From a virus: a DNA stretch of 64,000 nucleotides. Below the pieces are notes generated by a model. The model did no database searches. It saw nothing but the letters and a program-made list of their open reading frames with translations, and was not told where the DNA came from. Shown here piece by piece: positions 1 through 64,000 of the stretch. Position 1 is the first letter of the stretch. Every line of letters starts with the position of its first letter. The translations under genes were made by a program, and so were the position numbers. Where the stretch lies: positions 26,571-90,570 of the IMG/VR virus record IMGVR_UViG_3300025645_000047. The stretch is one strand, 5' to 3'.

Positions 1-2
1 GA

Positions 3-140
3 AAAGATCTTATAGATATAAATGGAGATGGATTAAAAGACGTTACAAGTAGTAAAAAAACTATGGCAAAGCTTAATGAATTATTGCCAGATGAATTTGA
101 ACTATGTATCATAAATGAATTTAAAGATGAGTCAAAATAA
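3..140 (+). CDS. 3' end of a truncated CDS, DUF5675-like (putative peptidoglycan-modifying/lysis protein)
   Basis: Frame 3 is open from the window edge: KDLIDINGDGLKDVTSSKKTMAKLNELLPDEFELCII...ESK*. This resembles C-termini of Flavobacterial-phage DUF5675 proteins (recalled). It lies directly upstream of a holin-like gene. Confidence 0.5.
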   Translation, partial: KDLIDINGDGLKDVTSSKKTMAKLNELLPDEFELCIINEFKDESK

Positions 141-624
141 TGATAACCCAAAGTTAAAAAAAAATGGAGGCTCTGGCACTAATGTAGGTAATGCACTTAG
201 ATTCCTTGTTAAGCAAGGTAAAGAAGTAGCTCCTGAACTATTAGATCTTGCTGGAAGTCTTACGGGTATTAAACAATTAAACTCATTAGGAACGGCCATA
301 AGAGGTGACAAGAGCCTTAGTGAACCAGACAAAAGTATTCTTCTTCAAGAAATGGAGAATGATATGATTGAGATGGTTGAGGTTACCAAGCGTTTACAGA
401 TAGATAGTGAGCACGCTATTACTAGAATGATTAGACCTGTAAGCTATGCAGCTATGTTTGTTTTATTTATGTCTGTAGTATTACTAGATGGTAACTTAGG
501 AGCTTTTACAATAGATAAAGCATACGTACCTGTGATACAATCCTTATTTGGAACTATGACTATATTTTATTTTGGCTCAAGAGGTATTGAAAAAGTAATG
601 AAGACTCTTAAGAAATCAGAATGA
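115..624 (+). CDS. Putative holin (GTA/3TM-holin-like); likely start ATG 128
   Basis: Soluble N-terminus, then RMIRP, two hydrophobic helices and a FYFGSRGIEK C-terminal signature typical of this holin family. Confidence 0.65.
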   Translation: MNLKMSQNNDNPKLKKNGGSGTNVGNALRFLVKQGKEVAPELLDLAGSLTGIKQLNSLGTAIRGDKSLSEPDKSILLQEMENDMIEMVEVTKRLQIDSEHAITRMIRPVSYAAMFVLFMSVVLLDGNLGAFTIDKAYVPVIQSLFGTMTIFYFGSRGIEKVMKTLKKSE

Positions 625-830
625 GTAGGTTAGAAACCTTTCTTAAAGACAATATAATATTTGTTGTCACTTTTGTTTTTTCTTGTGGAATAATGTATTC
701 TGAAATTCAAAGCTTAAGAACTGTAGAAGATAGATTAGGCAAAAAAATTAAAGTAATATCACAAATGTCTGGTCAAATAAATGAATTAGAAAATAGAATA
801 ATTGTTTTAGAGACTACCAAGTGTAATTAG
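621..830 (+). CDS. Small membrane-anchored coiled-coil protein (possible lysis accessory)
   Basis: One N-terminal TM segment (IIFVVTFVFSCGIMY) followed by heptad-like helix; ATGA overlap with the holin. Confidence 0.5.
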   Translation: MSRLETFLKDNIIFVVTFVFSCGIMYSEIQSLRTVEDRLGKKIKVISQMSGQINELENRIIVLETTKCN

Positions 831-865
831 CTTATTAAATATTTTAGCTATAACATATAATAGCG

Positions 866-891
866 TTGACTTACATTATGTTATACTTTTG
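866..891 (+). promoter_or_regulatory. Possible Bacteroidetes-type promoter upstream of the head operon
   Basis: TACTTTTG (TAnnTTTG -7 element) at 884-891 and TTGAC at 866-870. The spacing is shorter than in the other promoters in this window. Confidence 0.4.
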
Positions 892-920
892 TTGAAGGAG
901 AATAATATAAAAATATTTCA

Positions 921-2060
921 ATGGAAGAATTAAATTTAGGAGATTTGAATTTTGACACGGACACTCTTCAGTTATTTGATGAGTCAACAGGAGTGCAAGA
1001 ACCAAAAGCAGACGGGACTACTCCTCCGTCAACAACAGTTGCAGATGCTGCAGTAGCTAATGTAACAAACGATACAAACACTGATGGTGAAGGTGATGAT
1101 CCAGTGGATCCAAACCTAGAGAGCGTAGCTGATCAGAGTAAAGACAAAAATCAAGTTCAGGCAGGTAAAACACCTAATGGAAAAGAAGGCAGCGATTCTT
1201 CCTCTCCTAAACTGAATGAGACTGAACAGCTTTATTCAAACTTAGCTGCCGAATTCAAAGCCAAAGGTATTTTACCTGAGCTTGATGATGTTTCTTCTAT
1301 AAAGTCTATGAAAGACATAGAAGAAGCAATTAAGAAATCAGTCGATTCTAGACTAACAGAACGACAGAAAGTTATTGAAGATGCACAGAAAGCTGGAGCA
1401 CCAATAACAGAGGTTTCTCAAAAAGTAGACACCATAGATAAACTTAAGCAGGTTACTCCTGAGTTTATTAGAGATGACAATAACATTCAGTTTAGAAAGA
1501 CTGCAATTGTTCAAGATTTCATTGAAAAAGGATATGGTGCTGAAAGAGCTGAAGCAATGGCTCAAAGAAGTATTGATGCTGGTACAGATATTGAAGATGC
1601 AGAATTTGCATTAGAGAGTCTTATTAAATCAGAAGAGGCTTCTTTAAAAATTATAATTGATAATGCAAAGGCTGGAGAAAAAGAAAGCCTAAATAACATT
1701 AAAGATTATATTGCTAAAACATCAGAAGTAATTCCTGGTATTGAATTAACTGATTCTCAAAAGGATGAGTTATACAATCAGATTACTACTGACTTAGGTA
1801 ATAAGGACAACGCATTTATGGTTGCCCAAAAAGCTGATCCAATTGGATCTAGAATTAAACTCGAAGCTTTATTTTACTTAACTGGTGGTCTAAAAGACTT
1901 TTCTATATTTGGAAACAAAGCAGAAAGTAAGATTACTAATAACATAGAAAATTTATTAAGAGGTGCTAATTTTACGCAAGAAGGTTCAGTAGATACTAAT
2001 GTAGCTGATGGAAATTCTAACTTTAAATTATCAGATCTTAAGGATTTAACAATAGAGTAA
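921..2060 (+). CDS. crAss-like conserved protein upstream of MCP (putative scaffold, crAssphage gene-77-like)
   Basis: Acidic low-complexity N-terminus, helical C-terminal half, position directly before the MCP as in Crassvirales. Confidence 0.65.
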   Translation: MEELNLGDLNFDTDTLQLFDESTGVQEPKADGTTPPSTTVADAAVANVTNDTNTDGEGDDPVDPNLESVADQSKDKNQVQAGKTPNGKEGSDSSSPKLNETEQLYSNLAAEFKAKGILPELDDVSSIKSMKDIEEAIKKSVDSRLTERQKVIEDAQKAGAPITEVSQKVDTIDKLKQVTPEFIRDDNNIQFRKTAIVQDFIEKGYGAERAEAMAQRSIDAGTDIEDAEFALESLIKSEEASLKIIIDNAKAGEKESLNNIKDYIAKTSEVIPGIELTDSQKDELYNQITTDLGNKDNAFMVAQKADPIGSRIKLEALFYLTGGLKDFSIFGNKAESKITNNIENLLRGANFTQEGSVDTNVADGNSNFKLSDLKDLTIE

Positions 2061-2085
2061 ACAACTTTTTAAAAACAATTAAATT

Positions 2086-3585
2086 ATGCAATTAGGACGG
2101 TTCCAAGTAACTGACGCAAAAGCGTTTGCTGGTATGATTAATCCTGAAAACACATTAGGTGCTATCTGGAAAACATCTCCAACAAAGATTAATGATGCTA
2201 TGATCAAATTGTTAGCAATCAATAGAGGTAAGTCTCTAGAGAACATGCTAGCTAAATTTGAGACTAAGCAAGTAGAGAATGACAATGAGTTCTATTGGGA
2301 GCTTATAGGCTCTTCTCGTAGAAACATTCCATTAGTGGAAGCTTCTTTCAAAGGTGCAACTGTTACAGGTAGTGACAACAACATTGGAGAAGGTGGCCAA
2401 GAATTTGAATTAACATTTGACGAGCAGTGGTTCTTCAAAGGTGAATTGATTGTTGGTGAAAAAAATGAAGTGTATCCAATTAGACTATTAGATGATGGTT
2501 ATCCATCAGGAAGTCAGTGGGTTCATACTGCAGAAATTGCAGGTTCAGATCGTTCAGGTATCCCTGGTTCTGAATTGGTAGCTGGAAAAAGATTTACTGA
2601 AGAGTTCGCTCCTGTAGGTAAAGGTTTATCTCGTGAAGTAGGTGGAATTCGTAGAGTTACTCCTGTCGCTATGAGAGGTGAGTTAACTACTATTCGTATT
2701 GACCACAAACTTCCAGGTGATGCTACAAACAAGCAAGTTGTAATGGGTCTTCCTGTTATTGACAAGGCTGGTAACAAAAAAGTATTTGGTGCATTATCAT
2801 TATACGAGGATTGGTTAGTAGAGCAAGAATTTTCTCTTTACAAAAACAAATTCCTTATGTATGGTAAGACAAACAGAACTTCTGATGGTCAGTACCATAA
2901 CAAAGATGTTTCTGGACGTAGTATCAAAATTGGATCAGGTATCCGTGAGCAAATGGAGCAATCTAACACTTACTTCTACAATGATTTCTCAATTGAGTTA
3001 TTAGAAGAAATCCTTTTCGGATTATCAGAAGGTAAGTTAGGATTCAACCAACGTGTTTTCATTCTTCGTACAGGAGAAAGAGGAGCTGCAGAATTCCACA
3101 AAGCTGTCTTACAGACAACTTCAGGATGGTCAGCTAACATGAGTACTCCAGGAACTAACCCTGCAACTGTAAAAAGCACTAGCTCTGAGTTACATAGTAA
3201 CGCAATGGCTGCTGGATTCCAGTTCGTAGAGTATATGGCTCCAAACGGTGTAACTGTTAAGTTAGAAGTAGATGATTTCTATGATGATAAAATTCGTAAC
3301 ACAATCAAGATCCCTGGATCTAATGGTGTAGCTGAATCTTACAGATTTGATATCTTTTACATGGGTACTATGGAAGATCCAAACATCCAAAAAGTACAAG
3401 TTAAAGGTAAGGAAGAGTACCGTGGATATCAGTATGGTTTCAGAAATCCTTTTACAGGAGCTGTAAACAACGAGAACATGGGAACTTTAGAGGACAGTGG
3501 AACTATCACCAAATGGTGTCAGTTAGGAGTTGTGGTTTATGACCCAAGTCGTACCGCTTCAATCATCCCTTACGTATTAGCGTAA
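2086..3585 (+). CDS. Major capsid protein (crAss-like)
   Basis: 499 aa. Motifs LGRFQ..., FYWELIGSSRRNIPLVEA, GSGIREQME, TGERGAAEFHKAV, EYMAPNGVTVKLEVDDFYDD and ESYRFDI match the recalled crAss MCP. Strong high-expression codon bias (TTC, ATC, CGT) and a terminator follow. Confidence 0.93.
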   Translation: MQLGRFQVTDAKAFAGMINPENTLGAIWKTSPTKINDAMIKLLAINRGKSLENMLAKFETKQVENDNEFYWELIGSSRRNIPLVEASFKGATVTGSDNNIGEGGQEFELTFDEQWFFKGELIVGEKNEVYPIRLLDDGYPSGSQWVHTAEIAGSDRSGIPGSELVAGKRFTEEFAPVGKGLSREVGGIRRVTPVAMRGELTTIRIDHKLPGDATNKQVVMGLPVIDKAGNKKVFGALSLYEDWLVEQEFSLYKNKFLMYGKTNRTSDGQYHNKDVSGRSIKIGSGIREQMEQSNTYFYNDFSIELLEEILFGLSEGKLGFNQRVFILRTGERGAAEFHKAVLQTTSGWSANMSTPGTNPATVKSTSSELHSNAMAAGFQFVEYMAPNGVTVKLEVDDFYDDKIRNTIKIPGSNGVAESYRFDIFYMGTMEDPNIQKVQVKGKEEYRGYQYGFRNPFTGAVNNENMGTLEDSGTITKWCQLGVVVYDPSRTASIIPYVLA

Positions 3586-3597
3586 TTGATAAAGACT

Positions 3598-3634
3598 TAA
3601 TTACCCTCGTTTGTTCGATGAGGGTAATTATTTT
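3598..3634 (+). terminator. Rho-independent terminator after MCP
   Basis: TAATTACCCTC...GAGGGTAATTA inverted repeat followed by TTTT. Confidence 0.85.
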
Positions 3635-3702
3635 AAAGTAACAGTTGGGAGATCTGTAAACACTCCCAAACATAAGGAAGGAAGAATCATAAATAAGATA
3701 AC

Positions 3703-4605
3703 ATGGCAACAGCTAAAAAAAGTGCAGCTTCAAATGAATCTGCAAAACAAATAAGAACTGATTTCTTAGAAGATAGGATAGTATCAGTAAAGCATATTCC
3801 AAATGAGACAAATGGAATTAAAGATATTAAGCACGTAGCATACGGAGGCTTATTGAATGGAGCAGAGGTAGCAATACCAGCACCAACAATGGATAATGGG
3901 AAGATGAAAAATCTTCTTACCAATGTAGAGAAAGAAGGATTAGAGCACGTATTGAATGGGGTTGACTTATCAATATACGGGCCATTCTGGAAAACTGGAG
4001 GAGATGCATATAGCATGGGTATTCTTCCTATATACTTAGGTAAAGATGAATTAAGATTAGACTTGTCTGATCCTTATGATTACATCAAGTACAAAGTGTT
4101 ATTAGCATGTCCAGTAGTTGCAAACACTCTTGATGAGATTAAGCACAGGGCTACTAACAAATTTGTACTAACATCAGCTTCTGAGCAAATGGCTAAAGAA
4201 ATTGATAAAGTTGGAAACAAAGTACAAGCATACAAGTTGTATGTAAAGTATGAAGAAGACAAAGAAATATTAAGATACACTTTAAGAAACCTTGGTAGAA
4301 ATACTAACAGATCTCATAAGCTAGATTTCTTGCAGTCTGAATTACATAAAGAACTTGAGAAGAACCCAAGTTTACTTTGTTCTATTATGGGTGATGATTT
4401 TCTAAAAATGAAAGTGTTGTTAGAATCTTGTTACGAATTTGGAGCAATTAATAAAGTAGAGAAGAAGTTTTATACTTTAGATGATGAGCCTATTTCTGAT
4501 GGAGATGCTCCAATCCTACAAACTGCTGCTGAATTTTTAGCATCTAATTTAGGACAAGAAATGAGGTTAGCATTGCAAGCAAAGCTTAAGCATAACTTAA
4601 AGTAG
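3703..4605 (+). CDS. crAss-like virion protein downstream of MCP (portal-vertex auxiliary / gene-75-like)
   Basis: Position after the MCP; LDLSDPYDYIKYKVLLA motif as recalled for this crAss family. Confidence 0.7.
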   Translation: MATAKKSAASNESAKQIRTDFLEDRIVSVKHIPNETNGIKDIKHVAYGGLLNGAEVAIPAPTMDNGKMKNLLTNVEKEGLEHVLNGVDLSIYGPFWKTGGDAYSMGILPIYLGKDELRLDLSDPYDYIKYKVLLACPVVANTLDEIKHRATNKFVLTSASEQMAKEIDKVGNKVQAYKLYVKYEEDKEILRYTLRNLGRNTNRSHKLDFLQSELHKELEKNPSLLCSIMGDDFLKMKVLLESCYEFGAINKVEKKFYTLDDEPISDGDAPILQTAAEFLASNLGQEMRLALQAKLKHNLK

Positions 4606-4615
4606 GATATAGACA

Positions 4616-5398
4616 ATGACTGCATCAGAAACAAAAGAAGAGTTTAATTTAAGATATAACAATGCACTGGAAGGTGCACCTGGTTTAGACACTTTTGAAA
4701 TAAGTTCTTACTTAACTATTGCACAAGAGCAATTTGTAAAGCTTATGTATGATGCGTCAAAAGATCCTGCTAATTCTTTTGAACTTCACGAGAGAGCTCG
4801 TAGATCATTAAATGAGTTGGTTGTAAACGAGAAGGTAACACTTCCGGTTGCGTCTGCTAGAGGATTAGTTGATGAGTCGGTATTTTATGAGATAGGTGCA
4901 GGTGGTGGTATTCAAGCTGCTGAGGTTAGAACTCCAATGTATATTGTTTTAGAGACAGTAAGGATAGATGTTAAACGAGGTAGTAATGAAGAGTTTAATT
5001 ACTCAAACAGAGTAATACCTGTATTGCCAACAACTCATGATGAGTTTATGATTAACTATAGAAATCCATTTAGAAAGCCAAACAATAATAAAGTATGGCG
5101 TGTAGATCTTTCTAAAGAAAACTCTAAGACTACTGTAGAATTAGTAGCAACAGTGGCTATTAAGGAATACAATGTCCGATATATTGCTTATCCTTTTCCT
5201 ATCATAGTGGAAAACTTAAGTACAGCTGAGGATACTGCTGGACTTGGATTGTCAATTAATGGTAAGGTAGCACAAGCTGCATGTCAGTTAAATGAGGCAG
5301 CTCAAAGAGAGATAATTAACATTGCTGTAGAAAATGCAGTTCTAGATTATAGAGACGGAACTTTACAGTCTAGAATGTCATTAGACGCAAGAGTATAA
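4616..5398 (+). CDS. Tail ring protein (crAss gene-74-like)
   Basis: EFNLRYNN...APGLDTFEISSYLTIAQE and NPFRKPN...VWRVD motifs; C-terminal CQLNE..REII..AVE; synteny. Confidence 0.75.
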   Translation: MTASETKEEFNLRYNNALEGAPGLDTFEISSYLTIAQEQFVKLMYDASKDPANSFELHERARRSLNELVVNEKVTLPVASARGLVDESVFYEIGAGGGIQAAEVRTPMYIVLETVRIDVKRGSNEEFNYSNRVIPVLPTTHDEFMINYRNPFRKPNNNKVWRVDLSKENSKTTVELVATVAIKEYNVRYIAYPFPIIVENLSTAEDTAGLGLSINGKVAQAACQLNEAAQREIINIAVENAVLDYRDGTLQSRMSLDARV

Positions 5399-5496
5399 TA
5401 AATTAAAAAATATTAGGAGGTTTGATACGTCCACCTTATATTTACATAAACGATTGTATCAAAAACAATTTATATTAATTAAACACAATTTTTATT

Positions 5497-6465
5497 ATGG
5501 GATTAGCCGGTCAAAATCAGGTTAGACACATGTACGTAGGTGCTCCAGTAGACGTAGCAACTGTAGCTTTATTAAAAGCTGAAGCTGTAAATAGCTTGCA
5601 ACTTTTAGGAGCAACAGGTGAAGCAGTAGCAGCTGGAAAAGCTTTTAAAATGTACCAAAAGGATGCACTAGGAAACATTATCTCTAGTGATACCATTAAG
5701 CCAGATAATGTAACTCATGTAGCATCAGTAGCTTACCAAGCTGCAACAGACAAAGCTGTAACAATTTCTGCTTTAACAGTAGACGTTAACAGTCTTTATA
5801 CTGTATCTATCGAGATAGTAGGACATGGTTCTTTGTCTCCAGAAGACACTTACCTAAAGCAAGCTTTTTACAAAGCAGTTGCAGGTGATGATCAAGAAGC
5901 TATCGTTGATGGTTTAATTGCATCTTTGAATCGTAACTTTTCTCGTGAGATTGGAGCAACAGCAACAAGCAACCCTGCATTTGCATTTAGCAAAACTGGA
6001 ACTGGAGCTGCAGCAGCTTTAGTAGTTACAGGTAAAGCTCAATCAGCAGGATTTGATGGAAACAAAAAGACTCGTGTATACGATGCTTTTGAAGTAGATA
6101 TCAAATGTGAAACTTATCCAACTGTAGCAGTTACTACTCCAGCATTTGCAGGTGTAGGAACAGGATTCCAAATTGTTGAGATGGAATACTTCCTTCTTGG
6201 TGAAAGAGGAGATGCTTACAGAACTAATGGTTACCCGTTCAACCTAGTTGGGCCAGACCTAGTTTCTAACGCAGCTGGAACTTACAACATCATTGAGATT
6301 GTTTATTTTGATGAAGGTAGAGATGAAGCTAAGAAGTCTAAGAAAGGTTTAACTATCGTTGCACCATTCACTAACTTAGCAGGTAATGCAGCTTTAAACA
6401 CTGTAATTGCAGATCTTAATACTATATTAGGAGCAGGTTCAGTAGACGCACTAGCAGAAGCATAG
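5497..6465 (+). CDS. Auxiliary capsid protein (crAss-like)
   Basis: N-terminal QNQVRHMYV and MEYFLLGERGDAYR..GYP motifs; Ala-rich with high-expression codons; followed by a terminator. Confidence 0.8.
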   Translation: MGLAGQNQVRHMYVGAPVDVATVALLKAEAVNSLQLLGATGEAVAAGKAFKMYQKDALGNIISSDTIKPDNVTHVASVAYQAATDKAVTISALTVDVNSLYTVSIEIVGHGSLSPEDTYLKQAFYKAVAGDDQEAIVDGLIASLNRNFSREIGATATSNPAFAFSKTGTGAAAALVVTGKAQSAGFDGNKKTRVYDAFEVDIKCETYPTVAVTTPAFAGVGTGFQIVEMEYFLLGERGDAYRTNGYPFNLVGPDLVSNAAGTYNIIEIVYFDEGRDEAKKSKKGLTIVAPFTNLAGNAALNTVIADLNTILGAGSVDALAEA

Positions 6466-6490
6466 TAGTCTAAACTAAACTAAAATTACC

Positions 6491-6529
6491 AAAGGGACTG
6501 GAATTTAATTTTCCCAGTCCCTTTTTTTT
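6491..6529 (+). terminator. Rho-independent terminator
   Basis: AAAGGGACTGG...CCAGTCCCTTT stem followed by a long T run. Confidence 0.9.
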
Positions 6530-6553
6530 ATTCATTATAACAAAAAAAACATT

Positions 6554-7135
6554 ATGTCAATAACAGTAAATACATTTATGGTCTCTAATGACCTTAGTAC
6601 TATACAGCTTGACGTAGAAGTAACTGCTGGCCAAGTTGTAGATAATTTACTACTATGGGATCAGGATACCTACAAGAACCCAGCTACTGCGGTAAGTCTA
6701 ACATCTTTAATTTCTGGTGCTAGCAATGTTGAGAGTATTGAAATTACAGCAGCACAAGCAGGTGTTTCATCTTTTAGTGGTATTTATTTTCTACAAATAG
6801 AAACAGATGACGAAGAGGCTATTGTTGTAGCTACATTTAATCTAACACAATACTATATAATTCAAGCTAAGCTTATTGCAAACATTGACTTGTCTTGCTT
6901 AAACTGTAATGGCAACTTTCAGAATGCAATCTTATTTGACATGTACTTGGAAGCAACTAAACAGTCATTAGTACTTGGAAGATTCCAAGATGCTATTGAC
7001 AATCTAAAAAAATTAATAATCACAGTAGACACATCTGATTGTGACACTTGTAATGATATAGAGCCATTGGTTTCAACGGCAGGAAATATTGTATCAGTAG
7101 GTGTTATAGATTGCTTACTTACAGAAACACCTTAA
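6554..7135 (+). CDS. Putative tail hub protein
   Basis: Follows the auxiliary capsid gene as crAss hub proteins do; beta-rich N-terminus, helical C-terminus with two CxxC motifs. Confidence 0.5.
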   Translation: MSITVNTFMVSNDLSTIQLDVEVTAGQVVDNLLLWDQDTYKNPATAVSLTSLISGASNVESIEITAAQAGVSSFSGIYFLQIETDDEEAIVVATFNLTQYYIIQAKLIANIDLSCLNCNGNFQNAILFDMYLEATKQSLVLGRFQDAIDNLKKLIITVDTSDCDTCNDIEPLVSTAGNIVSVGVIDCLLTETP

Positions 7136-7136
7136 G

Positions 7137-8117
7137 ATGAAAGAAAAAGATGCGAGAATATTTGTCACATCAGTATCTAATGCTTCTAAAAGGTTAGAGT
7201 ATTATGGTGATGCACAAATAGAAGGAATAACTTTACTTAAGTTAATATATAAGTATGCAAGTTATTGTACAACATATAAGCAGCTACAACGCCTTAACTC
7301 TATGGTTTCAACACTACAGACCACTGATCATTTAATATGCATGGAGTATCAAGCACTTCCTGCTTACAATGTGCCTTTAAGCGGAACAGGAGAAGTAGTG
7401 ATAGGTGCAGGAAGCCCTAATCAGCCTCCTACACTTGGAGATATATCAATAACTCTTCTTGAAGGAATAACTGCGTTTGGATTTGCAGATGTAGTGTTGT
7501 ATGAAAATTATGTAGATGATGCTGGTGGTTCTCCATCAGGCTTTGTAATAAAAACACTTCCTGCTAACGGAGGATTATATTATGGTAATGAGATAGTAAC
7601 TTTAAATACTATATTGCCTATTTCTGCTTTCTTAATATTTGAAAGATATCCAGATGGAATATCAGGAGTGGATGATGCATATGTAACTACGTTTACATTT
7701 TCAGCATTTGATGACAACACACAACTTCCACTTGAATCTAACATAGCAACAGTAACAGTCAATGTAGACGCATTAGGAGTAACAAATGAACCAGCAACAG
7801 TGGGAGATAGAGCACAGTATTCAGACAACAGAGCTACAACAGTATTTACAGTAGCTGATTTTACAGTTAATGCAATAGCACCATACTTTGATCCAGAAGG
7901 AAATGATCTTGATGCAATTCGTATTGATGAGGTGTCAGACGCTAACACTGGAGTTTATTATTTCTTTGATGCTGAAGTAACTGTAGGACAAGTTATAACC
8001 AATGCAGAAATAGCTGCAGGTGCTTTTTATCACGTTGCAGCAGATCAGAATGAAATATCAACAGACACGTTTGAGGCAAGTGTAAGAGACACTGGCTCTA
8101 TGATATGGGTAAGTTAA
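7137..8117 (+). CDS. Virion protein with helical N-terminus and two cadherin-like domains
   Basis: Repeats beginning NQPPTLGD / NEPATVGD, with DPEGNDLDAIRI and FTFSAFD/FEASVRD ends. Confidence 0.6.
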   Translation: MKEKDARIFVTSVSNASKRLEYYGDAQIEGITLLKLIYKYASYCTTYKQLQRLNSMVSTLQTTDHLICMEYQALPAYNVPLSGTGEVVIGAGSPNQPPTLGDISITLLEGITAFGFADVVLYENYVDDAGGSPSGFVIKTLPANGGLYYGNEIVTLNTILPISAFLIFERYPDGISGVDDAYVTTFTFSAFDDNTQLPLESNIATVTVNVDALGVTNEPATVGDRAQYSDNRATTVFTVADFTVNAIAPYFDPEGNDLDAIRIDEVSDANTGVYYFFDAEVTVGQVITNAEIAAGAFYHVAADQNEISTDTFEASVRDTGSMIWVS

Positions 8118-8135
8118 TTTAAAACAAATAAAATA

Positions 8136-8876
8136 ATGTTATATACACTAACTAATGGTGGGCTTCAAAATGGTAGGCCCACCGCAATAGGATCAGTTTC
8201 AATAGGAATGAGCTCTGTACAAACTCATGTATTTACTGTTGCTAATTTTACAACAGAGACATCTCCTGCTTATTCTGACCCTGAAAATGATCCATTAGCA
8301 TACATAAAAATATTAAGTCTACCAGACACAGGAACTTTAGCTGTACAGGGTATTATATCTCAAGCAGTTACTGTTGGAACTCTTATTCAAGTAGGAGTTA
8401 TCACATCAGGAAATTTTGTATACATAGCCACAGGTGTTGAAAGCTATACTAGTACTTGGAACTTTGATGCTGCTGATACGGGATCTAATTCACTTAGTGG
8501 ATTAAATTCAGGTACTGTAGCAATGGCTGTAATAGGAGTGGCTAATGAAAAGCCATCTCTTGTTGGAGACAATACTATAGCAAAAAATTACTCAGAGTCA
8601 CACGTGTTTAGCTTAGCAGATTTTACAAGTAATACTACGCCAGCTTACACTGACCCGGAAGGTGATTTACCACAAGCTGTAAAGATATTAAGCATCCCTT
8701 CAAATGGATCTCTTCAGTTTAATGGTTCTAACGTAATAGTTAACCAGATAATAAAAGCCAATGAAGTTGACTTAGGTTATTTGGTATACGTGCCTAACCT
8801 GGCCACCACTACAGTTCAAACTTTAACTTTTAACTTTGCAGTATCTGATGTAGGATCTGGAGAATTTACAGAATAA
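8136..8876 (+). CDS. Tandem cadherin-like domain protein
   Basis: Two ~120-aa repeats: HVFTVANFTTETSPAYSDPENDPLAYIKILSLP and HVFSLADFTSNTTPAYTDPEGDLPQAVKILSIP. Confidence 0.65.
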   Translation: MLYTLTNGGLQNGRPTAIGSVSIGMSSVQTHVFTVANFTTETSPAYSDPENDPLAYIKILSLPDTGTLAVQGIISQAVTVGTLIQVGVITSGNFVYIATGVESYTSTWNFDAADTGSNSLSGLNSGTVAMAVIGVANEKPSLVGDNTIAKNYSESHVFSLADFTSNTTPAYTDPEGDLPQAVKILSIPSNGSLQFNGSNVIVNQIIKANEVDLGYLVYVPNLATTTVQTLTFNFAVSDVGSGEFTE

Positions 8877-8877
8877 T

Positions 8878-9264
8878 ATGGGAGTAATGACATTGTTTAT
8901 TGGAGAAGAATATATAGTAGGAACTGGACAGCATGGTGATATAGATACGGTAATAAGTACTGTGTCTGTATGCGAAGGAGTATGGAGTCTTCAAGTTGTT
9001 TGTACCTCATCATTGTGGGTTGAGTTTGATTTGTCAGATGCATTTTGCACTGTGACAAGAGCAGATAATGATCCTTTTGTGAATGGAGAAACACTTACTG
9101 GAAACAGAGAATACATTATATCTATCACTGGCTTTCAATCATTTGCTGGTCAACAAAATACTACTGAGTCACAAGTAGTGTGTACTGTAAAGAATACTGA
9201 ACTTGGAGCAGAGATAAACTCTTCAGAAATGACTAGGCTTCATGCTAGTTTAAATTGTAATTAA
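8878..9264 (+). CDS. Hypothetical beta-rich protein (possible virion accessory)
   Basis: 128-aa ORF tightly packed within the structural operon. Confidence 0.5.
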   Translation: MGVMTLFIGEEYIVGTGQHGDIDTVISTVSVCEGVWSLQVVCTSSLWVEFDLSDAFCTVTRADNDPFVNGETLTGNREYIISITGFQSFAGQQNTTESQVVCTVKNTELGAEINSSEMTRLHASLNCN

Positions 9265-9267
9265 TAA

Positions 9268-9295
9268 AGGTGTATCACTTGTTTGTGATATGCCT
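9268..9295 (+). terminator. Hairpin ending the hub/cadherin gene block
   Basis: AGGTGTATCAC-ttgttt-GTGATATGCCT stem, with G-U pairs on the + strand; weak U tract. Confidence 0.5.
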
Positions 9296-9297
9296 AC

Positions 9298-9328
9298 TTG
9301 ACTTCTCTATTTAATTTTTATATATTTG
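9298..9328 (+). promoter_or_regulatory. Bacteroidetes-type promoter (-33/-7)
   Basis: TTGAC-N18-TATATTTG; the ATG follows 4 nt later. Confidence 0.7.
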
Positions 9329-9332
9329 TTAC

Positions 9333-10373
9333 ATGGAAGATAAAATTATTAAAGACTTTTTACTGAGCAAAAGAGGATACCTCAAAAAAGGAAATGTAAC
9401 AATCCAAGCTGCACTGGCAAAAAAATATGGGATGGCATTTCATACAGATGACATTAGAAGCTGCAAGAAGGCAGTCAAGAAATCACTTAAGAAAATAAGA
9501 AACCTTGATGTAATTACAGAAGACTTTAGAGAGAATATACAAAGAGTAGAGGCCATGGTTTTTACTCCAATTAAAAAAGCTCCTAAGGTAGCATTAAGTA
9601 CAAACATAGCACCGGATATTGCAGATCAAGAAGGAATGCATATACTAATGGGATGTAATCATGTTCCATTTCATCATAAAAGATTACATGATGGAATAAG
9701 AAAGATGATGCTTGATCATTCAGATAAGATCGTAGGCTTTCATCTAATGGGTGATTTTGCAGACATTAATACTTTGTCATCACATGACAAAGGAAGGTTC
9801 ACTGCGGTGCCTGGATTAACTCTTGACGATGAGTATGCAGCTTGTAATGATGAGCTAGATATGTTTGCTCAAGCAATGAGTCCAAATGTATGGAAAACAT
9901 ATTTATATGGTAACCATGAAGACAGACATAATAGATGGATGTCTAATATGGATAATGCTAAAACACCATTAACTGCTCCTAGAGAAGGTATGGATTTAGT
10001 AGAAAGAGGTTACCATGTTAAAAACAAATGGTCACAAGATTACTTTACACTTGGTAATGATTTTGAGATTTTTCACGGAATTTACTTTAGCATACATAAT
10101 GCTAAGGCTCACCTAGACAAACTAAGAACATCTTGTGCTTATGTACATACTCATAGAATCCAGAACTACCGTGAAGGAAGGATGGCCGCCTTTAATATTG
10201 GTGCGTGTGCAGACTTTACGACCTCAGCCTTTAATTATGCCACGAGACCAATGAAGGCTCAATGGGCTAATGGTTTTGCTATTAACATGATTGACCATAA
10301 AGGTAATTCAAACATAACACAAATTAATGTAAATCCTGACGGAAGATTTTGGTTCGGAGGAATACGTTACTAA
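9333..10373 (+). CDS. Calcineurin-like metallophosphoesterase
   Basis: GDFAD, GNHEDR, FHG and HTHR motifs; motif I reads GCNH instead of xDxH. Confidence 0.8.
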   Translation: MEDKIIKDFLLSKRGYLKKGNVTIQAALAKKYGMAFHTDDIRSCKKAVKKSLKKIRNLDVITEDFRENIQRVEAMVFTPIKKAPKVALSTNIAPDIADQEGMHILMGCNHVPFHHKRLHDGIRKMMLDHSDKIVGFHLMGDFADINTLSSHDKGRFTAVPGLTLDDEYAACNDELDMFAQAMSPNVWKTYLYGNHEDRHNRWMSNMDNAKTPLTAPREGMDLVERGYHVKNKWSQDYFTLGNDFEIFHGIYFSIHNAKAHLDKLRTSCAYVHTHRIQNYREGRMAAFNIGACADFTTSAFNYATRPMKAQWANGFAINMIDHKGNSNITQINVNPDGRFWFGGIRY

Positions 10374-10383
10374 TAAATAACAA

Positions 10384-11106
10384 ATGGTTAAAAGAGAGCT
10401 TATATATACAATATTTGAAAAGCTAAACATCAACAGTGACGACACACATGTTACTGAAGAATTAGTTAGCTCACTTATTGATACAAAGAGAGCAATGTTG
10501 TTAAAGCAGCAATATGCAAAGAATGCTTGGCACATGCCAATTGAAATTAAGCAAGAGCTTTGCCTAGATTTAGAACTCGTTAACAATGTTAGTGGGTATT
10601 CTTGTGCTGGAAAGGTACTCTCTACTAAACTGGAACTACCTAGGTCTATTAAGATTAAAGGTAAAGAAGGTCCATTAATAGTAAGGAAAGAAGATGGAGG
10701 AGAAATAGCAATAAACATTGTGCCAATAGAAAGGGTTCCATTCTTATTCTCTAATAAATTTACGCAACATTTAATATACTGTGCAGTTGATTATAATGGA
10801 AAGTTATTTTTAATGTCTAATGACAACAAGATTAAGTTTTTAAAAAGCATAAAAGTAACTGATGTATTTGAGCAACCAGATATTGCAAGACAACTTACTT
10901 GTACTTATGATAACACTGTAGAGGTGTGGGACGCTGACTATCCTGTAGAGTCAGCAATGTCAGATGTAATTGTACAAATGGTAGTACAAGATTTAACTAG
11001 GTCTCTTCAAGTACCTGCAGATGTTACTAATAACGCTTCTGATGACAGAGAGGAGCAAGCACTTCCACAATATGCAAGAAGACCACAACGACAAAGAAGA
11101 AGATAA
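10384..11106 (+). CDS. Tail ring protein (crAss R2-like)
   Basis: RELIYTIFE.L....DD..., KRAMLLKQQY, Q.LCLDLE and DADYPVE motifs; synteny before the IHF-like gene. Confidence 0.7.
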   Translation: MVKRELIYTIFEKLNINSDDTHVTEELVSSLIDTKRAMLLKQQYAKNAWHMPIEIKQELCLDLELVNNVSGYSCAGKVLSTKLELPRSIKIKGKEGPLIVRKEDGGEIAINIVPIERVPFLFSNKFTQHLIYCAVDYNGKLFLMSNDNKIKFLKSIKVTDVFEQPDIARQLTCTYDNTVEVWDADYPVESAMSDVIVQMVVQDLTRSLQVPADVTNNASDDREEQALPQYARRPQRQRRR

Positions 11107-11599
11107 AAGAAACCATAAGATAAAGACTGACTATGGTAGCGGTGATTACTACAAGCACTTTATAAAAGAGACTGGAGCAACACACATATCAAGAGCAATG
11201 TTTGGATCAATAATCCGAGAATTCAATACTCATATAAGAGATAGAATTTCTACTAGAGGTGCTGAATATATTCTTCCCCAACGAGTAGGAAAGATTGAAC
11301 TAAGGAAGGTAAAGACTGAAGTTAAGATAGATGAGGATGGTATTATTATAAACAACCTTCCAGTAAATTGGAAAGCAACAAGAGAGTTGTGGGCTGAAAA
11401 CTCAAAGGCGAAGGAAAGGAAAGTAAAGATTAGGTATACTAACGAGCATACTGATGGTCACACTTTTAGAATATATTACAGAAAGTCAAAAGCTAACTTT
11501 AAAAATAAAAGCATCTACAAGATGCAATTTAATAGAACTATGAAGCGTCAGTTGTCTGCATCTATATTTGCAGGAAAGATTGATGCTTTCTTAAATTAA
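11072..11599 (+). CDS. IHF/HU-like DNA-binding protein (crAss gene-53-like); ORF is open from 11021
   Basis: Basic protein with LPQRVGKIELRK, NLPVNWKATRELW and FKNKSIYKMQFNRTMKR motifs. Confidence 0.7.
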   Translation: MQEDHNDKEEDKRNHKIKTDYGSGDYYKHFIKETGATHISRAMFGSIIREFNTHIRDRISTRGAEYILPQRVGKIELRKVKTEVKIDEDGIIINNLPVNWKATRELWAENSKAKERKVKIRYTNEHTDGHTFRIYYRKSKANFKNKSIYKMQFNRTMKRQLSASIFAGKIDAFLN

Positions 11600-11604
11600 A
11601 CAAT

Positions 11605-12315
11605 ATGGCAAGCACAGGGAATTTAGTTAGCATCAAAATGATTGCTGATAGGTTATTTCAAAATCCTTTGATGAAGGATCTTAATTATGAATTTATTGTG
11701 GATAATGCAATTGAAGTTCTTAGAATACTAGATGCTCCGGCAATTTATGTAACAAGAAGAGAAGCTATCAATGTAGAAAACTTTAGAGCACTTAAGCCTA
11801 TTGACATGGTAAAGGTTGAAGGAATAGTAAGAACTGACAGAAATGGCCACCCGGAAACATTAAGCCACAGTGAAGATATATCACAAGAATTCTTTCATGT
11901 TGGAAATAAACTACCATCAAGAGATGACGGCACATATACATTAAACAGTAAGTACGTTAATGTAAACTTTGAAAAAGGAGTAATCAATGTAATATACAAA
12001 GCTATTGCAACTGATGAGGAGTGCTATCCATTAATACTTGACAACGCAATCTTATTAAGATGTGTGCAAAGTTATATTAAATGGAAATGGTTTGACATCA
12101 TGAACGATATGGATATGATATCAAATCAAAAGCTAAGCAAAGCTGAGATTGATTATTGTTTTAATGTTGCTCAAGCTGATGCAAATCTTAAGCTTCCAAG
12201 CATAGATGAGATGGAGTCTTTAACAAATATGATAACCCAAATACTACCAAGTAGAACTGAATTCAAAAGAAGATTTGAATTTCTAGGTGCTCAAGAGTAT
12301 ACAAGAATACACTAA
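11605..12315 (+). CDS. Tail tubular / ring protein R1 (P22 gp4-like)
   Basis: YKAIATDEECYPLI and YCFNVAQA...PSIDEMES motifs; directly upstream of the muzzle gene. Confidence 0.75.
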   Translation: MASTGNLVSIKMIADRLFQNPLMKDLNYEFIVDNAIEVLRILDAPAIYVTRREAINVENFRALKPIDMVKVEGIVRTDRNGHPETLSHSEDISQEFFHVGNKLPSRDDGTYTLNSKYVNVNFEKGVINVIYKAIATDEECYPLILDNAILLRCVQSYIKWKWFDIMNDMDMISNQKLSKAEIDYCFNVAQADANLKLPSIDEMESLTNMITQILPSRTEFKRRFEFLGAQEYTRIH

Positions 12316-12316
12316 T

Positions 12317-15300
12317 ATGATAAAGCAACACGAGGGAAAGTACTTAGGAATGAGCAAGGATGTCGCAAGTGACTTGCAAATTGATAAGTATTTTGATGCA
12401 AAGAATATACGTATTATTGCAACTGATCAAAAAAGTTCTTTTGCACTTACTAATGAAGTAGGTAATGAACTTATTTTTTCTATTCCCATACCTGAATTAA
12501 ACTTACTAACTACTAGTATAGATTATGTTGTTTCAAATCAGTTTGCAGCAAATCAAACTAAAAAACTTTTTTACTCTACATCAACTGGACTTGATGGTGC
12601 TACACCTCCAAGGTGTGAGATAGAGAGAACGTATCAGGGACTAACTTCTGGAACCCAAGTAATCATAGGTACAAAAGAACTTAGGAACTCAGCGTTAATT
12701 ATATCAACTGATAACAATGGGTTTGATTGTTTTTGGGAAGTGACCAACTTAAATGGAAGTCAATTTGAACTTGAATTGTTGTACATGGGTGACTTAGACT
12801 TATCTACTCAAAATTTAGTTCAGATATTATATAACTATGAGAATTCAGTTATAGAAAAAGTGTATTTTGTTGATGGCATACATCAAATAAGATTCATGAA
12901 TATTCGTCAAAGTATTGATAATGGAGATTCAAGAAACCTAATTGACGTTAGCCCTAATGCACTTGATGTAGTAGGTACGTTTGATTTATCTCAACCATCA
13001 ATTGAAGGAATTGTTTCTGGTGGTACTCATACTTCAGGTAAGATACAGTATGCTTATGGACTCTATGTTCTTAATGGTGCTCAAACAACTATATCACCTG
13101 TGTCTGAATTAGTATCAATTGATAAAGGTCCAGGAGAAGGAGGAGGAGATGTGAACGAAGTGTTAGGAAGATCTGTTAGAATAAAGATTCCTAATCTTGA
13201 CAATCAATTTAGTCACGTAAAAATATATTCTATAAAGTATACATCTCTTGACCAGTTGCCAGAAGTAAAAATTGTAGCTGACAAAGAGATTGATGATTTT
13301 GAAGAATTCTCATTTACTGATGACAACTCTTCTTTAGAAGGAATATCATTAGAAGCTTTCTTATTCCTAGGCTCAGCACCTATTATACCACAGCACATCG
13401 TAACTAAAGACAATAGATTATTTCCTATAAACATTAAAGAGGTGCCATTTGACATTGACTTAGATACAAGGGCCTATTCATTTGATGATCAACAACAAGC
13501 CTTTGTTATAGATTCCCCATACGTTGATGACAACTTAGAGCTTCAAGGAAATACTCAGGATGCATCAAATTTTCTTTTATCAAGATCTCTTGATTCAATT
13601 AATGCAGATTATGGTGCACAAAAATATCAAAGCGATGGAATTACTTTAGGTGCTACAGGTCTTTACACAGAAGTAGAAATAATACAAAATACTGATCTTA
13701 CAGAGTCACAGATAGATGAACTCCAGTTTTTTAAAGATAGAGAACTATACAGGATAGGTATTAAGTTTTACAACAGAAGAGGACAAAGCTCAGAGCCTTC
13801 TTGGATAATGGATTTAAGAGCACCTGGAGAATCAAACTTATTTGGAAAATATAGTCAACTAAAAGTTACACTAACACCAGAATTCTATACATGGCTAAAC
13901 ACATCTTCTAATTTTGCATCAGAAGATGAAAAGCCAGTTGGGTATAAGATATTAAGGGCTGACAGAAAACTAAGTGATCAGACAATACATTCTCAAGGAA
14001 TGATAAATCCAATGATTGCAAACTGGTTGTCTAATGACAAGCCACAGAGTAAGCCTGATTGGAAAGAAATAGTTAATGGAGGTGGATCAAACAAAGTAGA
14101 CATACTTCCTTCGATGACAAGGATGTTTCAAAATATAGTTCCATTTAATGCATGTGAAGATTACTTACCATTAGTAGTAGATAACTTAGGTGGTGGTAAT
14201 ATATTAGGTCAAGGAACATTTAGAGAAGGATTCTATGCAAATAATACTGAAGATAATTTAGCAATGAATTTTCAGCACAGCAGAATGATGCAGTATTTTA
14301 GCCCAGAAGTTTCATTTAGAAATAATGTTATTGATGCTAGTTATATATTAAATATTGTTGGACTAGAAAGACAATCAGAGATAGAATGCTGGTCAACAGA
14401 GACAAATCCAATTAGTGCAGTATCTTCAACAGAAGTTATATTTAGAAATGGAATAAACATAGACTCTCCTGGGGTTGATTCTAGTGAAGTTTTTTCAGGA
14501 AGTGCAACTAATCTAGATGATTATGGTTTCTTTGGCCCAGCTAACGATGATACAGCAGCTACTACTCACCAAGTATATAGAGAGTTTTTGTCAGACTTTG
14601 CTCCTGCTTCAGGTCCTCTTGAGAATAGACAGTGGGAAGTTTATGGATCTCCTGAAATTACACAAGAAGGTGCAGACTTTAAAGAGTATAATGGTAATCC
14701 AAAGTTAAGATACTCAAACAATTTAAAGACAATGAAGGTTGACAACTTCACTGGAGATGATGGACCAAACAATGATTCTGATGTAAGAATAAAAGGATGT
14801 AACACCATTGGTGCAAAGTGTATTACTTTTGCTTTAGGTGCTGCTGATTTAGAATTAGATCAGAGACCTAGTATTGAACAAATACATCAACAGGCACAAA
14901 CAGTTTCAGGTGTAACAAATAATATTGCTAATGATGGAGTTTTAATTGCTGAATTTGTAAGACCAGAATACTTGTTGTATACTGGAGGGTTTTATGGCGG
15001 AATGTCTAGTGAAGCTAAAGGAGTGTCAAGCTATATAGAAATAGGATCTTATACAGGGATAGATCAAAACACAGTTACAATAGAATCTCCTGGAGATACT
15101 TTTGTAAACGTCTTTAAATTTGCAAAAATGACAAAGGCTGACTTAGAAATTCAAAGTCAAGATTATAACATAATGTCAGAAATAGTTTCTGTAAGACTTG
15201 AGACAACAGTTGATCTTAAAAATAGAAATGACTTATCTTTAATTAATTGGGACAATAGATGGCAACCAAGAATGGAAGAGTACAACAACTACAATACTGT

Positions 15301-16423
15301 ATACTCTCAACAGCCAACATTAATAAAATCTGTAGACACCGGAACTAAGCTTAAAAAGATTAAAGAGTTTGATGCAAGGTTAGTAGCTTCAAAAGAAAAG
15401 ATACCTGGAGAATTCATTGATAGTTGGACAGACTTTTTAGAAAATGAAGTGATGGATCTTGATGGAAAGTACGGACCAATTAATGCAGTCGTAAACTTAA
15501 AGGATGAAATATTTTGTCTTCAAGATACTGCTGTTGCACAAATATCTATAAACCCTAGAGTTCAAATACAAGGAAATGATGGCTTATCTTTAGAGTTAGG
15601 TACCGGAGGAGTTCTTAATGATTACTCTTATAGAACAACAACTGTTGGTTGCTTAAACAAATTTGGAGTAGTAACATCAGAGATGGCATTCTATTTTATT
15701 GATGTAATTAACCGGGGCATAATGACTTTTGATGGACAAAAGATTGGTAGGTTAACAGACTCTAAAGGACTTCACTACGAGATGTTAGAAAGAATGAATT
15801 ACGAAGAGTTAATAAAAGATAATGCTGTATTAGGAACAGGTGTTTCACTTGGTTACAATCCTGTAAATGCAGATGTGTACTTTACATTCTTACAACCAGG
15901 AGATAACTTTACGTTAGGATTTAACGAAAAGATGTCAGAGTTTGTTTCTTTTTATGATTACACTCCTGCTTGGTATATAAACAAAGGATCTGTATTAATT
16001 AGTACAAACCCAAATAGTGTTTCATTATGGGAGCACTTTAAAGGTAAGCCTAATTACTTTTATGGAACTCATTATCCTAGTAGTGTTACATTACATGTTG
16101 CACCAGCAGGAAATGAAATCATACTTAACAATGCAGGATACAAGATGGAACTTGTAGATGAATCTACAGGATTAGAAATCCCAAACAAAGGATTAACTGG
16201 AGTAAGAGTCTATAATGACTATCAAGATTCAGGACTAGTTGACTTACAATTAAGAAAGAATGTGTTTAAAAGGTTTAGAAACTGGAAGATTAATTTCCCA
16301 AGACAAGCTGGCTCTAGAGATAGAGTACGCAGTGCATGGGGCTTTGCTGAGTTTGTCTTTGAAAACACGGATGGTAACAAATTAACCTTACATAACATAT
16401 CAATATTTTACACACAGTATTAA
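12317..16423 (+). CDS. Muzzle / tail stabilization protein (P22 gp10-like); ORF is open from 12287
   Basis: ~1370 aa, beta-rich. GMSKD, YFDAKNIRI, IQYAYGLY...GAQT, ELYRIGIKFYN, KIPGEFIDSWTDF, DLDGKYGPI and FVSFYDYTP match the recalled crAss family. Confidence 0.85.
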   Translation: MIKQHEGKYLGMSKDVASDLQIDKYFDAKNIRIIATDQKSSFALTNEVGNELIFSIPIPELNLLTTSIDYVVSNQFAANQTKKLFYSTSTGLDGATPPRCEIERTYQGLTSGTQVIIGTKELRNSALIISTDNNGFDCFWEVTNLNGSQFELELLYMGDLDLSTQNLVQILYNYENSVIEKVYFVDGIHQIRFMNIRQSIDNGDSRNLIDVSPNALDVVGTFDLSQPSIEGIVSGGTHTSGKIQYAYGLYVLNGAQTTISPVSELVSIDKGPGEGGGDVNEVLGRSVRIKIPNLDNQFSHVKIYSIKYTSLDQLPEVKIVADKEIDDFEEFSFTDDNSSLEGISLEAFLFLGSAPIIPQHIVTKDNRLFPINIKEVPFDIDLDTRAYSFDDQQQAFVIDSPYVDDNLELQGNTQDASNFLLSRSLDSINADYGAQKYQSDGITLGATGLYTEVEIIQNTDLTESQIDELQFFKDRELYRIGIKFYNRRGQSSEPSWIMDLRAPGESNLFGKYSQLKVTLTPEFYTWLNTSSNFASEDEKPVGYKILRADRKLSDQTIHSQGMINPMIANWLSNDKPQSKPDWKEIVNGGGSNKVDILPSMTRMFQNIVPFNACEDYLPLVVDNLGGGNILGQGTFREGFYANNTEDNLAMNFQHSRMMQYFSPEVSFRNNVIDASYILNIVGLERQSEIECWSTETNPISAVSSTEVIFRNGINIDSPGVDSSEVFSGSATNLDDYGFFGPANDDTAATTHQVYREFLSDFAPASGPLENRQWEVYGSPEITQEGADFKEYNGNPKLRYSNNLKTMKVDNFTGDDGPNNDSDVRIKGCNTIGAKCITFALGAADLELDQRPSIEQIHQQAQTVSGVTNNIANDGVLIAEFVRPEYLLYTGGFYGGMSSEAKGVSSYIEIGSYTGIDQNTVTIESPGDTFVNVFKFAKMTKADLEIQSQDYNIMSEIVSVRLETTVDLKNRNDLSLINWDNRWQPRMEEYNNYNTVYSQQPTLIKSVDTGTKLKKIKEFDARLVASKEKIPGEFIDSWTDFLENEVMDLDGKYGPINAVVNLKDEIFCLQDTAVAQISINPRVQIQGNDGLSLELGTGGVLNDYSYRTTTVGCLNKFGVVTSEMAFYFIDVINRGIMTFDGQKIGRLTDSKGLHYEMLERMNYEELIKDNAVLGTGVSLGYNPVNADVYFTFLQPGDNFTLGFNEKMSEFVSFYDYTPAWYINKGSVLISTNPNSVSLWEHFKGKPNYFYGTHYPSSVTLHVAPAGNEIILNNAGYKMELVDESTGLEIPNKGLTGVRVYNDYQDSGLVDLQLRKNVFKRFRNWKINFPRQAGSRDRVRSAWGFAEFVFENTDGNKLTLHNISIFYTQY

Positions 16424-16442
16424 TTCTGTATGATACCAAATA

Positions 16443-16473
16443 TTGACAACAGAGTATAGATAACTTATATTTG
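16443..16473 (+). promoter_or_regulatory. Bacteroidetes-type promoter (-33/-7)
   Basis: TTGAC-N18-TATATTTG; the ATG follows 4 nt later. Confidence 0.7.
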
Positions 16474-16477
16474 CATT

Positions 16478-19033
16478 ATGGCATTAGAAAAAGATCCAAA
16501 AAATAATAAACCTTCATTTAACGTGAAGGCTTATAAGCATGCCATCTCTATGATAGAATCTAATGGAGGTAAATTACTAGAAGCAGGCAGGAGCAAAACA
16601 ACTGGAGAACTATTATCATCTGCAGCTGGTAAGTATCATTTTCTTTATGATGAAATAATGCATGATCCTTCTATGAAGGGTGTATCTAAAAGAGAGTTTA
16701 TAAATGATCCTGAACTTCAGGAAGAAATAATGGACAAGGCTCTTAATGGAAACCTTAAGGGATACACTTATGGAATAGATTACGCAAAACAATTAAAAGA
16801 AGAATTTAACACAAATCATACTGCAGAAGAGCTTGCAGCTTTAACTCATTTCTTAGGAGCAGGAGGAGTTAAGACTTACTTAAGAGATCCTGATTATGTA
16901 GTTCCGGGAGAATTAAATGCAACAGGTCAACAATACGCAGATAGGTTTACAAAGAATTATAACACTTATACTCCTCCTGAAGAAGAGGCTTTAATAGAAG
17001 GTGCACCTGTAGATACACCTGTAGCTGAGCCTACACAAGCTTTACCTAATCAACCTATGCAATCAAGAAGGAGAAGTAGTAGAGATGCAGCACAATCAAG
17101 TAGGCCAAGAATAGAAAATTTACCCATGAGCTCTAGAAATCTCATGAAGAAAAATATTACCATACAAGATTTGCCACCAATGCAAGGTATGAATCCAGTG
17201 CAAGCTATGGATCCAATGTCAAATCCTCTTCAGTTTGGAGGTTATAATAAACTTGTAATGGGAGGTCCCACAGGTGCAGATGATGCAGCAGAAGATGCAT
17301 CAGGCCCTGGTGCTGGTGCTTATGTAGCAGCTGCAGGAACTGCAATGGAATTAGGTAATATGGCGTTTGGAGCCACAGGTATTAGTAGAGATGGATCAAC
17401 CCCTCCACCAGATGTTCCTTCTCAAGGAGCAGCAGCAGCAGCAGGTATGTTAAAGGGTGCAGCAGCAGGTGCAGCATTTGGGCCATGGGGTGCAGCAATA
17501 GGAGGTGGAGTTGGAGCAGTAGCAGGATTTGTTGGACAAGGAAAACAAAAAGATGATGCAGCTGAGGCTGCGTTTCAATACGAAGCAAACATGCATAACC
17601 AAGCAAGTAATAGTTATGCTAAAGGTGGTATGTTAAAAAGAGCTGATGGTTCTTATTCTAAAAGAGGGCTATGGGATAACATAAGAGATAATAAAGGATC
17701 TGGAAAGAAACCTACTGAACAAATGTTAGCTCAAGAAAGAAAGATAAACAGCAAGGAAGAAGGTGGGCCATTAGATCCTCTTACTAATACTGGAACTAAG
17801 ACTCTTGAAGACAAAAAACCAAAACCAGCATATACTGAACAACAAGAGAAAGCTATACAGGACTCAATAAAAGCAATCAAGCAAATATATGGTGAAAATG
17901 TTGATCAAGGAACTATCAATACTATACTAAGTAATATAGAAATTGAAACTGGATTTAGAGATCTAAGAGAAAAGGCTTATTCATTTGATAGAATTAAAGA
18001 GTTAGGAGATGGTGACTTATACAGTGCTAACAAGAACTTAGATAAATGGGGTAAAGGTAAAGCTGCCTATAACAAACTTAGCAAACCAGAAAGAATATCT
18101 GTTATGTATTATGGTGATACAGATCACGCAGACATTGCTGGAGGTACTGGTGTATTACAATTAACTAGTGCTAACTATGGTGGTAACAGCAAAACAGAAG
18201 ATGAAATAACCAAAGCTTCTAATCAGCTAGGCTTAAGTAATAGCAAGTTAGCTGACAACTTCTATGACAGTACATTGTTAACTCTTCAAGTAATGAAAGA
18301 TAGAGGCCATGACTTTTCTGGTTTTGGTAATGCAAAAGATGCAAGATTCTCTGTAGTTAATCCTGGACAGAATTATGATAAGATGGACGCAAAAAAGCAA
18401 GCTATACTTGATAATGATTACTCTAGCTATTATGGAAACATGAACCAGTCAGTTGACCCAAGTATCATAACAAACAATACTGGATTAGATCAAAGTACTA
18501 AAGATAGATTTTTAAAAACAAATGAAGCGACAGGACTCACTCCTGACATAGTTGAAAAGCTAACTCAGCAAGCACCAATAAGGGAAACAAATCCAATGCT
18601 AGCTGCATTCACATCAGACCCTAACAAAGACTTATTCTCAGGAATAGGAATGAACTACCAAAAGCAAAAAATGTCTTCTTACGAAGAAGATGAGATGATG
18701 AAAAATATTCAAGGGCAAAATCAAAATCAATTTATGAGTGGTGGAGAAATGAACTCTCAAGTAAGACCAGGAGGAGGAGCATCAGAATTAGTTACTTTGT
18801 TTGAGAACGGAGGTTCACATAGTCAAAACTCTTTAGGCGGAATACCTCAAGGTGTAGGTGCTAATGGTAAACCAAACTTAGTAGAAGAAGGAGAAACAAA
18901 ATGGAATGATTACATATTTTCAAACTCTATTGACATGGATGGTAACTTTACTGGTGAAGATGGAAAGAAAACTAATGTATTTAAAAAGAATAAAGAAAAA
19001 AATTCTTTTAATATTGAAAACTTTAAATTATAA
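16478..19033 (+). CDS. Cargo/ejection protein, N-terminal part, with two lysozyme-fold domains and a glycine-zipper membrane segment
   Basis: IESNGG...SSAAGKYHFL (transglycosylase/lysozyme-like); GAAAGAAFGPWGAAIGGGVG; NIEIETGF...GTGVLQLTSANY (GH19-like); C-terminal ENGGSH...PNLVEEGETKWNDYIFSN crAss cargo motif. Confidence 0.7.
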   Translation: MALEKDPKNNKPSFNVKAYKHAISMIESNGGKLLEAGRSKTTGELLSSAAGKYHFLYDEIMHDPSMKGVSKREFINDPELQEEIMDKALNGNLKGYTYGIDYAKQLKEEFNTNHTAEELAALTHFLGAGGVKTYLRDPDYVVPGELNATGQQYADRFTKNYNTYTPPEEEALIEGAPVDTPVAEPTQALPNQPMQSRRRSSRDAAQSSRPRIENLPMSSRNLMKKNITIQDLPPMQGMNPVQAMDPMSNPLQFGGYNKLVMGGPTGADDAAEDASGPGAGAYVAAAGTAMELGNMAFGATGISRDGSTPPPDVPSQGAAAAAGMLKGAAAGAAFGPWGAAIGGGVGAVAGFVGQGKQKDDAAEAAFQYEANMHNQASNSYAKGGMLKRADGSYSKRGLWDNIRDNKGSGKKPTEQMLAQERKINSKEEGGPLDPLTNTGTKTLEDKKPKPAYTEQQEKAIQDSIKAIKQIYGENVDQGTINTILSNIEIETGFRDLREKAYSFDRIKELGDGDLYSANKNLDKWGKGKAAYNKLSKPERISVMYYGDTDHADIAGGTGVLQLTSANYGGNSKTEDEITKASNQLGLSNSKLADNFYDSTLLTLQVMKDRGHDFSGFGNAKDARFSVVNPGQNYDKMDAKKQAILDNDYSSYYGNMNQSVDPSIITNNTGLDQSTKDRFLKTNEATGLTPDIVEKLTQQAPIRETNPMLAAFTSDPNKDLFSGIGMNYQKQKMSSYEEDEMMKNIQGQNQNQFMSGGEMNSQVRPGGGASELVTLFENGGSHSQNSLGGIPQGVGANGKPNLVEEGETKWNDYIFSNSIDMDGNFTGEDGKKTNVFKKNKEKNSFNIENFKL

Positions 19034-19041
19034 TAACTAAG

Positions 19042-19308
19042 ATGAAACAAACGCAAAATCAATTTTACGGAAAACTGGAAGAGCTTAAAGATCTTCCAAC
19101 TGGATCAACATTCTTAGACGTAGAGTCAGGAGATATGTATTACGGTGTGGCAGGAACAATGGTAAAGGCTGGGAACTTTGTAGCTAACTCTACCATAGGA
19201 GAACCTACGGGATCTAGTCCAGTACTTAATGCAGTATCACTCACTCAGGCAGAGTACAATGCAGGAACTCCATTAAATGGAACCTTGTATATGATAACAG
19301 ACGCATAA
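19042..19308 (+). CDS. Short tail-fibre adaptor-like protein
   Basis: C-terminal VSLTQAEYNAGTPLNGTLYMI motif, typical of phage fibre adaptor segments. Confidence 0.55.
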   Translation: MKQTQNQFYGKLEELKDLPTGSTFLDVESGDMYYGVAGTMVKAGNFVANSTIGEPTGSSPVLNAVSLTQAEYNAGTPLNGTLYMITDA

Positions 19309-19311
19309 GCT

Positions 19312-22185
19312 ATGAGTCTAAAACTAAAGTCTACGGACATAAATAAGTTATACCTGGGGGATGCCAGTATTAACAGAGCTTACTTAGGGACTAACCTTGC
19401 ATTTGGAGAAGAGAACTTATTTAGTTTTGAAGCTGTCACCACAGAAGCGACTCAATCATTTCACATGCCATTACTATCTACTAGTACAGTTAATGCAACT
19501 GTAGACTGGGGAGATGGTACTATAAACACAATCACATCATACGATGATCCTAATGCAATTCATGAATATGCCGTGGCAGACACATACAATGTAGTCGTTA
19601 CTGGCGAATTGAATGGATGGTCATTTGGAGAGTATAAGGCAGCAGGAGATAATGATCCAGCTCCTGTTTCATTTGAAGATGTACAAATAGGTTCTGGATT
19701 AACACTTACACTTGATGACGGCACTAGTACTGACTTCGAAGTTGATATAACTGCTGCAAATGGTGGAACTCCAATAACTTTACCGGCAGGAAATTATTGG
19801 ATAAGTTTTGCACCTAGAGTAACGGGTGCTTCTGCTGGTTCTGGACGTTGGAACTGGAATGGTTCTGATTATGTTGCTCCCTATGAAGGAGTATTAATTG
19901 ATCCGGGTAATTTATTTGGAGGAGGATTTACCTCTTGGACTGGTCTTGAATCAACAATAGGTACTGGTTATAATTCTTTGAATGGAGTGTTAACTGATTC
20001 TTTGGGTAATGATTTATACAACGTTACACCAAATACCGCTGGTATAATTTCTACTAATGGATCAACTGATGATGGTGTACTATGTAGTACTTATATCACG
20101 CTTACACAAGAAGCAACATTAGGTACATTTTCAGTTCAGGGGATGATGAGTGGGGTTGACAATACTATAGCCGCCCTATTGACTGGTGCAGACTTCTTTA
20201 TATATGAAGATGCAAATTTAGGAGTTCCGGTTACTCCAGGTACTAGCTTATACTCTACCCTTATAGGTGACGTTTCAAATTGGGGACAATTTGATATTAC
20301 TGAACCAGGTGCCTTTTCTCAATGTGTTAACATGACAATTACAGCTACAGACACGCCCAGCATCTCAGGAGATAGTCTTGCAGATACATTTAGTAACTGC
20401 GCTAGCTTAACAACCATACCTAGTATTGGTTACTGGAATGTTTCAAATGTACTATACATGAATTCCTGCTTTAATGATTGTTCTATAACCAATATAAATG
20501 ATATAAACAACTGGGGTTCTACTACATCTAACGTTGTAGATGCAACATCTATGTTTTCAGTTTTAAATGCAACATCACTAAACCTATCAAGCTGGGACGT
20601 ATCAAGTCTTACTAATATAAGTGATATGTTTTTTAATAGTAGTTTAGTTTCAATTAATCTTACAAACTGGAGTTCAAATGTTATAACTAACTTTATTAGT
20701 GCTTTTCAAGGTTGTAATTCCCTAACAACAGTGACAGGTATTGAAACATTAATTAATAGTAACGCAACAGATATAAGCACACTATTTGATGACTGTAGTT
20801 CTTTAGCTGCCATAAACGCAAGTGCATGGGATACAAGTAGTGTTGTAACTGCAACACAGGTTTTCAATAGGTGTACAAGTTTGACGTCAATAAATATGTC
20901 TAATTTGGATTTATCAAGTATGACGAATATGTCACAGATGTTTCGCAACTGTTCTTCCTTAACTACACTAGATGTATCAGGATGGAAAAATGGTGGTTCA
21001 ATTATTATGGCTTTTTTATTTTCAAACGCTTCACAGTTAGTATCTATTGATTTAAGTGCTTCAGTTTGTACTCCATCAAATACATCAGGTATGTATTCTG
21101 GTTGTACAAATCTTGTATCAACTGATATGACAGGTTGGGACTTTACTAATACTGTTGCAGTTTCAAGCATGTTTTCTAATGCTAGTAACCTCGAAACAAT
21201 AACAGGTCATGAAGACTTTAGATTTACTGGGCTCACTACAAGCATGAACTATATGTTCACCAATTGCTCTAGCTTAACTACACTTGACACTTCACTATGG
21301 GCTGTCACAGGAGTTACGAGTTTTCAATATACTTTTAGTGGGTGCACAGTATTAACGGCTCTTGATTTATCAGGCTGGAATACAACTAACGCTACTGACA
21401 TGACTTGGACATTTGCTCAAATGCAGAGTCTAGTTTCATTAGATTTAACTGGATGGGATACCAGTAATGTAACTACCACACTAGCTGCATTCTATGACCT
21501 TAGATCTGTAACCTCTACATCCTTAATAGGATTTGAAGATTTAGATGTGTCTTCTGTTGTAAATGCTGAATTTATGTTTGGTGGCACTACGCAAAATGAC
21601 GGGTTCCCTTCAGGAGGAGGAAATAACTTTGATCTTAGTAACTGGAGATTTACATCTCTGGTAAATGGAAATCAAATGTTTAAAAATAATAGATTGATTT
21701 CAACGTTGGATGTCTCTAATTGGGATATGAGTCTCGTAACAAACATAGATAGTATTTTTGAAACATTAGATTTTTGTACTTCAATGATAGGATTAAATAC
21801 TTGGAACACAGGTCTTGTACAAAATTTTGAGGCTGCATTCCAGAACAATAAGATTAACCCAAATATTGATATAGCTGGATGGGATGTAAGTTCTGCTACC
21901 AATATGAAAGACATGGTGTATGATTGTGATTTATTTGATCAAGATCTTTCAGGATGGGATATAAATCAAGTTAGTAATTTTACTTCCTTTATGACTAATT
22001 CTTCAGGAATGTCAACAGCTAACTATGATGCAACCTTAATTGGTTGGGCTGCACAGATTCCATTGGCTTACAATGGTACTCTAGACTTTGGTGGATCACA
22101 ATATACTTTAGGTGGAGCAGCAGCTACAGCTCACGCAAACTTAATTACAGATGTAGGAGCTATCTCAGACGGTGGTGGAATATAA
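19312..22185 (+). CDS. BspA/DUF285 leucine-rich-repeat protein, probable fibre or receptor-binding protein
   Basis: N-terminal INKLYLG..INRAYLG attachment motif, PKD-like TVDWGDGT, many ~25-aa repeats (WDVSSLTNISDMF, WDTSSVVT, WDVSSATNMKDM), C-terminal NYDATLIGW...DGG. Confidence 0.8.
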   Translation: MSLKLKSTDINKLYLGDASINRAYLGTNLAFGEENLFSFEAVTTEATQSFHMPLLSTSTVNATVDWGDGTINTITSYDDPNAIHEYAVADTYNVVVTGELNGWSFGEYKAAGDNDPAPVSFEDVQIGSGLTLTLDDGTSTDFEVDITAANGGTPITLPAGNYWISFAPRVTGASAGSGRWNWNGSDYVAPYEGVLIDPGNLFGGGFTSWTGLESTIGTGYNSLNGVLTDSLGNDLYNVTPNTAGIISTNGSTDDGVLCSTYITLTQEATLGTFSVQGMMSGVDNTIAALLTGADFFIYEDANLGVPVTPGTSLYSTLIGDVSNWGQFDITEPGAFSQCVNMTITATDTPSISGDSLADTFSNCASLTTIPSIGYWNVSNVLYMNSCFNDCSITNINDINNWGSTTSNVVDATSMFSVLNATSLNLSSWDVSSLTNISDMFFNSSLVSINLTNWSSNVITNFISAFQGCNSLTTVTGIETLINSNATDISTLFDDCSSLAAINASAWDTSSVVTATQVFNRCTSLTSINMSNLDLSSMTNMSQMFRNCSSLTTLDVSGWKNGGSIIMAFLFSNASQLVSIDLSASVCTPSNTSGMYSGCTNLVSTDMTGWDFTNTVAVSSMFSNASNLETITGHEDFRFTGLTTSMNYMFTNCSSLTTLDTSLWAVTGVTSFQYTFSGCTVLTALDLSGWNTTNATDMTWTFAQMQSLVSLDLTGWDTSNVTTTLAAFYDLRSVTSTSLIGFEDLDVSSVVNAEFMFGGTTQNDGFPSGGGNNFDLSNWRFTSLVNGNQMFKNNRLISTLDVSNWDMSLVTNIDSIFETLDFCTSMIGLNTWNTGLVQNFEAAFQNNKINPNIDIAGWDVSSATNMKDMVYDCDLFDQDLSGWDINQVSNFTSFMTNSSGMSTANYDATLIGWAAQIPLAYNGTLDFGGSQYTLGGAAATAHANLITDVGAISDGGGI

Positions 22186-22212
22186 AATTAAAAATATTTT
22201 AAAAAAAAGATT

Positions 22213-23550
22213 ATGGATATAATGTCAAAGTTTAACTTGCCTAAATATGTAAAAGGAAAATCCTTTTCTGAGGCAAGTGCTATTATTGCAAAAAAGTTTG
22301 AGGACAGGTCTGATCCAGAATCTGTTGCAACACTTAATGACCTACAAGGAAGACTTCAACAAGCTCAAGAGTTTGTAAAAGCTGAACAAGAAAAAGCATC
22401 TCAACCAGAAGGAGCACCAGCAGAAGGAGCAGCTCAACATCAAATGCCTGATGGCAGTATGATGCCAGGAGCAGAGCATGGTGGTCAAGGTGGTGCAGAA
22501 GAACTTGCTGCAATGGCTGCAATGCAAGGAGGCCCAGGTCAAATGCCTCAGCAACCTATGGGACAAGAAGCTATGCCACAAGCTATGCCACAAGATCCAA
22601 ACATGATGACATACGGAGGTATGAAGTACATGTACGGAGGTAAAAAATATATGTCTGGAGGAAAGATGTACAAGAGTGGTGGAAGCATGCTAGCTAATAT
22701 GTATGATGATGGAGGGCCAGTTCACAATGCTACTCCTCATCCACATTCTGAACAACAAAGGCCAATGATTGATGCACCTTATGCTATTCCTGATTCAGAT
22801 GGAATATCTACAATGGGTTTTAATACACCTGAAATGCCTACTATAGCAAATTCTCCTTCTAAATTAGACTCTTACGGAATATCAGATAGTCTTAATAATG
22901 TTATGGAAACACCTAACGAGCTGTTTCAAAAAGATCAAGAAACTATTGCTAAAGAATATGCACAACATTTAAAAGATAAAAAGAAATCAGATAGAGAAAA
23001 AAAGACTAAATTTAACCCGGCAGAAGCTTTAAGGTATGCTCCAACATTAATGAGTGCTTTTAAACTAGCAGATTTAAAAAAGCCTACGCAAGTAGGAATG
23101 GATAGATTAGGAAATAGATACAACGAACAATTAGTTGATGAAAGAGGATTACAGAACGCTGTTCAACAAGGTGCAATAAATCAAAGAGATGCAATACTTG
23201 GTTCCTCTGGTGGTTCTGGAGCTGCAGCTAGAGCTAACTTGTTAGCTAGTCAGTTGCAATCACAGAAAGGACTGTCAGCTGCAAACATGCAGGCAACAGA
23301 AATGAATAGAGCAGAGAATAGAGCTGGTCAAACGTTTAATAGAGATACAGATAAAGCTAATCTACAGCAATCTAATATGCAAACTGAATTTCAATTAGAA
23401 CAGGATGCAGCATACGATAAAAACAGATCTAAACTTCTTGCTCAAATAGGAGCAGATTTAGGAGGAATAGGTCAAGAAGAATTATTTAAAAGATACCCTG
23501 AGTTAATGGGACTTAGCTACAGCTCAAGAGGTAAACATATAAAACCATAA
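22213..23550 (+). CDS. Cargo/ejection protein, C-terminal part
   Basis: Starts with FNLPKYVKGKSFSEAS...RLQQAQE; ALRYAP and SSGGSGAAARANLLA; Gln/Ala-rich helical C-terminus as in crAss cargo protein 1. Confidence 0.7.
   Translation: MDIMSKFNLPKYVKGKSFSEASAIIAKKFEDRSDPESVATLNDLQGRLQQAQEFVKAEQEKASQPEGAPAEGAAQHQMPDGSMMPGAEHGGQGGAEELAAMAAMQGGPGQMPQQPMGQEAMPQAMPQDPNMMTYGGMKYMYGGKKYMSGGKMYKSGGSMLANMYDDGGPVHNATPHPHSEQQRPMIDAPYAIPDSDGISTMGFNTPEMPTIANSPSKLDSYGISDSLNNVMETPNELFQKDQETIAKEYAQHLKDKKKSDREKKTKFNPAEALRYAPTLMSAFKLADLKKPTQVGMDRLGNRYNEQLVDERGLQNAVQQGAINQRDAILGSSGGSGAAARANLLASQLQSQKGLSAANMQATEMNRAENRAGQTFNRDTDKANLQQSNMQTEFQLEQDAAYDKNRSKLLAQIGADLGGIGQEELFKRYPELMGLSYSSRGKHIKP
22603..22716 (+). repeat. 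Imperfect 21-nt (7-aa) tandem repeat encoding Y/M-x-x-GG motifs
   Basis: MMTYGG MKYMYGG KKYMSGG KMYKSGG ... MYDDGG. Confidence 0.75.
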
Positions 23551-23561
23551 TAAAAACAATC

Positions 23562-25595
23562 ATGGCTGGACGTACATACGAAGAAGTTACATCAGGATTT
23601 AAACCATTATCACTAGACGAGATAATGGCAATTCCATTAGCAAAGCAAGCTCAAGAAGACGCATCTCAATTGTATTTTGATGATCTTCAATTGCTAGAAG
23701 AAAATGCATTAGCATCAGATAAAGATTATGTTCAAGGACAAGTTGGTGCATTGAAAGATGAGGCTACTAGTCTTTCTGATCAAATGATGGAGCAAGGTGT
23801 AGACAGAGGCTTTATGAATAAAGTTAAGGGATTACGCACTAGAAAGAATAGAGAGTTTAGTGCAAGTGGTAAAACAGGAAAAGCTAATGCTGCTTATAAT
23901 GAGTTTCAAGCTAATAAGCAAAACATTATGAATCGTAAAGATTTAAGTGATGCTCAAAAAAGAGCAGGTTTGCAAAGAGCACAAGACAACTATACAGGTG
24001 TAGAGGCAGGAGGAGAATATGAAGAATACATAGGTACGGCAGAAGTAGATCTTATGGATAAAGGAAGAAAGATTGTAGCACAAATGACTCCAGTAGAAAG
24101 AGCAAGTGCTCTAGGTATGAGTTATGATCCGGAAACTGGAATATACTCAAGAGGTAGTTATGAAACAAGACAATTAGAGCCTGCTGATATGCAAAGGATT
24201 GTTTATAATGCATTAAAAAATGATCAAGGAGTAGCAGATTATTTATCAGAAGTAGACTCTCTAGGAATAGGAAACTCAGAACAGATGCTTATTACAGCTT
24301 CACAATCTGCAGGAGAAGTAGGAAATGTGGATGTTTATAAAGAAACATTTACTCCTCTTCCAGCAAATTCTGCAGTTTACGGACAAGGAACTCCAACTGG
24401 AGATTTAAGAGAAAAGTGGGACACTAAAACATTGTACCAAGGAAGAGGATTGTGGGCTAATGAGGATACTTTTAATTTAGATGTAGCAGGAAAGCCATCT
24501 AAGTATTTTAAAGATGGAAATGTTATTCCAGTAATGGCTTCATACGATGAAGGATATGAAGAAGCATTAGTGAAAAAAAGAGCAAATTTTGAAGAAATAT
24601 TACGTAAAAGTAATATGAGTACAAAAGAAAAGACTTATCAAAGAATGGCTTTTGATAATAACAACAAATCTGCAGATCAAATTGAAAAAGATCGCTTAAG
24701 ACTAAAAGAAACTATTGACAAGATAAGAGAAAGCTATACAACTATTAAAGGAAATAATCCTGCATCAGCAAGACCAGCAGTAGGAAGTCCAGGAAGTAGA
24801 ACGTACACTCCAGCAGTTGAAGCAAGTCCATATACAGATCAAGAGATATATGATATATACACTCAAGGTGCTGAAAAAGCAGAGGCTTCTTACACTACAG
24901 CTATAGCTCCTTTAAATCCAAGTAACTTGTATTATGGTCAACAAGACATGATAAAAGGAACAGAAGATGCTCCTGGAACATTTGCTAGTTCTACTTTAAA
25001 AATAGCTGGATTCCCATCGGGAGGTGCTGATGTTATAGCTAAGCAATTAGGTATGTCTGAAGAGGAGTTTACAGCTCAGGTAGGGAAAACAGGTGCTCAT
25101 CTTGGTTTTGCTCCAGGACATGTTGATATGCCAGGAGCACATGCTATGCAATTTAAACACAAAGATGGGTCTAGTTTTATACTTTATGTACAAAATGGAG
25201 GAGAATCAAAAGCTGTTCTTGAGCCAGTAAGTTGGATGAATAAAGCAATACAAGAAACTAAGCCTTTTACAACTTACAAAAGAAGGGCTCCAAGTGGAAA
25301 AATTAGATATGATCATATTATTACTGACCTTAATCCTAATACAAAAAGTTTTGACGCTTATACTGTAAGAACTACAGGTGAATATACTGAAAAAGAAATA
25401 TCTGATATGAAATTTCAATATCTTCCAAAATTTAACGCACAAGTTGCTGTAGATGATCAAGGCTTTCCCAAAGTTCCTCATGTATTAAAAAGAAACTACG
25501 ATCAAGAAATGCAGTGGGCTACTGACGAAATTACAACTATGTATGACACAAATGCTCATGGCAAAACATCAAAAACTTTAGCTAGCAAAAACTAG
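23562..25595 (+). CDS. Putative internal virion/ejection protein
   Basis: N-terminal FKPLSLDEIMAIPL motif; Cys-free; lies between the cargo gene and the giant-protein genes. Confidence 0.6.
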   Translation: MAGRTYEEVTSGFKPLSLDEIMAIPLAKQAQEDASQLYFDDLQLLEENALASDKDYVQGQVGALKDEATSLSDQMMEQGVDRGFMNKVKGLRTRKNREFSASGKTGKANAAYNEFQANKQNIMNRKDLSDAQKRAGLQRAQDNYTGVEAGGEYEEYIGTAEVDLMDKGRKIVAQMTPVERASALGMSYDPETGIYSRGSYETRQLEPADMQRIVYNALKNDQGVADYLSEVDSLGIGNSEQMLITASQSAGEVGNVDVYKETFTPLPANSAVYGQGTPTGDLREKWDTKTLYQGRGLWANEDTFNLDVAGKPSKYFKDGNVIPVMASYDEGYEEALVKKRANFEEILRKSNMSTKEKTYQRMAFDNNNKSADQIEKDRLRLKETIDKIRESYTTIKGNNPASARPAVGSPGSRTYTPAVEASPYTDQEIYDIYTQGAEKAEASYTTAIAPLNPSNLYYGQQDMIKGTEDAPGTFASSTLKIAGFPSGGADVIAKQLGMSEEEFTAQVGKTGAHLGFAPGHVDMPGAHAMQFKHKDGSSFILYVQNGGESKAVLEPVSWMNKAIQETKPFTTYKRRAPSGKIRYDHIITDLNPNTKSFDAYTVRTTGEYTEKEISDMKFQYLPKFNAQVAVDDQGFPKVPHVLKRNYDQEMQWATDEITTMYDTNAHGKTSKTLASKN

Positions 25596-25621
25596 TAAAT
25601 AATAATAGAAATCAAATTAGT

Positions 25622-28600
25622 ATGCTTGAAGAAAACTTAATTGGTATAGATGAATTGCTAGATAGCAGTCTTGAGATTGTTGAGGACCCACGTGACGATT
25701 TAATTAGTGATGAAGAGTATCAAGAGTTATCAAATTACGGAATACAAAAAAAGGGTGCTCAATGGAGAGAAAACATTGACGTAGGTGATACTGGATTTGG
25801 AGATTCTCAATGGGATGAAGGAGCTACTATAGAAGAAGTTCAAGGAACCGCAGGTACTGCAGGACTACAGGGCAGAAGATCTACTCTTCAGCCTTGGCAA
25901 GACCAGCTTGCTAATGCGGTAACCCAAGCAGTTGTTGGAGAGATAATTGGTGGTACTATAGAAGGAGTTGGTTATTTATTAGACTGGCAAGGTATGGCCA
26001 ACTTGGCTAATGGTTCAGAAAAAGAATACACTAACTGGTTTTCAAATATAGGAAAAGGAATAAGAGAAAAAACTCAAGATCTTACTCAGATACATGAAAG
26101 ATCTCCAGGAGAGATGGATCTATTTGATTCTGGATACTGGTTTAAAAACTCTGTATCTGTTGCATCTACTTTGTCTATGATGTTGCCTTCTATGGCTGCA
26201 GCTAAGGGGTTAGGTATGCTTGGTAGAGGAGCAAGTAAGCTTATTGGTAAAGGAATGGCTAGAGGAGCCAAAAAGATTGGTAGAGAACTTTCTGAAGAAG
26301 CTTTTGATGTAGCTACTAAAATGGGCGTTCAAGCTGAATGGATGACTAGTGGTATTAGTGAAGCTGTTGTTTCTAGACATATAGAAAACAGCATGGAAGC
26401 TTCAGGTACATTTGAAGAAATTTATGAAGAAAGATTAAAACAAGTTAATCCAAAAACAGGAGCATACTTTACAGAAGGTGAAGCAAGACAAAGTGCTGCA
26501 AATGCAGCTTCCGAAAATTACAAAAATGGTTGGGCAATGCTTGCACAAGATATGTTACAGTACTTATCTATTGGTAAAGTATTTAATCCCGTTACAAGAC
26601 AGATGGAAGTTGCTAGAAAATTTACAACAGCATCAAAAGCACCTGCATGGTTAAAGAAAGCTGGAGCTGTTACAGGAACATTTGCATCAGAAGCAGGGGA
26701 AGAAGGATACCAACATTTTATAGCATCTAAAGCTGCATTAAACAGCGAGTTAAATGCTGGATTAATATCTGAAGAAGAATACAAATCTCAACTTGGAGAA
26801 GTAATGAGTTCTGACGAAGCTATGACATCAATGTTATTTGGTGGATTAGGTGGTTCTGTATTTCAAATGGTTGGACCAAAAGCAAACCAGCTATTTAAGT
26901 CTAAAAGTAAAAAGGAATTTGAAGAAAATGCAGGTCAATTATTTTCTACTGCTTTAGAAAACAGAGCTAAGATTCATGCTGCATTGCAAGTTCAGAAAAA
27001 TAATGCAGAAGAATTTGGTACTGAAGAAGAAATACAGGCAGCACAAGATGACATTATATTAAACATGGTTCTTGACGGAATTGATACTGATAATGTAGAA
27101 ATGACAATGGAGGCTATGAAAAATGAGCCTGAAATGACTGCTGAAGAAATAGCAAAATTTAAAGAGGAGACTGACCTTGAATGGGATCCAGCTGTTGCAA
27201 AAGCAGGAGCAGAAAGAGCACTTGAAGTTGCTGCACGAGTTAAAGAAATTCATTACAGGAATAGAAACAAAGCTAAGAATAAAAATGTAGCTCCATCTAT
27301 TGTTCAAGACATGACTCGTATTGAATTCCAGAATGAAGAGTATGGAAAACAAATTACGAAGATTAAAAAAGATAACAAGAAAAGAATAGATGATATTCAG
27401 TTTGATTCTTTTCTTAAGCCAATGGATAATTTCCGTGAGAAAAAAGATCTTGAAGCAAAAATTGCTGCTACTAAAGAAGTTATAGGACGTACAGAAGAAA
27501 GGCTTGCAAAAAGTAAAGATGAAGATTCTATAAAAACCAAAAAGGATTTAATAAAGTCACACAACTCTAATCTTCTTAAGATGCAAAATAGAGTAAGTGA
27601 GATAGGAAAAGAAGATATAGACCCTAAAACTGGAAAGACAAATAGAGATGCTGATCAAATAGAAGCAAACAAAAAAGGAGAAGTTGTTTACAATGATGGT
27701 TTAATGGCAGAAATTGCTGGAGGGTATTTAAGAGAGCTTCAGTTAAATGATGCTATTACTGAAAATCAAAACAGTTTAAAAAGACTTAATGACAAAGCCT
27801 TTCAAAAACAAAAGGTTGTAAAAGATGGTATAAGAGGAATTAAAGAAGCAACCGATATATCAGCTTTAGAAAACTATCAAGCTGGTATTGAATCTGGTCA
27901 AGTACAAGGGTATGAAAATGCTGAAGACAAGAAAAAAATAGATGAAGCTATAAAAGAAAAAATAGCAGAGCTTAAAGAGAAAGAATTAAAAGACAACCAG
28001 GCAATTGAGGAAGAAAAAATAAAAGCTGAGCTTTTGGCTAAAGCTGCTGCAGAAAATGCAAAACTTAATTCAGTTGGAGAAACTGTAACTACACCTGTAG
28101 ATGAAGCAGTTGAAGATACATTCTTTTTTGAAGAAGCTTTAATTGAAGAAGAATTACAAGATAAAGCTGAAGAGCACACTGAAGTGTTAACAGGTAATGG
28201 AAAAACTGTATCTCCTTTAGATGACAATGAAAACACTAGTGGCCCATATAGAGAATGGATTCACAATGGGTTTGACAAGATAGGCACAGTAATTACCTAT
28301 GCTTCTCATACTAGAAGAGGGTTTCATAGAGCTTATCAAAACAGAAAGACTCCAGCAGGTAGAGCATACAATACTTATAATGATCTTTTAGAGAGAGCAA
28401 AAAAAGGAGAAAAAATTACAGTACCACAAAATGTATATGACAACTTACCAATTGCAGCTAATGTAGGAGAGGTTGGAGGAAGTATATATACGGTTATGCC
28501 TTCTTATCCACGTAAGACAAAACAAGATGGCCCAAAAAGATATGCAGAAAAATTAAGAAAGTATCAAGAAAACTACGCAGCAGAAAGAAAGCACATAATT

Positions 28601-31012
28601 GATGCAATGCTTGCCAATGAAGGTAAAGCAGAAACAACTATTAAGCACACTGGTGGAGGTGAGTTACAAATACAGCCTAGTGTAAAAGGAGTTAAGGCAG
28701 AGAATAACATAAAAGATCTTAAGCAGGTTAAGGCAGAACAGAAAAAAGGTAATCCTCCTAGAATATTATTTTCTGATATAGATGGAGCGTTAAATGAAAT
28801 AGATGAAAGTAAGAGTACTCTTGCTAATGAGTTTAGAAAAATAAAACTTGTTGCTGGAAACAATTCAGAAGGCCAGAAAGTCCCATACAAAGGTGGTTTA
28901 TTTCTTGTATTAAAGAAAGCTGATGGAACTCCTTTTCCTGTACGTCTAAACTTAAAATACAATACTAAAGATCAATCAGAGGTATTGGCTGACTTGCTTT
29001 TGGATGTTAGTGTTCCTGGAAAAATAGGAGAGAAAACCAAATACTCACTTACTGATCCACTATCATTCCTTGACCAAGACTTACAAGATAGGATTAAATT
29101 AGAAATGGGACCTGAAATAGAAATGCTTGGTGGTGTTTCAAGCGATCCAACTTTGACTGACATAATAAATGCTTTTGTATTTGTTAATGAAAGCACTCAG
29201 GGATCTAAGTCTCAATTGTTTATGAAGTCTGGTGAATTGCACTTTGGAGAAATGGGTAACAGTATTTCAGCAGAGAGTGCATTAGGAAGAAGAGAAGAGT
29301 TAGTTACGTTTTTAACAGAAGTTAAAAGAAGACAGTTTAGTATTAAGATGTGGAATGACACTGAAAACTATCCTGGATATAGAGATTTTATGATGGACAA
29401 TGGTATTATAAATACTAATGTTGTTGTTGGCCAAGATGAATTTCAATCAAGTCAGCCTGAAGAAGGTACAGGAAAAGTAGCCAGAAGAGTTCAGATATAC
29501 ATGGCACCTCTTGCACCAGTAGCGTCAGATAAGCCAGCAGAAGTTGTTCAAAATAAAGAATCAGTTACTAAAACTGTTGTTGATTCATCTAACAGCTTAC
29601 CTAGTGATCCTTCTACAGATGTTAAAGAAAAGACTGAGCCAGCACCATTTGAAGTAAATGCTGCTATTAAAAAGAAGTTTAAAGGTATTCTGTATCTTGA
29701 CGGTAAGTTTGTGCAACTTCAGGGAATGAAGGAAGTGACTGACAAAGAAACTCTTAAAGAGCTTAACAAGATTAAAGACGATTTATTTAAAGACTTTAAT
29801 GACAAAAAAGAAAAAGCAAAAAAAGTTGTAACTGAAGCTAAAGAAAAAGAGATAGCTTCTGAAATGACAGAAAAAGAAACGTCATTAAAAGATGCTAAAG
29901 ATCAACTAGATTTTGAAATAGAAAGATTAGATGACATAGATACTTCTGAAGAAGCAAACATAGTAAGCAAAGATGAGGTTGCAGAAAAGAAGAGACAAGC
30001 TAGAGAGAGATATGTTCAGAAAGTACAAGAGATAAAAAAGGAATATGCTCCTGCACCTGTAACGCCAGCTCCATCTGAAAAGCAAACAATTACAAAGAAA
30101 ATCTTTGATGTAATGGGTAATGAAGAAATGGGTTATGATGTCATGGAACTTACTGAGGATGGTTTAATCACTGATGGCCAAGGATCCCTTAGTAAGGATG
30201 AGGCAGAAGAGTATGCAGCTAAGCTTCAGTATGATGCAAACAAGGCACCAACACCACAAACTAGTGAGGTTGAAACAAATGAGGCTAAGATAAAAGAGTT
30301 AAGGGATCAAGAACAAAATGAGTTACTTGACGCTATTCCTAACGCTGAAAAGTATCTTACAAATGGAAAAGTAGACAAGACTAAAATAAAAAATAAAAAG
30401 TACATAGCTAAGTTTGAAAAGATATACAACAAGTATGATAAGCTTATATCTCCTTTAATGGTAGAAGAGACATCTCCAGCTAATGAAACCTCTACAACTA
30501 CTATAGAAAGGTTAAAAGAAATAGGGTTTGTATATCCTTTTTCAGAAAATGACAAAAGTGGTGCGTATTATGAGAACCATCCTGAATATAAAATAACTAT
30601 AGACGGTACTAAAGTTACAACTTTTCCATGGTCTGAAAGCACTAGTGAAGCAAACATCTCTGACAATAGCCAAAAAGTAACATCTGGAAAAGCTGTTGAT
30701 GATAGCAATCCTACTGTATACAAATTTGACACAGCTGCAGAAGCTAGATTAAAAGCAGAAGAGTTGTCTAGAATAACCCCAAAAGCTGATGATACCAAAA
30801 TTAGTAAGAAAGACAGTAAAGACTTACCTTTAACAAATAATAGAAAAGTAAGAAAGCAATCTAATTCTAGTTCATTAATAGTAGATACCGGTGCTTCTAG
30901 AAGAAGACCTAGAAATACTGAAGAAGTAACTGATGATGATGTTAAACCTAAAGATGAAAAGAAAAATATAGAATGTACTCCAGGAGGAGGGCAAATGAAA
31001 ATAGATTTTTAA
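25622..31012 (+). CDS. Giant virion/ejection protein (first of three giant genes)
   Basis: 1796 aa; Gly/Ala amphipathic N-terminal segments with SEAGEEGYQ, long coiled coils, low-complexity C-terminal linkers. Confidence 0.7.
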   Translation: MLEENLIGIDELLDSSLEIVEDPRDDLISDEEYQELSNYGIQKKGAQWRENIDVGDTGFGDSQWDEGATIEEVQGTAGTAGLQGRRSTLQPWQDQLANAVTQAVVGEIIGGTIEGVGYLLDWQGMANLANGSEKEYTNWFSNIGKGIREKTQDLTQIHERSPGEMDLFDSGYWFKNSVSVASTLSMMLPSMAAAKGLGMLGRGASKLIGKGMARGAKKIGRELSEEAFDVATKMGVQAEWMTSGISEAVVSRHIENSMEASGTFEEIYEERLKQVNPKTGAYFTEGEARQSAANAASENYKNGWAMLAQDMLQYLSIGKVFNPVTRQMEVARKFTTASKAPAWLKKAGAVTGTFASEAGEEGYQHFIASKAALNSELNAGLISEEEYKSQLGEVMSSDEAMTSMLFGGLGGSVFQMVGPKANQLFKSKSKKEFEENAGQLFSTALENRAKIHAALQVQKNNAEEFGTEEEIQAAQDDIILNMVLDGIDTDNVEMTMEAMKNEPEMTAEEIAKFKEETDLEWDPAVAKAGAERALEVAARVKEIHYRNRNKAKNKNVAPSIVQDMTRIEFQNEEYGKQITKIKKDNKKRIDDIQFDSFLKPMDNFREKKDLEAKIAATKEVIGRTEERLAKSKDEDSIKTKKDLIKSHNSNLLKMQNRVSEIGKEDIDPKTGKTNRDADQIEANKKGEVVYNDGLMAEIAGGYLRELQLNDAITENQNSLKRLNDKAFQKQKVVKDGIRGIKEATDISALENYQAGIESGQVQGYENAEDKKKIDEAIKEKIAELKEKELKDNQAIEEEKIKAELLAKAAAENAKLNSVGETVTTPVDEAVEDTFFFEEALIEEELQDKAEEHTEVLTGNGKTVSPLDDNENTSGPYREWIHNGFDKIGTVITYASHTRRGFHRAYQNRKTPAGRAYNTYNDLLERAKKGEKITVPQNVYDNLPIAANVGEVGGSIYTVMPSYPRKTKQDGPKRYAEKLRKYQENYAAERKHIIDAMLANEGKAETTIKHTGGGELQIQPSVKGVKAENNIKDLKQVKAEQKKGNPPRILFSDIDGALNEIDESKSTLANEFRKIKLVAGNNSEGQKVPYKGGLFLVLKKADGTPFPVRLNLKYNTKDQSEVLADLLLDVSVPGKIGEKTKYSLTDPLSFLDQDLQDRIKLEMGPEIEMLGGVSSDPTLTDIINAFVFVNESTQGSKSQLFMKSGELHFGEMGNSISAESALGRREELVTFLTEVKRRQFSIKMWNDTENYPGYRDFMMDNGIINTNVVVGQDEFQSSQPEEGTGKVARRVQIYMAPLAPVASDKPAEVVQNKESVTKTVVDSSNSLPSDPSTDVKEKTEPAPFEVNAAIKKKFKGILYLDGKFVQLQGMKEVTDKETLKELNKIKDDLFKDFNDKKEKAKKVVTEAKEKEIASEMTEKETSLKDAKDQLDFEIERLDDIDTSEEANIVSKDEVAEKKRQARERYVQKVQEIKKEYAPAPVTPAPSEKQTITKKIFDVMGNEEMGYDVMELTEDGLITDGQGSLSKDEAEEYAAKLQYDANKAPTPQTSEVETNEAKIKELRDQEQNELLDAIPNAEKYLTNGKVDKTKIKNKKYIAKFEKIYNKYDKLISPLMVEETSPANETSTTTIERLKEIGFVYPFSENDKSGAYYENHPEYKITIDGTKVTTFPWSESTSEANISDNSQKVTSGKAVDDSNPTVYKFDTAAEARLKAEELSRITPKADDTKISKKDSKDLPLTNNRKVRKQSNSSSLIVDTGASRRRPRNTEEVTDDDVKPKDEKKNIECTPGGGQMKIDF

Positions 31013-31025
31013 AACTTAATATATA

Positions 31026-34000
31026 ATGAAATACTGTAGCGTTAAAAACCCGGCAAATGGGAAAAAATCCGAATTGCACGAACAATTAGCAGATGTATTT
31101 AAAGACCTTCAATTAGCTGAAACTGCATACGCAGAAGTAACAGGTCCAACTTTTAAAGAAAGGTTTGGAGACTGGGAAAAAGCTTTTAAAGAGGGCTACC
31201 CTGATGGTCTTAAAGACATAGGGTTAGTAGACCCAAAAAATGGAGAGCCAGTCTTGAAGAAAAATTTAGCTAATGGAATGTGGTATTACACAGAAGCTGA
31301 TGGCATAACAAAAGATTACTTAAACATGGTATCTCTTGCTGCTTTTACTGCACAACAAATAGAAGAGGTTACTGATCATCTTTTATTTAGATTTATATTA
31401 GACGGAGGGCCTAGCAAATCTTTAAATGAATACAATCCAAACGAGCTTGAGAAAGGTCGTGTAATGGAGTCTATTGAGCAAAGTATAGCAGCATATAAAG
31501 AATCTATAAAAGACAAACCTAACAGGGCTGAGTTGCTAGAAAAGATAGAGCTAGTTGAAAGTAATAAAGAAGAGTATAGAAAAAATCTAATTTCATACAT
31601 AGAGTCTTTAGGTATGAAAGTTAGAGAAAGAGTTACTGATGCCCAGGGTAATCCAGTAACTGAAGTATCAGCTGAAGATAAAGGAGGAGGATTGAACATG
31701 CAAGATTCTTTTGAAACCAACTCTAAAGATACAGCAAGCGTAAACACAAAAATATTTCTATCTCAAATTGAAAATAGAGTTTACGGAGAAGTAATAGATC
31801 CAGAAACAGGAAAGACCTTACTTAAAGAAGACGGAACACCAGACTTACAGTCTATTCCATTATCTAATGGATATCTAGAAACAGAATCATTTGCTAAATT
31901 TGATGACGTATGGGATACACTAAAAAGTGTTCTTACAGACGAAGTTGGTTATGGCTATGGGGAAAATGTTGTTGATATATTTGATGTAATGTACAACAAG
32001 CTTGACAACATAAAAGAGTCTAAGCTTTGGATGCACGACTTGCTAGATAAGCTTGACAGGATGAGAAGTGATCCTAATTCTAGGAACAAAATTACTCAGT
32101 TTGTACAGGCAATGACAGGGACACAAGTAAACTTCTATGTAACACAACACGATAACGGTAACTACACTGTTATGAATGCTACTTCTACAAATAGCAAGCA
32201 AAGTAAAGTTACAAATAAATGGTATAATTCTTTTGACGCAAGGTATTTAACCGAGGGTGTATTAAAAGAAAATGAAAGAGCACAACTAGAAAAGGAATAT
32301 GATGAGCTTGTTTATCTTCAAGAACAATACAATGAAGATATAGCAAAGATAGGTATAAAGGCTAACACTCCTCTTACTGAAATACAGGAGGAGCAAAGAA
32401 GAATAGCAGTTAATTATGCAGCATTAGATCTTTCTACTGTCTATAACAAATTAGGAGCTGACGAGGTTAGACCTAAAGATTTCCAAACAATGTTTAACTT
32501 AAATGGAGGAGATAATAAGGCAATAGACATTCTTGATGACCAATACAAAAGAGCATTATACTTGTTTAAAACTATATTAGATAAAGATTTTAAGTTTAAA
32601 GATGCAGAAGGTAATCAAGAAAATATATTTAACAAAGAAGTGTCTACTAAGCTTCTAGCAAATGCTATTGGTTGGGATACTGGAGACATGTCTGAAATGT
32701 CTGTATTATTAACTAATGGTAAAACAGGTTACGCAGTAACAAATCCTACTTATGTTTCTAATAAAATTAATGAATGGAAAAAAGATCCAACTGAATTAGA
32801 AAATTTATTGCTAGATAAAGGAAAGCAAAACTCTAGATGGATTAATTACTTGCTTGCAAAGGATGAGCCAAACAGGAATAAAAGAAAAGTAAAGATGCAA
32901 AAAAGACTTGATGATTTTGGCCATGGGCTTGACTCTGCATTTAAGTCTAAAGGAAAAAATGACGGTGTTTCTAATGTAGAGATTACTTTAAATGACCAGA
33001 TTAATGCTAATATGGTTCAGATGCTTAATGACAAATTAGGAGCAAATGAAAAGTCATTTTTTCCAACAATAATTGCTGCTGACAAATCAAGAAGAATATT
33101 ATTCTCAGGTATTAAATCATTTGATTCAGGTATAAGAAAAAGCCCACAAGGTGATATTTACATATCTCCTAGCTCTATTAATGTTGCTTTTGGGTATTTC
33201 CTAGATGAATACAACAGAATGAAAAGGGTTAATCGTGAAAACAACGACCCAAATATAAAGAAAGCCATTCACTATCACGCTAGAATAGTTGATGGTAAGG
33301 TAGAAGATATTGGAAATGGACAAAGATCCCAAATATTTCCTCAGTTTGACAAAGACAGCAAGGATCCAAAATATGCAGATTTAAGAAGAATGCTTTATGG
33401 TGATTCGTTTAAGGATGATAAGTTTGACAAACTTAGTTCATCTCAAGAAGAAATTGTAAAGAAACACATTAAAGAAAGTATTCAAGAAAGAGTACAAGAA
33501 ACTGCAGATAGACTTAAAGGAATTAGCGGAACTAGTAAAGCTTTAATAAAGCACTATGGTATTAATGAGGGAGGCCTTGACCCTGATTACACAACATTAG
33601 CTGGTGATTATTTTATGAATGGGCTTATATCTTCTGTTGAGTATACTAAAATGTTTTCAGGTGATCCAGCTTATTACAAAAACAATGCGGATTTAATTAA
33701 GCGTATTCCTGCTACTTACACAGATGGACTACAGCTTAGAATAGATAGTAAAGATGCACTTATATTTAACCAAGCAACAATAAATGGTGTTGAAGTTGCT
33801 TCAAGATATGTTGACAAGATATTAGCTTCTGTTACAGATAAATCTATTGCACTAGCTTATGGTAAGACTGTAGATGAGAAGGGTAATCCAATAGGAAACA
33901 ATGTTAATACTACTGATGCACAAGCATGGATTACTCCACGTAGATGGAGATTCATTAAGCAAAAGCTTGGCCAGTGGGGACCTCAGCATGATAAGGTTTA

Positions 34001-37000
34001 TAAGAAAATGAGAGAAGGTAAGCAGCTAGAGCCTAATGAGGCAAAATTAGCAGCACAGCCTCTTAAAGGTGTTTACTTTGAAATTAATGAAGGAAGACCA
34101 GTGTATTTAAAGTATTCTCAAGCTGTATTAATACCTTCTTTAGTTAAAGGTACTCCAATGCAAGCTTTGTATGATAAAATGACAAAAGATCCTGAGACTG
34201 GAAAAGAGTACGCAGACAATGAGGCTCACTTAGAGATCCATGAAGTTGTAACTTTAGATGGTATAAAAGTAGGTGCTATTGAACCAACAACTATCAACAA
34301 GCCAGGAACAACTGAATTAGCAGATGAGTTTGAATTAAATCCTCAAGTGTTAAACAACAGGGGATGGAAGCTTCAACAGGATTTGCCTATTAAAAACATG
34401 AAAGAAACAAATGTTGGTTCTCAAATTCAAAAGAATATTTTTGAAGGAATGGACATGACTGGTGAGTATGTTGTAAATGGGAAAACAGTAGATGGAACTA
34501 CATTAGCTCAAAATATGCATGATGCTGTATCTAGATTATCTGATTTAGGTAAGGAAAAATTAATAGAAGACTACGGCATTGATGCAAATGGAAAAATTAC
34601 AAACAAAGATAAAATATACGCTGCACTCATAAGAGAGTTTAAAGATAGGGGAGGTAATGACAATATTGTTACTGCACTTGAAAAAGGAACTCCATTTGAT
34701 GCAATGCCTCAAATTAGAGGTAAAGTTGAAAGTATCTTTATGTCTATAATGAACAGGGCACTTACCAAGATTACCACACAAGGTGGTAGCTTTATTCAGG
34801 TATCTCCATTTGGATTTGAAAAGATAGATCCAAAAGATTCTGGAATTATAGTAGTGTCAGAAGACTACAATGGTGAAGGTCTACTTCCCCCAAGAATTGT
34901 AGATGGCAAAGTATTACCTGGCCAAGCAATGATACCTCACTCACAAGCTATAAAGCTTTTGAAAAAGCACGGTATTACATTAGAAGGTAAGACTATGAAG
35001 TCTGCAATGTCATTGTTAGATCCTAGTGTATTAGAGTTAGTTACATATAGAATACCTAACCAAGGGATGTCTTCTAATGACTACTTACAGATAGTTGGTG
35101 TATTGCCACAAGGTGTTGGAGATAGTATATTAGTGTACGATGGATTGCCTGCAAAGACAGGTAGTGATTTTGATATTGACAAATTGTTTGTAATGCAAAA
35201 CAATATTGTATACGATACAGAAACAGGAAAAGTAACAAAGCTAACTAGAGAAAACTCACATCTTGCTGTTAAGACTTTAGGTAAGCGTGCATACACTGAC
35301 AAGAAAACTGGAAAGAAAGTTCCAGCTACTCCAGACATTATGTACAGTAGTGTTGAAATAGAAAAAATGCTAGTTCAAAATGACCTTGTAGCAAACTATA
35401 AGGCTGTATTGAACTCTCCAAAAAACTATGACGCAATGATGAGGTCTATTGATGGAGCTCAACTAAAAGATGATATTGTAGGTACTAAAAAGAATGGGTT
35501 TAAAGATGGATTATTTCCTGCACCTGTAATGAAAAATATGGAGTTGTTTTCTCCACTTGTACAGCTTGAAACTAAAAACGCTTATTTATCAGGTAAAATG
35601 GGCGTAGGGCAGACTGCCAATCATTTAGTTGACCATGTAATGAATCAATCATTAAATATTGAGTTCAATAGATGGATAGGAGTAGGAAACGTAAGATACG
35701 AGAAGATTACCACAGGAAAAAGAAAAGGCCAAATGAAGCCAATAACTTTCTTTGATCGTGAAACAACAGATAAGCATTCAATTGCTGATAATCTATCTGC
35801 ATTCCTTAATGCTTATGTTGATATTGCAAAAGATCCTTATATTTCTCGTGCTAACCACAACTCTATTACAGCAAACACATCTTTTATGTTGCTTAGAGCA
35901 GGTGCTAGCATGAAGTTTGTAAACAGATTTATTGGACAGCCAATACTAAGAGAACTTGTACAGTTGCAAATGGAGCAGCAAAGTATTACTGCTTCAGAAT
36001 TAACTAATATGGATGAACAAGGAAACAAGGATCCATTTAAAGTAGCTCCAATGGATGCTATACTTTCTAAGTATTTTGGTAATCGTAAGATTCCATCAGT
36101 AGTTAGTGGTAAAACTGTAGCTGACCTTAGTGACTCTAAATTAGAAGCAAACATAAAAAACAGAGATGCAGGTTCTGAAATGGAGTTTAATGTATTAAAA
36201 GCTTGGTCAATGCTTCAGGAGCAAGGTAAAATATTTGGTGAAGCAGTAATTGCTGCCAAATCTGACACTGCTGGTGCAGGTGGTTCTAATGTTGACAGAA
36301 TGGTTAATGAAAACAAAATAAAAAAAATTATTAGTACAGGTGAAGTAGTTAACTTTTCTGAAAAGTACAAGGACACTATGCTTGGAACTTATAAAGAAAA
36401 TACTCTAGACTGGGTTAAAAGTGTAGTAAAAAATTCTGATTTATTTTTATCAGGAACTCAGATGGCTGAAAATGTATTTAATAACATATCATCTTTAACT
36501 GCAAATGGAGAATACCTTGTAGATGCAAAGCTTGGTAAGTCTATTGATGCTGGGTTTTACTCATACATAATGTCTGGAACTAAATTATTTAAGGATAGTT
36601 TTAAAAAGTATAATTCAATAACTACAAATGTACCTTTATCAGTAGAAAAGAAACAAGAAGGTATAATAGCAGGAACTGAAGAAAGAAATCATCTTATAGA
36701 AAATTTAGAAATTGAAATACGTAAGGGAAAAAAATACTTAGGAATAAACAATAAAGATAAACCAAAGCATTACCAAGAGCAAATATATAGAGGATGGATG
36801 CAGCTGTACAATAAATTTTACAAGAATGAAGACGGCAGTATAAATAAAGATAAAATACATCCTGATAGAAAGTTAGCTTTAGATCTTGCTAGGTATTCAT
36901 TTATTGGATCTGGATTTCAAAATAATCTAACTCAATTCTTTACACATATACCTCATCAAATACTTAAAGACAATAACTTAAATAAAGAGATTAAAGACAT

Positions 37001-37616
37001 CATAAGAAATAACAATAATGAAAATAATCTAGAAAGTGACTCTGAGTTTGTTGATCAACTATTAAGACATAGTATAAAAGATCCAAAAGTAATTAAAAGT
37101 CTTAAGATTAAGAACATGGATGGTTCAGCAACTGCTTTTACATATAAACCAGCTAAAATTAAAAGTCAAGAGTTTGGTAATGTTCAAAACAATGAAAGAA
37201 TATTTCCTAAATTTGTAGCAGGAAGAGTAGGTTATGATTCTTTTTTGTACGAAATGAAAGGTACTGTAGAAAAAACAGATGCTGATGGAGGTACTATGAG
37301 AGTTCCAGTTTATATTCGTACATTTACACTAGGAACTAAAGAGGGAAAATATAATACTGTTGAGTATAGTAGAGGGACTAAAATTAGTGAGTCTAATAAT
37401 AATGCAAACAACGTTCTGCCATCAATTCAATTGAAAGCCCAGGAATACTTAGATAACATAATGATTAACAACAAGACTTTCAAAGACATGAATGGAAATC
37501 CTTTAGACAGTATTTCTATAGAAAGTATTAATCAGATAAGAAAAAGTAATGTAGAGGCTGTTGTTGAGAATTTAGATCAAATAATAGAGGATAATAATAT
37601 TAAATGTGTGCTATAA
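31026..37616 (+). CDS. Virion-packaged single-chain DNA-dependent RNA polymerase (phi14:2 gp66-like)
   Basis: 2196 aa; catalytic GSDFDIDKLF (DFDID at 35166-35180), YRIPNQG, TDAQAWIT, FSGDPAYYK, AYVDIAKDPYI. Confidence 0.92.
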   Translation: MKYCSVKNPANGKKSELHEQLADVFKDLQLAETAYAEVTGPTFKERFGDWEKAFKEGYPDGLKDIGLVDPKNGEPVLKKNLANGMWYYTEADGITKDYLNMVSLAAFTAQQIEEVTDHLLFRFILDGGPSKSLNEYNPNELEKGRVMESIEQSIAAYKESIKDKPNRAELLEKIELVESNKEEYRKNLISYIESLGMKVRERVTDAQGNPVTEVSAEDKGGGLNMQDSFETNSKDTASVNTKIFLSQIENRVYGEVIDPETGKTLLKEDGTPDLQSIPLSNGYLETESFAKFDDVWDTLKSVLTDEVGYGYGENVVDIFDVMYNKLDNIKESKLWMHDLLDKLDRMRSDPNSRNKITQFVQAMTGTQVNFYVTQHDNGNYTVMNATSTNSKQSKVTNKWYNSFDARYLTEGVLKENERAQLEKEYDELVYLQEQYNEDIAKIGIKANTPLTEIQEEQRRIAVNYAALDLSTVYNKLGADEVRPKDFQTMFNLNGGDNKAIDILDDQYKRALYLFKTILDKDFKFKDAEGNQENIFNKEVSTKLLANAIGWDTGDMSEMSVLLTNGKTGYAVTNPTYVSNKINEWKKDPTELENLLLDKGKQNSRWINYLLAKDEPNRNKRKVKMQKRLDDFGHGLDSAFKSKGKNDGVSNVEITLNDQINANMVQMLNDKLGANEKSFFPTIIAADKSRRILFSGIKSFDSGIRKSPQGDIYISPSSINVAFGYFLDEYNRMKRVNRENNDPNIKKAIHYHARIVDGKVEDIGNGQRSQIFPQFDKDSKDPKYADLRRMLYGDSFKDDKFDKLSSSQEEIVKKHIKESIQERVQETADRLKGISGTSKALIKHYGINEGGLDPDYTTLAGDYFMNGLISSVEYTKMFSGDPAYYKNNADLIKRIPATYTDGLQLRIDSKDALIFNQATINGVEVASRYVDKILASVTDKSIALAYGKTVDEKGNPIGNNVNTTDAQAWITPRRWRFIKQKLGQWGPQHDKVYKKMREGKQLEPNEAKLAAQPLKGVYFEINEGRPVYLKYSQAVLIPSLVKGTPMQALYDKMTKDPETGKEYADNEAHLEIHEVVTLDGIKVGAIEPTTINKPGTTELADEFELNPQVLNNRGWKLQQDLPIKNMKETNVGSQIQKNIFEGMDMTGEYVVNGKTVDGTTLAQNMHDAVSRLSDLGKEKLIEDYGIDANGKITNKDKIYAALIREFKDRGGNDNIVTALEKGTPFDAMPQIRGKVESIFMSIMNRALTKITTQGGSFIQVSPFGFEKIDPKDSGIIVVSEDYNGEGLLPPRIVDGKVLPGQAMIPHSQAIKLLKKHGITLEGKTMKSAMSLLDPSVLELVTYRIPNQGMSSNDYLQIVGVLPQGVGDSILVYDGLPAKTGSDFDIDKLFVMQNNIVYDTETGKVTKLTRENSHLAVKTLGKRAYTDKKTGKKVPATPDIMYSSVEIEKMLVQNDLVANYKAVLNSPKNYDAMMRSIDGAQLKDDIVGTKKNGFKDGLFPAPVMKNMELFSPLVQLETKNAYLSGKMGVGQTANHLVDHVMNQSLNIEFNRWIGVGNVRYEKITTGKRKGQMKPITFFDRETTDKHSIADNLSAFLNAYVDIAKDPYISRANHNSITANTSFMLLRAGASMKFVNRFIGQPILRELVQLQMEQQSITASELTNMDEQGNKDPFKVAPMDAILSKYFGNRKIPSVVSGKTVADLSDSKLEANIKNRDAGSEMEFNVLKAWSMLQEQGKIFGEAVIAAKSDTAGAGGSNVDRMVNENKIKKIISTGEVVNFSEKYKDTMLGTYKENTLDWVKSVVKNSDLFLSGTQMAENVFNNISSLTANGEYLVDAKLGKSIDAGFYSYIMSGTKLFKDSFKKYNSITTNVPLSVEKKQEGIIAGTEERNHLIENLEIEIRKGKKYLGINNKDKPKHYQEQIYRGWMQLYNKFYKNEDGSINKDKIHPDRKLALDLARYSFIGSGFQNNLTQFFTHIPHQILKDNNLNKEIKDIIRNNNNENNLESDSEFVDQLLRHSIKDPKVIKSLKIKNMDGSATAFTYKPAKIKSQEFGNVQNNERIFPKFVAGRVGYDSFLYEMKGTVEKTDADGGTMRVPVYIRTFTLGTKEGKYNTVEYSRGTKISESNNNANNVLPSIQLKAQEYLDNIMINNKTFKDMNGNPLDSISIESINQIRKSNVEAVVENLDQIIEDNNIKCVL

Positions 37617-40600
37617 TGAGTTGTAAAAGCGGAAGATACGAGTTTAAAGGAGTTAAGATGAGTGAAAAAGACCTTGTTAGGTTTCTTTCACAAAAACAAG
37701 ATATAGTTAATGCTTATAAAGCTCAAGAGGAAAGAATGAGCGATGACTATAAAGCAGAAGATAGAGCTACATTTGAAAAAAAGACTGCTGCTTTACAGGC
37801 AACTATGAATGTTGAGGTTGTATATGATGACCAAGTTGAAACATCAAGATTGTTGGGGAAGAATGACCCAAGAACTAAAGCTGCAGGAAAGCCCGTAATA
37901 GTTATTAATCCTAATCAATTATACAAAACTACTGCAATTCATGAGTTTGGCCATGTATTTATTGATTCACTTCCAGGAGGCATAAACAACCCAAGAATAC
38001 AGAAAGCTCTTAATGAGCTTAGAGGCACACCATTATGGGCAGAAATATCAGAACTGTATCCAGATTTATCTCAAGATATGCTTGAAAAAGAAATACTTGT
38101 AACTGCTATTGGTAGAGAAGGTTCTGAGATATGGGCTGACAATGAAAAAGCTTCCATGTGGGAGTCTTTTTTAGCTTGGTTTAACGATTACATCAAAAGA
38201 ACTTTTGGCCTTGAGAGAAGTGAGGTAACAGCCTTAACTAAAGATTTACTAAGCAATCGGGTGAAAGATATCTCTGTTTCTAAATTAGAAGAAATTGATC
38301 AACAAATGAGATTGCCTATTACTCTAAAGGATAAAAATAAAAAAGTTACTCAAGCTGAAATAGATCTTGCTATAGAGACAAAACAGATAGATAGGAGTTA
38401 TCAAAAATTATTAGGAACAGTTACAAAAGTTCTTAAGAATGAAAAAAGTCTTATTACAACTCCTCAACAGCGTAAAAAAGAAAACAAAAAACAAGAAGAA
38501 CTTTCTAAATTACCTGTTCCTCAAAAAACAAGGCTAGAGTCAATCAAACAACTTGAAAAAGCATTAAAAGATTTTGAGGATGTAGACAAAGCCAAAGGAT
38601 TTACAGAGTATTTAAACTGGTCTTTAGGTCAATTGTATTTTATGAAAAATACACTAGAGAGTAGAACAGAAATGGAGAAAATAGATGAAGAAAGATTAAA
38701 AAAATCTTTTAACTGGTTGTCTTCTTTTAATGTTGTAGATGAAACACAAATTGCTCTAAAAGAATTATCTGATCAAGGAATAATGACTCCAGATCAAATT
38801 GCCACAATGTCACAGGTAATTAATGCTATTCAGGGTTTAAAAAGAGACATCAATGCTAGTCTTATAAAAAATGCACGTAGTGCTTATGTTGGAATGTTAA
38901 TGAAAAATGACGTTAGAACTGATGAGACCTATAAAGACTTAATTAAAGAGGAGTACAAAGAGCTTAAGGCTGTTAATGGTACTGATTTAACAGAAGGAGA
39001 ATACTTGATCCAAGAATTGCAAGCTAGGCAAGTAGAGATAATGGATACAAAAAGAGAAATTGCAGTAGAGAGATCTTTAACTTCTACTACAGCTCTAGGG
39101 ATGTTGTCTTATACCTTACTAACTGAAAAAGAAATGAAGTCAGAAGATGTAGCACTTATATCTAGTCTTCTTGACGCTGCTAGCAACAACATTGAAATTT
39201 ACTCTGTAACAAAAGCTACTGAGGAAGATGCTTTCTTAAAAAAGTTTAATGAAATTCCTGGAACAAACACCAGGAACATGAAAAAGAAATACAAAGGAAT
39301 GTTTACTGTATCTTCTAGTGGAGTTTCGTATTACACTGGAGAATATAACCCAGACTTTCTTGAAAGACACAATGAGCTAGCTAGAGAGCAAGGTGATTCT
39401 GAAATACATAATGAAATGTATAAAGACACAAAGGTTACTTTAGGTTTAAACGATCAAGGACAAAAAGAGTATTACTATACATCAAACATAGAAGATCCTA
39501 AAACAGGAAAAACAGAATCTACTAAACTTGAAATATTTGATGCTGAAATGACTATTCCTGGTATTGAAAATTTAGATCCAGATGAAAGACCAGTGCATGT
39601 TTCATACCAGTACAAAAATGAACAAAAGCACACAGTTACTTTAGAAGAAGCAATTGCTAGAAGTGAGTATTCTAGGTGGTTAAGAATAAATACTGCTAAG
39701 AAAACATGGACTAACAAAGAAGGAATGCAGGTTACAGGAAAAAGACCTATTGCTGAATGGGAAAGTCAAGAGTATAAAGACTTAGAAGCAGATAAAACTC
39801 CTGCGGGAATACAGAAATTTGAAGAACTTGATAGGCTTAAAAGAGACCAAGTAGCTACTGATAAGATGTATGGAGCTAAAAATTCTCTTATTGATAATTG
39901 GAGAGCTGTAAAATTCATAAGACTTCCAGGGGTAATGAAGACAGCTGCATCAAGAGTTGTAGAGGGTCAGTCTATAAAAACAATGGGTAAGCAAGCTATA
40001 AGTGAATTGACAGAAACTCAAGCAGATGAATTTGATGTTGAATCAGGACCTAAGCAATACACTGATTACTCAGAAGGAGAAACATTAAGAGCCCCTACTC
40101 CTTATAGAAAAGCTTTACAGGAAAATGACCAATCTTATGACTTGCACACAATAGGATTACTTCACGCAATCATGGGTAAGAACCATCAAGAGAAGAGTCA
40201 AGTTGAAGCTGCTTTAACTGTTATTACAGAAGTAATGAAAGAAAAGCAATATCCTGTATTAGACAGTCAAGGTAATCAAAAATTAGACAAACAAAGTAAT
40301 TTACCATTAACTGAAAGTGGATCAAAATCTAATGAGTTAGCAAAAGTAAAATCTGTTGCTGAAAATAGGCTTTATGGCCTTACTACAAAAGATTCAGGTT
40401 CATTTAAGGTTCCTGGAACCAAAAAGGTTGTTGAGGTAAATCAAGTAGGAAAAGCTGCATTAAAGTATTTTGGTTCTGTATCACTTGTATTTAATTACGC
40501 AAACAGTATTGTGAATACTGGTACTGGAACAATTTCAAATCTTATTGAAGCTATTGGAGGTGGACTTTATAGTTTAAAAGATTACAGAGCTGCACAGAAA

Positions 40601-41770
40601 ATGTACAACTTTGATTTAAAAAACATAATGGCTGACATGGGGGCAAATGTTCAGACTTCTAAAACAAATTTATTTATGAACTTCTTTAATGCAATGGGGC
40701 CAAATGCATTAAATAATGAATTTGAAAAAGGAAGTAAGATGGAGACTCTTGCTAACATGAATAGTTTACGACCACTTGCAAACATGGGAGAACACATGAT
40801 GCAGGGAAAGGTTATGTATGCTATATTAAATTCAATAAAAGTACAGGATAAAAACGGTACTTTTTTAGACATTAATGGAAAGCCCACTAAAGATAAGAAG
40901 AGAGCTGCTAGTTTAAACGACATGATTACTTTTAAGAAGAATAAAAATGGAGGTATGGAAATGGTCCTTCATCCTTCAGTTATGAATACAACATTCACAA
41001 CTACAGGAAAGCAAGCAGATATAATTCTAGAGACTCGTAATTTAATAAGAAGTAAAATTGATGAATTACACGGTCAGTATACTACTGACATTCAAGCTCA
41101 TGCACAGAGATACATGCTTGGTAAGATGGGATTCTTTTTAAGAAAATGGATGGTACCAGGTTACATTCGTAGATATAGAGGTATAAGTAATTTTTATAAG
41201 CCTGCAGATGCTGAGTTATCTGAAGCTGATTCATTTTACAGTCAAGATCAAAAAAGAAACATGGAAGGGTATTACGTATCTACTTCAAGATTTATAGCCA
41301 AAATAATTAATGACACTAGAGAGGATAAGTTTAATATTGTAAAAAGCTGGAAAGAATTAACTACTGATCAAAAAGCTGGTGTTAGAAAAACTATGGCTGA
41401 TGTAGCATTTATGATAGCAGTTACAATAGCATACAATCTCTTAGCAGGAGATGGAGACCTAGAAGATGATGAGGTATTGATGGCGTATTTATTAAGAAGA
41501 CAGCAATCTGAATTGTTATTCTTTGCTTTACCTAGTGAAGCGTTTAAAATTGCTCAGACACCTACAGCTGCGGTTGGTAACTTAGGTAACATGCTTAAAG
41601 TTAGTAATCATATATTTCCTTGGAATTATGGACAAAGATATGAAACTGGAAAGTATAAAGGAGAGTTAAAACTAAAGCATAGACTTAAAAAGCTTAGACC
41701 AAATATTAAAGATACTGATGATTTTAGAAAAGCACTTGACTTTTTGAATTCAAACATAGGTAAACAGTAA
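37616..41770 (+). CDS. Giant virion protein with N-terminal zincin-like HExxH domain; ORF is open from 37604
   Basis: TAIHEFGH followed by EILVTAIG; long helical remainder. A TAATG stop/start overlap with the RNAP gene favours the start at 37616. Confidence 0.75.
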   Translation: MSCKSGRYEFKGVKMSEKDLVRFLSQKQDIVNAYKAQEERMSDDYKAEDRATFEKKTAALQATMNVEVVYDDQVETSRLLGKNDPRTKAAGKPVIVINPNQLYKTTAIHEFGHVFIDSLPGGINNPRIQKALNELRGTPLWAEISELYPDLSQDMLEKEILVTAIGREGSEIWADNEKASMWESFLAWFNDYIKRTFGLERSEVTALTKDLLSNRVKDISVSKLEEIDQQMRLPITLKDKNKKVTQAEIDLAIETKQIDRSYQKLLGTVTKVLKNEKSLITTPQQRKKENKKQEELSKLPVPQKTRLESIKQLEKALKDFEDVDKAKGFTEYLNWSLGQLYFMKNTLESRTEMEKIDEERLKKSFNWLSSFNVVDETQIALKELSDQGIMTPDQIATMSQVINAIQGLKRDINASLIKNARSAYVGMLMKNDVRTDETYKDLIKEEYKELKAVNGTDLTEGEYLIQELQARQVEIMDTKREIAVERSLTSTTALGMLSYTLLTEKEMKSEDVALISSLLDAASNNIEIYSVTKATEEDAFLKKFNEIPGTNTRNMKKKYKGMFTVSSSGVSYYTGEYNPDFLERHNELAREQGDSEIHNEMYKDTKVTLGLNDQGQKEYYYTSNIEDPKTGKTESTKLEIFDAEMTIPGIENLDPDERPVHVSYQYKNEQKHTVTLEEAIARSEYSRWLRINTAKKTWTNKEGMQVTGKRPIAEWESQEYKDLEADKTPAGIQKFEELDRLKRDQVATDKMYGAKNSLIDNWRAVKFIRLPGVMKTAASRVVEGQSIKTMGKQAISELTETQADEFDVESGPKQYTDYSEGETLRAPTPYRKALQENDQSYDLHTIGLLHAIMGKNHQEKSQVEAALTVITEVMKEKQYPVLDSQGNQKLDKQSNLPLTESGSKSNELAKVKSVAENRLYGLTTKDSGSFKVPGTKKVVEVNQVGKAALKYFGSVSLVFNYANSIVNTGTGTISNLIEAIGGGLYSLKDYRAAQKMYNFDLKNIMADMGANVQTSKTNLFMNFFNAMGPNALNNEFEKGSKMETLANMNSLRPLANMGEHMMQGKVMYAILNSIKVQDKNGTFLDINGKPTKDKKRAASLNDMITFKKNKNGGMEMVLHPSVMNTTFTTTGKQADIILETRNLIRSKIDELHGQYTTDIQAHAQRYMLGKMGFFLRKWMVPGYIRRYRGISNFYKPADAELSEADSFYSQDQKRNMEGYYVSTSRFIAKIINDTREDKFNIVKSWKELTTDQKAGVRKTMADVAFMIAVTIAYNLLAGDGDLEDDEVLMAYLLRRQQSELLFFALPSEAFKIAQTPTAAVGNLGNMLKVSNHIFPWNYGQRYETGKYKGELKLKHRLKKLRPNIKDTDDFRKALDFLNSNIGKQ

Positions 41771-41793
41771 ATTAGGTAAAAAAAAGTCAACTA

Positions 41794-41826
41794 AAAACCC
41801 CTTTGTACATTGTACTTAGGGGTTTT
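41794..41826. terminator. Bidirectional terminator at the convergence of late (+) and early/middle (-) modules
   Basis: AAAACCCCT...AGGGGTTTT with A and T tracts on both flanks, at the strand switch. Confidence 0.85.
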
Positions 41827-41871
41827 CTCATCAACATAATTATTAATCCAAATCACTAAATTAATAAATTC

Positions 41872-42099
41872 TTAATCAAACATTTCTTCTTGCTCATCAT
41901 TTGTCATTCCTGTGATTAGGAACTCTCTGTCTTTTACACTTAAATTTGGCATTGCATCTTGTATTAATGCTCCTCTTTTCCAAGTGTCGTATTGTTCTTG
42001 AGTTATTGGTAAACTTCTTGTAGATGTTTTACCTGATATGATGCTAGTTCTAGATACTTCTAATTTTTTGTCCATAAATAACCATTCTTTTTTATTCAT
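41872..42099 (-). CDS. Small conserved phage protein
   Basis: GALIQDAMPNLSVKDREFLITGMT motif recalled from small phage proteins. Confidence 0.6.
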   Translation of the reverse strand: MNKKEWLFMDKKLEVSRTSIISGKTSTRSLPITQEQYDTWKRGALIQDAMPNLSVKDREFLITGMTNDEQEEMFD

Positions 42100-42410
42100 T
42101 AATTTTTCATTTTATTGTACAGACGCTCGTATTCTGCGTCAATTGCTGCAACACACTTCATAACATCCTTCAAGTCTGTTTGACTATAAAGGATGTTATT
42201 TAGTGGCTTAAAAGGAACTCCTTTTTGAACAAATATTCTTACAAGATTAGAGTTATGAGATTGTGCAGAAACATAGATTGTTAAACCTTGCTCATTACAC
42301 CATGTCATAGCTTCCCAGTTTCTAGAAAAATACCTAGTCTCTATTTCCTTCTCCTGTTGAGCTTTCAGTATTTTCTCTTGAGCACTCTTTACAACTTTGT
42401 TCATGTTCAC
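42099..42410 (-). CDS. Hypothetical protein
   Basis: 103-aa ORF coupled to the next gene by a 1-nt overlap. Confidence 0.6.
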   Translation of the reverse strand: MNMNKVVKSAQEKILKAQQEKEIETRYFSRNWEAMTWCNEQGLTIYVSAQSHNSNLVRIFVQKGVPFKPLNNILYSQTDLKDVMKCVAAIDAEYERLYNKMKN

Positions 42411-42434
42411 ATTCTTTTATCATTTCATGAAGGG

Positions 42435-42914
42435 TTATCTGTTTTCCCATTCAAATGTATTTACACCTAAGATAGAGTTAATCTTTCCTGCTGTACCTTC
42501 TTTAGCCCATCGTACAAGATGATCAGACTTTGCCTCTATTTCTCCATTGCTTAGTAAAGATAATGAATCTACAGGCACCATATAGCTTGTTTTCTTTTTA
42601 AGCAAACTATCAGCAGCATAGCCATTTCTTCCGTCTTTTTGAACAGTAAGTGGTAAGACTTGAACAATTCCATCAAAACTTGTTTTCTTTCCTACATACA
42701 CCATTGTGCAATCTGCTAGAAAAACCTGATTGCAATATGCACCCTTTCTTAAATCACTTCCAATAATATCACCATAATCGTTGACTATTTTGTAGTGTAC
42801 TATTGAATTTTCTTTGTAGTATTCTGATTTTTTCATTTGTTCAATTACGCTATTCTTTATAGAGCATATTGTGCCTACTTCTGCAGGTCTTACTTGTTTT
42901 CTTTTAAATATCAT
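42435..42914 (-). CDS. Hypothetical protein
   Basis: 159-aa ORF in operon orientation with an A-rich leader. Confidence 0.6.
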   Translation of the reverse strand: MIFKRKQVRPAEVGTICSIKNSVIEQMKKSEYYKENSIVHYKIVNDYGDIIGSDLRKGAYCNQVFLADCTMVYVGKKTSFDGIVQVLPLTVQKDGRNGYAADSLLKKKTSYMVPVDSLSLLSNGEIEAKSDHLVRWAKEGTAGKINSILGVNTFEWENR

Positions 42915-42943
42915 TTTGTGATTTTTTAATTATGTTAATTATT

Positions 42944-42965
42944 ATAGGGGCTGTTACGCCCCTAT
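42944..42965 (-). terminator. Hairpin / probable terminator
   Basis: ATAGGGG...CCCCTAT in an intergenic gap. Confidence 0.55.
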
Positions 42966-42970
42966 TTATT

Positions 42971-43531
42971 TTAATGAAATACTTTATTTTTCAAAGACAA
43001 TGAATAAGGTCTAAGTCTATTTTGAATAAACTCTTCTCTATTCTGGTCTGTCCATCCTTCAAAGTATTCAAGTATTGGTTTTACGTCAGCAAAGCTTTTT
43101 ATTTCTTTTTGTAAATTGCTAACTTCTTCCCTCTGTTCAAAAATATTTGTTCTTAACTCGGCTATAAGCAATTCATATTTTGCTTTTATAATATCTACGT
43201 CTGTAATTTCTTCTATTTCAATAGACAAAGATTGTGCTTTGTTGTTTTCTATTAATTCAGAAAATACACCTAAACATTTATTATAGATTCTAGCATCATA
43301 ATCTAGTATAGCATGAAATGATTTTTCATGATGTATTATAGTGGCGTGATTGTGCCCTATAGCATCTCCTATTGCTTGATATGGATATCCAAAATCTCTT
43401 CCTAACCTTGAAAAAACTTTCTTAGCATATACAATTTGTCGAGACCTACTTTTTTTCATTATTGAAAATCCGTAGTATTCTTCGACAAGTTGCTTTAGCC
43501 TAATGAGTTCATCTGCTTTTCTAGATTGCAT
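42971..43531 (-). CDS. DnaA domain IV-like helix-turn-helix protein with coiled coil
   Basis: KKSRSRQIVYAKKVF...YQAIGDAIGHNHATIIH resembles the Bac_DnaA_C signature (RDHTTVLH). Confidence 0.7.
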   Translation of the reverse strand: MQSRKADELIRLKQLVEEYYGFSIMKKSRSRQIVYAKKVFSRLGRDFGYPYQAIGDAIGHNHATIIHHEKSFHAILDYDARIYNKCLGVFSELIENNKAQSLSIEIEEITDVDIIKAKYELLIAELRTNIFEQREEVSNLQKEIKSFADVKPILEYFEGWTDQNREEFIQNRLRPYSLSLKNKVFH

Positions 43532-43658
43532 TATCTACTTTTTCCATTAAGTATCTTAATTGACTTCTCTCGAAGATGCCTATTACTACATCATTAATTT
43601 CAAGAGAAAAGTAATCTTTCCTGTGAGTTTTCTTAAGTTCTACATTTAATTCGTCCAT
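43521..43658 (-). CDS. Small hypothetical protein (45 aa, below ORF-track cutoff)
   Basis: MDELNVELKKTHRKDYFSLEINDVVIGIFERSQLRYLMEKVDNAI* fills the gap and overlaps both neighbours. Confidence 0.6.
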   Translation of the reverse strand: MDELNVELKKTHRKDYFSLEINDVVIGIFERSQLRYLMEKVDNAI

Positions 43659-44161
43659 GGGTTATCTAGTTTTACTGTTAATATATCGATGTGATTCTCT
43701 ACCACTTCGTCTTCATGATTGGGAGGAGCAGACACAACATCAGGAACTCCCTTATCTAATATGTCAGAAATTCTTTTACTATTACTAAACCCTCTTGATT
43801 TAATATAGTCTAGTATTTCTAACTTTTGCTTGTCCGTATAGTCTTTATACTCTCCTCTGACAAACTTCTCTCTTGCCTTCTTCATCTCCAATGTCAACTT
43901 AAATTTGTAGACAACGTGTTCTCCAAAATCTGCATGTCCAACATATAATGGATCTTCCATCAGCCTTCCCTCGTATTTGAGAAATTGTTGATTGCTGCTC
44001 CAGTTATACATTACACAAAATAGTTCGTCTCCATCTGCAAAAGATACGTAAGTATTTTCTAAAAACTGAAACAAATCAAAATTAACTTTTGAATGAAGCA
44101 AAGGTAACATATAAGTTAAACTCTTGTTCTTACTTATGTTTATTTTAAATCTTGGCTTCAT
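43646..44161 (-). CDS. Hypothetical protein
   Basis: 171 aa; 4-nt overlap with the exonuclease gene. Confidence 0.65.
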   Translation of the reverse strand: MKPRFKINISKNKSLTYMLPLLHSKVNFDLFQFLENTYVSFADGDELFCVMYNWSSNQQFLKYEGRLMEDPLYVGHADFGEHVVYKFKLTLEMKKAREKFVRGEYKDYTDKQKLEILDYIKSRGFSNSKRISDILDKGVPDVVSAPPNHEDEVVENHIDILTVKLDNPWTN

Positions 44162-45249
44162 TTATTAGTTATTGAATTATACGTCATTTCTACTATTCCA
44201 TCTGATTGGATTTCATCATAATTGTATGGAGAATTATTATTACGAACACTGTAATAGTAATCATCTAACAAATCACACACACCTCTGTATTTGTATCCAT
44301 GCCTATCTGTAAATCCATTCAATGATGCTGTATGCATGTCTTCTGACACACGAAACTTCATTGGTCTATCTGGATTAAGTTTAGATATGTACACAAACTC
44401 AAATGGCTTTACAATGTATCCTGACAATTCAAAATCATTGTCTACAATAGTCTTTATTGCTTCTCTGTATAGTGTTCCTTGAATATAATACCTATGAGTG
44501 GTATACAATATAGGAAAATCTTTACAGGGAGACTCGCCTGTCTTTAAATCAATTGGAAAAATAAGCTTAAGGTCGTGGTTTATTACTAAACAATCTAACA
44601 TACCCTTGCATCTTCTGCCATTAACTATTGTATCAAACTTGTATTGATAAATAATTTCAATTCCAGGAACTCCAGTAGCAAAATATTTAGCTGTGTATGG
44701 ATGTTGAATTAACGTAGCAGCTGTATGTGCTGCATGCAACCACATCTCAGGCTTAATTAAATTCTTACCTCTAGACTTAACCTTGTCTTTAAAGTATTCA
44801 GAACCTGCTTTAACAACTGTTTCTTTTAATTTATCGACACCATAACTCTTGTAAATACCTAGCTTAGTTGCGTGTAATTCAAACTCAGAACTATAAGTAC
44901 TTAGTTTAGAAGATATCTTTGAAGACTTTCTTCTTCCTAGTGCAGTAATCCCGGTTGCAATTTCTCCTTCTTTGCCATCTAATCCTTGAAGAATTAGGTC
45001 ACAAATATTCTTAACATTTGTTGTTGGTGGTTTAGCAGCGACACCTTTATGGAATGTTTCTTCAACCCTTTCTGGTTCAAAACACATCATGTCAACTAAA
45101 CTACCAAACTTTAAATTGAAGCTCTGTTTCACGCCTCCTACTACATCTACTCCTTGCTTATCTATTGCAGCAAGCATAGAGTAAGATGGCAGCTCTAGAT
45201 CCCTGTACGTCTGTTCAGAAATTGCTAGATTGTGATCTTGTATTGCCAT
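44158..45249 (-). CDS. PD-(D/E)XK exonuclease (exonuclease VIII / DUF3799-like)
   Basis: SYSML, FGSLVD, KGMLDCL...IDLKTG, YYIQGTLY. Confidence 0.8.
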   Translation of the reverse strand: MAIQDHNLAISEQTYRDLELPSYSMLAAIDKQGVDVVGGVKQSFNLKFGSLVDMMCFEPERVEETFHKGVAAKPPTTNVKNICDLILQGLDGKEGEIATGITALGRRKSSKISSKLSTYSSEFELHATKLGIYKSYGVDKLKETVVKAGSEYFKDKVKSRGKNLIKPEMWLHAAHTAATLIQHPYTAKYFATGVPGIEIIYQYKFDTIVNGRRCKGMLDCLVINHDLKLIFPIDLKTGESPCKDFPILYTTHRYYIQGTLYREAIKTIVDNDFELSGYIVKPFEFVYISKLNPDRPMKFRVSEDMHTASLNGFTDRHGYKYRGVCDLLDDYYYSVRNNNSPYNYDEIQSDGIVEMTYNSITNK

Positions 45250-45250
45250 A

Positions 45251-46084
45251 TTAAAATATATATCTTATTGATTCTACATTAAACAACTCAGAATATTCTT
45301 CTTTGAATATTCTTATTGCTTTTCTTTTTAATTCTAATGGGTACCTCATAACTCCTGATGTATTCTTAACTTCGTTAGAATGACTCATTAGTTCTTTAGC
45401 TTCTCCATTAGACTTTTTCATTTGCAATGGGTGATTAGTTAGAAATATAACTTCACACTTAGTCTCCCCCGCAATATCATTAACCATCTTAAACAGATTT
45501 CTATACTCTGTTCTAAACCCATCATATAAAATGACTGGAGAATAGTTAATGTGCACTTCCCATCCTAGCTTTCTTAACCTGTTTATATCTTCTATCCTTG
45601 ACTGTATGCTTTGCATTTTTGGTTCAAGAATATCTGAATATATCTGAGGCATTACACTGACTCTAATCCTTGGTTTCTTATTAAAGTGATTAACATCAAG
45701 CTTTAACAACCCGGGATACTTAGTGGCCATAGTACTGTTTAATTCATCATGGTCATCATACATCTTAAGGTAATCTATAAGAGGTATTGGACAATGTTTC
45801 TGCATAAGAACTAAATCTGTATTGCATGCAACATCTACCATTTTGTAAACAGGATCCTGCTGATCAGGAACTTTCTTATAATTCTTAGCCCACTCATAAA
45901 CAGAGCTGACTATGTCTAATACATTTGTATTAACAAATACTCTGACTCCATTGTATCTAGACATATAACAATAAGTGTCAACGCAACCTCCAAAGCATCC
46001 GTAGATTAAATTTGGAGCAATTGCGTTGGCACTATTGTCATTAGGTTTAGTTACAAGAGTTTTAGTAACTTGGTATCTTATCAT
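45251..46084 (-). CDS. splB: Spore photoproduct lyase-like radical SAM enzyme
   Basis: GCFGGCVDTYCYM cluster motif, DVACNTD (cf. B. subtilis EASCTSD), ATKY, RIRVSVMP, NYSPVI, C-terminal IRYIF. Confidence 0.8.
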   Translation of the reverse strand: MIRYQVTKTLVTKPNDNSANAIAPNLIYGCFGGCVDTYCYMSRYNGVRVFVNTNVLDIVSSVYEWAKNYKKVPDQQDPVYKMVDVACNTDLVLMQKHCPIPLIDYLKMYDDHDELNSTMATKYPGLLKLDVNHFNKKPRIRVSVMPQIYSDILEPKMQSIQSRIEDINRLRKLGWEVHINYSPVILYDGFRTEYRNLFKMVNDIAGETKCEVIFLTNHPLQMKKSNGEAKELMSHSNEVKNTSGVMRYPLELKRKAIRIFKEEYSELFNVESIRYIF

Positions 46085-46359
46085 ACACTTCCGGAAGGTA
46101 TTAACTTAATATCTATTGTGCTTATATCTCCAAACTCTATTCCTAGAAATACATCTGACTCAGTCATTTGATCTCTAAATAAGTGTCCAGGTAAAGATTC
46201 TACTTCTTTAAATAAAGCTCTGCCACTAAATGTGGCTCTACCTGTATCTCTTAATTGTTTAAATAATCTCATTCCATATTGATGTACATCCTCCTCATCA
46301 GAAATAAGCCACTCAATAAATTCCTTAGTTGTTATAGTATACTTCTTTTTATTTGACAT
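46081..46359 (-). CDS. Hypothetical protein
   Basis: 92 aa; ATGA overlap with the SPL-like gene. Confidence 0.6.
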   Translation of the reverse strand: MSNKKKYTITTKEFIEWLISDEEDVHQYGMRLFKQLRDTGRATFSGRALFKEVESLPGHLFRDQMTESDVFLGIEFGDISTIDIKLIPSGSV

Positions 46360-46360
46360 A

Positions 46361-46855
46361 TTAAAATAATTTAATATAAACTCCAGGATTTTCCTTATCT
46401 ACTGAGTAGAGTGGGAACTTTCTTGGGTCTGATTGATTAATTAATTCTCCTGTTATACTCATAGGAACAGGAAATACAAATCTGACATTATCATCCTCAA
46501 TAAAATCATGAGCAGTCATTAAGTCTTGTAGTATTTCAACACTGTTACTAAAGTCAAAGAGTCTTTTGCTATTACGCACTTGATGATATCCTATTATAAT
46601 AGGATCATCTTTACCTGATTTCATTCCATCAAACGCAGCTCTCATAGCTTCAAATTGATTAGGCCTTTTTGGGTCTACATATCCTTTAACTGTCTTTTTA
46701 CGAGAGTTAAATCCTTGTATGCCTATAGATCTAAGAAATTTAGAAACAGTAGGAGACGAGAAGATTCCTCTACTCGTCTTTACCTTACTGTTCTTTAAGC
46801 TTGGGATGTTGCCCGGGATAAAAATCATGTCTTTTATCTGCTTTCTTTTTAACAT
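46361..46855 (-). CDS. rusA: RusA-like Holliday junction resolvase
   Basis: IPGNIPSLKNS, RLFDFSN...LQDLM...IEDDN, DKENPGVYI. Confidence 0.7.
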   Translation of the reverse strand: MLKRKQIKDMIFIPGNIPSLKNSKVKTSRGIFSSPTVSKFLRSIGIQGFNSRKKTVKGYVDPKRPNQFEAMRAAFDGMKSGKDDPIIIGYHQVRNSKRLFDFSNSVEILQDLMTAHDFIEDDNVRFVFPVPMSITGELINQSDPRKFPLYSVDKENPGVYIKLF

Positions 46856-48306
46856 TAATGTTCAGTTTTTTGTTTACAATAATTAAATTTACTTGTGTTG
46901 CTGTCATAAGCTACACACTGGCCAGCACTTCTGTATTGATCAAATGATGTATCACTATAACCTGAGTCAAATGTGGTTCCACCAATACCAATCCAGAATG
47001 CTTGCTTACTATAAGTATTGCAATTGTCATAACCATCTGTAATAATAACACTGTTGTTACCATTAAGTTTGATCATTTCAACTACTTTATTAAAGTTAGT
47101 TCCACCAGATTTAGAAAAACTAAGAATTGTAACTTCATTGACATTGTCTATTTTGTATAGACTTCCATCAAAGAAATATAAATTCTCAATCATTCCCATT
47201 CTATGTAAAACCATAGCAATACCTTTTGCAAGGTCAATCATTCTAATATTAGCTCCTTCAAAGCATTCTTCAGATGTCATAGAGCCAGAGCAGTCAAGAT
47301 ATAAATCTATCTTACCCTTGTATATTCTACTTTCATTACCTGCACTCATGATCTCAGCATTTTTAAATACTGGGTGAAGAAATTCAAGACCAAATAGATC
47401 TTCGCATTCTTCACAATCAAATAAAGATTCTTCAACTCTCTTGAATTTAGTAGAGAAGTAGTTCATAGACTCATTAAGTATTTTCTCTAAAACTTTACGG
47501 ATACTATCCTTGTTTATAGAAACGCTATTTAATCTGCCTTTTAACTCTTCAATTTTCTCTAAGAACTCAGGATCATTATTCATAAGATCCTTCATTGCTT
47601 CCTTTCCCAATTGAGACTCCAAGTCTTTAATTTTATCATCAGCAGAGTTCTTTGCATTTTCAATCCTCTTAGTATTCTCGTCCAAGATTTTGTCAATCAT
47701 GTCTTCAACAGAACTTCTGTTAGATGAACCAGACTCTTTACTTGCACCAGTACTAGGATCTCCAGGACTATCATTACCTTGACCTTCTCCCTTTCCTTCT
47801 CCATCATCTTTCTGATTAGGATCCATTTTAGATTCTAAACCTTCAGATCCATCACCACTACCATTTTGCTGTTGCTCCTCCCTTATCTCATCATCAACTA
47901 TCTGCAATGCTAATGCAAGTTCTCTAGTTAGAATCTGTGTATATAAAGGTGAATCAACTGTAACAATTTTTGTAAGAGAATCATATACTTTGTCAAGCAC
48001 TTTATGTCTTACTCCGTTGTCATTGTTGGTAGGTCTTCTCTTAACATCTTTGTTTACGTAAATACTGTAAACATCATTGATAAGATCTTGTGATAGAGTG
48101 CATTCTTTGTTAGTCTCTTTCTCAACATAATCTCTAATCTTCTTAAGTCTCATTTCTTCGTATGCTGTTACGCCAGGTAACACAACGTGCTTGTCTTTTC
48201 TGTATCCAAATACACCTTCCTCAGCGTTTTGGAATCTCGCATAAGGATCATAGGAGGGGAATGATCCCCCTCCTAATTCATCCTTCTTTCTATTAAAGAT
48301 ACTCAT
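46855..48306 (-). CDS. VWA-domain protein (ViaA-like MoxR partner)
   Basis: MIDAS motif YLDCSGSM, GGTNF and IITDG; Gly/Ser/acidic linker before the VWA domain. Confidence 0.85.
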   Translation of the reverse strand: MSIFNRKKDELGGGSFPSYDPYARFQNAEEGVFGYRKDKHVVLPGVTAYEEMRLKKIRDYVEKETNKECTLSQDLINDVYSIYVNKDVKRRPTNNDNGVRHKVLDKVYDSLTKIVTVDSPLYTQILTRELALALQIVDDEIREEQQQNGSGDGSEGLESKMDPNQKDDGEGKGEGQGNDSPGDPSTGASKESGSSNRSSVEDMIDKILDENTKRIENAKNSADDKIKDLESQLGKEAMKDLMNNDPEFLEKIEELKGRLNSVSINKDSIRKVLEKILNESMNYFSTKFKRVEESLFDCEECEDLFGLEFLHPVFKNAEIMSAGNESRIYKGKIDLYLDCSGSMTSEECFEGANIRMIDLAKGIAMVLHRMGMIENLYFFDGSLYKIDNVNEVTILSFSKSGGTNFNKVVEMIKLNGNNSVIITDGYDNCNTYSKQAFWIGIGGTTFDSGYSDTSFDQYRSAGQCVAYDSNTSKFNYCKQKTEH

Positions 48307-49358
48307 TAGTAAGCTGTATCTTGAGCTTGAGACAATACACTTTCATCGTCAGATGACTTTAAGAAACTTAATTTAGCTTCCTCTTCAGCAATTCTAATTT
48401 GTAGATCTGCTTGATCATGCTCAGTAATGTTACCAGCTTTGCTAGCTACACCATAAGCAATCTCAAGTTGATCGTATTTAGAATTGTACTCTTCAGTACT
48501 CATACACTGACCAATAGCATCAACTAGATCATATAGTTCTCTAACTTCTTTAGGAACTAGCGTCTTAGCTAATTCTTTTGCAACAGCTTTACCTACTAAC
48601 AACTCAGCGGTTTTAACTAAACCTCTGTCTTCATTCATTCCCCAAACAATCATAACATTCTTAACAAGCGTAGGTAAAAATGATAGAGCTCTGTCTGATA
48701 ACTCACTATGAGCTACATCTAGAACTTTCTTAAGCTTACCTGAACTTAATGTTATTGCATCAATGTCAGAAGATTCTGGCAATCGAATATCTTGAGACTG
48801 AGTAAAAGCTTTACCGCCTTTGTCGTAGTATCCTAGCATGTCTGCTTGAGACAATCTAGTAACTTCATGCGTAATTAGAAATCTATCCCAGAATGGTGAG
48901 TCAACCTCATCATCAGGAATTTCATTACAAGTAGCAATAAAGTTTGTCCATTGACATGGCACTTTCTCTGTACCATTAAATAAAACACGCTCGTTCATAA
49001 TACCTAGCAAGCTGTTTCTTAAAGAGGCTGATGCTTTGTCAATCTCGTTAATAACAACTACTTTGGCATTAGTAATAGGTGAATTAATTTTGTATTTGTT
49101 AGTCGTAGTAAGGGCTTCTAAATCAATATTACCCTTCACTGCATTACTTCTAGTTCCTTCATCTGTTTCTAATAGAAACAAATCTGATGAATTAAGTTTT
49201 CCTAGTGAACCTTTTGCAAAGTCAATTACAGCTGCTGTTTTAGCAACTCCAGGAGGTCCTATTAGTAATATTGGCGTTCTTACAGCCTCACCTAGAGCCA
49301 TGACTCTAAATGTTTCTTCTTTCTTCAATAAATTGGTATTAATAACTCTTTTAATCAT
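48306..49358 (-). CDS. MoxR/RavA-family AAA+ ATPase
   Basis: GPPGVAKT Walker A, VVINEIDKAS Walker B region, NSLLGIMNER, ATCNEIP, FWDRF. Confidence 0.85.
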   Translation of the reverse strand: MIKRVINTNLLKKEETFRVMALGEAVRTPILLIGPPGVAKTAAVIDFAKGSLGKLNSSDLFLLETDEGTRSNAVKGNIDLEALTTTNKYKINSPITNAKVVVINEIDKASASLRNSLLGIMNERVLFNGTEKVPCQWTNFIATCNEIPDDEVDSPFWDRFLITHEVTRLSQADMLGYYDKGGKAFTQSQDIRLPESSDIDAITLSSGKLKKVLDVAHSELSDRALSFLPTLVKNVMIVWGMNEDRGLVKTAELLVGKAVAKELAKTLVPKEVRELYDLVDAIGQCMSTEEYNSKYDQLEIAYGVASKAGNITEHDQADLQIRIAEEEAKLSFLKSSDDESVLSQAQDTAY

Positions 49359-49373
49359 GATTTGGTTTTTTAA

Positions 49374-50450
49374 TTACATTATTTGCTTTAATTCCTCTTG
49401 TCTCAATTGTTCTTTTATAAGTCTTAAGAGTAATTCTTTTAAGCTTTCACCATCATACATCTCTATATAGTCTGACGGATCTTTCGCTTGGTATTTATTG
49501 GGTATTTCAATCTGTAGGAATCCAGTTTGTTCTGATAATTTCAGACCTCCTTTTCTTCCTGGGTTATTAGGATTATCAAAGTCATTGTCATACAAGACAA
49601 AAACTTCTTTAAATCTACTTCTTAGCTCGTCTACTACATTATCTTTAGGTTTAACACCTTCGCTCTGCAATGAGCATGATGTGACGAAATTAGAAGGGAA
49701 TAGACTTTTGATAACAGCAGCATCTTTCCTGCTACTTGTTATTATACACATATTTCCTGTATCAGGTAATTGTGTCCATAACTCCCATGTTGAATAATCA
49801 TTATTATTCATCCACTTATTTTCTTTATCTGCATTTGGCTGATAAATCTTAAAAGTTTGATTACCATCTTTTTCTTCCACAAAAGCATAGGATAAATCCT
49901 GTGCAAGTGTGCAAGCACCATTAACAAAGTAATGAGATATTGGATATATGTTACAATACTCTAATTGAGCTTTTGTTAATCCATATTTACTTTGCCAATA
50001 ATCTTTATCTCTAAGTTTCCAGTCTCTAACAGTAACACTTATTTTGAGTCTTGAATGCTTAACCGTAGTTGCAGTATTCTTTTTATCAACATAACTCACT
50101 ATTGGAGAAGAATCAGAAGATGAATCAACTAATTGAAATTGACTTAAATTAAAGTCTCTTGCAATTTTGTTAAACACATCTGTTTTCTTTTGTATATTAA
50201 ATAGTCTCATCACAAATAAGAAACAATCTCCAGATTCACCTGTGGCAAAATCTTTAAAGAATATCTTATCATGCTTTTTACTATGGAATACACTAAATGA
50301 TGGTTTTGTATCCTCTCTTAAAGGACTGCTAATTGGTTTTCTAGGAACTCCTCCTAAATAAAATTCAAATATTTCAAAGTCTGAAAGACAACCCATAATA
50401 TCATTAGCATTGGGCAAATATTTTATTACTTGACTTTTTCCAAAGGCCAT
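49374..50450 (-). CDS. dnaG: DNA primase (crAss-type DnaG/TOPRIM)
   Basis: SPLREDTKPSF..FKDFATGESGD N-terminus; IITSSRKD, LYDNDFD, KDPSD. Confidence 0.85.
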   Translation of the reverse strand: MAFGKSQVIKYLPNANDIMGCLSDFEIFEFYLGGVPRKPISSPLREDTKPSFSVFHSKKHDKIFFKDFATGESGDCFLFVMRLFNIQKKTDVFNKIARDFNLSQFQLVDSSSDSSPIVSYVDKKNTATTVKHSRLKISVTVRDWKLRDKDYWQSKYGLTKAQLEYCNIYPISHYFVNGACTLAQDLSYAFVEEKDGNQTFKIYQPNADKENKWMNNNDYSTWELWTQLPDTGNMCIITSSRKDAAVIKSLFPSNFVTSCSLQSEGVKPKDNVVDELRSRFKEVFVLYDNDFDNPNNPGRKGGLKLSEQTGFLQIEIPNKYQAKDPSDYIEMYDGESLKELLLRLIKEQLRQEELKQIM

Positions 50451-50470
50451 AAGAAATTATGTTTAAAATA

Positions 50471-50500
50471 AAAAGGGACTGTAAAAATACAATCCCTTTT
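50471..50500 (-). terminator. Rho-independent terminator
   Basis: AAAAGGGA.TGTA...TACA.TCCCTTTT; gives a U tract on the - strand. Confidence 0.75.
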
Positions 50501-50521
50501 AAAATTAGTATTTAGTTAAAT

Positions 50522-51439
50522 TTAGCTTAACCAATCATCTGAATTATCGACATCAGCGTCAGAAGTATCTGCTGTTGCAAATACATCTGCTTGGTCAGTA
50601 TTTCCAGAAGAAATGCTAGTTGGAATTAATTCAAATTCACGAACTGAAAGATCTCTTGCACCGAAATCTACATTACCAAAAGCACCTGCTGCAACTGCTT
50701 CATCCAAATCCTTAAGGATATAGGTGAATTTAGAAGCTTTAGCACTTGGTATTGTGTATTGACGCAAAGTATGACGGTTGAATGTAGTTTGCACTAGTTT
50801 ACCGTCTCCTTTAGTTTTAACACCTAACAATACTCCAACTTTGTTGTTTGTACTACCAATTACATTACGTAATAGTGTTACATCTCCAGCAAAGATAGTT
50901 TTCCATTCTTCTTTAGAAATCTTAGCATAACACTCAGATGGATCACTAACCTTACTTGTATCCCAAGGAAGATTTAGTAAGTTAACTAAGAAAGAAATCA
51001 ATTCAACTTCTCCACGCTTAGCAACTTTTACTCCATCGTTGTTGTACCACTGCATGTTTGGTGGCATGTTTCCACTCTTGATAGACTCTTCTGTTAACCA
51101 GGTGTCTTTACCAAATGAATTTATAACCTTAAACTTTCCAGTTTGAGATTTGTGATGTGTATTTCCAACATAGAACTGAATCTTTGTCTTTAAATCACCT
51201 TCTTCATTTGATAGATAGAAATCTAATCTAATCTGTGGAACTTCTCTTTCTCCATCTCCATCAGAAACTGTTGTTGTTCCGACATACTCTGGATCAAAGT
51301 TAATCTCACGGCCATATATTTCTTCCAACTCATCTTTAGAAGGATTAACTCCTACTACTTTAAAGTTTTCTGCCCCTGTGTATAACTTCTTTGCACTACC
51401 TGCAGTTACTTCTTGTCCTGCTCCAAATCCTGTACTCAT
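50522..51439 (-). CDS. Putative single-stranded DNA-binding protein (crAss-type)
   Basis: KLYTGAENFKVVGVNPS; acidic C-terminal tail ending SDDWLS; next to the primase gene. Confidence 0.6.
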   Translation of the reverse strand: MSTGFGAGQEVTAGSAKKLYTGAENFKVVGVNPSKDELEEIYGREINFDPEYVGTTTVSDGDGEREVPQIRLDFYLSNEEGDLKTKIQFYVGNTHHKSQTGKFKVINSFGKDTWLTEESIKSGNMPPNMQWYNNDGVKVAKRGEVELISFLVNLLNLPWDTSKVSDPSECYAKISKEEWKTIFAGDVTLLRNVIGSTNNKVGVLLGVKTKGDGKLVQTTFNRHTLRQYTIPSAKASKFTYILKDLDEAVAAGAFGNVDFGARDLSVREFELIPTSISSGNTDQADVFATADTSDADVDNSDDWLS

Positions 51440-51461
51440 ATTTTATATGTATTTAAAATTT

Positions 51462-51484
51462 GAGGGTCTTTTAAGGCGACCCTC
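51462..51484 (-). terminator. Intergenic hairpin
   Basis: GAGGGTC...GACCCTC. Confidence 0.5.
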
Positions 51485-51506
51485 TTTACCTATAGTTAAT
51501 TAATAA

Positions 51507-52157
51507 TTAAACCCATTCGTTAGTTTCTACTGCCTCTTGTACTGGCTCATCTGGCTGTACTTCTGGCTCTACTTCTTCCATAATTGGATCATTGAGTTCA
51601 GCAGTTGCTACCTCGTTAATAACAGAATTAGTAACTTCTTCTACAGACATCTCGCCAGTATTAGTTTCAATAATATCTGATGAAGAAACTATAGGAGATA
51701 AAGCATAAGCTTCAACTTCTGTAGAATCAAACTCAGTTAATTTAAACTCAATATTAGTAGAGTCATCTCTTTCTAAGAAATTAAATATCTCGTTACAAGC
51801 ATGAGTAGAGCTAATAGCCTTACCTTTCTCTGATGTATCTTCTCCAAAAGAAACTCTGTTTTTAGAAGTCTTGTAAGTTACATCAACTTCTGATCCTAGG
51901 TTAGCTGCATTGGCAAGCAATACTCTCTTTGGAGAATTATCACCCATCTCTACAGATGCAAGAACAAGTTGTTGAACTGTTCCAACTTCACAATTTAGCA
52001 ATTCTGCTGCTTTAGTGTTCAATAGTATTCTTCTTGATTTCTTAGCACCTTTCTGGCCTTCTATAGTAACCACTGCTAAATCTGCGTATTTATCATTTGT
52101 TGTTGTTGTCGGATTTTGACCTAGTCTTTTAGTTCCGAAAATAATTGTTGCATTCAT
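51507..52157 (-). CDS. Hypothetical protein with acidic C-terminal tail
   Basis: 216 aa; Glu-rich tail ending NEWV. Confidence 0.65.
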   Translation of the reverse strand: MNATIIFGTKRLGQNPTTTTNDKYADLAVVTIEGQKGAKKSRRILLNTKAAELLNCEVGTVQQLVLASVEMGDNSPKRVLLANAANLGSEVDVTYKTSKNRVSFGEDTSEKGKAISSTHACNEIFNFLERDDSTNIEFKLTEFDSTEVEAYALSPIVSSSDIIETNTGEMSVEEVTNSVINEVATAELNDPIMEEVEPEVQPDEPVQEAVETNEWV

Positions 52158-52203
52158 AATCTTTGTTGTTTTTTAATATTAGTTTTTAATTTATTTTAAT
52201 TTA

Positions 52204-52899
52204 CTATCCTTCTTCGTACTTTGTAATAGCATCTAGTACTGCAAGCATATCGTTATCTACGACATCTCCTGCAAACATACCATCAGGACTCTTTGCCATA
52301 TTAGTTGTATTGTTTTGAGTCATGAATCCGTAATGGATATCATTACCTTTCTTCTCAACAATAGTCTCTAGTATTACACCGAACATACCTTCTGGCTTAA
52401 CTACATCTTGTACTAATTTACCACCTGGTACACCAAATACAGTTTTGTCTACTCCATTAAAAGATTTAGTCTCTGTGTGTGCCATAACTATTACAGTTAG
52501 ATCTTCACGTAAAGGGTCAATACCTTTTAATGTTTTGTATACATTTTCTCCCATTTCTGTGAACTTTGCATAACCAACTGTTTTAGCTTTGTCCATAAAC
52601 TCGCCAATCATAGCATAAGTAATAGTGTCTATTACAATTGTTTTGATATCAGCTCTGTTTTTACTTACAAATGACATAGCTGCTCTAATTTTCTCCCAAT
52701 TTGTAGTTTTCAAATAATTACAAGTGTTAGGATTAAACATACCTGCTTCATCTTTCATTATGTAATTCTTCTTCCAACCTCTAAATGGAGGTGCTTTCTC
52801 GTCAGGACATATAATAAATGTCGTTGTTGGGTCTAATGTTCTCAGTGCATAGGTTTTACCTGTACCACTGTAACCCGTAATCAATAGTTTGTTTGCCAT
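52204..52899 (-). CDS. AAA_24 / Sak4-like ATPase (recombination)
   Basis: GYSGTGKT, IVIDT, VMAHTE, KPEGMF, AKSPDGMF. Confidence 0.8.
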   Translation of the reverse strand: MANKLLITGYSGTGKTYALRTLDPTTTFIICPDEKAPPFRGWKKNYIMKDEAGMFNPNTCNYLKTTNWEKIRAAMSFVSKNRADIKTIVIDTITYAMIGEFMDKAKTVGYAKFTEMGENVYKTLKGIDPLREDLTVIVMAHTETKSFNGVDKTVFGVPGGKLVQDVVKPEGMFGVILETIVEKKGNDIHYGFMTQNNTTNMAKSPDGMFAGDVVDNDMLAVLDAITKYEEG

Positions 52900-52902
52900 T
52901 TT

Positions 52903-53217
52903 TTAAGTTGTTTTGGTTTTTAATTTATTTTCACTCTCTTCGTAAGCAGCAGTCAGTAGATCTTTTGACATTAAGAATGCAAGCTCTCTTTTAGAGAATG
53001 CTCTTTCTATCTTTTGTGCTACATATGCTACTGGGTTTTCATTGTCAGAATCTATTACTAGATCTGTAAACAAACCTGCATGTCTTTCTTTAAAAGATTC
53101 AAGATCTGTAATCCCACAGGATACCAAATCACTTTCAAAGTTAGTCATATCATAGTCTGCATGTTCTGGAATTTCAGGATCATCCTTACTTTCCTTTCTA
53201 TTAAAAAAATCACTCAT
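52903..53217 (-). CDS. Hypothetical protein
   Basis: 104 aa; first gene after a predicted promoter. Confidence 0.6.
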   Translation of the reverse strand: MSDFFNRKESKDDPEIPEHADYDMTNFESDLVSCGITDLESFKERHAGLFTDLVIDSDNENPVAYVAQKIERAFSKRELAFLMSKDLLTAAYEESENKLKTKTT

Positions 53218-53260
53218 TTGTATTTTTATTTTACTTATTTGTTAACGATTTTTGTGTTGG

Positions 53261-53291
53261 TAAATATACCACTTTTTTTACTTATTGACAA
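53261..53291 (-). promoter_or_regulatory. Bacteroidetes-type promoter variant
   Basis: On the - strand: TTGTC-N18-TATATTTA, the same spacing as the two + strand promoters. Confidence 0.55.
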
Positions 53292-53305
53292 GGTTATTAA
53301 CAGAT

Positions 53306-54019
53306 TTATACTATATTTAGTTGTCTAATTTTATCTACTAAATCTTCGATAGAACCGTCATTTTCTATTACATAGTCAAATCCATCATAATCATCTAAAG
53401 CTGTTTCTGATAGGTGAGGGTTTACATCAATAGCTCTTGTACCATTATCTCTATTAATCCTAATAACAATACCACCTCTATCTTTAATACCTTCAACTTC
53501 ATTAGGAAATCTAACATCTGTTATTATCCATTTAGGATAAACCCAAGAGCCTTTTATATTTTTACCTGCAGAACCTTTATAGTCAAATCCTAAAGGGTTA
53601 TAATCAGCAAACAAAGCATTTACCCATATATTAGGGTGAATAATCTGTCTACCTGCTTCAGTACCTAAAAGTTGTAAGAGTTTACGAGGTGTTAATAATG
53701 AAGAAAATGTACTTTCTTCTTTACAAACTAAATCACAATTATCATCGTTAAAATATTGCCTCCACTCTTCCCCTAGTTCTTTATCCTTAAACTCTCTATC
53801 TTCTAGTTGACGTATATCACATCCTATCAAAACTGATACTATCCATTTAATAGGATAAGCAAACTTTTTATTTTCATACTTTCTATGAACAAAAAATGCA
53901 TTAGACATATAATCTGAAAAGTTTTTCCAATCATCTTCTTGAGCTAAATAGCCTAATATATGAAACATTAGGTCTTTTCCTGATCCGATTTTACCGGATA
54001 TTCCTATAAGACTACTCAT
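53306..54019 (-). CDS. Deoxynucleoside monophosphate kinase
   Basis: GISGKIGSGKD, FAYPIK, TPRKLLQLLGTEAGR, IITDVRFPNE, HLSETALD. Confidence 0.88.
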   Translation of the reverse strand: MSSLIGISGKIGSGKDLMFHILGYLAQEDDWKNFSDYMSNAFFVHRKYENKKFAYPIKWIVSVLIGCDIRQLEDREFKDKELGEEWRQYFNDDNCDLVCKEESTFSSLLTPRKLLQLLGTEAGRQIIHPNIWVNALFADYNPLGFDYKGSAGKNIKGSWVYPKWIITDVRFPNEVEGIKDRGGIVIRINRDNGTRAIDVNPHLSETALDDYDGFDYVIENDGSIEDLVDKIRQLNIV

Positions 54020-55068
54020 TACTTATCAAGTCTAAATCCATACATAACCGGGTGTCTTGGAACTCCTGTATCAGAGTATTCAAAGAATCTTAACTCACAA
54101 GTCTTGCCGATGTGCTTAGCTTTATTTGCTAGCAAGTCTACAGCTTCCTCATGTGATAATGATAATCCTGCACCTAACTCATTGTTTTCTGCACCTTCCC
54201 AAGCAAATATAGGCTTACCGTGTGTAGGCCTTTTCTCTGACGGTATTACATCTAACAATGGTAAAGCCAAGTCAGTAAAGTCTTTAAGCTTTAACAAACT
54301 AGAACTTCTTCCATTAAGTTTGTATCCTTCATCACCATGACGAACAATAGTACCTTCGTATCCTCTAGAAATATTGTAGCAATGAAAATCCAATAACTCT
54401 TCTCTATTATTAATAGGAACAGTTTCTACTAACTCTATACCTGGATGTCCTTCAACGTATTCTCTAAGTGTTAAGTATCTCTCAATAAATGGAGCGTCCA
54501 TGATCATATCATATACATGATGCTTAACATTTATTGTATCAGGTCTTATCTTTTTGATAACTCTCATATTCTCTTGAAAACTTAATCCATGAGCATACAA
54601 TTCTCCATCAATGACAACTTCATGCAATATGTCATGGTCAGTAATCTTAACGTGTGGTACTGTAGTTATCGCATTACCTGATCTAGAAATTAGTGTTCCA
54701 AATGAGCTGTTTAAGGCTCTCATTCCATCTAACTTAGGTTGGGCGTAGCAAGGATATGATACTTTCTTTTCTTCTTTACCAAACACTTTGGCCAGCATTG
54801 GAAGTATTACTACTTCATCAATTGCCTCTTGTTGTGCTTTAAAGTATCCTTCTTTAAGCTTCTTTATGTATTTAGCTTTAGCTTCTATCTCTGCTTGTCT
54901 TTCAGCTGTAGTCTCATTGGCTCTCCCAATATTCTTAGCTTCACACTGACTAACATTAGTGACATGCTTACCATCTAAAATACCAGACACCTGAACAATT
55001 GTTGAACCATCTGTAGTAATATCTAAGAACCTAATCTTACCTTTACTGTCTTTTTTGTATAATAACAT
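54019..55068 (-). CDS. ATP-dependent DNA ligase
   Basis: PMLAK, QPKLDGMR (motif I), IDGELY, GYEGTIVR, LLKLKDF, PRHP. Confidence 0.92.
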   Translation of the reverse strand: MLLYKKDSKGKIRFLDITTDGSTIVQVSGILDGKHVTNVSQCEAKNIGRANETTAERQAEIEAKAKYIKKLKEGYFKAQQEAIDEVVILPMLAKVFGKEEKKVSYPCYAQPKLDGMRALNSSFGTLISRSGNAITTVPHVKITDHDILHEVVIDGELYAHGLSFQENMRVIKKIRPDTINVKHHVYDMIMDAPFIERYLTLREYVEGHPGIELVETVPINNREELLDFHCYNISRGYEGTIVRHGDEGYKLNGRSSSLLKLKDFTDLALPLLDVIPSEKRPTHGKPIFAWEGAENNELGAGLSLSHEEAVDLLANKAKHIGKTCELRFFEYSDTGVPRHPVMYGFRLDK

Positions 55069-55083
55069 TTTTTAGTTTTTAAA

Positions 55084-56292
55084 TTATTGTCCGAAATTTT
55101 TGACAGCTCTAGGTTTACTTACTCTACCTAAAAGTCTATCTGCTGTATCATAAAAAGGTTGTAGCCTTGCGGGCTCATTACTTCTTGGCAACTCTTTAAA
55201 TCTATTAGTTGCACCGTCAAATAAATAATGAAAATATTTATTAGGTGCTCCAAATCTATTTTTAAGTATTTTAGTTGCTCTGAAACAGTCTCTGAATCTT
55301 CTGATATCATATCCATGATAATCTTCAAATCCATATCTATCAGGTGAATAAACACCAATTACCACTTTTGCATCACGCTGAATTTCCTTATTGTTAGCGA
55401 AATTTGCCAAAGAAGGTTCAGTCTTTTTCTGAACACTATCACCCTTGTTAGTAAATTGCTCTTTCTCGCCTGATTGCTCTTGTTGTATTACATTTACAAC
55501 AGCCCAATTCCAATGCTTAGTAACTTGCTTCAAAGCATAGTTAGTACTCCATTGTGCCATGGTCTGATGTTGAGTCATCATGTTTGAACTTCCTTTCATT
55601 TTCTCAGAAGTCAACAAACTCATGTGGTCAACTACAACTATAGTAAATGCATTTGGATCATTAGGAATATAGTGACTGTACACTTTTACTGTTTCTTTCT
55701 TAGTGTATTTCGTACCATCTTCATTAACTTTCTTCTTTATAAACTCTTTGTCTTCAAAGATATGTGTACCATTTTTGTCAGCATAATCTCTACAGTATTT
55801 GTAGATGCCGGTTGGATTGTACACTGAGTCTATAATTTCTACATTCTCTAGTAAGGTCTCTACATCATCAATGTTAGATTCTATTAGATTCATTAAGTTC
55901 TGGTCAAGAGATTTTTCTCTAAAACCTTGAAGTGTCAATAAATCCATTTCAATCTGACATCTTGATGATATAAAATTACATATCATTGTATCGATAAATT
56001 CTTGTTCCGACTCTTCGAGTGCAAAATAGAATATCTTTAAGTTGATATTGTGCTTTAACGCATACTCTAGAGGCTCTCTAACATAAAGAGCTTTAGTCAA
56101 TTGAGTTTTACCAACACCTGAACCTGCAGTAACCATCTGTATCATACCTGGAACTACTCCTGGTACAGACTTTGAAAGCTTAGGATAATTTTCAAATGGA
56201 ATACAAAATATTGCACCATTGTCTTTATCATCTTTAATCTTCTTGAGCTGTTCTACCCTTCTTTTTACTTTTCCTATTACTTTTTCTATCAT
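55084..56292 (-). CDS. dnaB: Replicative DnaB-like (SF4) helicase
   Basis: TAGSGVGKT, YFALEES, VVVDHMSLL, VIQQ, KILKNRFG. Confidence 0.85.
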   Translation of the reverse strand: MIEKVIGKVKRRVEQLKKIKDDKDNGAIFCIPFENYPKLSKSVPGVVPGMIQMVTAGSGVGKTQLTKALYVREPLEYALKHNINLKIFYFALEESEQEFIDTMICNFISSRCQIEMDLLTLQGFREKSLDQNLMNLIESNIDDVETLLENVEIIDSVYNPTGIYKYCRDYADKNGTHIFEDKEFIKKKVNEDGTKYTKKETVKVYSHYIPNDPNAFTIVVVDHMSLLTSEKMKGSSNMMTQHQTMAQWSTNYALKQVTKHWNWAVVNVIQQEQSGEKEQFTNKGDSVQKKTEPSLANFANNKEIQRDAKVVIGVYSPDRYGFEDYHGYDIRRFRDCFRATKILKNRFGAPNKYFHYLFDGATNRFKELPRSNEPARLQPFYDTADRLLGRVSKPRAVKNFGQ

Positions 56293-56432
56293 AAATTATT
56301 TGGATTTTGTATTGGGTCTATAACTTCTGTCATTGTACATACATGGCCATCATTCCAATTTGGACTAGGTGGTATATAATTACCAACACTAGTAAATCCA
56401 GTACCACATTCTTTACATCTATATCTTTTCAT
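56289..56432 (-). CDS. Small putative zinc-binding protein (47 aa)
   Basis: MKRYRCKECGTGF...DGHVC...; fills the gap, ATGA overlap with the helicase gene. Confidence 0.55.
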   Translation of the reverse strand: MKRYRCKECGTGFTSVGNYIPPSPNWNDGHVCTMTEVIDPIQNPNNL

Positions 56433-56984
56433 TTACATATAATCTTCGTTTTCATACTTGTTTTCTCCTGTATCACTGTCTAGAAGGTATGAATACTTCT
56501 CGTGATAACCCTCGTTCAACCATCGGGTAGCCTCGACCATGTATTCTAGGTCGCCTGACTTTGTCTTGTCCTTAACCTCTAGTTCAAGTACTCTAATTGC
56601 AACTTCTTGCTTTTGAGCATTATTCCTAAATATTAATTCCCATTTCTTTCTTAGTTTTTTACCCAACATTGTATCAGCTGCAGCAGGCGATAAAGCCCTC
56701 TGACCACCGTGTTTTTTACGAACTGAAGTTGGATATGTCCTAAGCCATTTGATAAATAAATCGTCATCTAAGACAAAGAATATAGATGCTTTTTCTCTAA
56801 GAAATAAGCCATCTTTACTCACTTTAATAAATCCTTTGCTTTCTAAATTTGTCAATGATTCTAGACTAGTATCTAAGATACCGGTTATTACAAAACCGTT
56901 GGCAATATTATATAATATTAAGTATTCATTAATTGATATCTTGTTCTTGACAATATCACCAATCGGCAGTGTTATATTATCCAT
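56433..56984 (-). CDS. Putative replication initiation/organiser protein
   Basis: N-terminal wHTH-like (LESKGFIK), F..W.RTYP and YMVEATRWLN motifs; upstream of the helicase as in crAss-like phages. Confidence 0.55.
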   Translation of the reverse strand: MDNITLPIGDIVKNKISINEYLILYNIANGFVITGILDTSLESLTNLESKGFIKVSKDGLFLREKASIFFVLDDDLFIKWLRTYPTSVRKKHGGQRALSPAAADTMLGKKLRKKWELIFRNNAQKQEVAIRVLELEVKDKTKSGDLEYMVEATRWLNEGYHEKYSYLLDSDTGENKYENEDYM

Positions 56985-58218
56985 GATATGTTATGTATTT
57001 TTTATTAAAATTTTCCATTGATTTTCTAAAGTAAACCTCGTCCTGTGTATTCTGAACTACAAGTAAATGCATTTCAGGAAACTCATGTCTAAGGCACCTA
57101 CCTAACATTTGAAAGAAAGATCCAATTCCACTATCTAATTGTGTTATTATTCCTCTCTCTATATTTGTTAAGTTTACTCCCTCTCTTAGCATCTTTACCG
57201 CAAATAATTCAGTACACTCTTCGTTGTTGAAGCAGTCAATCAATTGTTGATTTAACTTATCATCATTCTTAGAGTGTACTGCACTATCAGAGCCTAGCTC
57301 TTTAACTTGCTTTATGGATCCTGTGAAGCATATAAACCTTGCATTATCTAATCTAAATTGCTTTACCAGATCTTTAACAGGATGCGTCTTAACTTCAGCA
57401 ATGAATTTCTTCCTTGTTGATGCTATGTTTAGGAACTTGTTCCTGCATCCTACTCTCACTGGGTAGGGTATTTTTAGATCTTCTGATAATTCTTGATAAT
57501 AAACCATTTGTTTAGTCAGTGCTGTATAAGTTTCTTGCTCAGTTCCTTGACATATAATACCCCAAGCTTTTGGAGTATTTTTTAAGGTCATGAACAGATC
57601 TTTATGACTACACTTTTTAAACTTACCTGTTTTCTTATCTTTTGGCATTCTTGCTTTGTATTCCCATAATTTGCCACGGACAATCTTATCGTTGAGGTAT
57701 ATTTTGTGAACCACCAATGATGGTTCAGGCAATAACTTCAATTCAAATGCTTTGTCCAGAGAAATAGTATAATAATGAACTTTTTTACAAAGTCTATTTA
57801 TTAATTCCTTTTTCTCTTTGGGTATAGTAGCAGAAAGAAAGATGAGCTTGGTGCCTTTTTGTAGCACTTGTCTTAAATGCTTTATCCTTAACGGAGTTAA
57901 AGCATGACACTCATCTAACACAACAAAATCAGCCTTGTCATTTTGATTCTTAAGAGATGCATACAATATAGTTTTCATGGATTTTTCCACTTTACTCATT
58001 TTGTGCTTCTTAATATCTAACAACCAATTCTTTTTGTGTGTACTTTCTTTGCAAATTAAATAACCTTTAGCTTTAGGGTTACTCTTTAATATATCATTTA
58101 CAATCTTAACGGCAGCAAGGGTTTTACCCGTACCAGTTGACCATTCAAGACAGATAAATCTGTTTTTCCTGCTTAACTGTACTGCCTTAGATTGTATTGA
58201 ATCTTTAGGAGTCATCAT
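56977..58218 (-). CDS. Superfamily 2 (DExH) helicase
   Basis: STGTGKT, LDECH, LSAT, MLREGVNL, QMLGRCLR. Confidence 0.88.
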   Translation of the reverse strand: MMTPKDSIQSKAVQLSRKNRFICLEWSTGTGKTLAAVKIVNDILKSNPKAKGYLICKESTHKKNWLLDIKKHKMSKVEKSMKTILYASLKNQNDKADFVVLDECHALTPLRIKHLRQVLQKGTKLIFLSATIPKEKKELINRLCKKVHYYTISLDKAFELKLLPEPSLVVHKIYLNDKIVRGKLWEYKARMPKDKKTGKFKKCSHKDLFMTLKNTPKAWGIICQGTEQETYTALTKQMVYYQELSEDLKIPYPVRVGCRNKFLNIASTRKKFIAEVKTHPVKDLVKQFRLDNARFICFTGSIKQVKELGSDSAVHSKNDDKLNQQLIDCFNNEECTELFAVKMLREGVNLTNIERGIITQLDSGIGSFFQMLGRCLRHEFPEMHLLVVQNTQDEVYFRKSMENFNKKYITYHG

Positions 58219-58702
58219 CGTCTGATCTCATTCCTTTAATCATATTTTCTACAATATCATCAATCTCTTCATCAGTGATGTTTTCAATGTCTTTTGCATT
58301 GATCGCTAATCCTTTGTCACCATTAGGAAGATCAACATTCTTTGAACGTCTATTTTCAATTCCTTCAAATAGTTTATTCATTGGTGTGTTCTCTTCTTTA
58401 TGGAGCTTTGATGCAACTAATTGTAACAACATAGCAAAATGATCGTTACTTCTAGCTGACGCTACTAATGCTTTCTCAAGATCCCCTGCGTTACCTTGTA
58501 TTAATGTGCTTCCACCTTCACTGGTTGAAACTACCATCATGATGCTAATAGACTTGTCATTTTCTGTTATGTCTCTAACATCATCTACAAGGTTATTCAG
58601 ACGTTCAACATTTGTGATATCATTTTTATCACGTGTTATCTCGTCTGGTTTTTCTTTTTTTACTTCTTCTACTTTTGGTTTTTTTCTACTAAATAATCCC
58701 AT
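58205..58702 (-). CDS. Hypothetical protein
   Basis: 165-aa ORF in operon orientation. Confidence 0.6.
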   Translation of the reverse strand: MGLFSRKKPKVEEVKKEKPDEITRDKNDITNVERLNNLVDDVRDITENDKSISIMMVVSTSEGGSTLIQGNAGDLEKALVASARSNDHFAMLLQLVASKLHKEENTPMNKLFEGIENRRSKNVDLPNGDKGLAINAKDIENITDEEIDDIVENMIKGMRSDDDDS

Positions 58703-58707
58703 AATTT

Positions 58708-59076
58708 CTAATCTGTTGTAAAGTTAAAATCTAAATAAGGTAATACCTCTGTTGTTGTTTGAAATCTATTGATAAAGTCAGTCACTGAGACGTGTCTATC
58801 TATAATGTCTTTCATTCCTTTTAAAGCCTCATTATTTGCTTTCCTCTGTAATCCTTGTATTAACTTTTTGGCTAATCCAGGTGGCATTCCTGCTGATTGC
58901 TCAGTGATGGCTTCAATACCTTCTTGAGTTTTCTTCTGAAATTTTTCTTTGGCTTTAATGATATTAGTACACATTCTGTATTCTTCTTTGGCCATGTTCA
59001 GTACTGACTCAAATTCATCAATACTAATTGCGTTTTTAAAGTCTTTAAATGCTGGTTCATTGTTTGTGTCTTCCAT
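58708..59076 (-). CDS. Hypothetical helical protein
   Basis: 122-aa ORF, tightly packed. Confidence 0.6.
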   Translation of the reverse strand: MEDTNNEPAFKDFKNAISIDEFESVLNMAKEEYRMCTNIIKAKEKFQKKTQEGIEAITEQSAGMPPGLAKKLIQGLQRKANNEALKGMKDIIDRHVSVTDFINRFQTTTEVLPYLDFNFTTD

Positions 59077-59078
59077 TT

Positions 59079-59321
59079 TTAATTTGTTTTAGTTGTTAAT
59101 GTTCTATATTCTAATTCTAACTGCAATGTATTAAGATTCGATGTTCCGTATCCTTCTTTTCTAGCTTTCTTGATAGTATTCTTAATGTGATTCTCATCCA
59201 TATCACATAATAAGACAGATTTACCATTGGATCTAATCCAGGTAAAACTCTGTCTTACTTTCATGTGCTCTTCAAAGTGTGAAGCTTTAAACTTAATACC
59301 TCTTCTTTTTCTTAGCTCCAT
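59079..59321 (-). CDS. Small conserved phage protein
   Basis: W..SNGK...LCDMDENHIKNTI motif. Confidence 0.6.
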   Translation of the reverse strand: MELRKRRGIKFKASHFEEHMKVRQSFTWIRSNGKSVLLCDMDENHIKNTIKKARKEGYGTSNLNTLQLELEYRTLTTKTN

Positions 59322-59322
59322 A

Positions 59323-59622
59323 TTAATAGTTTACATAATTAATATTGGATCTAACTTCCGCTGCATTCTTATGCCTCTTGTCATACAACTTACCACGCAA
59401 ATGTGGATTTACTTCTTGTATTTTCTGTCTAGCTCTTCTTATTGCTTCTGGAGAGGTTCTTTTACCACCGCCAAACTCAATAAGGAACTCTTTAAAAGTA
59501 GATGCACTTGATTCACTCCACCATATTTTAGAGATAAGTTTATTATCATCATCTCTAAGATATGGTAGAGTCTCAAGAAGAAACTCTACTTTATCTTTAG
59601 TTTTCATTATTGATTCTAACAT
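59323..59622 (-). CDS. Small conserved phage protein (possible DNA-binding)
   Basis: PYLRDDDNKL...SPEAIRRARQKIQE.NPHLRG motif. Confidence 0.6.
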   Translation of the reverse strand: MLESIMKTKDKVEFLLETLPYLRDDDNKLISKIWWSESSASTFKEFLIEFGGGKRTSPEAIRRARQKIQEVNPHLRGKLYDKRHKNAAEVRSNINYVNY

Positions 59623-59631
59623 TTGTAGGTT

Positions 59632-59757
59632 TTATAGTTCGTCTATTTTGTTTTGTATATCATCTATTGCATTTAAAATATGAATACATTTTTCTTTTGT
59701 ATTGTTTTTTAAAATGCAATTATATACTTCGTCTAGTTTTCTTTGAATTTCATCCAT
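59632..59757 (-). CDS. Small hypothetical protein (41 aa)
   Basis: MDEIQRKLDEVYNCILKNNTKEKCIHILNAIDDIQNKIDEL* fills the gap. Confidence 0.45.
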   Translation of the reverse strand: MDEIQRKLDEVYNCILKNNTKEKCIHILNAIDDIQNKIDEL

Positions 59758-59837
59758 GTGTTACCATTTATCAAACATGTCTCCGGATAAAGTGACTACA
59801 AACCATCTTATGGCTAGAAATCCTAATACCCAGAATA

Positions 59838-60128
59838 TCATGTATTTCTTTTCTTTTTATGATACCAACTATTGTCCATTTTCTGAGAACACTGACATTT
59901 CTGACATGACCCATGAAATCTTTCAAAACTTTCTAGTTCTTCTAAACAAGAGTTGCATACATACACATATTTCTCTTCTTCTCGTTGAAGCTCTCTTCCC
60001 TTTAATAATGATTTTAATACAAAGATCAATAATACAAGGCAAAATATAAGCTCCAATATGATAAATATTTTCATTCCTGTGTCGTCCATAATAAATATTT
60101 TTATACTTGTGCTATCCATCATATCCAT
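59838..60128 (-). CDS. Membrane-anchored protein with CxxC...CxxC zinc ribbon
   Basis: One TM segment followed by VCNSC...SCQKC. Confidence 0.55.
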   Translation of the reverse strand: MDMMDSTSIKIFIMDDTGMKIFIILELIFCLVLLIFVLKSLLKGRELQREEEKYVYVCNSCLEELESFERFHGSCQKCQCSQKMDNSWYHKKKRNT

Positions 60129-60336
60129 CGGTGTTATCGTAAACTGAAACTTTGTCTACTTTGGTTAAATGAGCAATTTTTGATATTATATCTTTTGATA
60201 TCATTCTAAAGAATCCAGGTGCAAAAATAGGCCTCTTGCCATCTTCTTGTAATCTGTCTAACTCTAGTTCTAGTTCAGTAACGTGGGTTGCTAATGCATC
60301 CACTATAAATCCTGCTTCGTATTCTGTAAATTTCAT
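60112..60336 (-). CDS. Hypothetical protein
   Basis: 74 aa; overlaps its neighbours. Confidence 0.6.
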   Translation of the reverse strand: MKFTEYEAGFIVDALATHVTELELELDRLQEDGKRPIFAPGFFRMISKDIISKIAHLTKVDKVSVYDNTDGYDG

Positions 60337-60560
60337 TATATTCTGTCGTTATAAGTGTCTAGTAATAGTCGTTCAACTCTGCGTCTTAGGTAGTAGGTTA
60401 ATTCATCTACTACCTCACAGCCTTTGTCATTGCATACGCTGTGTATTTCTACATCAGGTGCATAAGGTGCTTCTTCGTAACTTCCTGCGAAGCCACCACC
60501 AACATATCCTTTTATGATATGAGGTATTCCTTCTAAATCAAATTCTATTTCTAATTCCAT
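60336..60560 (-). CDS. Hypothetical protein
   Basis: 74 aa; 1-nt overlaps on both sides. Confidence 0.6.
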   Translation of the reverse strand: MELEIEFDLEGIPHIIKGYVGGGFAGSYEEAPYAPDVEIHSVCNDKGCEVVDELTYYLRRRVERLLLDTYNDRI

Positions 60561-60766
60561 TAGAATTCTGATTTTGTATGGTCACTGTTTTTATCCTCCT
60601 CCAATTTGTCATAAAGTGATGCCATACTAACTAAAGTAAAGACAACACCCATTCCAAATAAGAACTGAATTAACTCTACAGACCAGTGTGAATCAGGAGT
60701 TAATATAGTATTTAATGCAAAGAAACCAATAAGGCATATTGCAAGTAAAATCCATCTATTTTTCAT
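60560..60766 (-). CDS. Small two-TM membrane protein
   Basis: Two hydrophobic helices. Confidence 0.6.
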   Translation of the reverse strand: MKNRWILLAICLIGFFALNTILTPDSHWSVELIQFLFGMGVVFTLVSMASLYDKLEEDKNSDHTKSEF

Positions 60767-60793
60767 ATTGTTTGTGTTATTGGTTAGTATTAA

Positions 60794-60940
60794 TTAATCA
60801 CAAGGAACATCAATGTAGTAACAACACCCTTGACTAGGTGATGGATTCTCTCTAATGATTAACTCTACACATTCCTTGTCAGGTTCACATGATGCAAACA
60901 TTGCAAGCATCATAGTTGATAATAATATTACTTTTTTCAT
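60794..60940 (-). CDS. Small lipoprotein (48 aa)
   Basis: MKKVILLSTMMLAMFASC lipobox followed by an acidic, Cys-rich mature peptide. Confidence 0.6.
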   Translation of the reverse strand: MKKVILLSTMMLAMFASCEPDKECVELIIRENPSPSQGCCYYIDVPCD

Positions 60941-60959
60941 ATTGTTTTTGTTTTAATTG

Positions 60960-61241
60960 TTATCTATTGTATTTTGAACTATTATGTTCCTGTGCTTTCT
61001 CTTTAGCTCCTTTTAAAGCATTAATCTGTTCTTGATCAAAACCTGAAGCTTCAAGATTAGATATTGCAGAGTCTAGACTCTTACTTACCATAGCATCTGA
61101 CTTTTTCATTGCTGCTAATAACTTTTCAGTTGCATTATCTAGTTCTTGTTGATTAATATCTAGTCCTTCATTTTTTTTTATAGAACAACTTAATCGTTGT
61201 GACAAAGCCAAAGCTTCTGTGTCTGTTAAATTTACTATCAT
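60960..61241 (-). CDS. Hypothetical helical protein
   Basis: 93-aa ORF with an A-rich leader. Confidence 0.55.
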   Translation of the reverse strand: MIVNLTDTEALALSQRLSCSIKKNEGLDINQQELDNATEKLLAAMKKSDAMVSKSLDSAISNLEASGFDQEQINALKGAKEKAQEHNSSKYNR

Positions 61242-61271
61242 ATTGTTTATTTATTAGTATTTATTTAATTG

Positions 61272-61448
61272 TTATTTATCTATTTGTGTTGAGTCTTCTA
61301 CATGGAGGCTCTTTATCCAATCTGAATTTTCTCTTTGGTATTTCTTAAAAAATTTTGAACACTCTTCTCTTTCTTGAGCAGTAATGTTTTGTTTCTTAAG
61401 CATTTTAAGGTATTTAGATCTAAGTATTCTTTGCTCTGAATAACCCAT
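61272..61448 (-). CDS. Small hypothetical protein (58 aa)
   Basis: MGYSEQRILRSKYLKML...TQIDK*; TAATG overlap with the upstream gene. Confidence 0.5.
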   Translation of the reverse strand: MGYSEQRILRSKYLKMLKKQNITAQEREECSKFFKKYQRENSDWIKSLHVEDSTQIDK

Positions 61449-61645
61449 TAATCTAAATCTTTATACCAGTAGTATATTGATGCTACAAATCCAAAAGGTA
61501 TAATACGAGATAGAAATTGTTTTTTAGTTTGTATTTCCTTGTCTTTGTTGAATTCTTCATGTGAATCTTCTGATAATGTAACACATGTTGTAAATATTTG
61601 TATAACCCACACTACTACTATTAGTGCTATTAAAAATGCCATCAT
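61448..61645 (-). CDS. Small membrane protein
   Basis: N- and C-terminal hydrophobic segments. Confidence 0.55.
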   Translation of the reverse strand: MMAFLIALIVVVWVIQIFTTCVTLSEDSHEEFNKDKEIQTKKQFLSRIIPFGFVASIYYWYKDLD

Positions 61646-61979
61646 AATTTATTTGTTTTAATTGATTATTAAATACAAGCTGGAGCCCCCTATAGAGGCC
61701 CACTATTAAGCTTGCTGTTTTATCTCGTTCACTTCAATACCTATCTTATTCGATAGATAATCCCATGTATGGCTGACGATATCCGCAGTTTATCCAATTT
61801 GCAGTTTTAGAATATCTGGTTATTAATTATTCTTGTTTGTTATCTAAGTACTGCTTACATCTTATTAGCTGTTACTTGGTAATCGAGTCATTAACTATAT
61901 AGCTCTTTTATAGTCACTAATAATATTTTGAGGTAGCTGTAATTCACTACCTCTAGCTTGAGATTATCTCTAGCCCATT

Positions 61980-62243
61980 TTATTTGATTCTCACTACAGC
62001 TTTATGTGTAACGTGATTATCTTTAAGTTCAAAATCATCCGGTAATACACCTTTGTATCTTCCGTACAATACACAGTGTTTGTTGCTTACTCTTGCAACT
62101 AGTGTATCTCCTACTTTACTTATGTAATTAGAGTCTGCAAGCGTCATGGTTCTTCCATCTGTTACAGATTCTACTACAACTAATGTTGATTCACAGCTTG
62201 TTAATGACAATACTGCTATCAATAATATAATATAATTTTTCAT
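61980..62243 (-). CDS. Lipoprotein
   Basis: MKNYIILLIAVLSLTSC lipobox. Confidence 0.65.
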   Translation of the reverse strand: MKNYIILLIAVLSLTSCESTLVVVESVTDGRTMTLADSNYISKVGDTLVARVSNKHCVLYGRYKGVLPDDFELKDNHVTHKAVVRIK

Positions 62244-62265
62244 TTTGTTTGTGTTAGATTATTAA

Positions 62266-62376
62266 TTATTCATTTTCTTCTAGTTCTTCAGTAAACACGG
62301 CATTGTCTAAACAAGCACCACATCTATCGTCACTTAAGTAACTTGGTTCAGCTCCACAGCAATCACTATATAACAT
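62266..62376 (-). CDS. Tiny zinc-finger-like protein (36 aa)
   Basis: MLYSDCCGAEPSYLSDDRCGACLDNAVF...; S-x-CCGA...CxxC motif recalled from Bacteroidetes phages. Confidence 0.6.
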   Translation of the reverse strand: MLYSDCCGAEPSYLSDDRCGACLDNAVFTEELEENE

Positions 62377-62629
62377 AGTATTTTGTATTTAAGGTGTTAA
62401 AGTTAATCCAAGGATATACTCCCCAGCAGTTTTTAAAGCAGGAATTATTCCTTTATGCTTCCTTGGATTGTTTGAAAAGCCTGCTGTCTAAAGGTTCAGG
62501 TACACTCTGTATTAGACTTTAACGGTATCATTCAGTAGAGCATTAAAAAGGCATGACTGAAGTATTGTGTACGCACCCAGCAGGGCTTTATTGTATATCA
62601 TATCACACTATTATTGTGTGACATGATAT

Positions 62630-62755
62630 CTATGCTAGTGATAGTTTACCATATATGTGGTTGTCCATATCATCTTGATCAATAGAAGCTATTTGAATAT
62701 CTTCTGTATTAAAATTAATTGATCCGGTTTCCTGAAAAAATATTTCTCCATTCAT
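62630..62755 (-). CDS. Small acidic hypothetical protein (41 aa)
   Basis: MNGEIFFQETGSINFNTEDIQIASIDQDDMDNHIYGKLSLA* with an A-rich leader. Confidence 0.4.
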   Translation of the reverse strand: MNGEIFFQETGSINFNTEDIQIASIDQDDMDNHIYGKLSLA

Positions 62756-62794
62756 AATTTAAGTGATTTGTTAGTTAATGATTTGTTTTAGTTA

Positions 62795-63022
62795 TTAAAG
62801 TTTACTTGTAAAGTGTTTCTCGAACATTAGTATTCCTGATGCTCCTATTAAAAAACCTATTACTTTTATAGTTAGTATTGTAAGAAGCCTAATGTGGCCA
62901 ATTGTATTGTCGATTATTTCTGGAAGAATATACTTAGATGGTATAATCAATAATGCATAACCAATAAAGATTATGCATATTGATACTACTAAATAGATTC
63001 CTAGCCTATTTTCTAATTTCAT
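62795..63022 (-). CDS. Small two-TM membrane protein
   Basis: Two hydrophobic helices. Confidence 0.55.
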   Translation of the reverse strand: MKLENRLGIYLVVSICIIFIGYALLIIPSKYILPEIIDNTIGHIRLLTILTIKVIGFLIGASGILMFEKHFTSKL

Positions 63023-63023
63023 A

Positions 63024-63110
63024 TTAATGATTGAACGATTTATTTATGGTTAATGCTTCTTGCAAAGAATATGCTGCTATAACTCTACCGTTGATTACAA
63101 ATTTACTCAT
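63024..63110 (-). CDS. Very small ORF (28 aa)
   Basis: MSKFVINGRVIAAYSLQEALTINKSFNH*; A-rich leader, abuts the next gene. Confidence 0.4.
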   Translation of the reverse strand: MSKFVINGRVIAAYSLQEALTINKSFNH

Positions 63111-63279
63111 AGTTTTTTGTATTTATATGTTAATTTAAAAAGTTATTGTAATGTTGTGTCAGGTCATTACTTCACCTGTAGATTTACACACCTTACTACC
63201 ATAGTGTGTATCAGCTTTATTTACGTAGAACCACAAAGGGCTAAAGACTGTCTTACACAAACAATGTAAGATTTAATAG

Positions 63280-63350
63280 TTAGAATGAAGGGGATTGAAC
63301 CCTTATTAATACTATATTAATTTGTATTGTAATACTTATACTACATTCTA
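63280..63350 (-). tRNA. Degenerate tRNA-like element (pseudo-tRNA, anticodon not assignable)
   Basis: - strand: acceptor TAGAATG/CATTCTA, T8-A9, weak D arm, AATAC/GTATT stem with an 11-nt loop, perfect T arm AAGGG-TTCAATC-CCCTT; no encoded CCA. Confidence 0.6.
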
Positions 63351-63354
63351 ATTT

Positions 63355-64000
63355 AAACAGGAAGGAAGCTCACTCCAGAAATGTCAATTACTTTAAATGA
63401 GCTTCACAATTAATCCTGCCTAGTAAGTACTGCTTACACTTACTGTACCGTGTACCCGGTTGACGGTTCCTGTTTGCATATTCCACAGGCAAGTCATTCA
63501 CAATATGGTCGACCAGACTTTCATATTGCACTCTGCATACAGTGGGTCAATTCTGTCTTACAAATCAGCTTATTCCCTGCTTAAGGTAAGATATTAGACT
63601 CAATCGGTGTCTAGTTATCAGTTCAACCGTCCTCCTCACTACCCACTTTGGGTGCTAGAGGCATCTCTATTTTCTGTATTCATGTTTAGTATGGATAGGT
63701 ACATACTGTCATTTCATATTCCTATCGTTAATACTCCCCTAGAACAATGGTTCCTTAGTGGGGAATAATAAGGTACTAGTCAAGGCTACTATGATGAGTC
63801 TATTGTATGCAGTTTACATACACATGGGCTTATGAATAGTCTAACTATTCTACCTTCAACTTACCGTTATATATCCGCAGATAGCCAACACTGCTTTTAA
63901 TGACTAGTATTTTAATTTTGTAAAAATATATATTATACTTGCACCGACCTTAAGAGTCTGCACTTCCTACCTTGTAGGATATGCGTGTTTTGTGGTAATT
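63355..64000. ncRNA. Candidate large structured non-coding RNA region (truncated by window end)
   Basis: No ORF in the track, more GC-rich than typical intergenic DNA here, more than 10 hairpins and long-range helices (63774-63782/63901-63909; 63462-63468/63625-63631). Confidence 0.45.

Follow-up and report, generated by a model that had tools for sequence, protein, structure and literature searches.

Facing terminal cysteines at the gene junctions around the virion RNA polymerase of a marine crAss-like phage suggest a disulfide-linked cargo chain

The cargo block and its four cysteines

The window, by which we mean the whole analysed stretch of 64,000 nucleotides (positions 26,571 to 90,570 of the IMG/VR record IMGVR_UViG_3300025645_000047), includes the cargo genes of a crAss-like phage of marine origin (Table 1). 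Domains of the crassvirus muzzle and of cargo protein 1 are both encoded upstream of three giant genes, the products of which are here called A, R and C, and the presence of the crAss_MUZ muzzle gene identifies the block as one of crassvirus tail and cargo genes. R is the virion RNA polymerase; it matches PDB 6VR4_A (E 4.5e-199) with query residues 7-2121 covered in two stretches, and D1381, F1382, D1383, I1384 and D1385 of its catalytic motif are invariant in an alignment of 21 sequences with 31-63% identity. It is flanked by the giant proteins A and C, which have homologues in the related loci described below. The downstream protein C has a zincin-type motif, and a search for HExxH in A and R found none in either. 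Counterparts of protein A are gp078 of phi14:2 and gp47 of crAss001. C matched no Pfam family above the cut-off, none of A, R, C and the small cargo proteins belongs to a PHROGs family, and a nucleotide search of the cargo block against phage records gave no match. By homology to the proteins of phi14:2 and crAss001, A, R and C are presumably packed in the virion.

Table 1. Genes and features of the cargo block, in coordinates of the window
Feature	Position	Strand	Remarks
Muzzle protein	12287..16423	+	crAss_MUZ, E 1e-194; 8 Cys
851-aa cargo protein	16478..19033	+	crAss_CARG1 domain, E 1.7e-19; no Cys
957-aa DUF285/LRR ORF	19312..22185		15 Cys; inside the cargo block; from translation
445-aa cargo-block protein	22213..23550	+	no Cys; weak crAss_CARG1 match, below cut-off
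677-aa cargo-block protein	23562..25595	+	no Cys
Protein A, 1796 aa	25622..31012	+	first chain member; Cys1785 is the sole Cys; from translation
Codon of Cys1785 of A	30974..30976	+	11 residues before the C-terminal end; tail ECTPGGGQMKIDF
Virion RNA polymerase R, 2196 aa	31026..37616	+	homologue of phi14:2 gp66; Cys4 and Cys2194 only
Codon of Cys4 of R	31035..31037	+	MKYC...
Catalytic DFDID motif of R	35166..35180	+	residues 1381-1385; from alignment
Codon of Cys2194 of R	37605..37607	+	third from last residue (...IKCVL)
Protein C, 1384 aa	37616..41770	+	last chain member; Cys3 is the sole Cys; start codon and R stop overlap in TAATG
Codon of Cys3 of C	37622..37624	+	MSCK...; invariant column in alignment A2
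HEFGH of C	37940..37954	+	residues 109-113; zincin-type metal-binding motif; from sequence

Cysteines were counted in the translations of every ORF of the window with at least 150 aa. The three giants together have four of them, all at ends that face each other, and the cysteine content of the other ORFs is 0-2.7%. A sequence-only reading of this DNA had reported four cysteines in six putative ejected proteins, which the translations bear out with counts of 0, 0, 0, 1, 2 and 1 and with every cysteine at the coordinate given for it; the list of the six proteins is right in its counts, but it omits the 957-aa DUF285/LRR ORF that lies inside the block. For four cysteines distributed at random over the 5,376 residues of the giants, the probability that one falls within 12 residues of each facing end is about 6e-10. 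This is a post-hoc figure; it is conservation that is the real test of whether the terminal cysteines are there by chance.

The start codon of C has to be considered as well. The longest ORF opens at ATG 37604, which overlaps the codon of Cys2194 and would give C a Cys2 and a Cys7, and a later ATG at 37658 is preceded by the Shine-Dalgarno-like AAGGAG, and its use would drop the cysteine. Both observations would suit an explanation by chance, by a start-codon or annotation artefact, or by nucleotide signals at the junction of which the cysteines are a by-product. Relatives open with M-S/N-C, and their homology begins with the very first residue, so that 37616, the start on which the sequence-only reading had relied, is the best one.

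Conservation of the facing cysteines

The junctions were compared in 80 IMG/VR loci and the window, the homologues of A in the loci being labelled by iterated HMM searches. A and R are separate in 39 cases, of which 36 have both cysteines and three have an upstream protein that the HMM did not identify, and a facing pair is thus present in 36/36 cases with both ends visible. R and C are separate in 78 cases; 74 have both cysteines, in three C is not visible and one is without the pair, which gives 74/75 with both ends visible. The outer ends of the chain are free of cysteine, as had been noticed for the window: none of 67 first members has an N-terminal and none of 69 last members a C-terminal one. 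This is common to the architectures A/R/C, AR/C, A/RC and AR/X/C, and the number of C-terminal cysteines therefore equals the number of N-terminal ones and the number of junctions.

Among 120 homologues of R with 29-100% identity, a cysteine is present in the first 15 residues of 114 and in the last 16 residues of 101, and for 84 these two are the only ones; internal cysteines number 16 in 281,488 residues. The columns of C4 and C2194 are invariant in the 21 sequences with 31-63% identity. In the giants of the loci, internal cysteines make up 0.025% of the residues as compared with 1.43% in the background ORFs, of which 11% have a cysteine in the first 15 and 18% in the last 20 residues. The position at the tips is narrow: the cysteine lies 0-3 residues from the C-terminal end in 90/101 unique cysteine-bearing upstream ends and at position 3-5 in 96/103 cysteine-bearing downstream ends. 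In the window, the cysteine of A is farther from the end (11 residues) than in most relatives, and in L041 and L012 the distance is 17 and 31 residues. The residue directly after the terminal cysteine is a lysine for 32% of the C-terminal and 25% of the N-terminal cysteines, with a background of 9.6%. Terminal-only, junction-facing cysteines, which the sequence-only reading had thought worth mapping across Crassvirales, are kept by the orthologues.

The pattern persists down to 23-30% identity, with varied spacing and with anything between -29 and 6169 nt from one gene to the next, and it is also seen in gut loci in which TAG is recoded to Q. An extra chain member of 1167 aa in L036 has both a cysteine at N4 and one at C-1. 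In crAss001, gene A (gp47) lies on the opposite strand from gp50-gp49 and the pattern is still present, and in L010 and L011 it is present with other genes between R and C, so that an artefact of nucleotide signals or of translational coupling does not explain it. The proposal of the sequence-only reading that the chain would follow gene order therefore has to be qualified for crAss001. In the cyanophage A4, which is discussed below, Cys5 of gp26 is even visible in the cryo-EM map (PMC12002296). Judged from these comparisons, the junction pattern is not chance, and an origin by chance or artefact has practically no probability left. That explanation is refuted by the conservation, the opposite-strand gene A and the varied spacing.

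Absence of the junction cysteines in fused proteins

In other crassviruses, two or all three of A, R and C are fused, and the Drobysheva preprint on phi14:2 already notes such polyproteins and supposes that they are cleaved. The fused A+R, R+C and A+R+C proteins have the domains and the order of the window, but there is a peptide bond where the window has a cysteine pair, and just the cysteine-bearing tips are missing. The junction segment is without cysteine in 19/19 R+C fusions, which agrees with the loss at gene fusion that had been considered in the sequence-only reading. Five of these 19 are full A+R+C polyproteins, which have no terminal cysteine, and four of the five have no cysteine at all. 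In A+R fusions, 144/156 have no cysteine in a junction window of 430 aa, and 110/114 of the long A+R proteins have kept only the C-terminal one; the search for longer proteins covered lengths up to 5000 aa.

In the tree, the fusion state of R and C changed at least seven times. In six independent contrasts, for which "separate" was defined independently of the C-terminal cysteine in the case of database proteins, the junction cysteines changed in the direction opposite to fusion in 6/6 for 159 of 200 pairings and in 5/6 for the other 41 (median p 0.03). For A and R there were five changes with only two supported contrasts (p 1). L071 has too few core columns and was left out of the trees, and six R homologues without a C-terminal cysteine or a C domain were left unscored (P0002, P0018, P0043, P0044, P0062, P0100), five of which are shorter than full length. 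Sequence conservation, the fusions and the cysteine-free outer ends together support the view that the two facing cysteines interact as a pair and specifically at the junction, and of the interpretation in the sequence-only reading this part finds support, while the disulfide itself is what we infer.

It could be argued that each terminal cysteine acts alone, for example by being modified, by forming a thioester, or by attaching its protein to another part of the virion, since a loss upon fusion would also be expected if the cysteine works only at a free end, and since the bond between neighbours is so far deduced. Against this, the first members have an N-terminal cysteine in 0/67 and the last members a C-terminal one in 0/69 cases, whatever the architecture is, and no such thiol chemistry is known to us for proteins that begin with M-x-C and have no signal peptide. 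Cysteines that act alone are therefore very improbable. It is extremely improbable that the cysteines are metal ligands, either as a cysteine switch that caps the zinc of HEFGH in C or as a zinc bridge between the termini. There is some appeal in it, as HEFGH lies about 100 residues from Cys3, the four cysteines of the window are the number of a tetrathiolate zinc site, and the Drobysheva preprint describes a zincin-like protease domain in orthologues of phi14:2 "gp65", the C orthologues, that might activate the polymerase. But R+C fusions keep the C domain and have a junction cysteine in 0/19, phages with A+R and a separate C have just two terminal cysteines, and the junction of A and R shows the same signature with no HExxH in either protein; the A4 pair with this signature is a disulfide (PMC12002296). 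A Zn(Cys)4 site or a cysteine switch was rejected as the main reading because the fusions and the two-protein architectures have fewer than four cysteines.

Cultured crassviruses and other ejection systems

Two cultured crassviruses have the pattern of the window. In phi14:2, the block is gp078-gp077-gp076 in GenBank numbering, with the polymerase being the "gp66" of Drobysheva et al. (PDB 6VR4), to which R of the window is 37.5% identical over the part searched. The sole cysteine of A is at the very end of the protein, R has one at position 3 and one as the last residue but one, and C has Cys3; all three are virion proteins according to the MS/MS notes in the sequence record. In crAss001, gp47 has its cysteine at C-2, gp50 at N5, 1334 and C-8, and gp49 at N5, and all three are virion proteins by mass spectrometry. 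The consulted sections on its structure describe structural disulfides in the crAss001 virion that stabilise the tail barrel and the fibre hubs, and a structural model from which the cargo gp47/49/50 was left out. The word "cysteine" has 0 occurrences in the searched parts of the texts on the phi14:2 and crAss001 cargo.

A solved precedent comes from an unrelated phage. In the cyanopodophage A4 (Anabaena phage A-4L), a disulfide between Cys1715 of gp27 and Cys5 of gp26 was seen by cryo-EM in the pre-ejectosome. There, in a pentameric ring, it is described as stabilising the C-terminal helix of gp27 where this is inserted into a gp26 cleft (PNAS 2025, PMC12002296). Cys1715 is the sole cysteine of the 1717 residues of gp27 and Cys5 the sole one of gp26, and the pair is kept in 6/6 phages of the A4 group at about 25% identity. 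Like A, R and C, these are giant ejection proteins in gene order that are otherwise free of cysteine, and the A4-type signature, a sole cysteine at the C-terminal tip of the upstream protein and a sole one near position 5 of the next, is found in the window. HMMs of A, R, C and the small cargo proteins gave no match to gp27 or gp26 with E up to 10, and the A-R-C system may work like gp27-gp26 but outside that protein family. In A4 there is a single link, and neither of its partners is a virion RNA polymerase, whereas the window has two cysteine pairs with the polymerase in the middle. The A4 bond is reported as a detail of the structure, from which neither a rule nor a relation to gene fusion is drawn. 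The claim of the sequence-only reading that such a chain had not been described can be kept for crassviruses, as no printed description of head-to-tail cysteine pairs or disulfides was found for them in the searched literature, but it has to be given up in general form, since the disulfide of the A4 ejection proteins is in print.

The Schitoviridae are similar in having a giant ejected virion RNA polymerase and nearly no cysteine. In their ejection proteins (N4 gp50, DEV gp71-gp73), cysteine makes up 0.00075% as compared with 0.865% in the proteome, which is ascribed to the passage through the periplasm (PMC11445570). Their polymerase is one chain of about 3,400-3,500 aa with another polymerase fold, for which the consulted passages report no terminal cysteine, whereas the window has three polypeptides with conserved terminal cysteines and a polymerase of the gp66 type. 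In a paper of 2026, the phrase "beads on a string" is used for the N4 enzyme.

A proposed disulfide-linked cargo chain

The question that all this addresses, and that two recent papers raise, is how about 5,000-7,000 residues of cargo, including the early RNA polymerase, pass through a narrow tail. In our view, A-R-C is best read as a disulfide-linked cargo chain, and on the present comparisons this is reasonably probable. That the facing cysteines form disulfides in virions is probable too, and this is strengthened by the A4 precedent with the same signature and by the structural disulfides of the crAss001 virion. In the finished particle, the facing pairs would become inter-protein disulfides and tie A, R and C into one covalent, unbranched thread, which in its topology would correspond to the A+R, R+C and A+R+C fusions and to the single-chain N4 polymerase. 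As the cysteines lie 0-3 residues from the C-terminal and at position 3-5 from the N-terminal end, a linked joint would add hardly anything to the width of a single chain and could go through the tail from N to C. The reducing cytoplasm would then open the links and free the polymerase. Such a role in ordered delivery with reductive release can be suggested tentatively; the sequence-only reading had further conjectured that the links may form after lysis or in the periplasm and that reduction may activate the polymerase. A little more speculative is the wider proposal that the pairs are a redox-cleavable stand-in for a peptide bond, with exit as one thread, host thiol reduction that releases and perhaps switches on the polymerase, an independent origin in Crassvirales and A4 cyanophages, and interchangeability with gene fusion.

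AB toxins have an interchain disulfide that is reduced in the target cytosol, which frees the catalytic chain. The proposed chain would resemble them in that an enzyme is joined covalently, by a bond that reduction can cleave, to a part that translocates, but this is an analogy only and involves no homology.

Several facts stand against a disulfide chain: virion assembly takes place in the reducing cytoplasm and the habitat of gut crassviruses is anoxic. In the 90.6-kb genome, no match was found to Erv1/ALR, thioredoxin, glutaredoxin or DsbA, although the Erv1 search matched no control genome either, and in view of this the oxidation would have to be spontaneous.

The disulfide might also be a structural clasp only, which holds the packed cargo or a pre-ejectosome in the capsid without any role in threading order or release. 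It would be in line with the A4 bond that stabilises the gp27 helix in the gp26 cleft (PMC12002296) and with the disulfides of the crAss001 tail barrel and fibre hubs. A weakly predicted interface between the tail of R and the head of C would fit the clasp as it fits the chain: for R 1950-2196 with C 1-300, with alignments made for this analysis, the complex score was 0.45 as compared with 0.00 for the best control, a result that is weak by the calibration of the tool. There, the mark was reached by 58/80 solved complexes and 2/110 mismatched pairs, and a score of at most 0.60 at the mark was seen for only 7 of the 80 solved complexes and for both mismatches; in the R/C runs at least 34% of the contacts agreed and the pLDDT of the partner was at least 57. 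A clasp could, however, sit anywhere on an interface, and the cysteines here are at the extreme tips, and with their replacement by a peptide bond in the fusions this is easier to reconcile with a chain than with a packing contact. A clasp as the only function is thus unlikely. The roles as a clasp and as a chain are compatible with each other.

Among the phages of the human gut, crassviruses are the most abundant, and in one of the two recent papers it was stated that the relation of the three polymerase-associated proteins to the single N4 chain "warrants further investigation". A cysteine pair at every gene break would explain why split and fused architectures are freely interchanged. If the chain is true, a redox-cleavable cysteine link would be a general solution that has arisen independently in unrelated podophages.

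Gene breaks without a cysteine pair

For annotation, it can be taken as a rule that a facing cysteine pair indicates a true protein boundary, and that an apparent split without the pair points to an intron, a frameshift or a read-through. In L024 and L042, an insert of about 940 nt with an ORF for a LAGLIDADG_2 endonuclease (E 6.7e-25) interrupts the R gene inside the catalytic GSD/FDxDKMY motif (the slash marks the break). This insert is read as an intron, for which no protein break is expected; Rfam at the gathering threshold gave 0 intron matches in five loci. In L047, an A AAA AAG run lies where the second R ORF overlaps the first in the -1 frame, and this split is a slip or a sequencing error; in L049, the two parts of R share their frame and are separated by one stop codon only. 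There are also exceptions: R of L043 is split into three ORFs, and its C-part has a cysteine at N3 and no C-terminal partner upstream, P0062 (2455 aa) has N3 only, and P0236, an A+R-type protein, has 20 cysteines including N3. In some lineages, the depletion of internal cysteines is relaxed (10-20 cysteines).

Cargo block of the window

The window covers bases 26571-90570 of an IMG/VR virus record of 90,570 bases that is 92% complete (CheckV), has a G+C content of about 35%, and shows a strand switch near 42 kb. Its + strand carries a crassvirus tail and cargo block (see the table) with three giant cargo proteins, termed A, R and C, of which R is homologous to the virion RNA polymerase of the Cellulophaga phage phi14:2 (PDB 6VR4, E 4.5e-199) and contains the invariant motif DFDID at residues 1381-1385. 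C possesses an HEFGH at residues 109-113, which fits the zincin-like domain that the Drobysheva preprint ascribes to the orthologue 'gp65'. The sequence-only reading had noticed four Cys that face each other in A, R and C, and translation of the ORFs confirms this observation, with all Cys coordinates and counts being correct. A DUF285/LRR ORF is placed between the 851- and 445-aa proteins, within the otherwise Cys-free cargo block, and its product is probably a surface or fibre protein and not cargo.

Features of the tail and cargo block
Feature	Position	Strand	Length (aa)	Domain or match	Cys
Muzzle protein	12287-16423	+		Pfam crAss_MUZ, E 1e-194	8
851-aa protein		+	851	crAss_CARG1	0
DUF285/LRR protein	19312-22185	+	957	Pfam DUF285, E 4.7e-72	15
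445-aa protein		+	445		0
677-aa protein		+	677		0
A		+	1796	giant protein	1785 only (codon 30974)
R		+	2196	giant protein	4 (codon 31035) and 2194 (codon 37605) only
C		+	1384	giant protein	3 only (codon 37622)

There are three candidate starts for C: an ATG at 37604 that gives a longer ORF and overlaps the Cys2194 codon of R, an ATG at 37616 (TAATG), and an ATG at 37658 behind AAGGAG. As relatives start with M-S/N-C and the alignment runs from the first residue, 37616 is the best start by homology, and the other two are less likely.

Conservation of the junction cysteines

In the following, a facing pair is the C-terminal Cys of an upstream protein together with the N-terminal Cys of its downstream neighbour; N4, N5 etc. 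give the position from the N-terminus, and C-0, C-1 etc. the number of residues between Cys and C-terminus. Three IMG/VR relatives at about 59% identity have the identical four Cys and no further ones. Among 120 R homologues from a protein collection search, with identities down to 29%, a Cys occurs within the first 15 residues in 114 and within the last 16 in 101, and 84 have exactly two Cys, both terminal; internally, the homologues contain 16 Cys in 281,488 residues. Fragments and sequences with a doubtful start account for the six that lack the N-terminal Cys, and the 19 that lack the C-terminal Cys are 13 R+C fusions, five short fragments, and the database protein P0062. The terminal Cys is also retained by many R homologues whose C-terminal half contains additional domains, of helicase type (AAA_30, UvrD_C_2, PIF1) or other (for example P0037, P0038, P0059, P0069, P0070, P0073, and numerous members of P0160-P0240).

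Scanning IMG/VR with a profile yielded 80 loci with R identities of 23-60%, the A, R and C domains of which were labelled by HMMs iterated from the proteins of the window. Together with the window, A and R are separate in 39 cases, 36 of which have both facing Cys; in the other three the upstream protein is off the locus or not recognised, with an upstream C-terminal Cys still visible in two (L043, L035). R and C are separate in 78 cases, with both Cys in 74, C off the locus in three, and the pair absent in one (L049). At the outer ends, a Cys is found within the first 15 residues in 0 of 67 complete first members and within the last 35 residues in 0 of 69 complete last members, and the expectation that orthologues have Cys only at tips facing a junction is thus borne out. 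At unique junctions, 90 of 101 Cys-bearing upstream ends have their Cys 0-3 residues from the C-terminus, with A of the window (11 residues), L041 (17) and L012 (31) as outliers, and 96 of 103 Cys-bearing downstream ends have theirs at position 3-5. Internal Cys amount to 0.025% in the giant proteins of the loci, at 109 in 430,596 residues without dereplication; background ORFs from the other strand have 1.43% Cys, with a Cys in the first 15 residues in 11% and in the last 20 in 18%. Internal depletion is not universal in A+R proteins: those of a few crassvirus lineages (P0205, P0216, P0234, P0236) have 10-20 internal Cys, and three of these four retain the C-terminal Cys.

Dereplication at 70% core identity reduced 201 rows to 74 clusters. 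By cluster, and with 'separate' partly defined by the C-terminal Cys, as database proteins were called separate by it, the R-C junction is separate with Cys in 70, fused without in 5 and separate without in 1, and the A-R junction is separate with the pair in 28, fused without in 17 and fused with a Cys somewhere in a wide window in 1. Twelve gut loci (L052, L053, L055, L057-L061, L064, L067, L068, L076) are broken up under table 11 and give long ORFs when TAG is read as Q (20-72 TAG per giant ORF); TGA or TAA read-through did not help to restore long cargo ORFs in these loci. The TAG=Q loci retain the pair, with C-0, C-2 or C-3 in A+R and N3, N5 or N6 in C.

Of the cultured phages, phi14:2 is the cleanest case: the only Cys of its A (1797 aa) is the last residue, its R (2180 aa) has Cys3 and a penultimate Cys, and its C (1421 aa) has Cys3 only, all three proteins being annotated in the record from virion MS/MS. 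In crAss001 (L083, 10120-28724), gp47 (A, 2341 aa) has a sole Cys at C-2, gp50 (R) has Cys at N5, 1334 and C-8, and gp49 (C) has a sole Cys at N5. As gp47 is encoded on the strand opposite to gp50-gp49, chain order is not always gene order; a chain in gene order, as proposed earlier, would fit the window and not crAss001, the Cys pattern of which is intact. Intergenic distances at the junctions range from -29 to 6169 nt, and in L010 and L011 Cys-rich genes intervene between R and C, with Cys3 of C still kept. The Cys pattern is no nucleotide artefact.

Loss of the cysteines in fusion proteins

In all R+C fusions, comprising 13 database proteins and L009, the junction segment is Cys-free; this segment was taken to extend from 100 residues upstream of the R match end to 100 residues past the point where the C match starts. 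In these fusions, R homology stops about 7 residues short of the free R end and C homology begins near residue 23; the Cys-bearing tips are missing, and nothing else is gone at the junction. A search among longer proteins (3844-5000 aa) gave five full A+R+C polyproteins, none with a terminal Cys and four entirely Cys-free, and 114 A+R fusions, 110 of which have no N-terminal Cys and have one at most 35 residues from the C-terminus; three have neither (one fragment, two that end right at the R match), and one, a Cys-rich protein, has both.

A FastTree of the R core (residues 860-1380 of the window's R, 506 columns, 321 rows), with 'separate' assigned solely on the basis of loci in which both neighbours are visible and of the two cultured phages, requires at least 7 changes of the R-C fusion state. 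Supported branches give six independent contrasts, and the junction Cys changed in the direction opposite to fusion in all six for 159 of 200 pairings and in five for the other 41, with a median sign-test p of 0.03. For A-R there are at least 5 changes and just 2 supported contrasts (p 1); in the raw table, 38 of 38 separate cases have the pair and 144 of 156 fusions have no Cys in a 430-aa window, the remaining 12 belonging to lineages richer in internal Cys. A loss of Cys where genes fuse, for which the sequence-only reading had proposed to look, is thus seen in the R+C fusions, in the polyproteins and in the R-C tree contrasts. In L036, an extra 1167-aa protein of no known family (16669-20172) lies between A+R and C, and as it has Cys at both tips (N4, C-1) and is otherwise Cys-free, the chain would be longer by one link.

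A probable disulfide link between neighbours

In every architecture seen, the number of C-terminal Cys equals that of N-terminal Cys and that of protein breaks, and fused junctions have a peptide bond in place of the Cys pair. This suggests a pairwise link between neighbours, and the comparisons strongly support that the pairing would be specific to junctions. The plainest such link is a disulfide, and it is rather probable that the facing Cys form disulfides between neighbouring proteins.

In the cyanopodophage A4, gp27 and gp26, both ejection proteins of the pre-ejectosome, are joined by a disulfide (Cys1715 to Cys5, respectively) that is seen by cryo-EM (PMC12002296). As encoded in the A4 genome, the 1717-aa gp27 and the 1114-aa gp26 have one Cys each, the bonded one, and gp29 has none; five more phages of the group (about 25% identity) have a sole Cys at C-1 or C-2 and one at N5 (once N8), which makes six of six. 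The A4 pair is like those of the window in the sole tip Cys that face each other and unlike them in sequence, as no homology of A4-group proteins to A, R or C was found by HMM search, and the same signature thus arose in an unrelated module, where it is a disulfide. In this group (L084, which is A-4L, and L085-L089), a gp28-type internal protein bearing a peptidase has two Cys some 20 residues before the C-terminus in five of six (for example Cys 1036 and 1039 of 1058); TR020 has none.

Crassvirus virions do hold such bonds, as the crAss001 paper describes structural disulfides in the gp57 dimer, the tail barrel and the fibre hubs. Like the A4 precedent, this makes the disulfide more probable, and weak support is added by a predicted complex between the R tail (1950-2196) and the C head (1-300), which scored 0.45 against 0.00 for the best control; in calibration, 58 of 80 solved complexes reached the mark, as did 2 of 110 mismatches, but with scores up to 0.60 only 7 of the 80 and both mismatches did. 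The prediction used own alignments, runs agreeing in at least 34% of contacts and a partner pLDDT of at least 57. Lys directly follows the Cys in 32% of C-terminal and 25% of N-terminal tips vs 9.6% in the background, and a Lys next to a Cys would favour a reactive thiolate.

A, R and C would be made and packed in the reducing cytoplasm, and as a search of the 90,570-base record found no thiol oxidase, bond formation would take place once the particle is finished or released. Through the tip-to-tip links, A-R-C would become a single thread comparable to the fusion proteins and to the single-chain N4 enzyme, for which the term beads on a string has been used (2026 paper). According to the crAss001 paper, gp45 is expected to exit N to C and partly unfolded. 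A joint with stubs of 0-5 residues would fit through the tail. Reduction of the links in the cytoplasm would release the polymerase, a step similar to that of AB toxins with their interchain disulfide. Ordered delivery and reductive release as the function of the links can be proposed only tentatively, the chances being somewhat against it; the main rival is that the pairs are a purely structural clasp, as proposed for A4, which is compatible with a role in a chain.

Ejected proteins of the Schitoviridae are Cys-suppressed (0.00075% in gp71 homologues vs 0.865% in the proteome), which has been ascribed to periplasm passage (PMC11445570). Full-text searches of main texts (phi14:2 as preprint) found no mention of terminal Cys pairs of crassviruses, and the word 'cysteine' does not occur in the crAss001 paper and the phi14:2 preprint (texts without supplements). 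That such links had not been described, as was assumed at first, hence stands for crassviruses within these searches and falls in general, as one head-to-tail disulfide is published for A4 (PMC12002296). Judging from the sequences, what is likely new is a putative two-link chain centred on the virion polymerase, which extends through Crassvirales of sea water and gut as a conserved feature and is exchangeable with gene fusion.

Apparent exceptions

In L024 (11655-12596) and L042 (12749-13694), R is split without Cys, the cut lying within the catalytic motif between GSD and FDxDKMY, and the insert of about 940 nt carries a LAGLIDADG_2 homing endonuclease ORF (E 6.7e-25). It is likely an intron in the polymerase gene, with the protein being continuous; Rfam at gathering threshold found no intron in five loci. 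In L047 (11940-12050), a Lys run encoded by A AAA AAG closes the R ORF, and reading can go on in the -1 frame into the following R ORF; either a programmed slip or an error in the homopolymer would account for this. The two parts in L049 are in one frame with a single in-frame stop at 9751 (A+R frame of about 4,000 codons), for which read-through, recoding, an error and a pseudogene are all candidate explanations. R of L043 is in three ORFs, the last of which has N3 and C-0 and no upstream partner; besides this locus, P0062 and P0236 are the remaining misfits to the facing-Cys rule. Related proteins with a Cys-x6-Cys are inserted in the cargo chains of L043 (7361-19355; 1161 aa, start MNKHIEAEG) and L047 (15807-17528; 573 aa, start MSKNIEVEG), and in L043, where the facing-Cys rule is partly unmet, the protein is flanked by separate polymerase ORFs.
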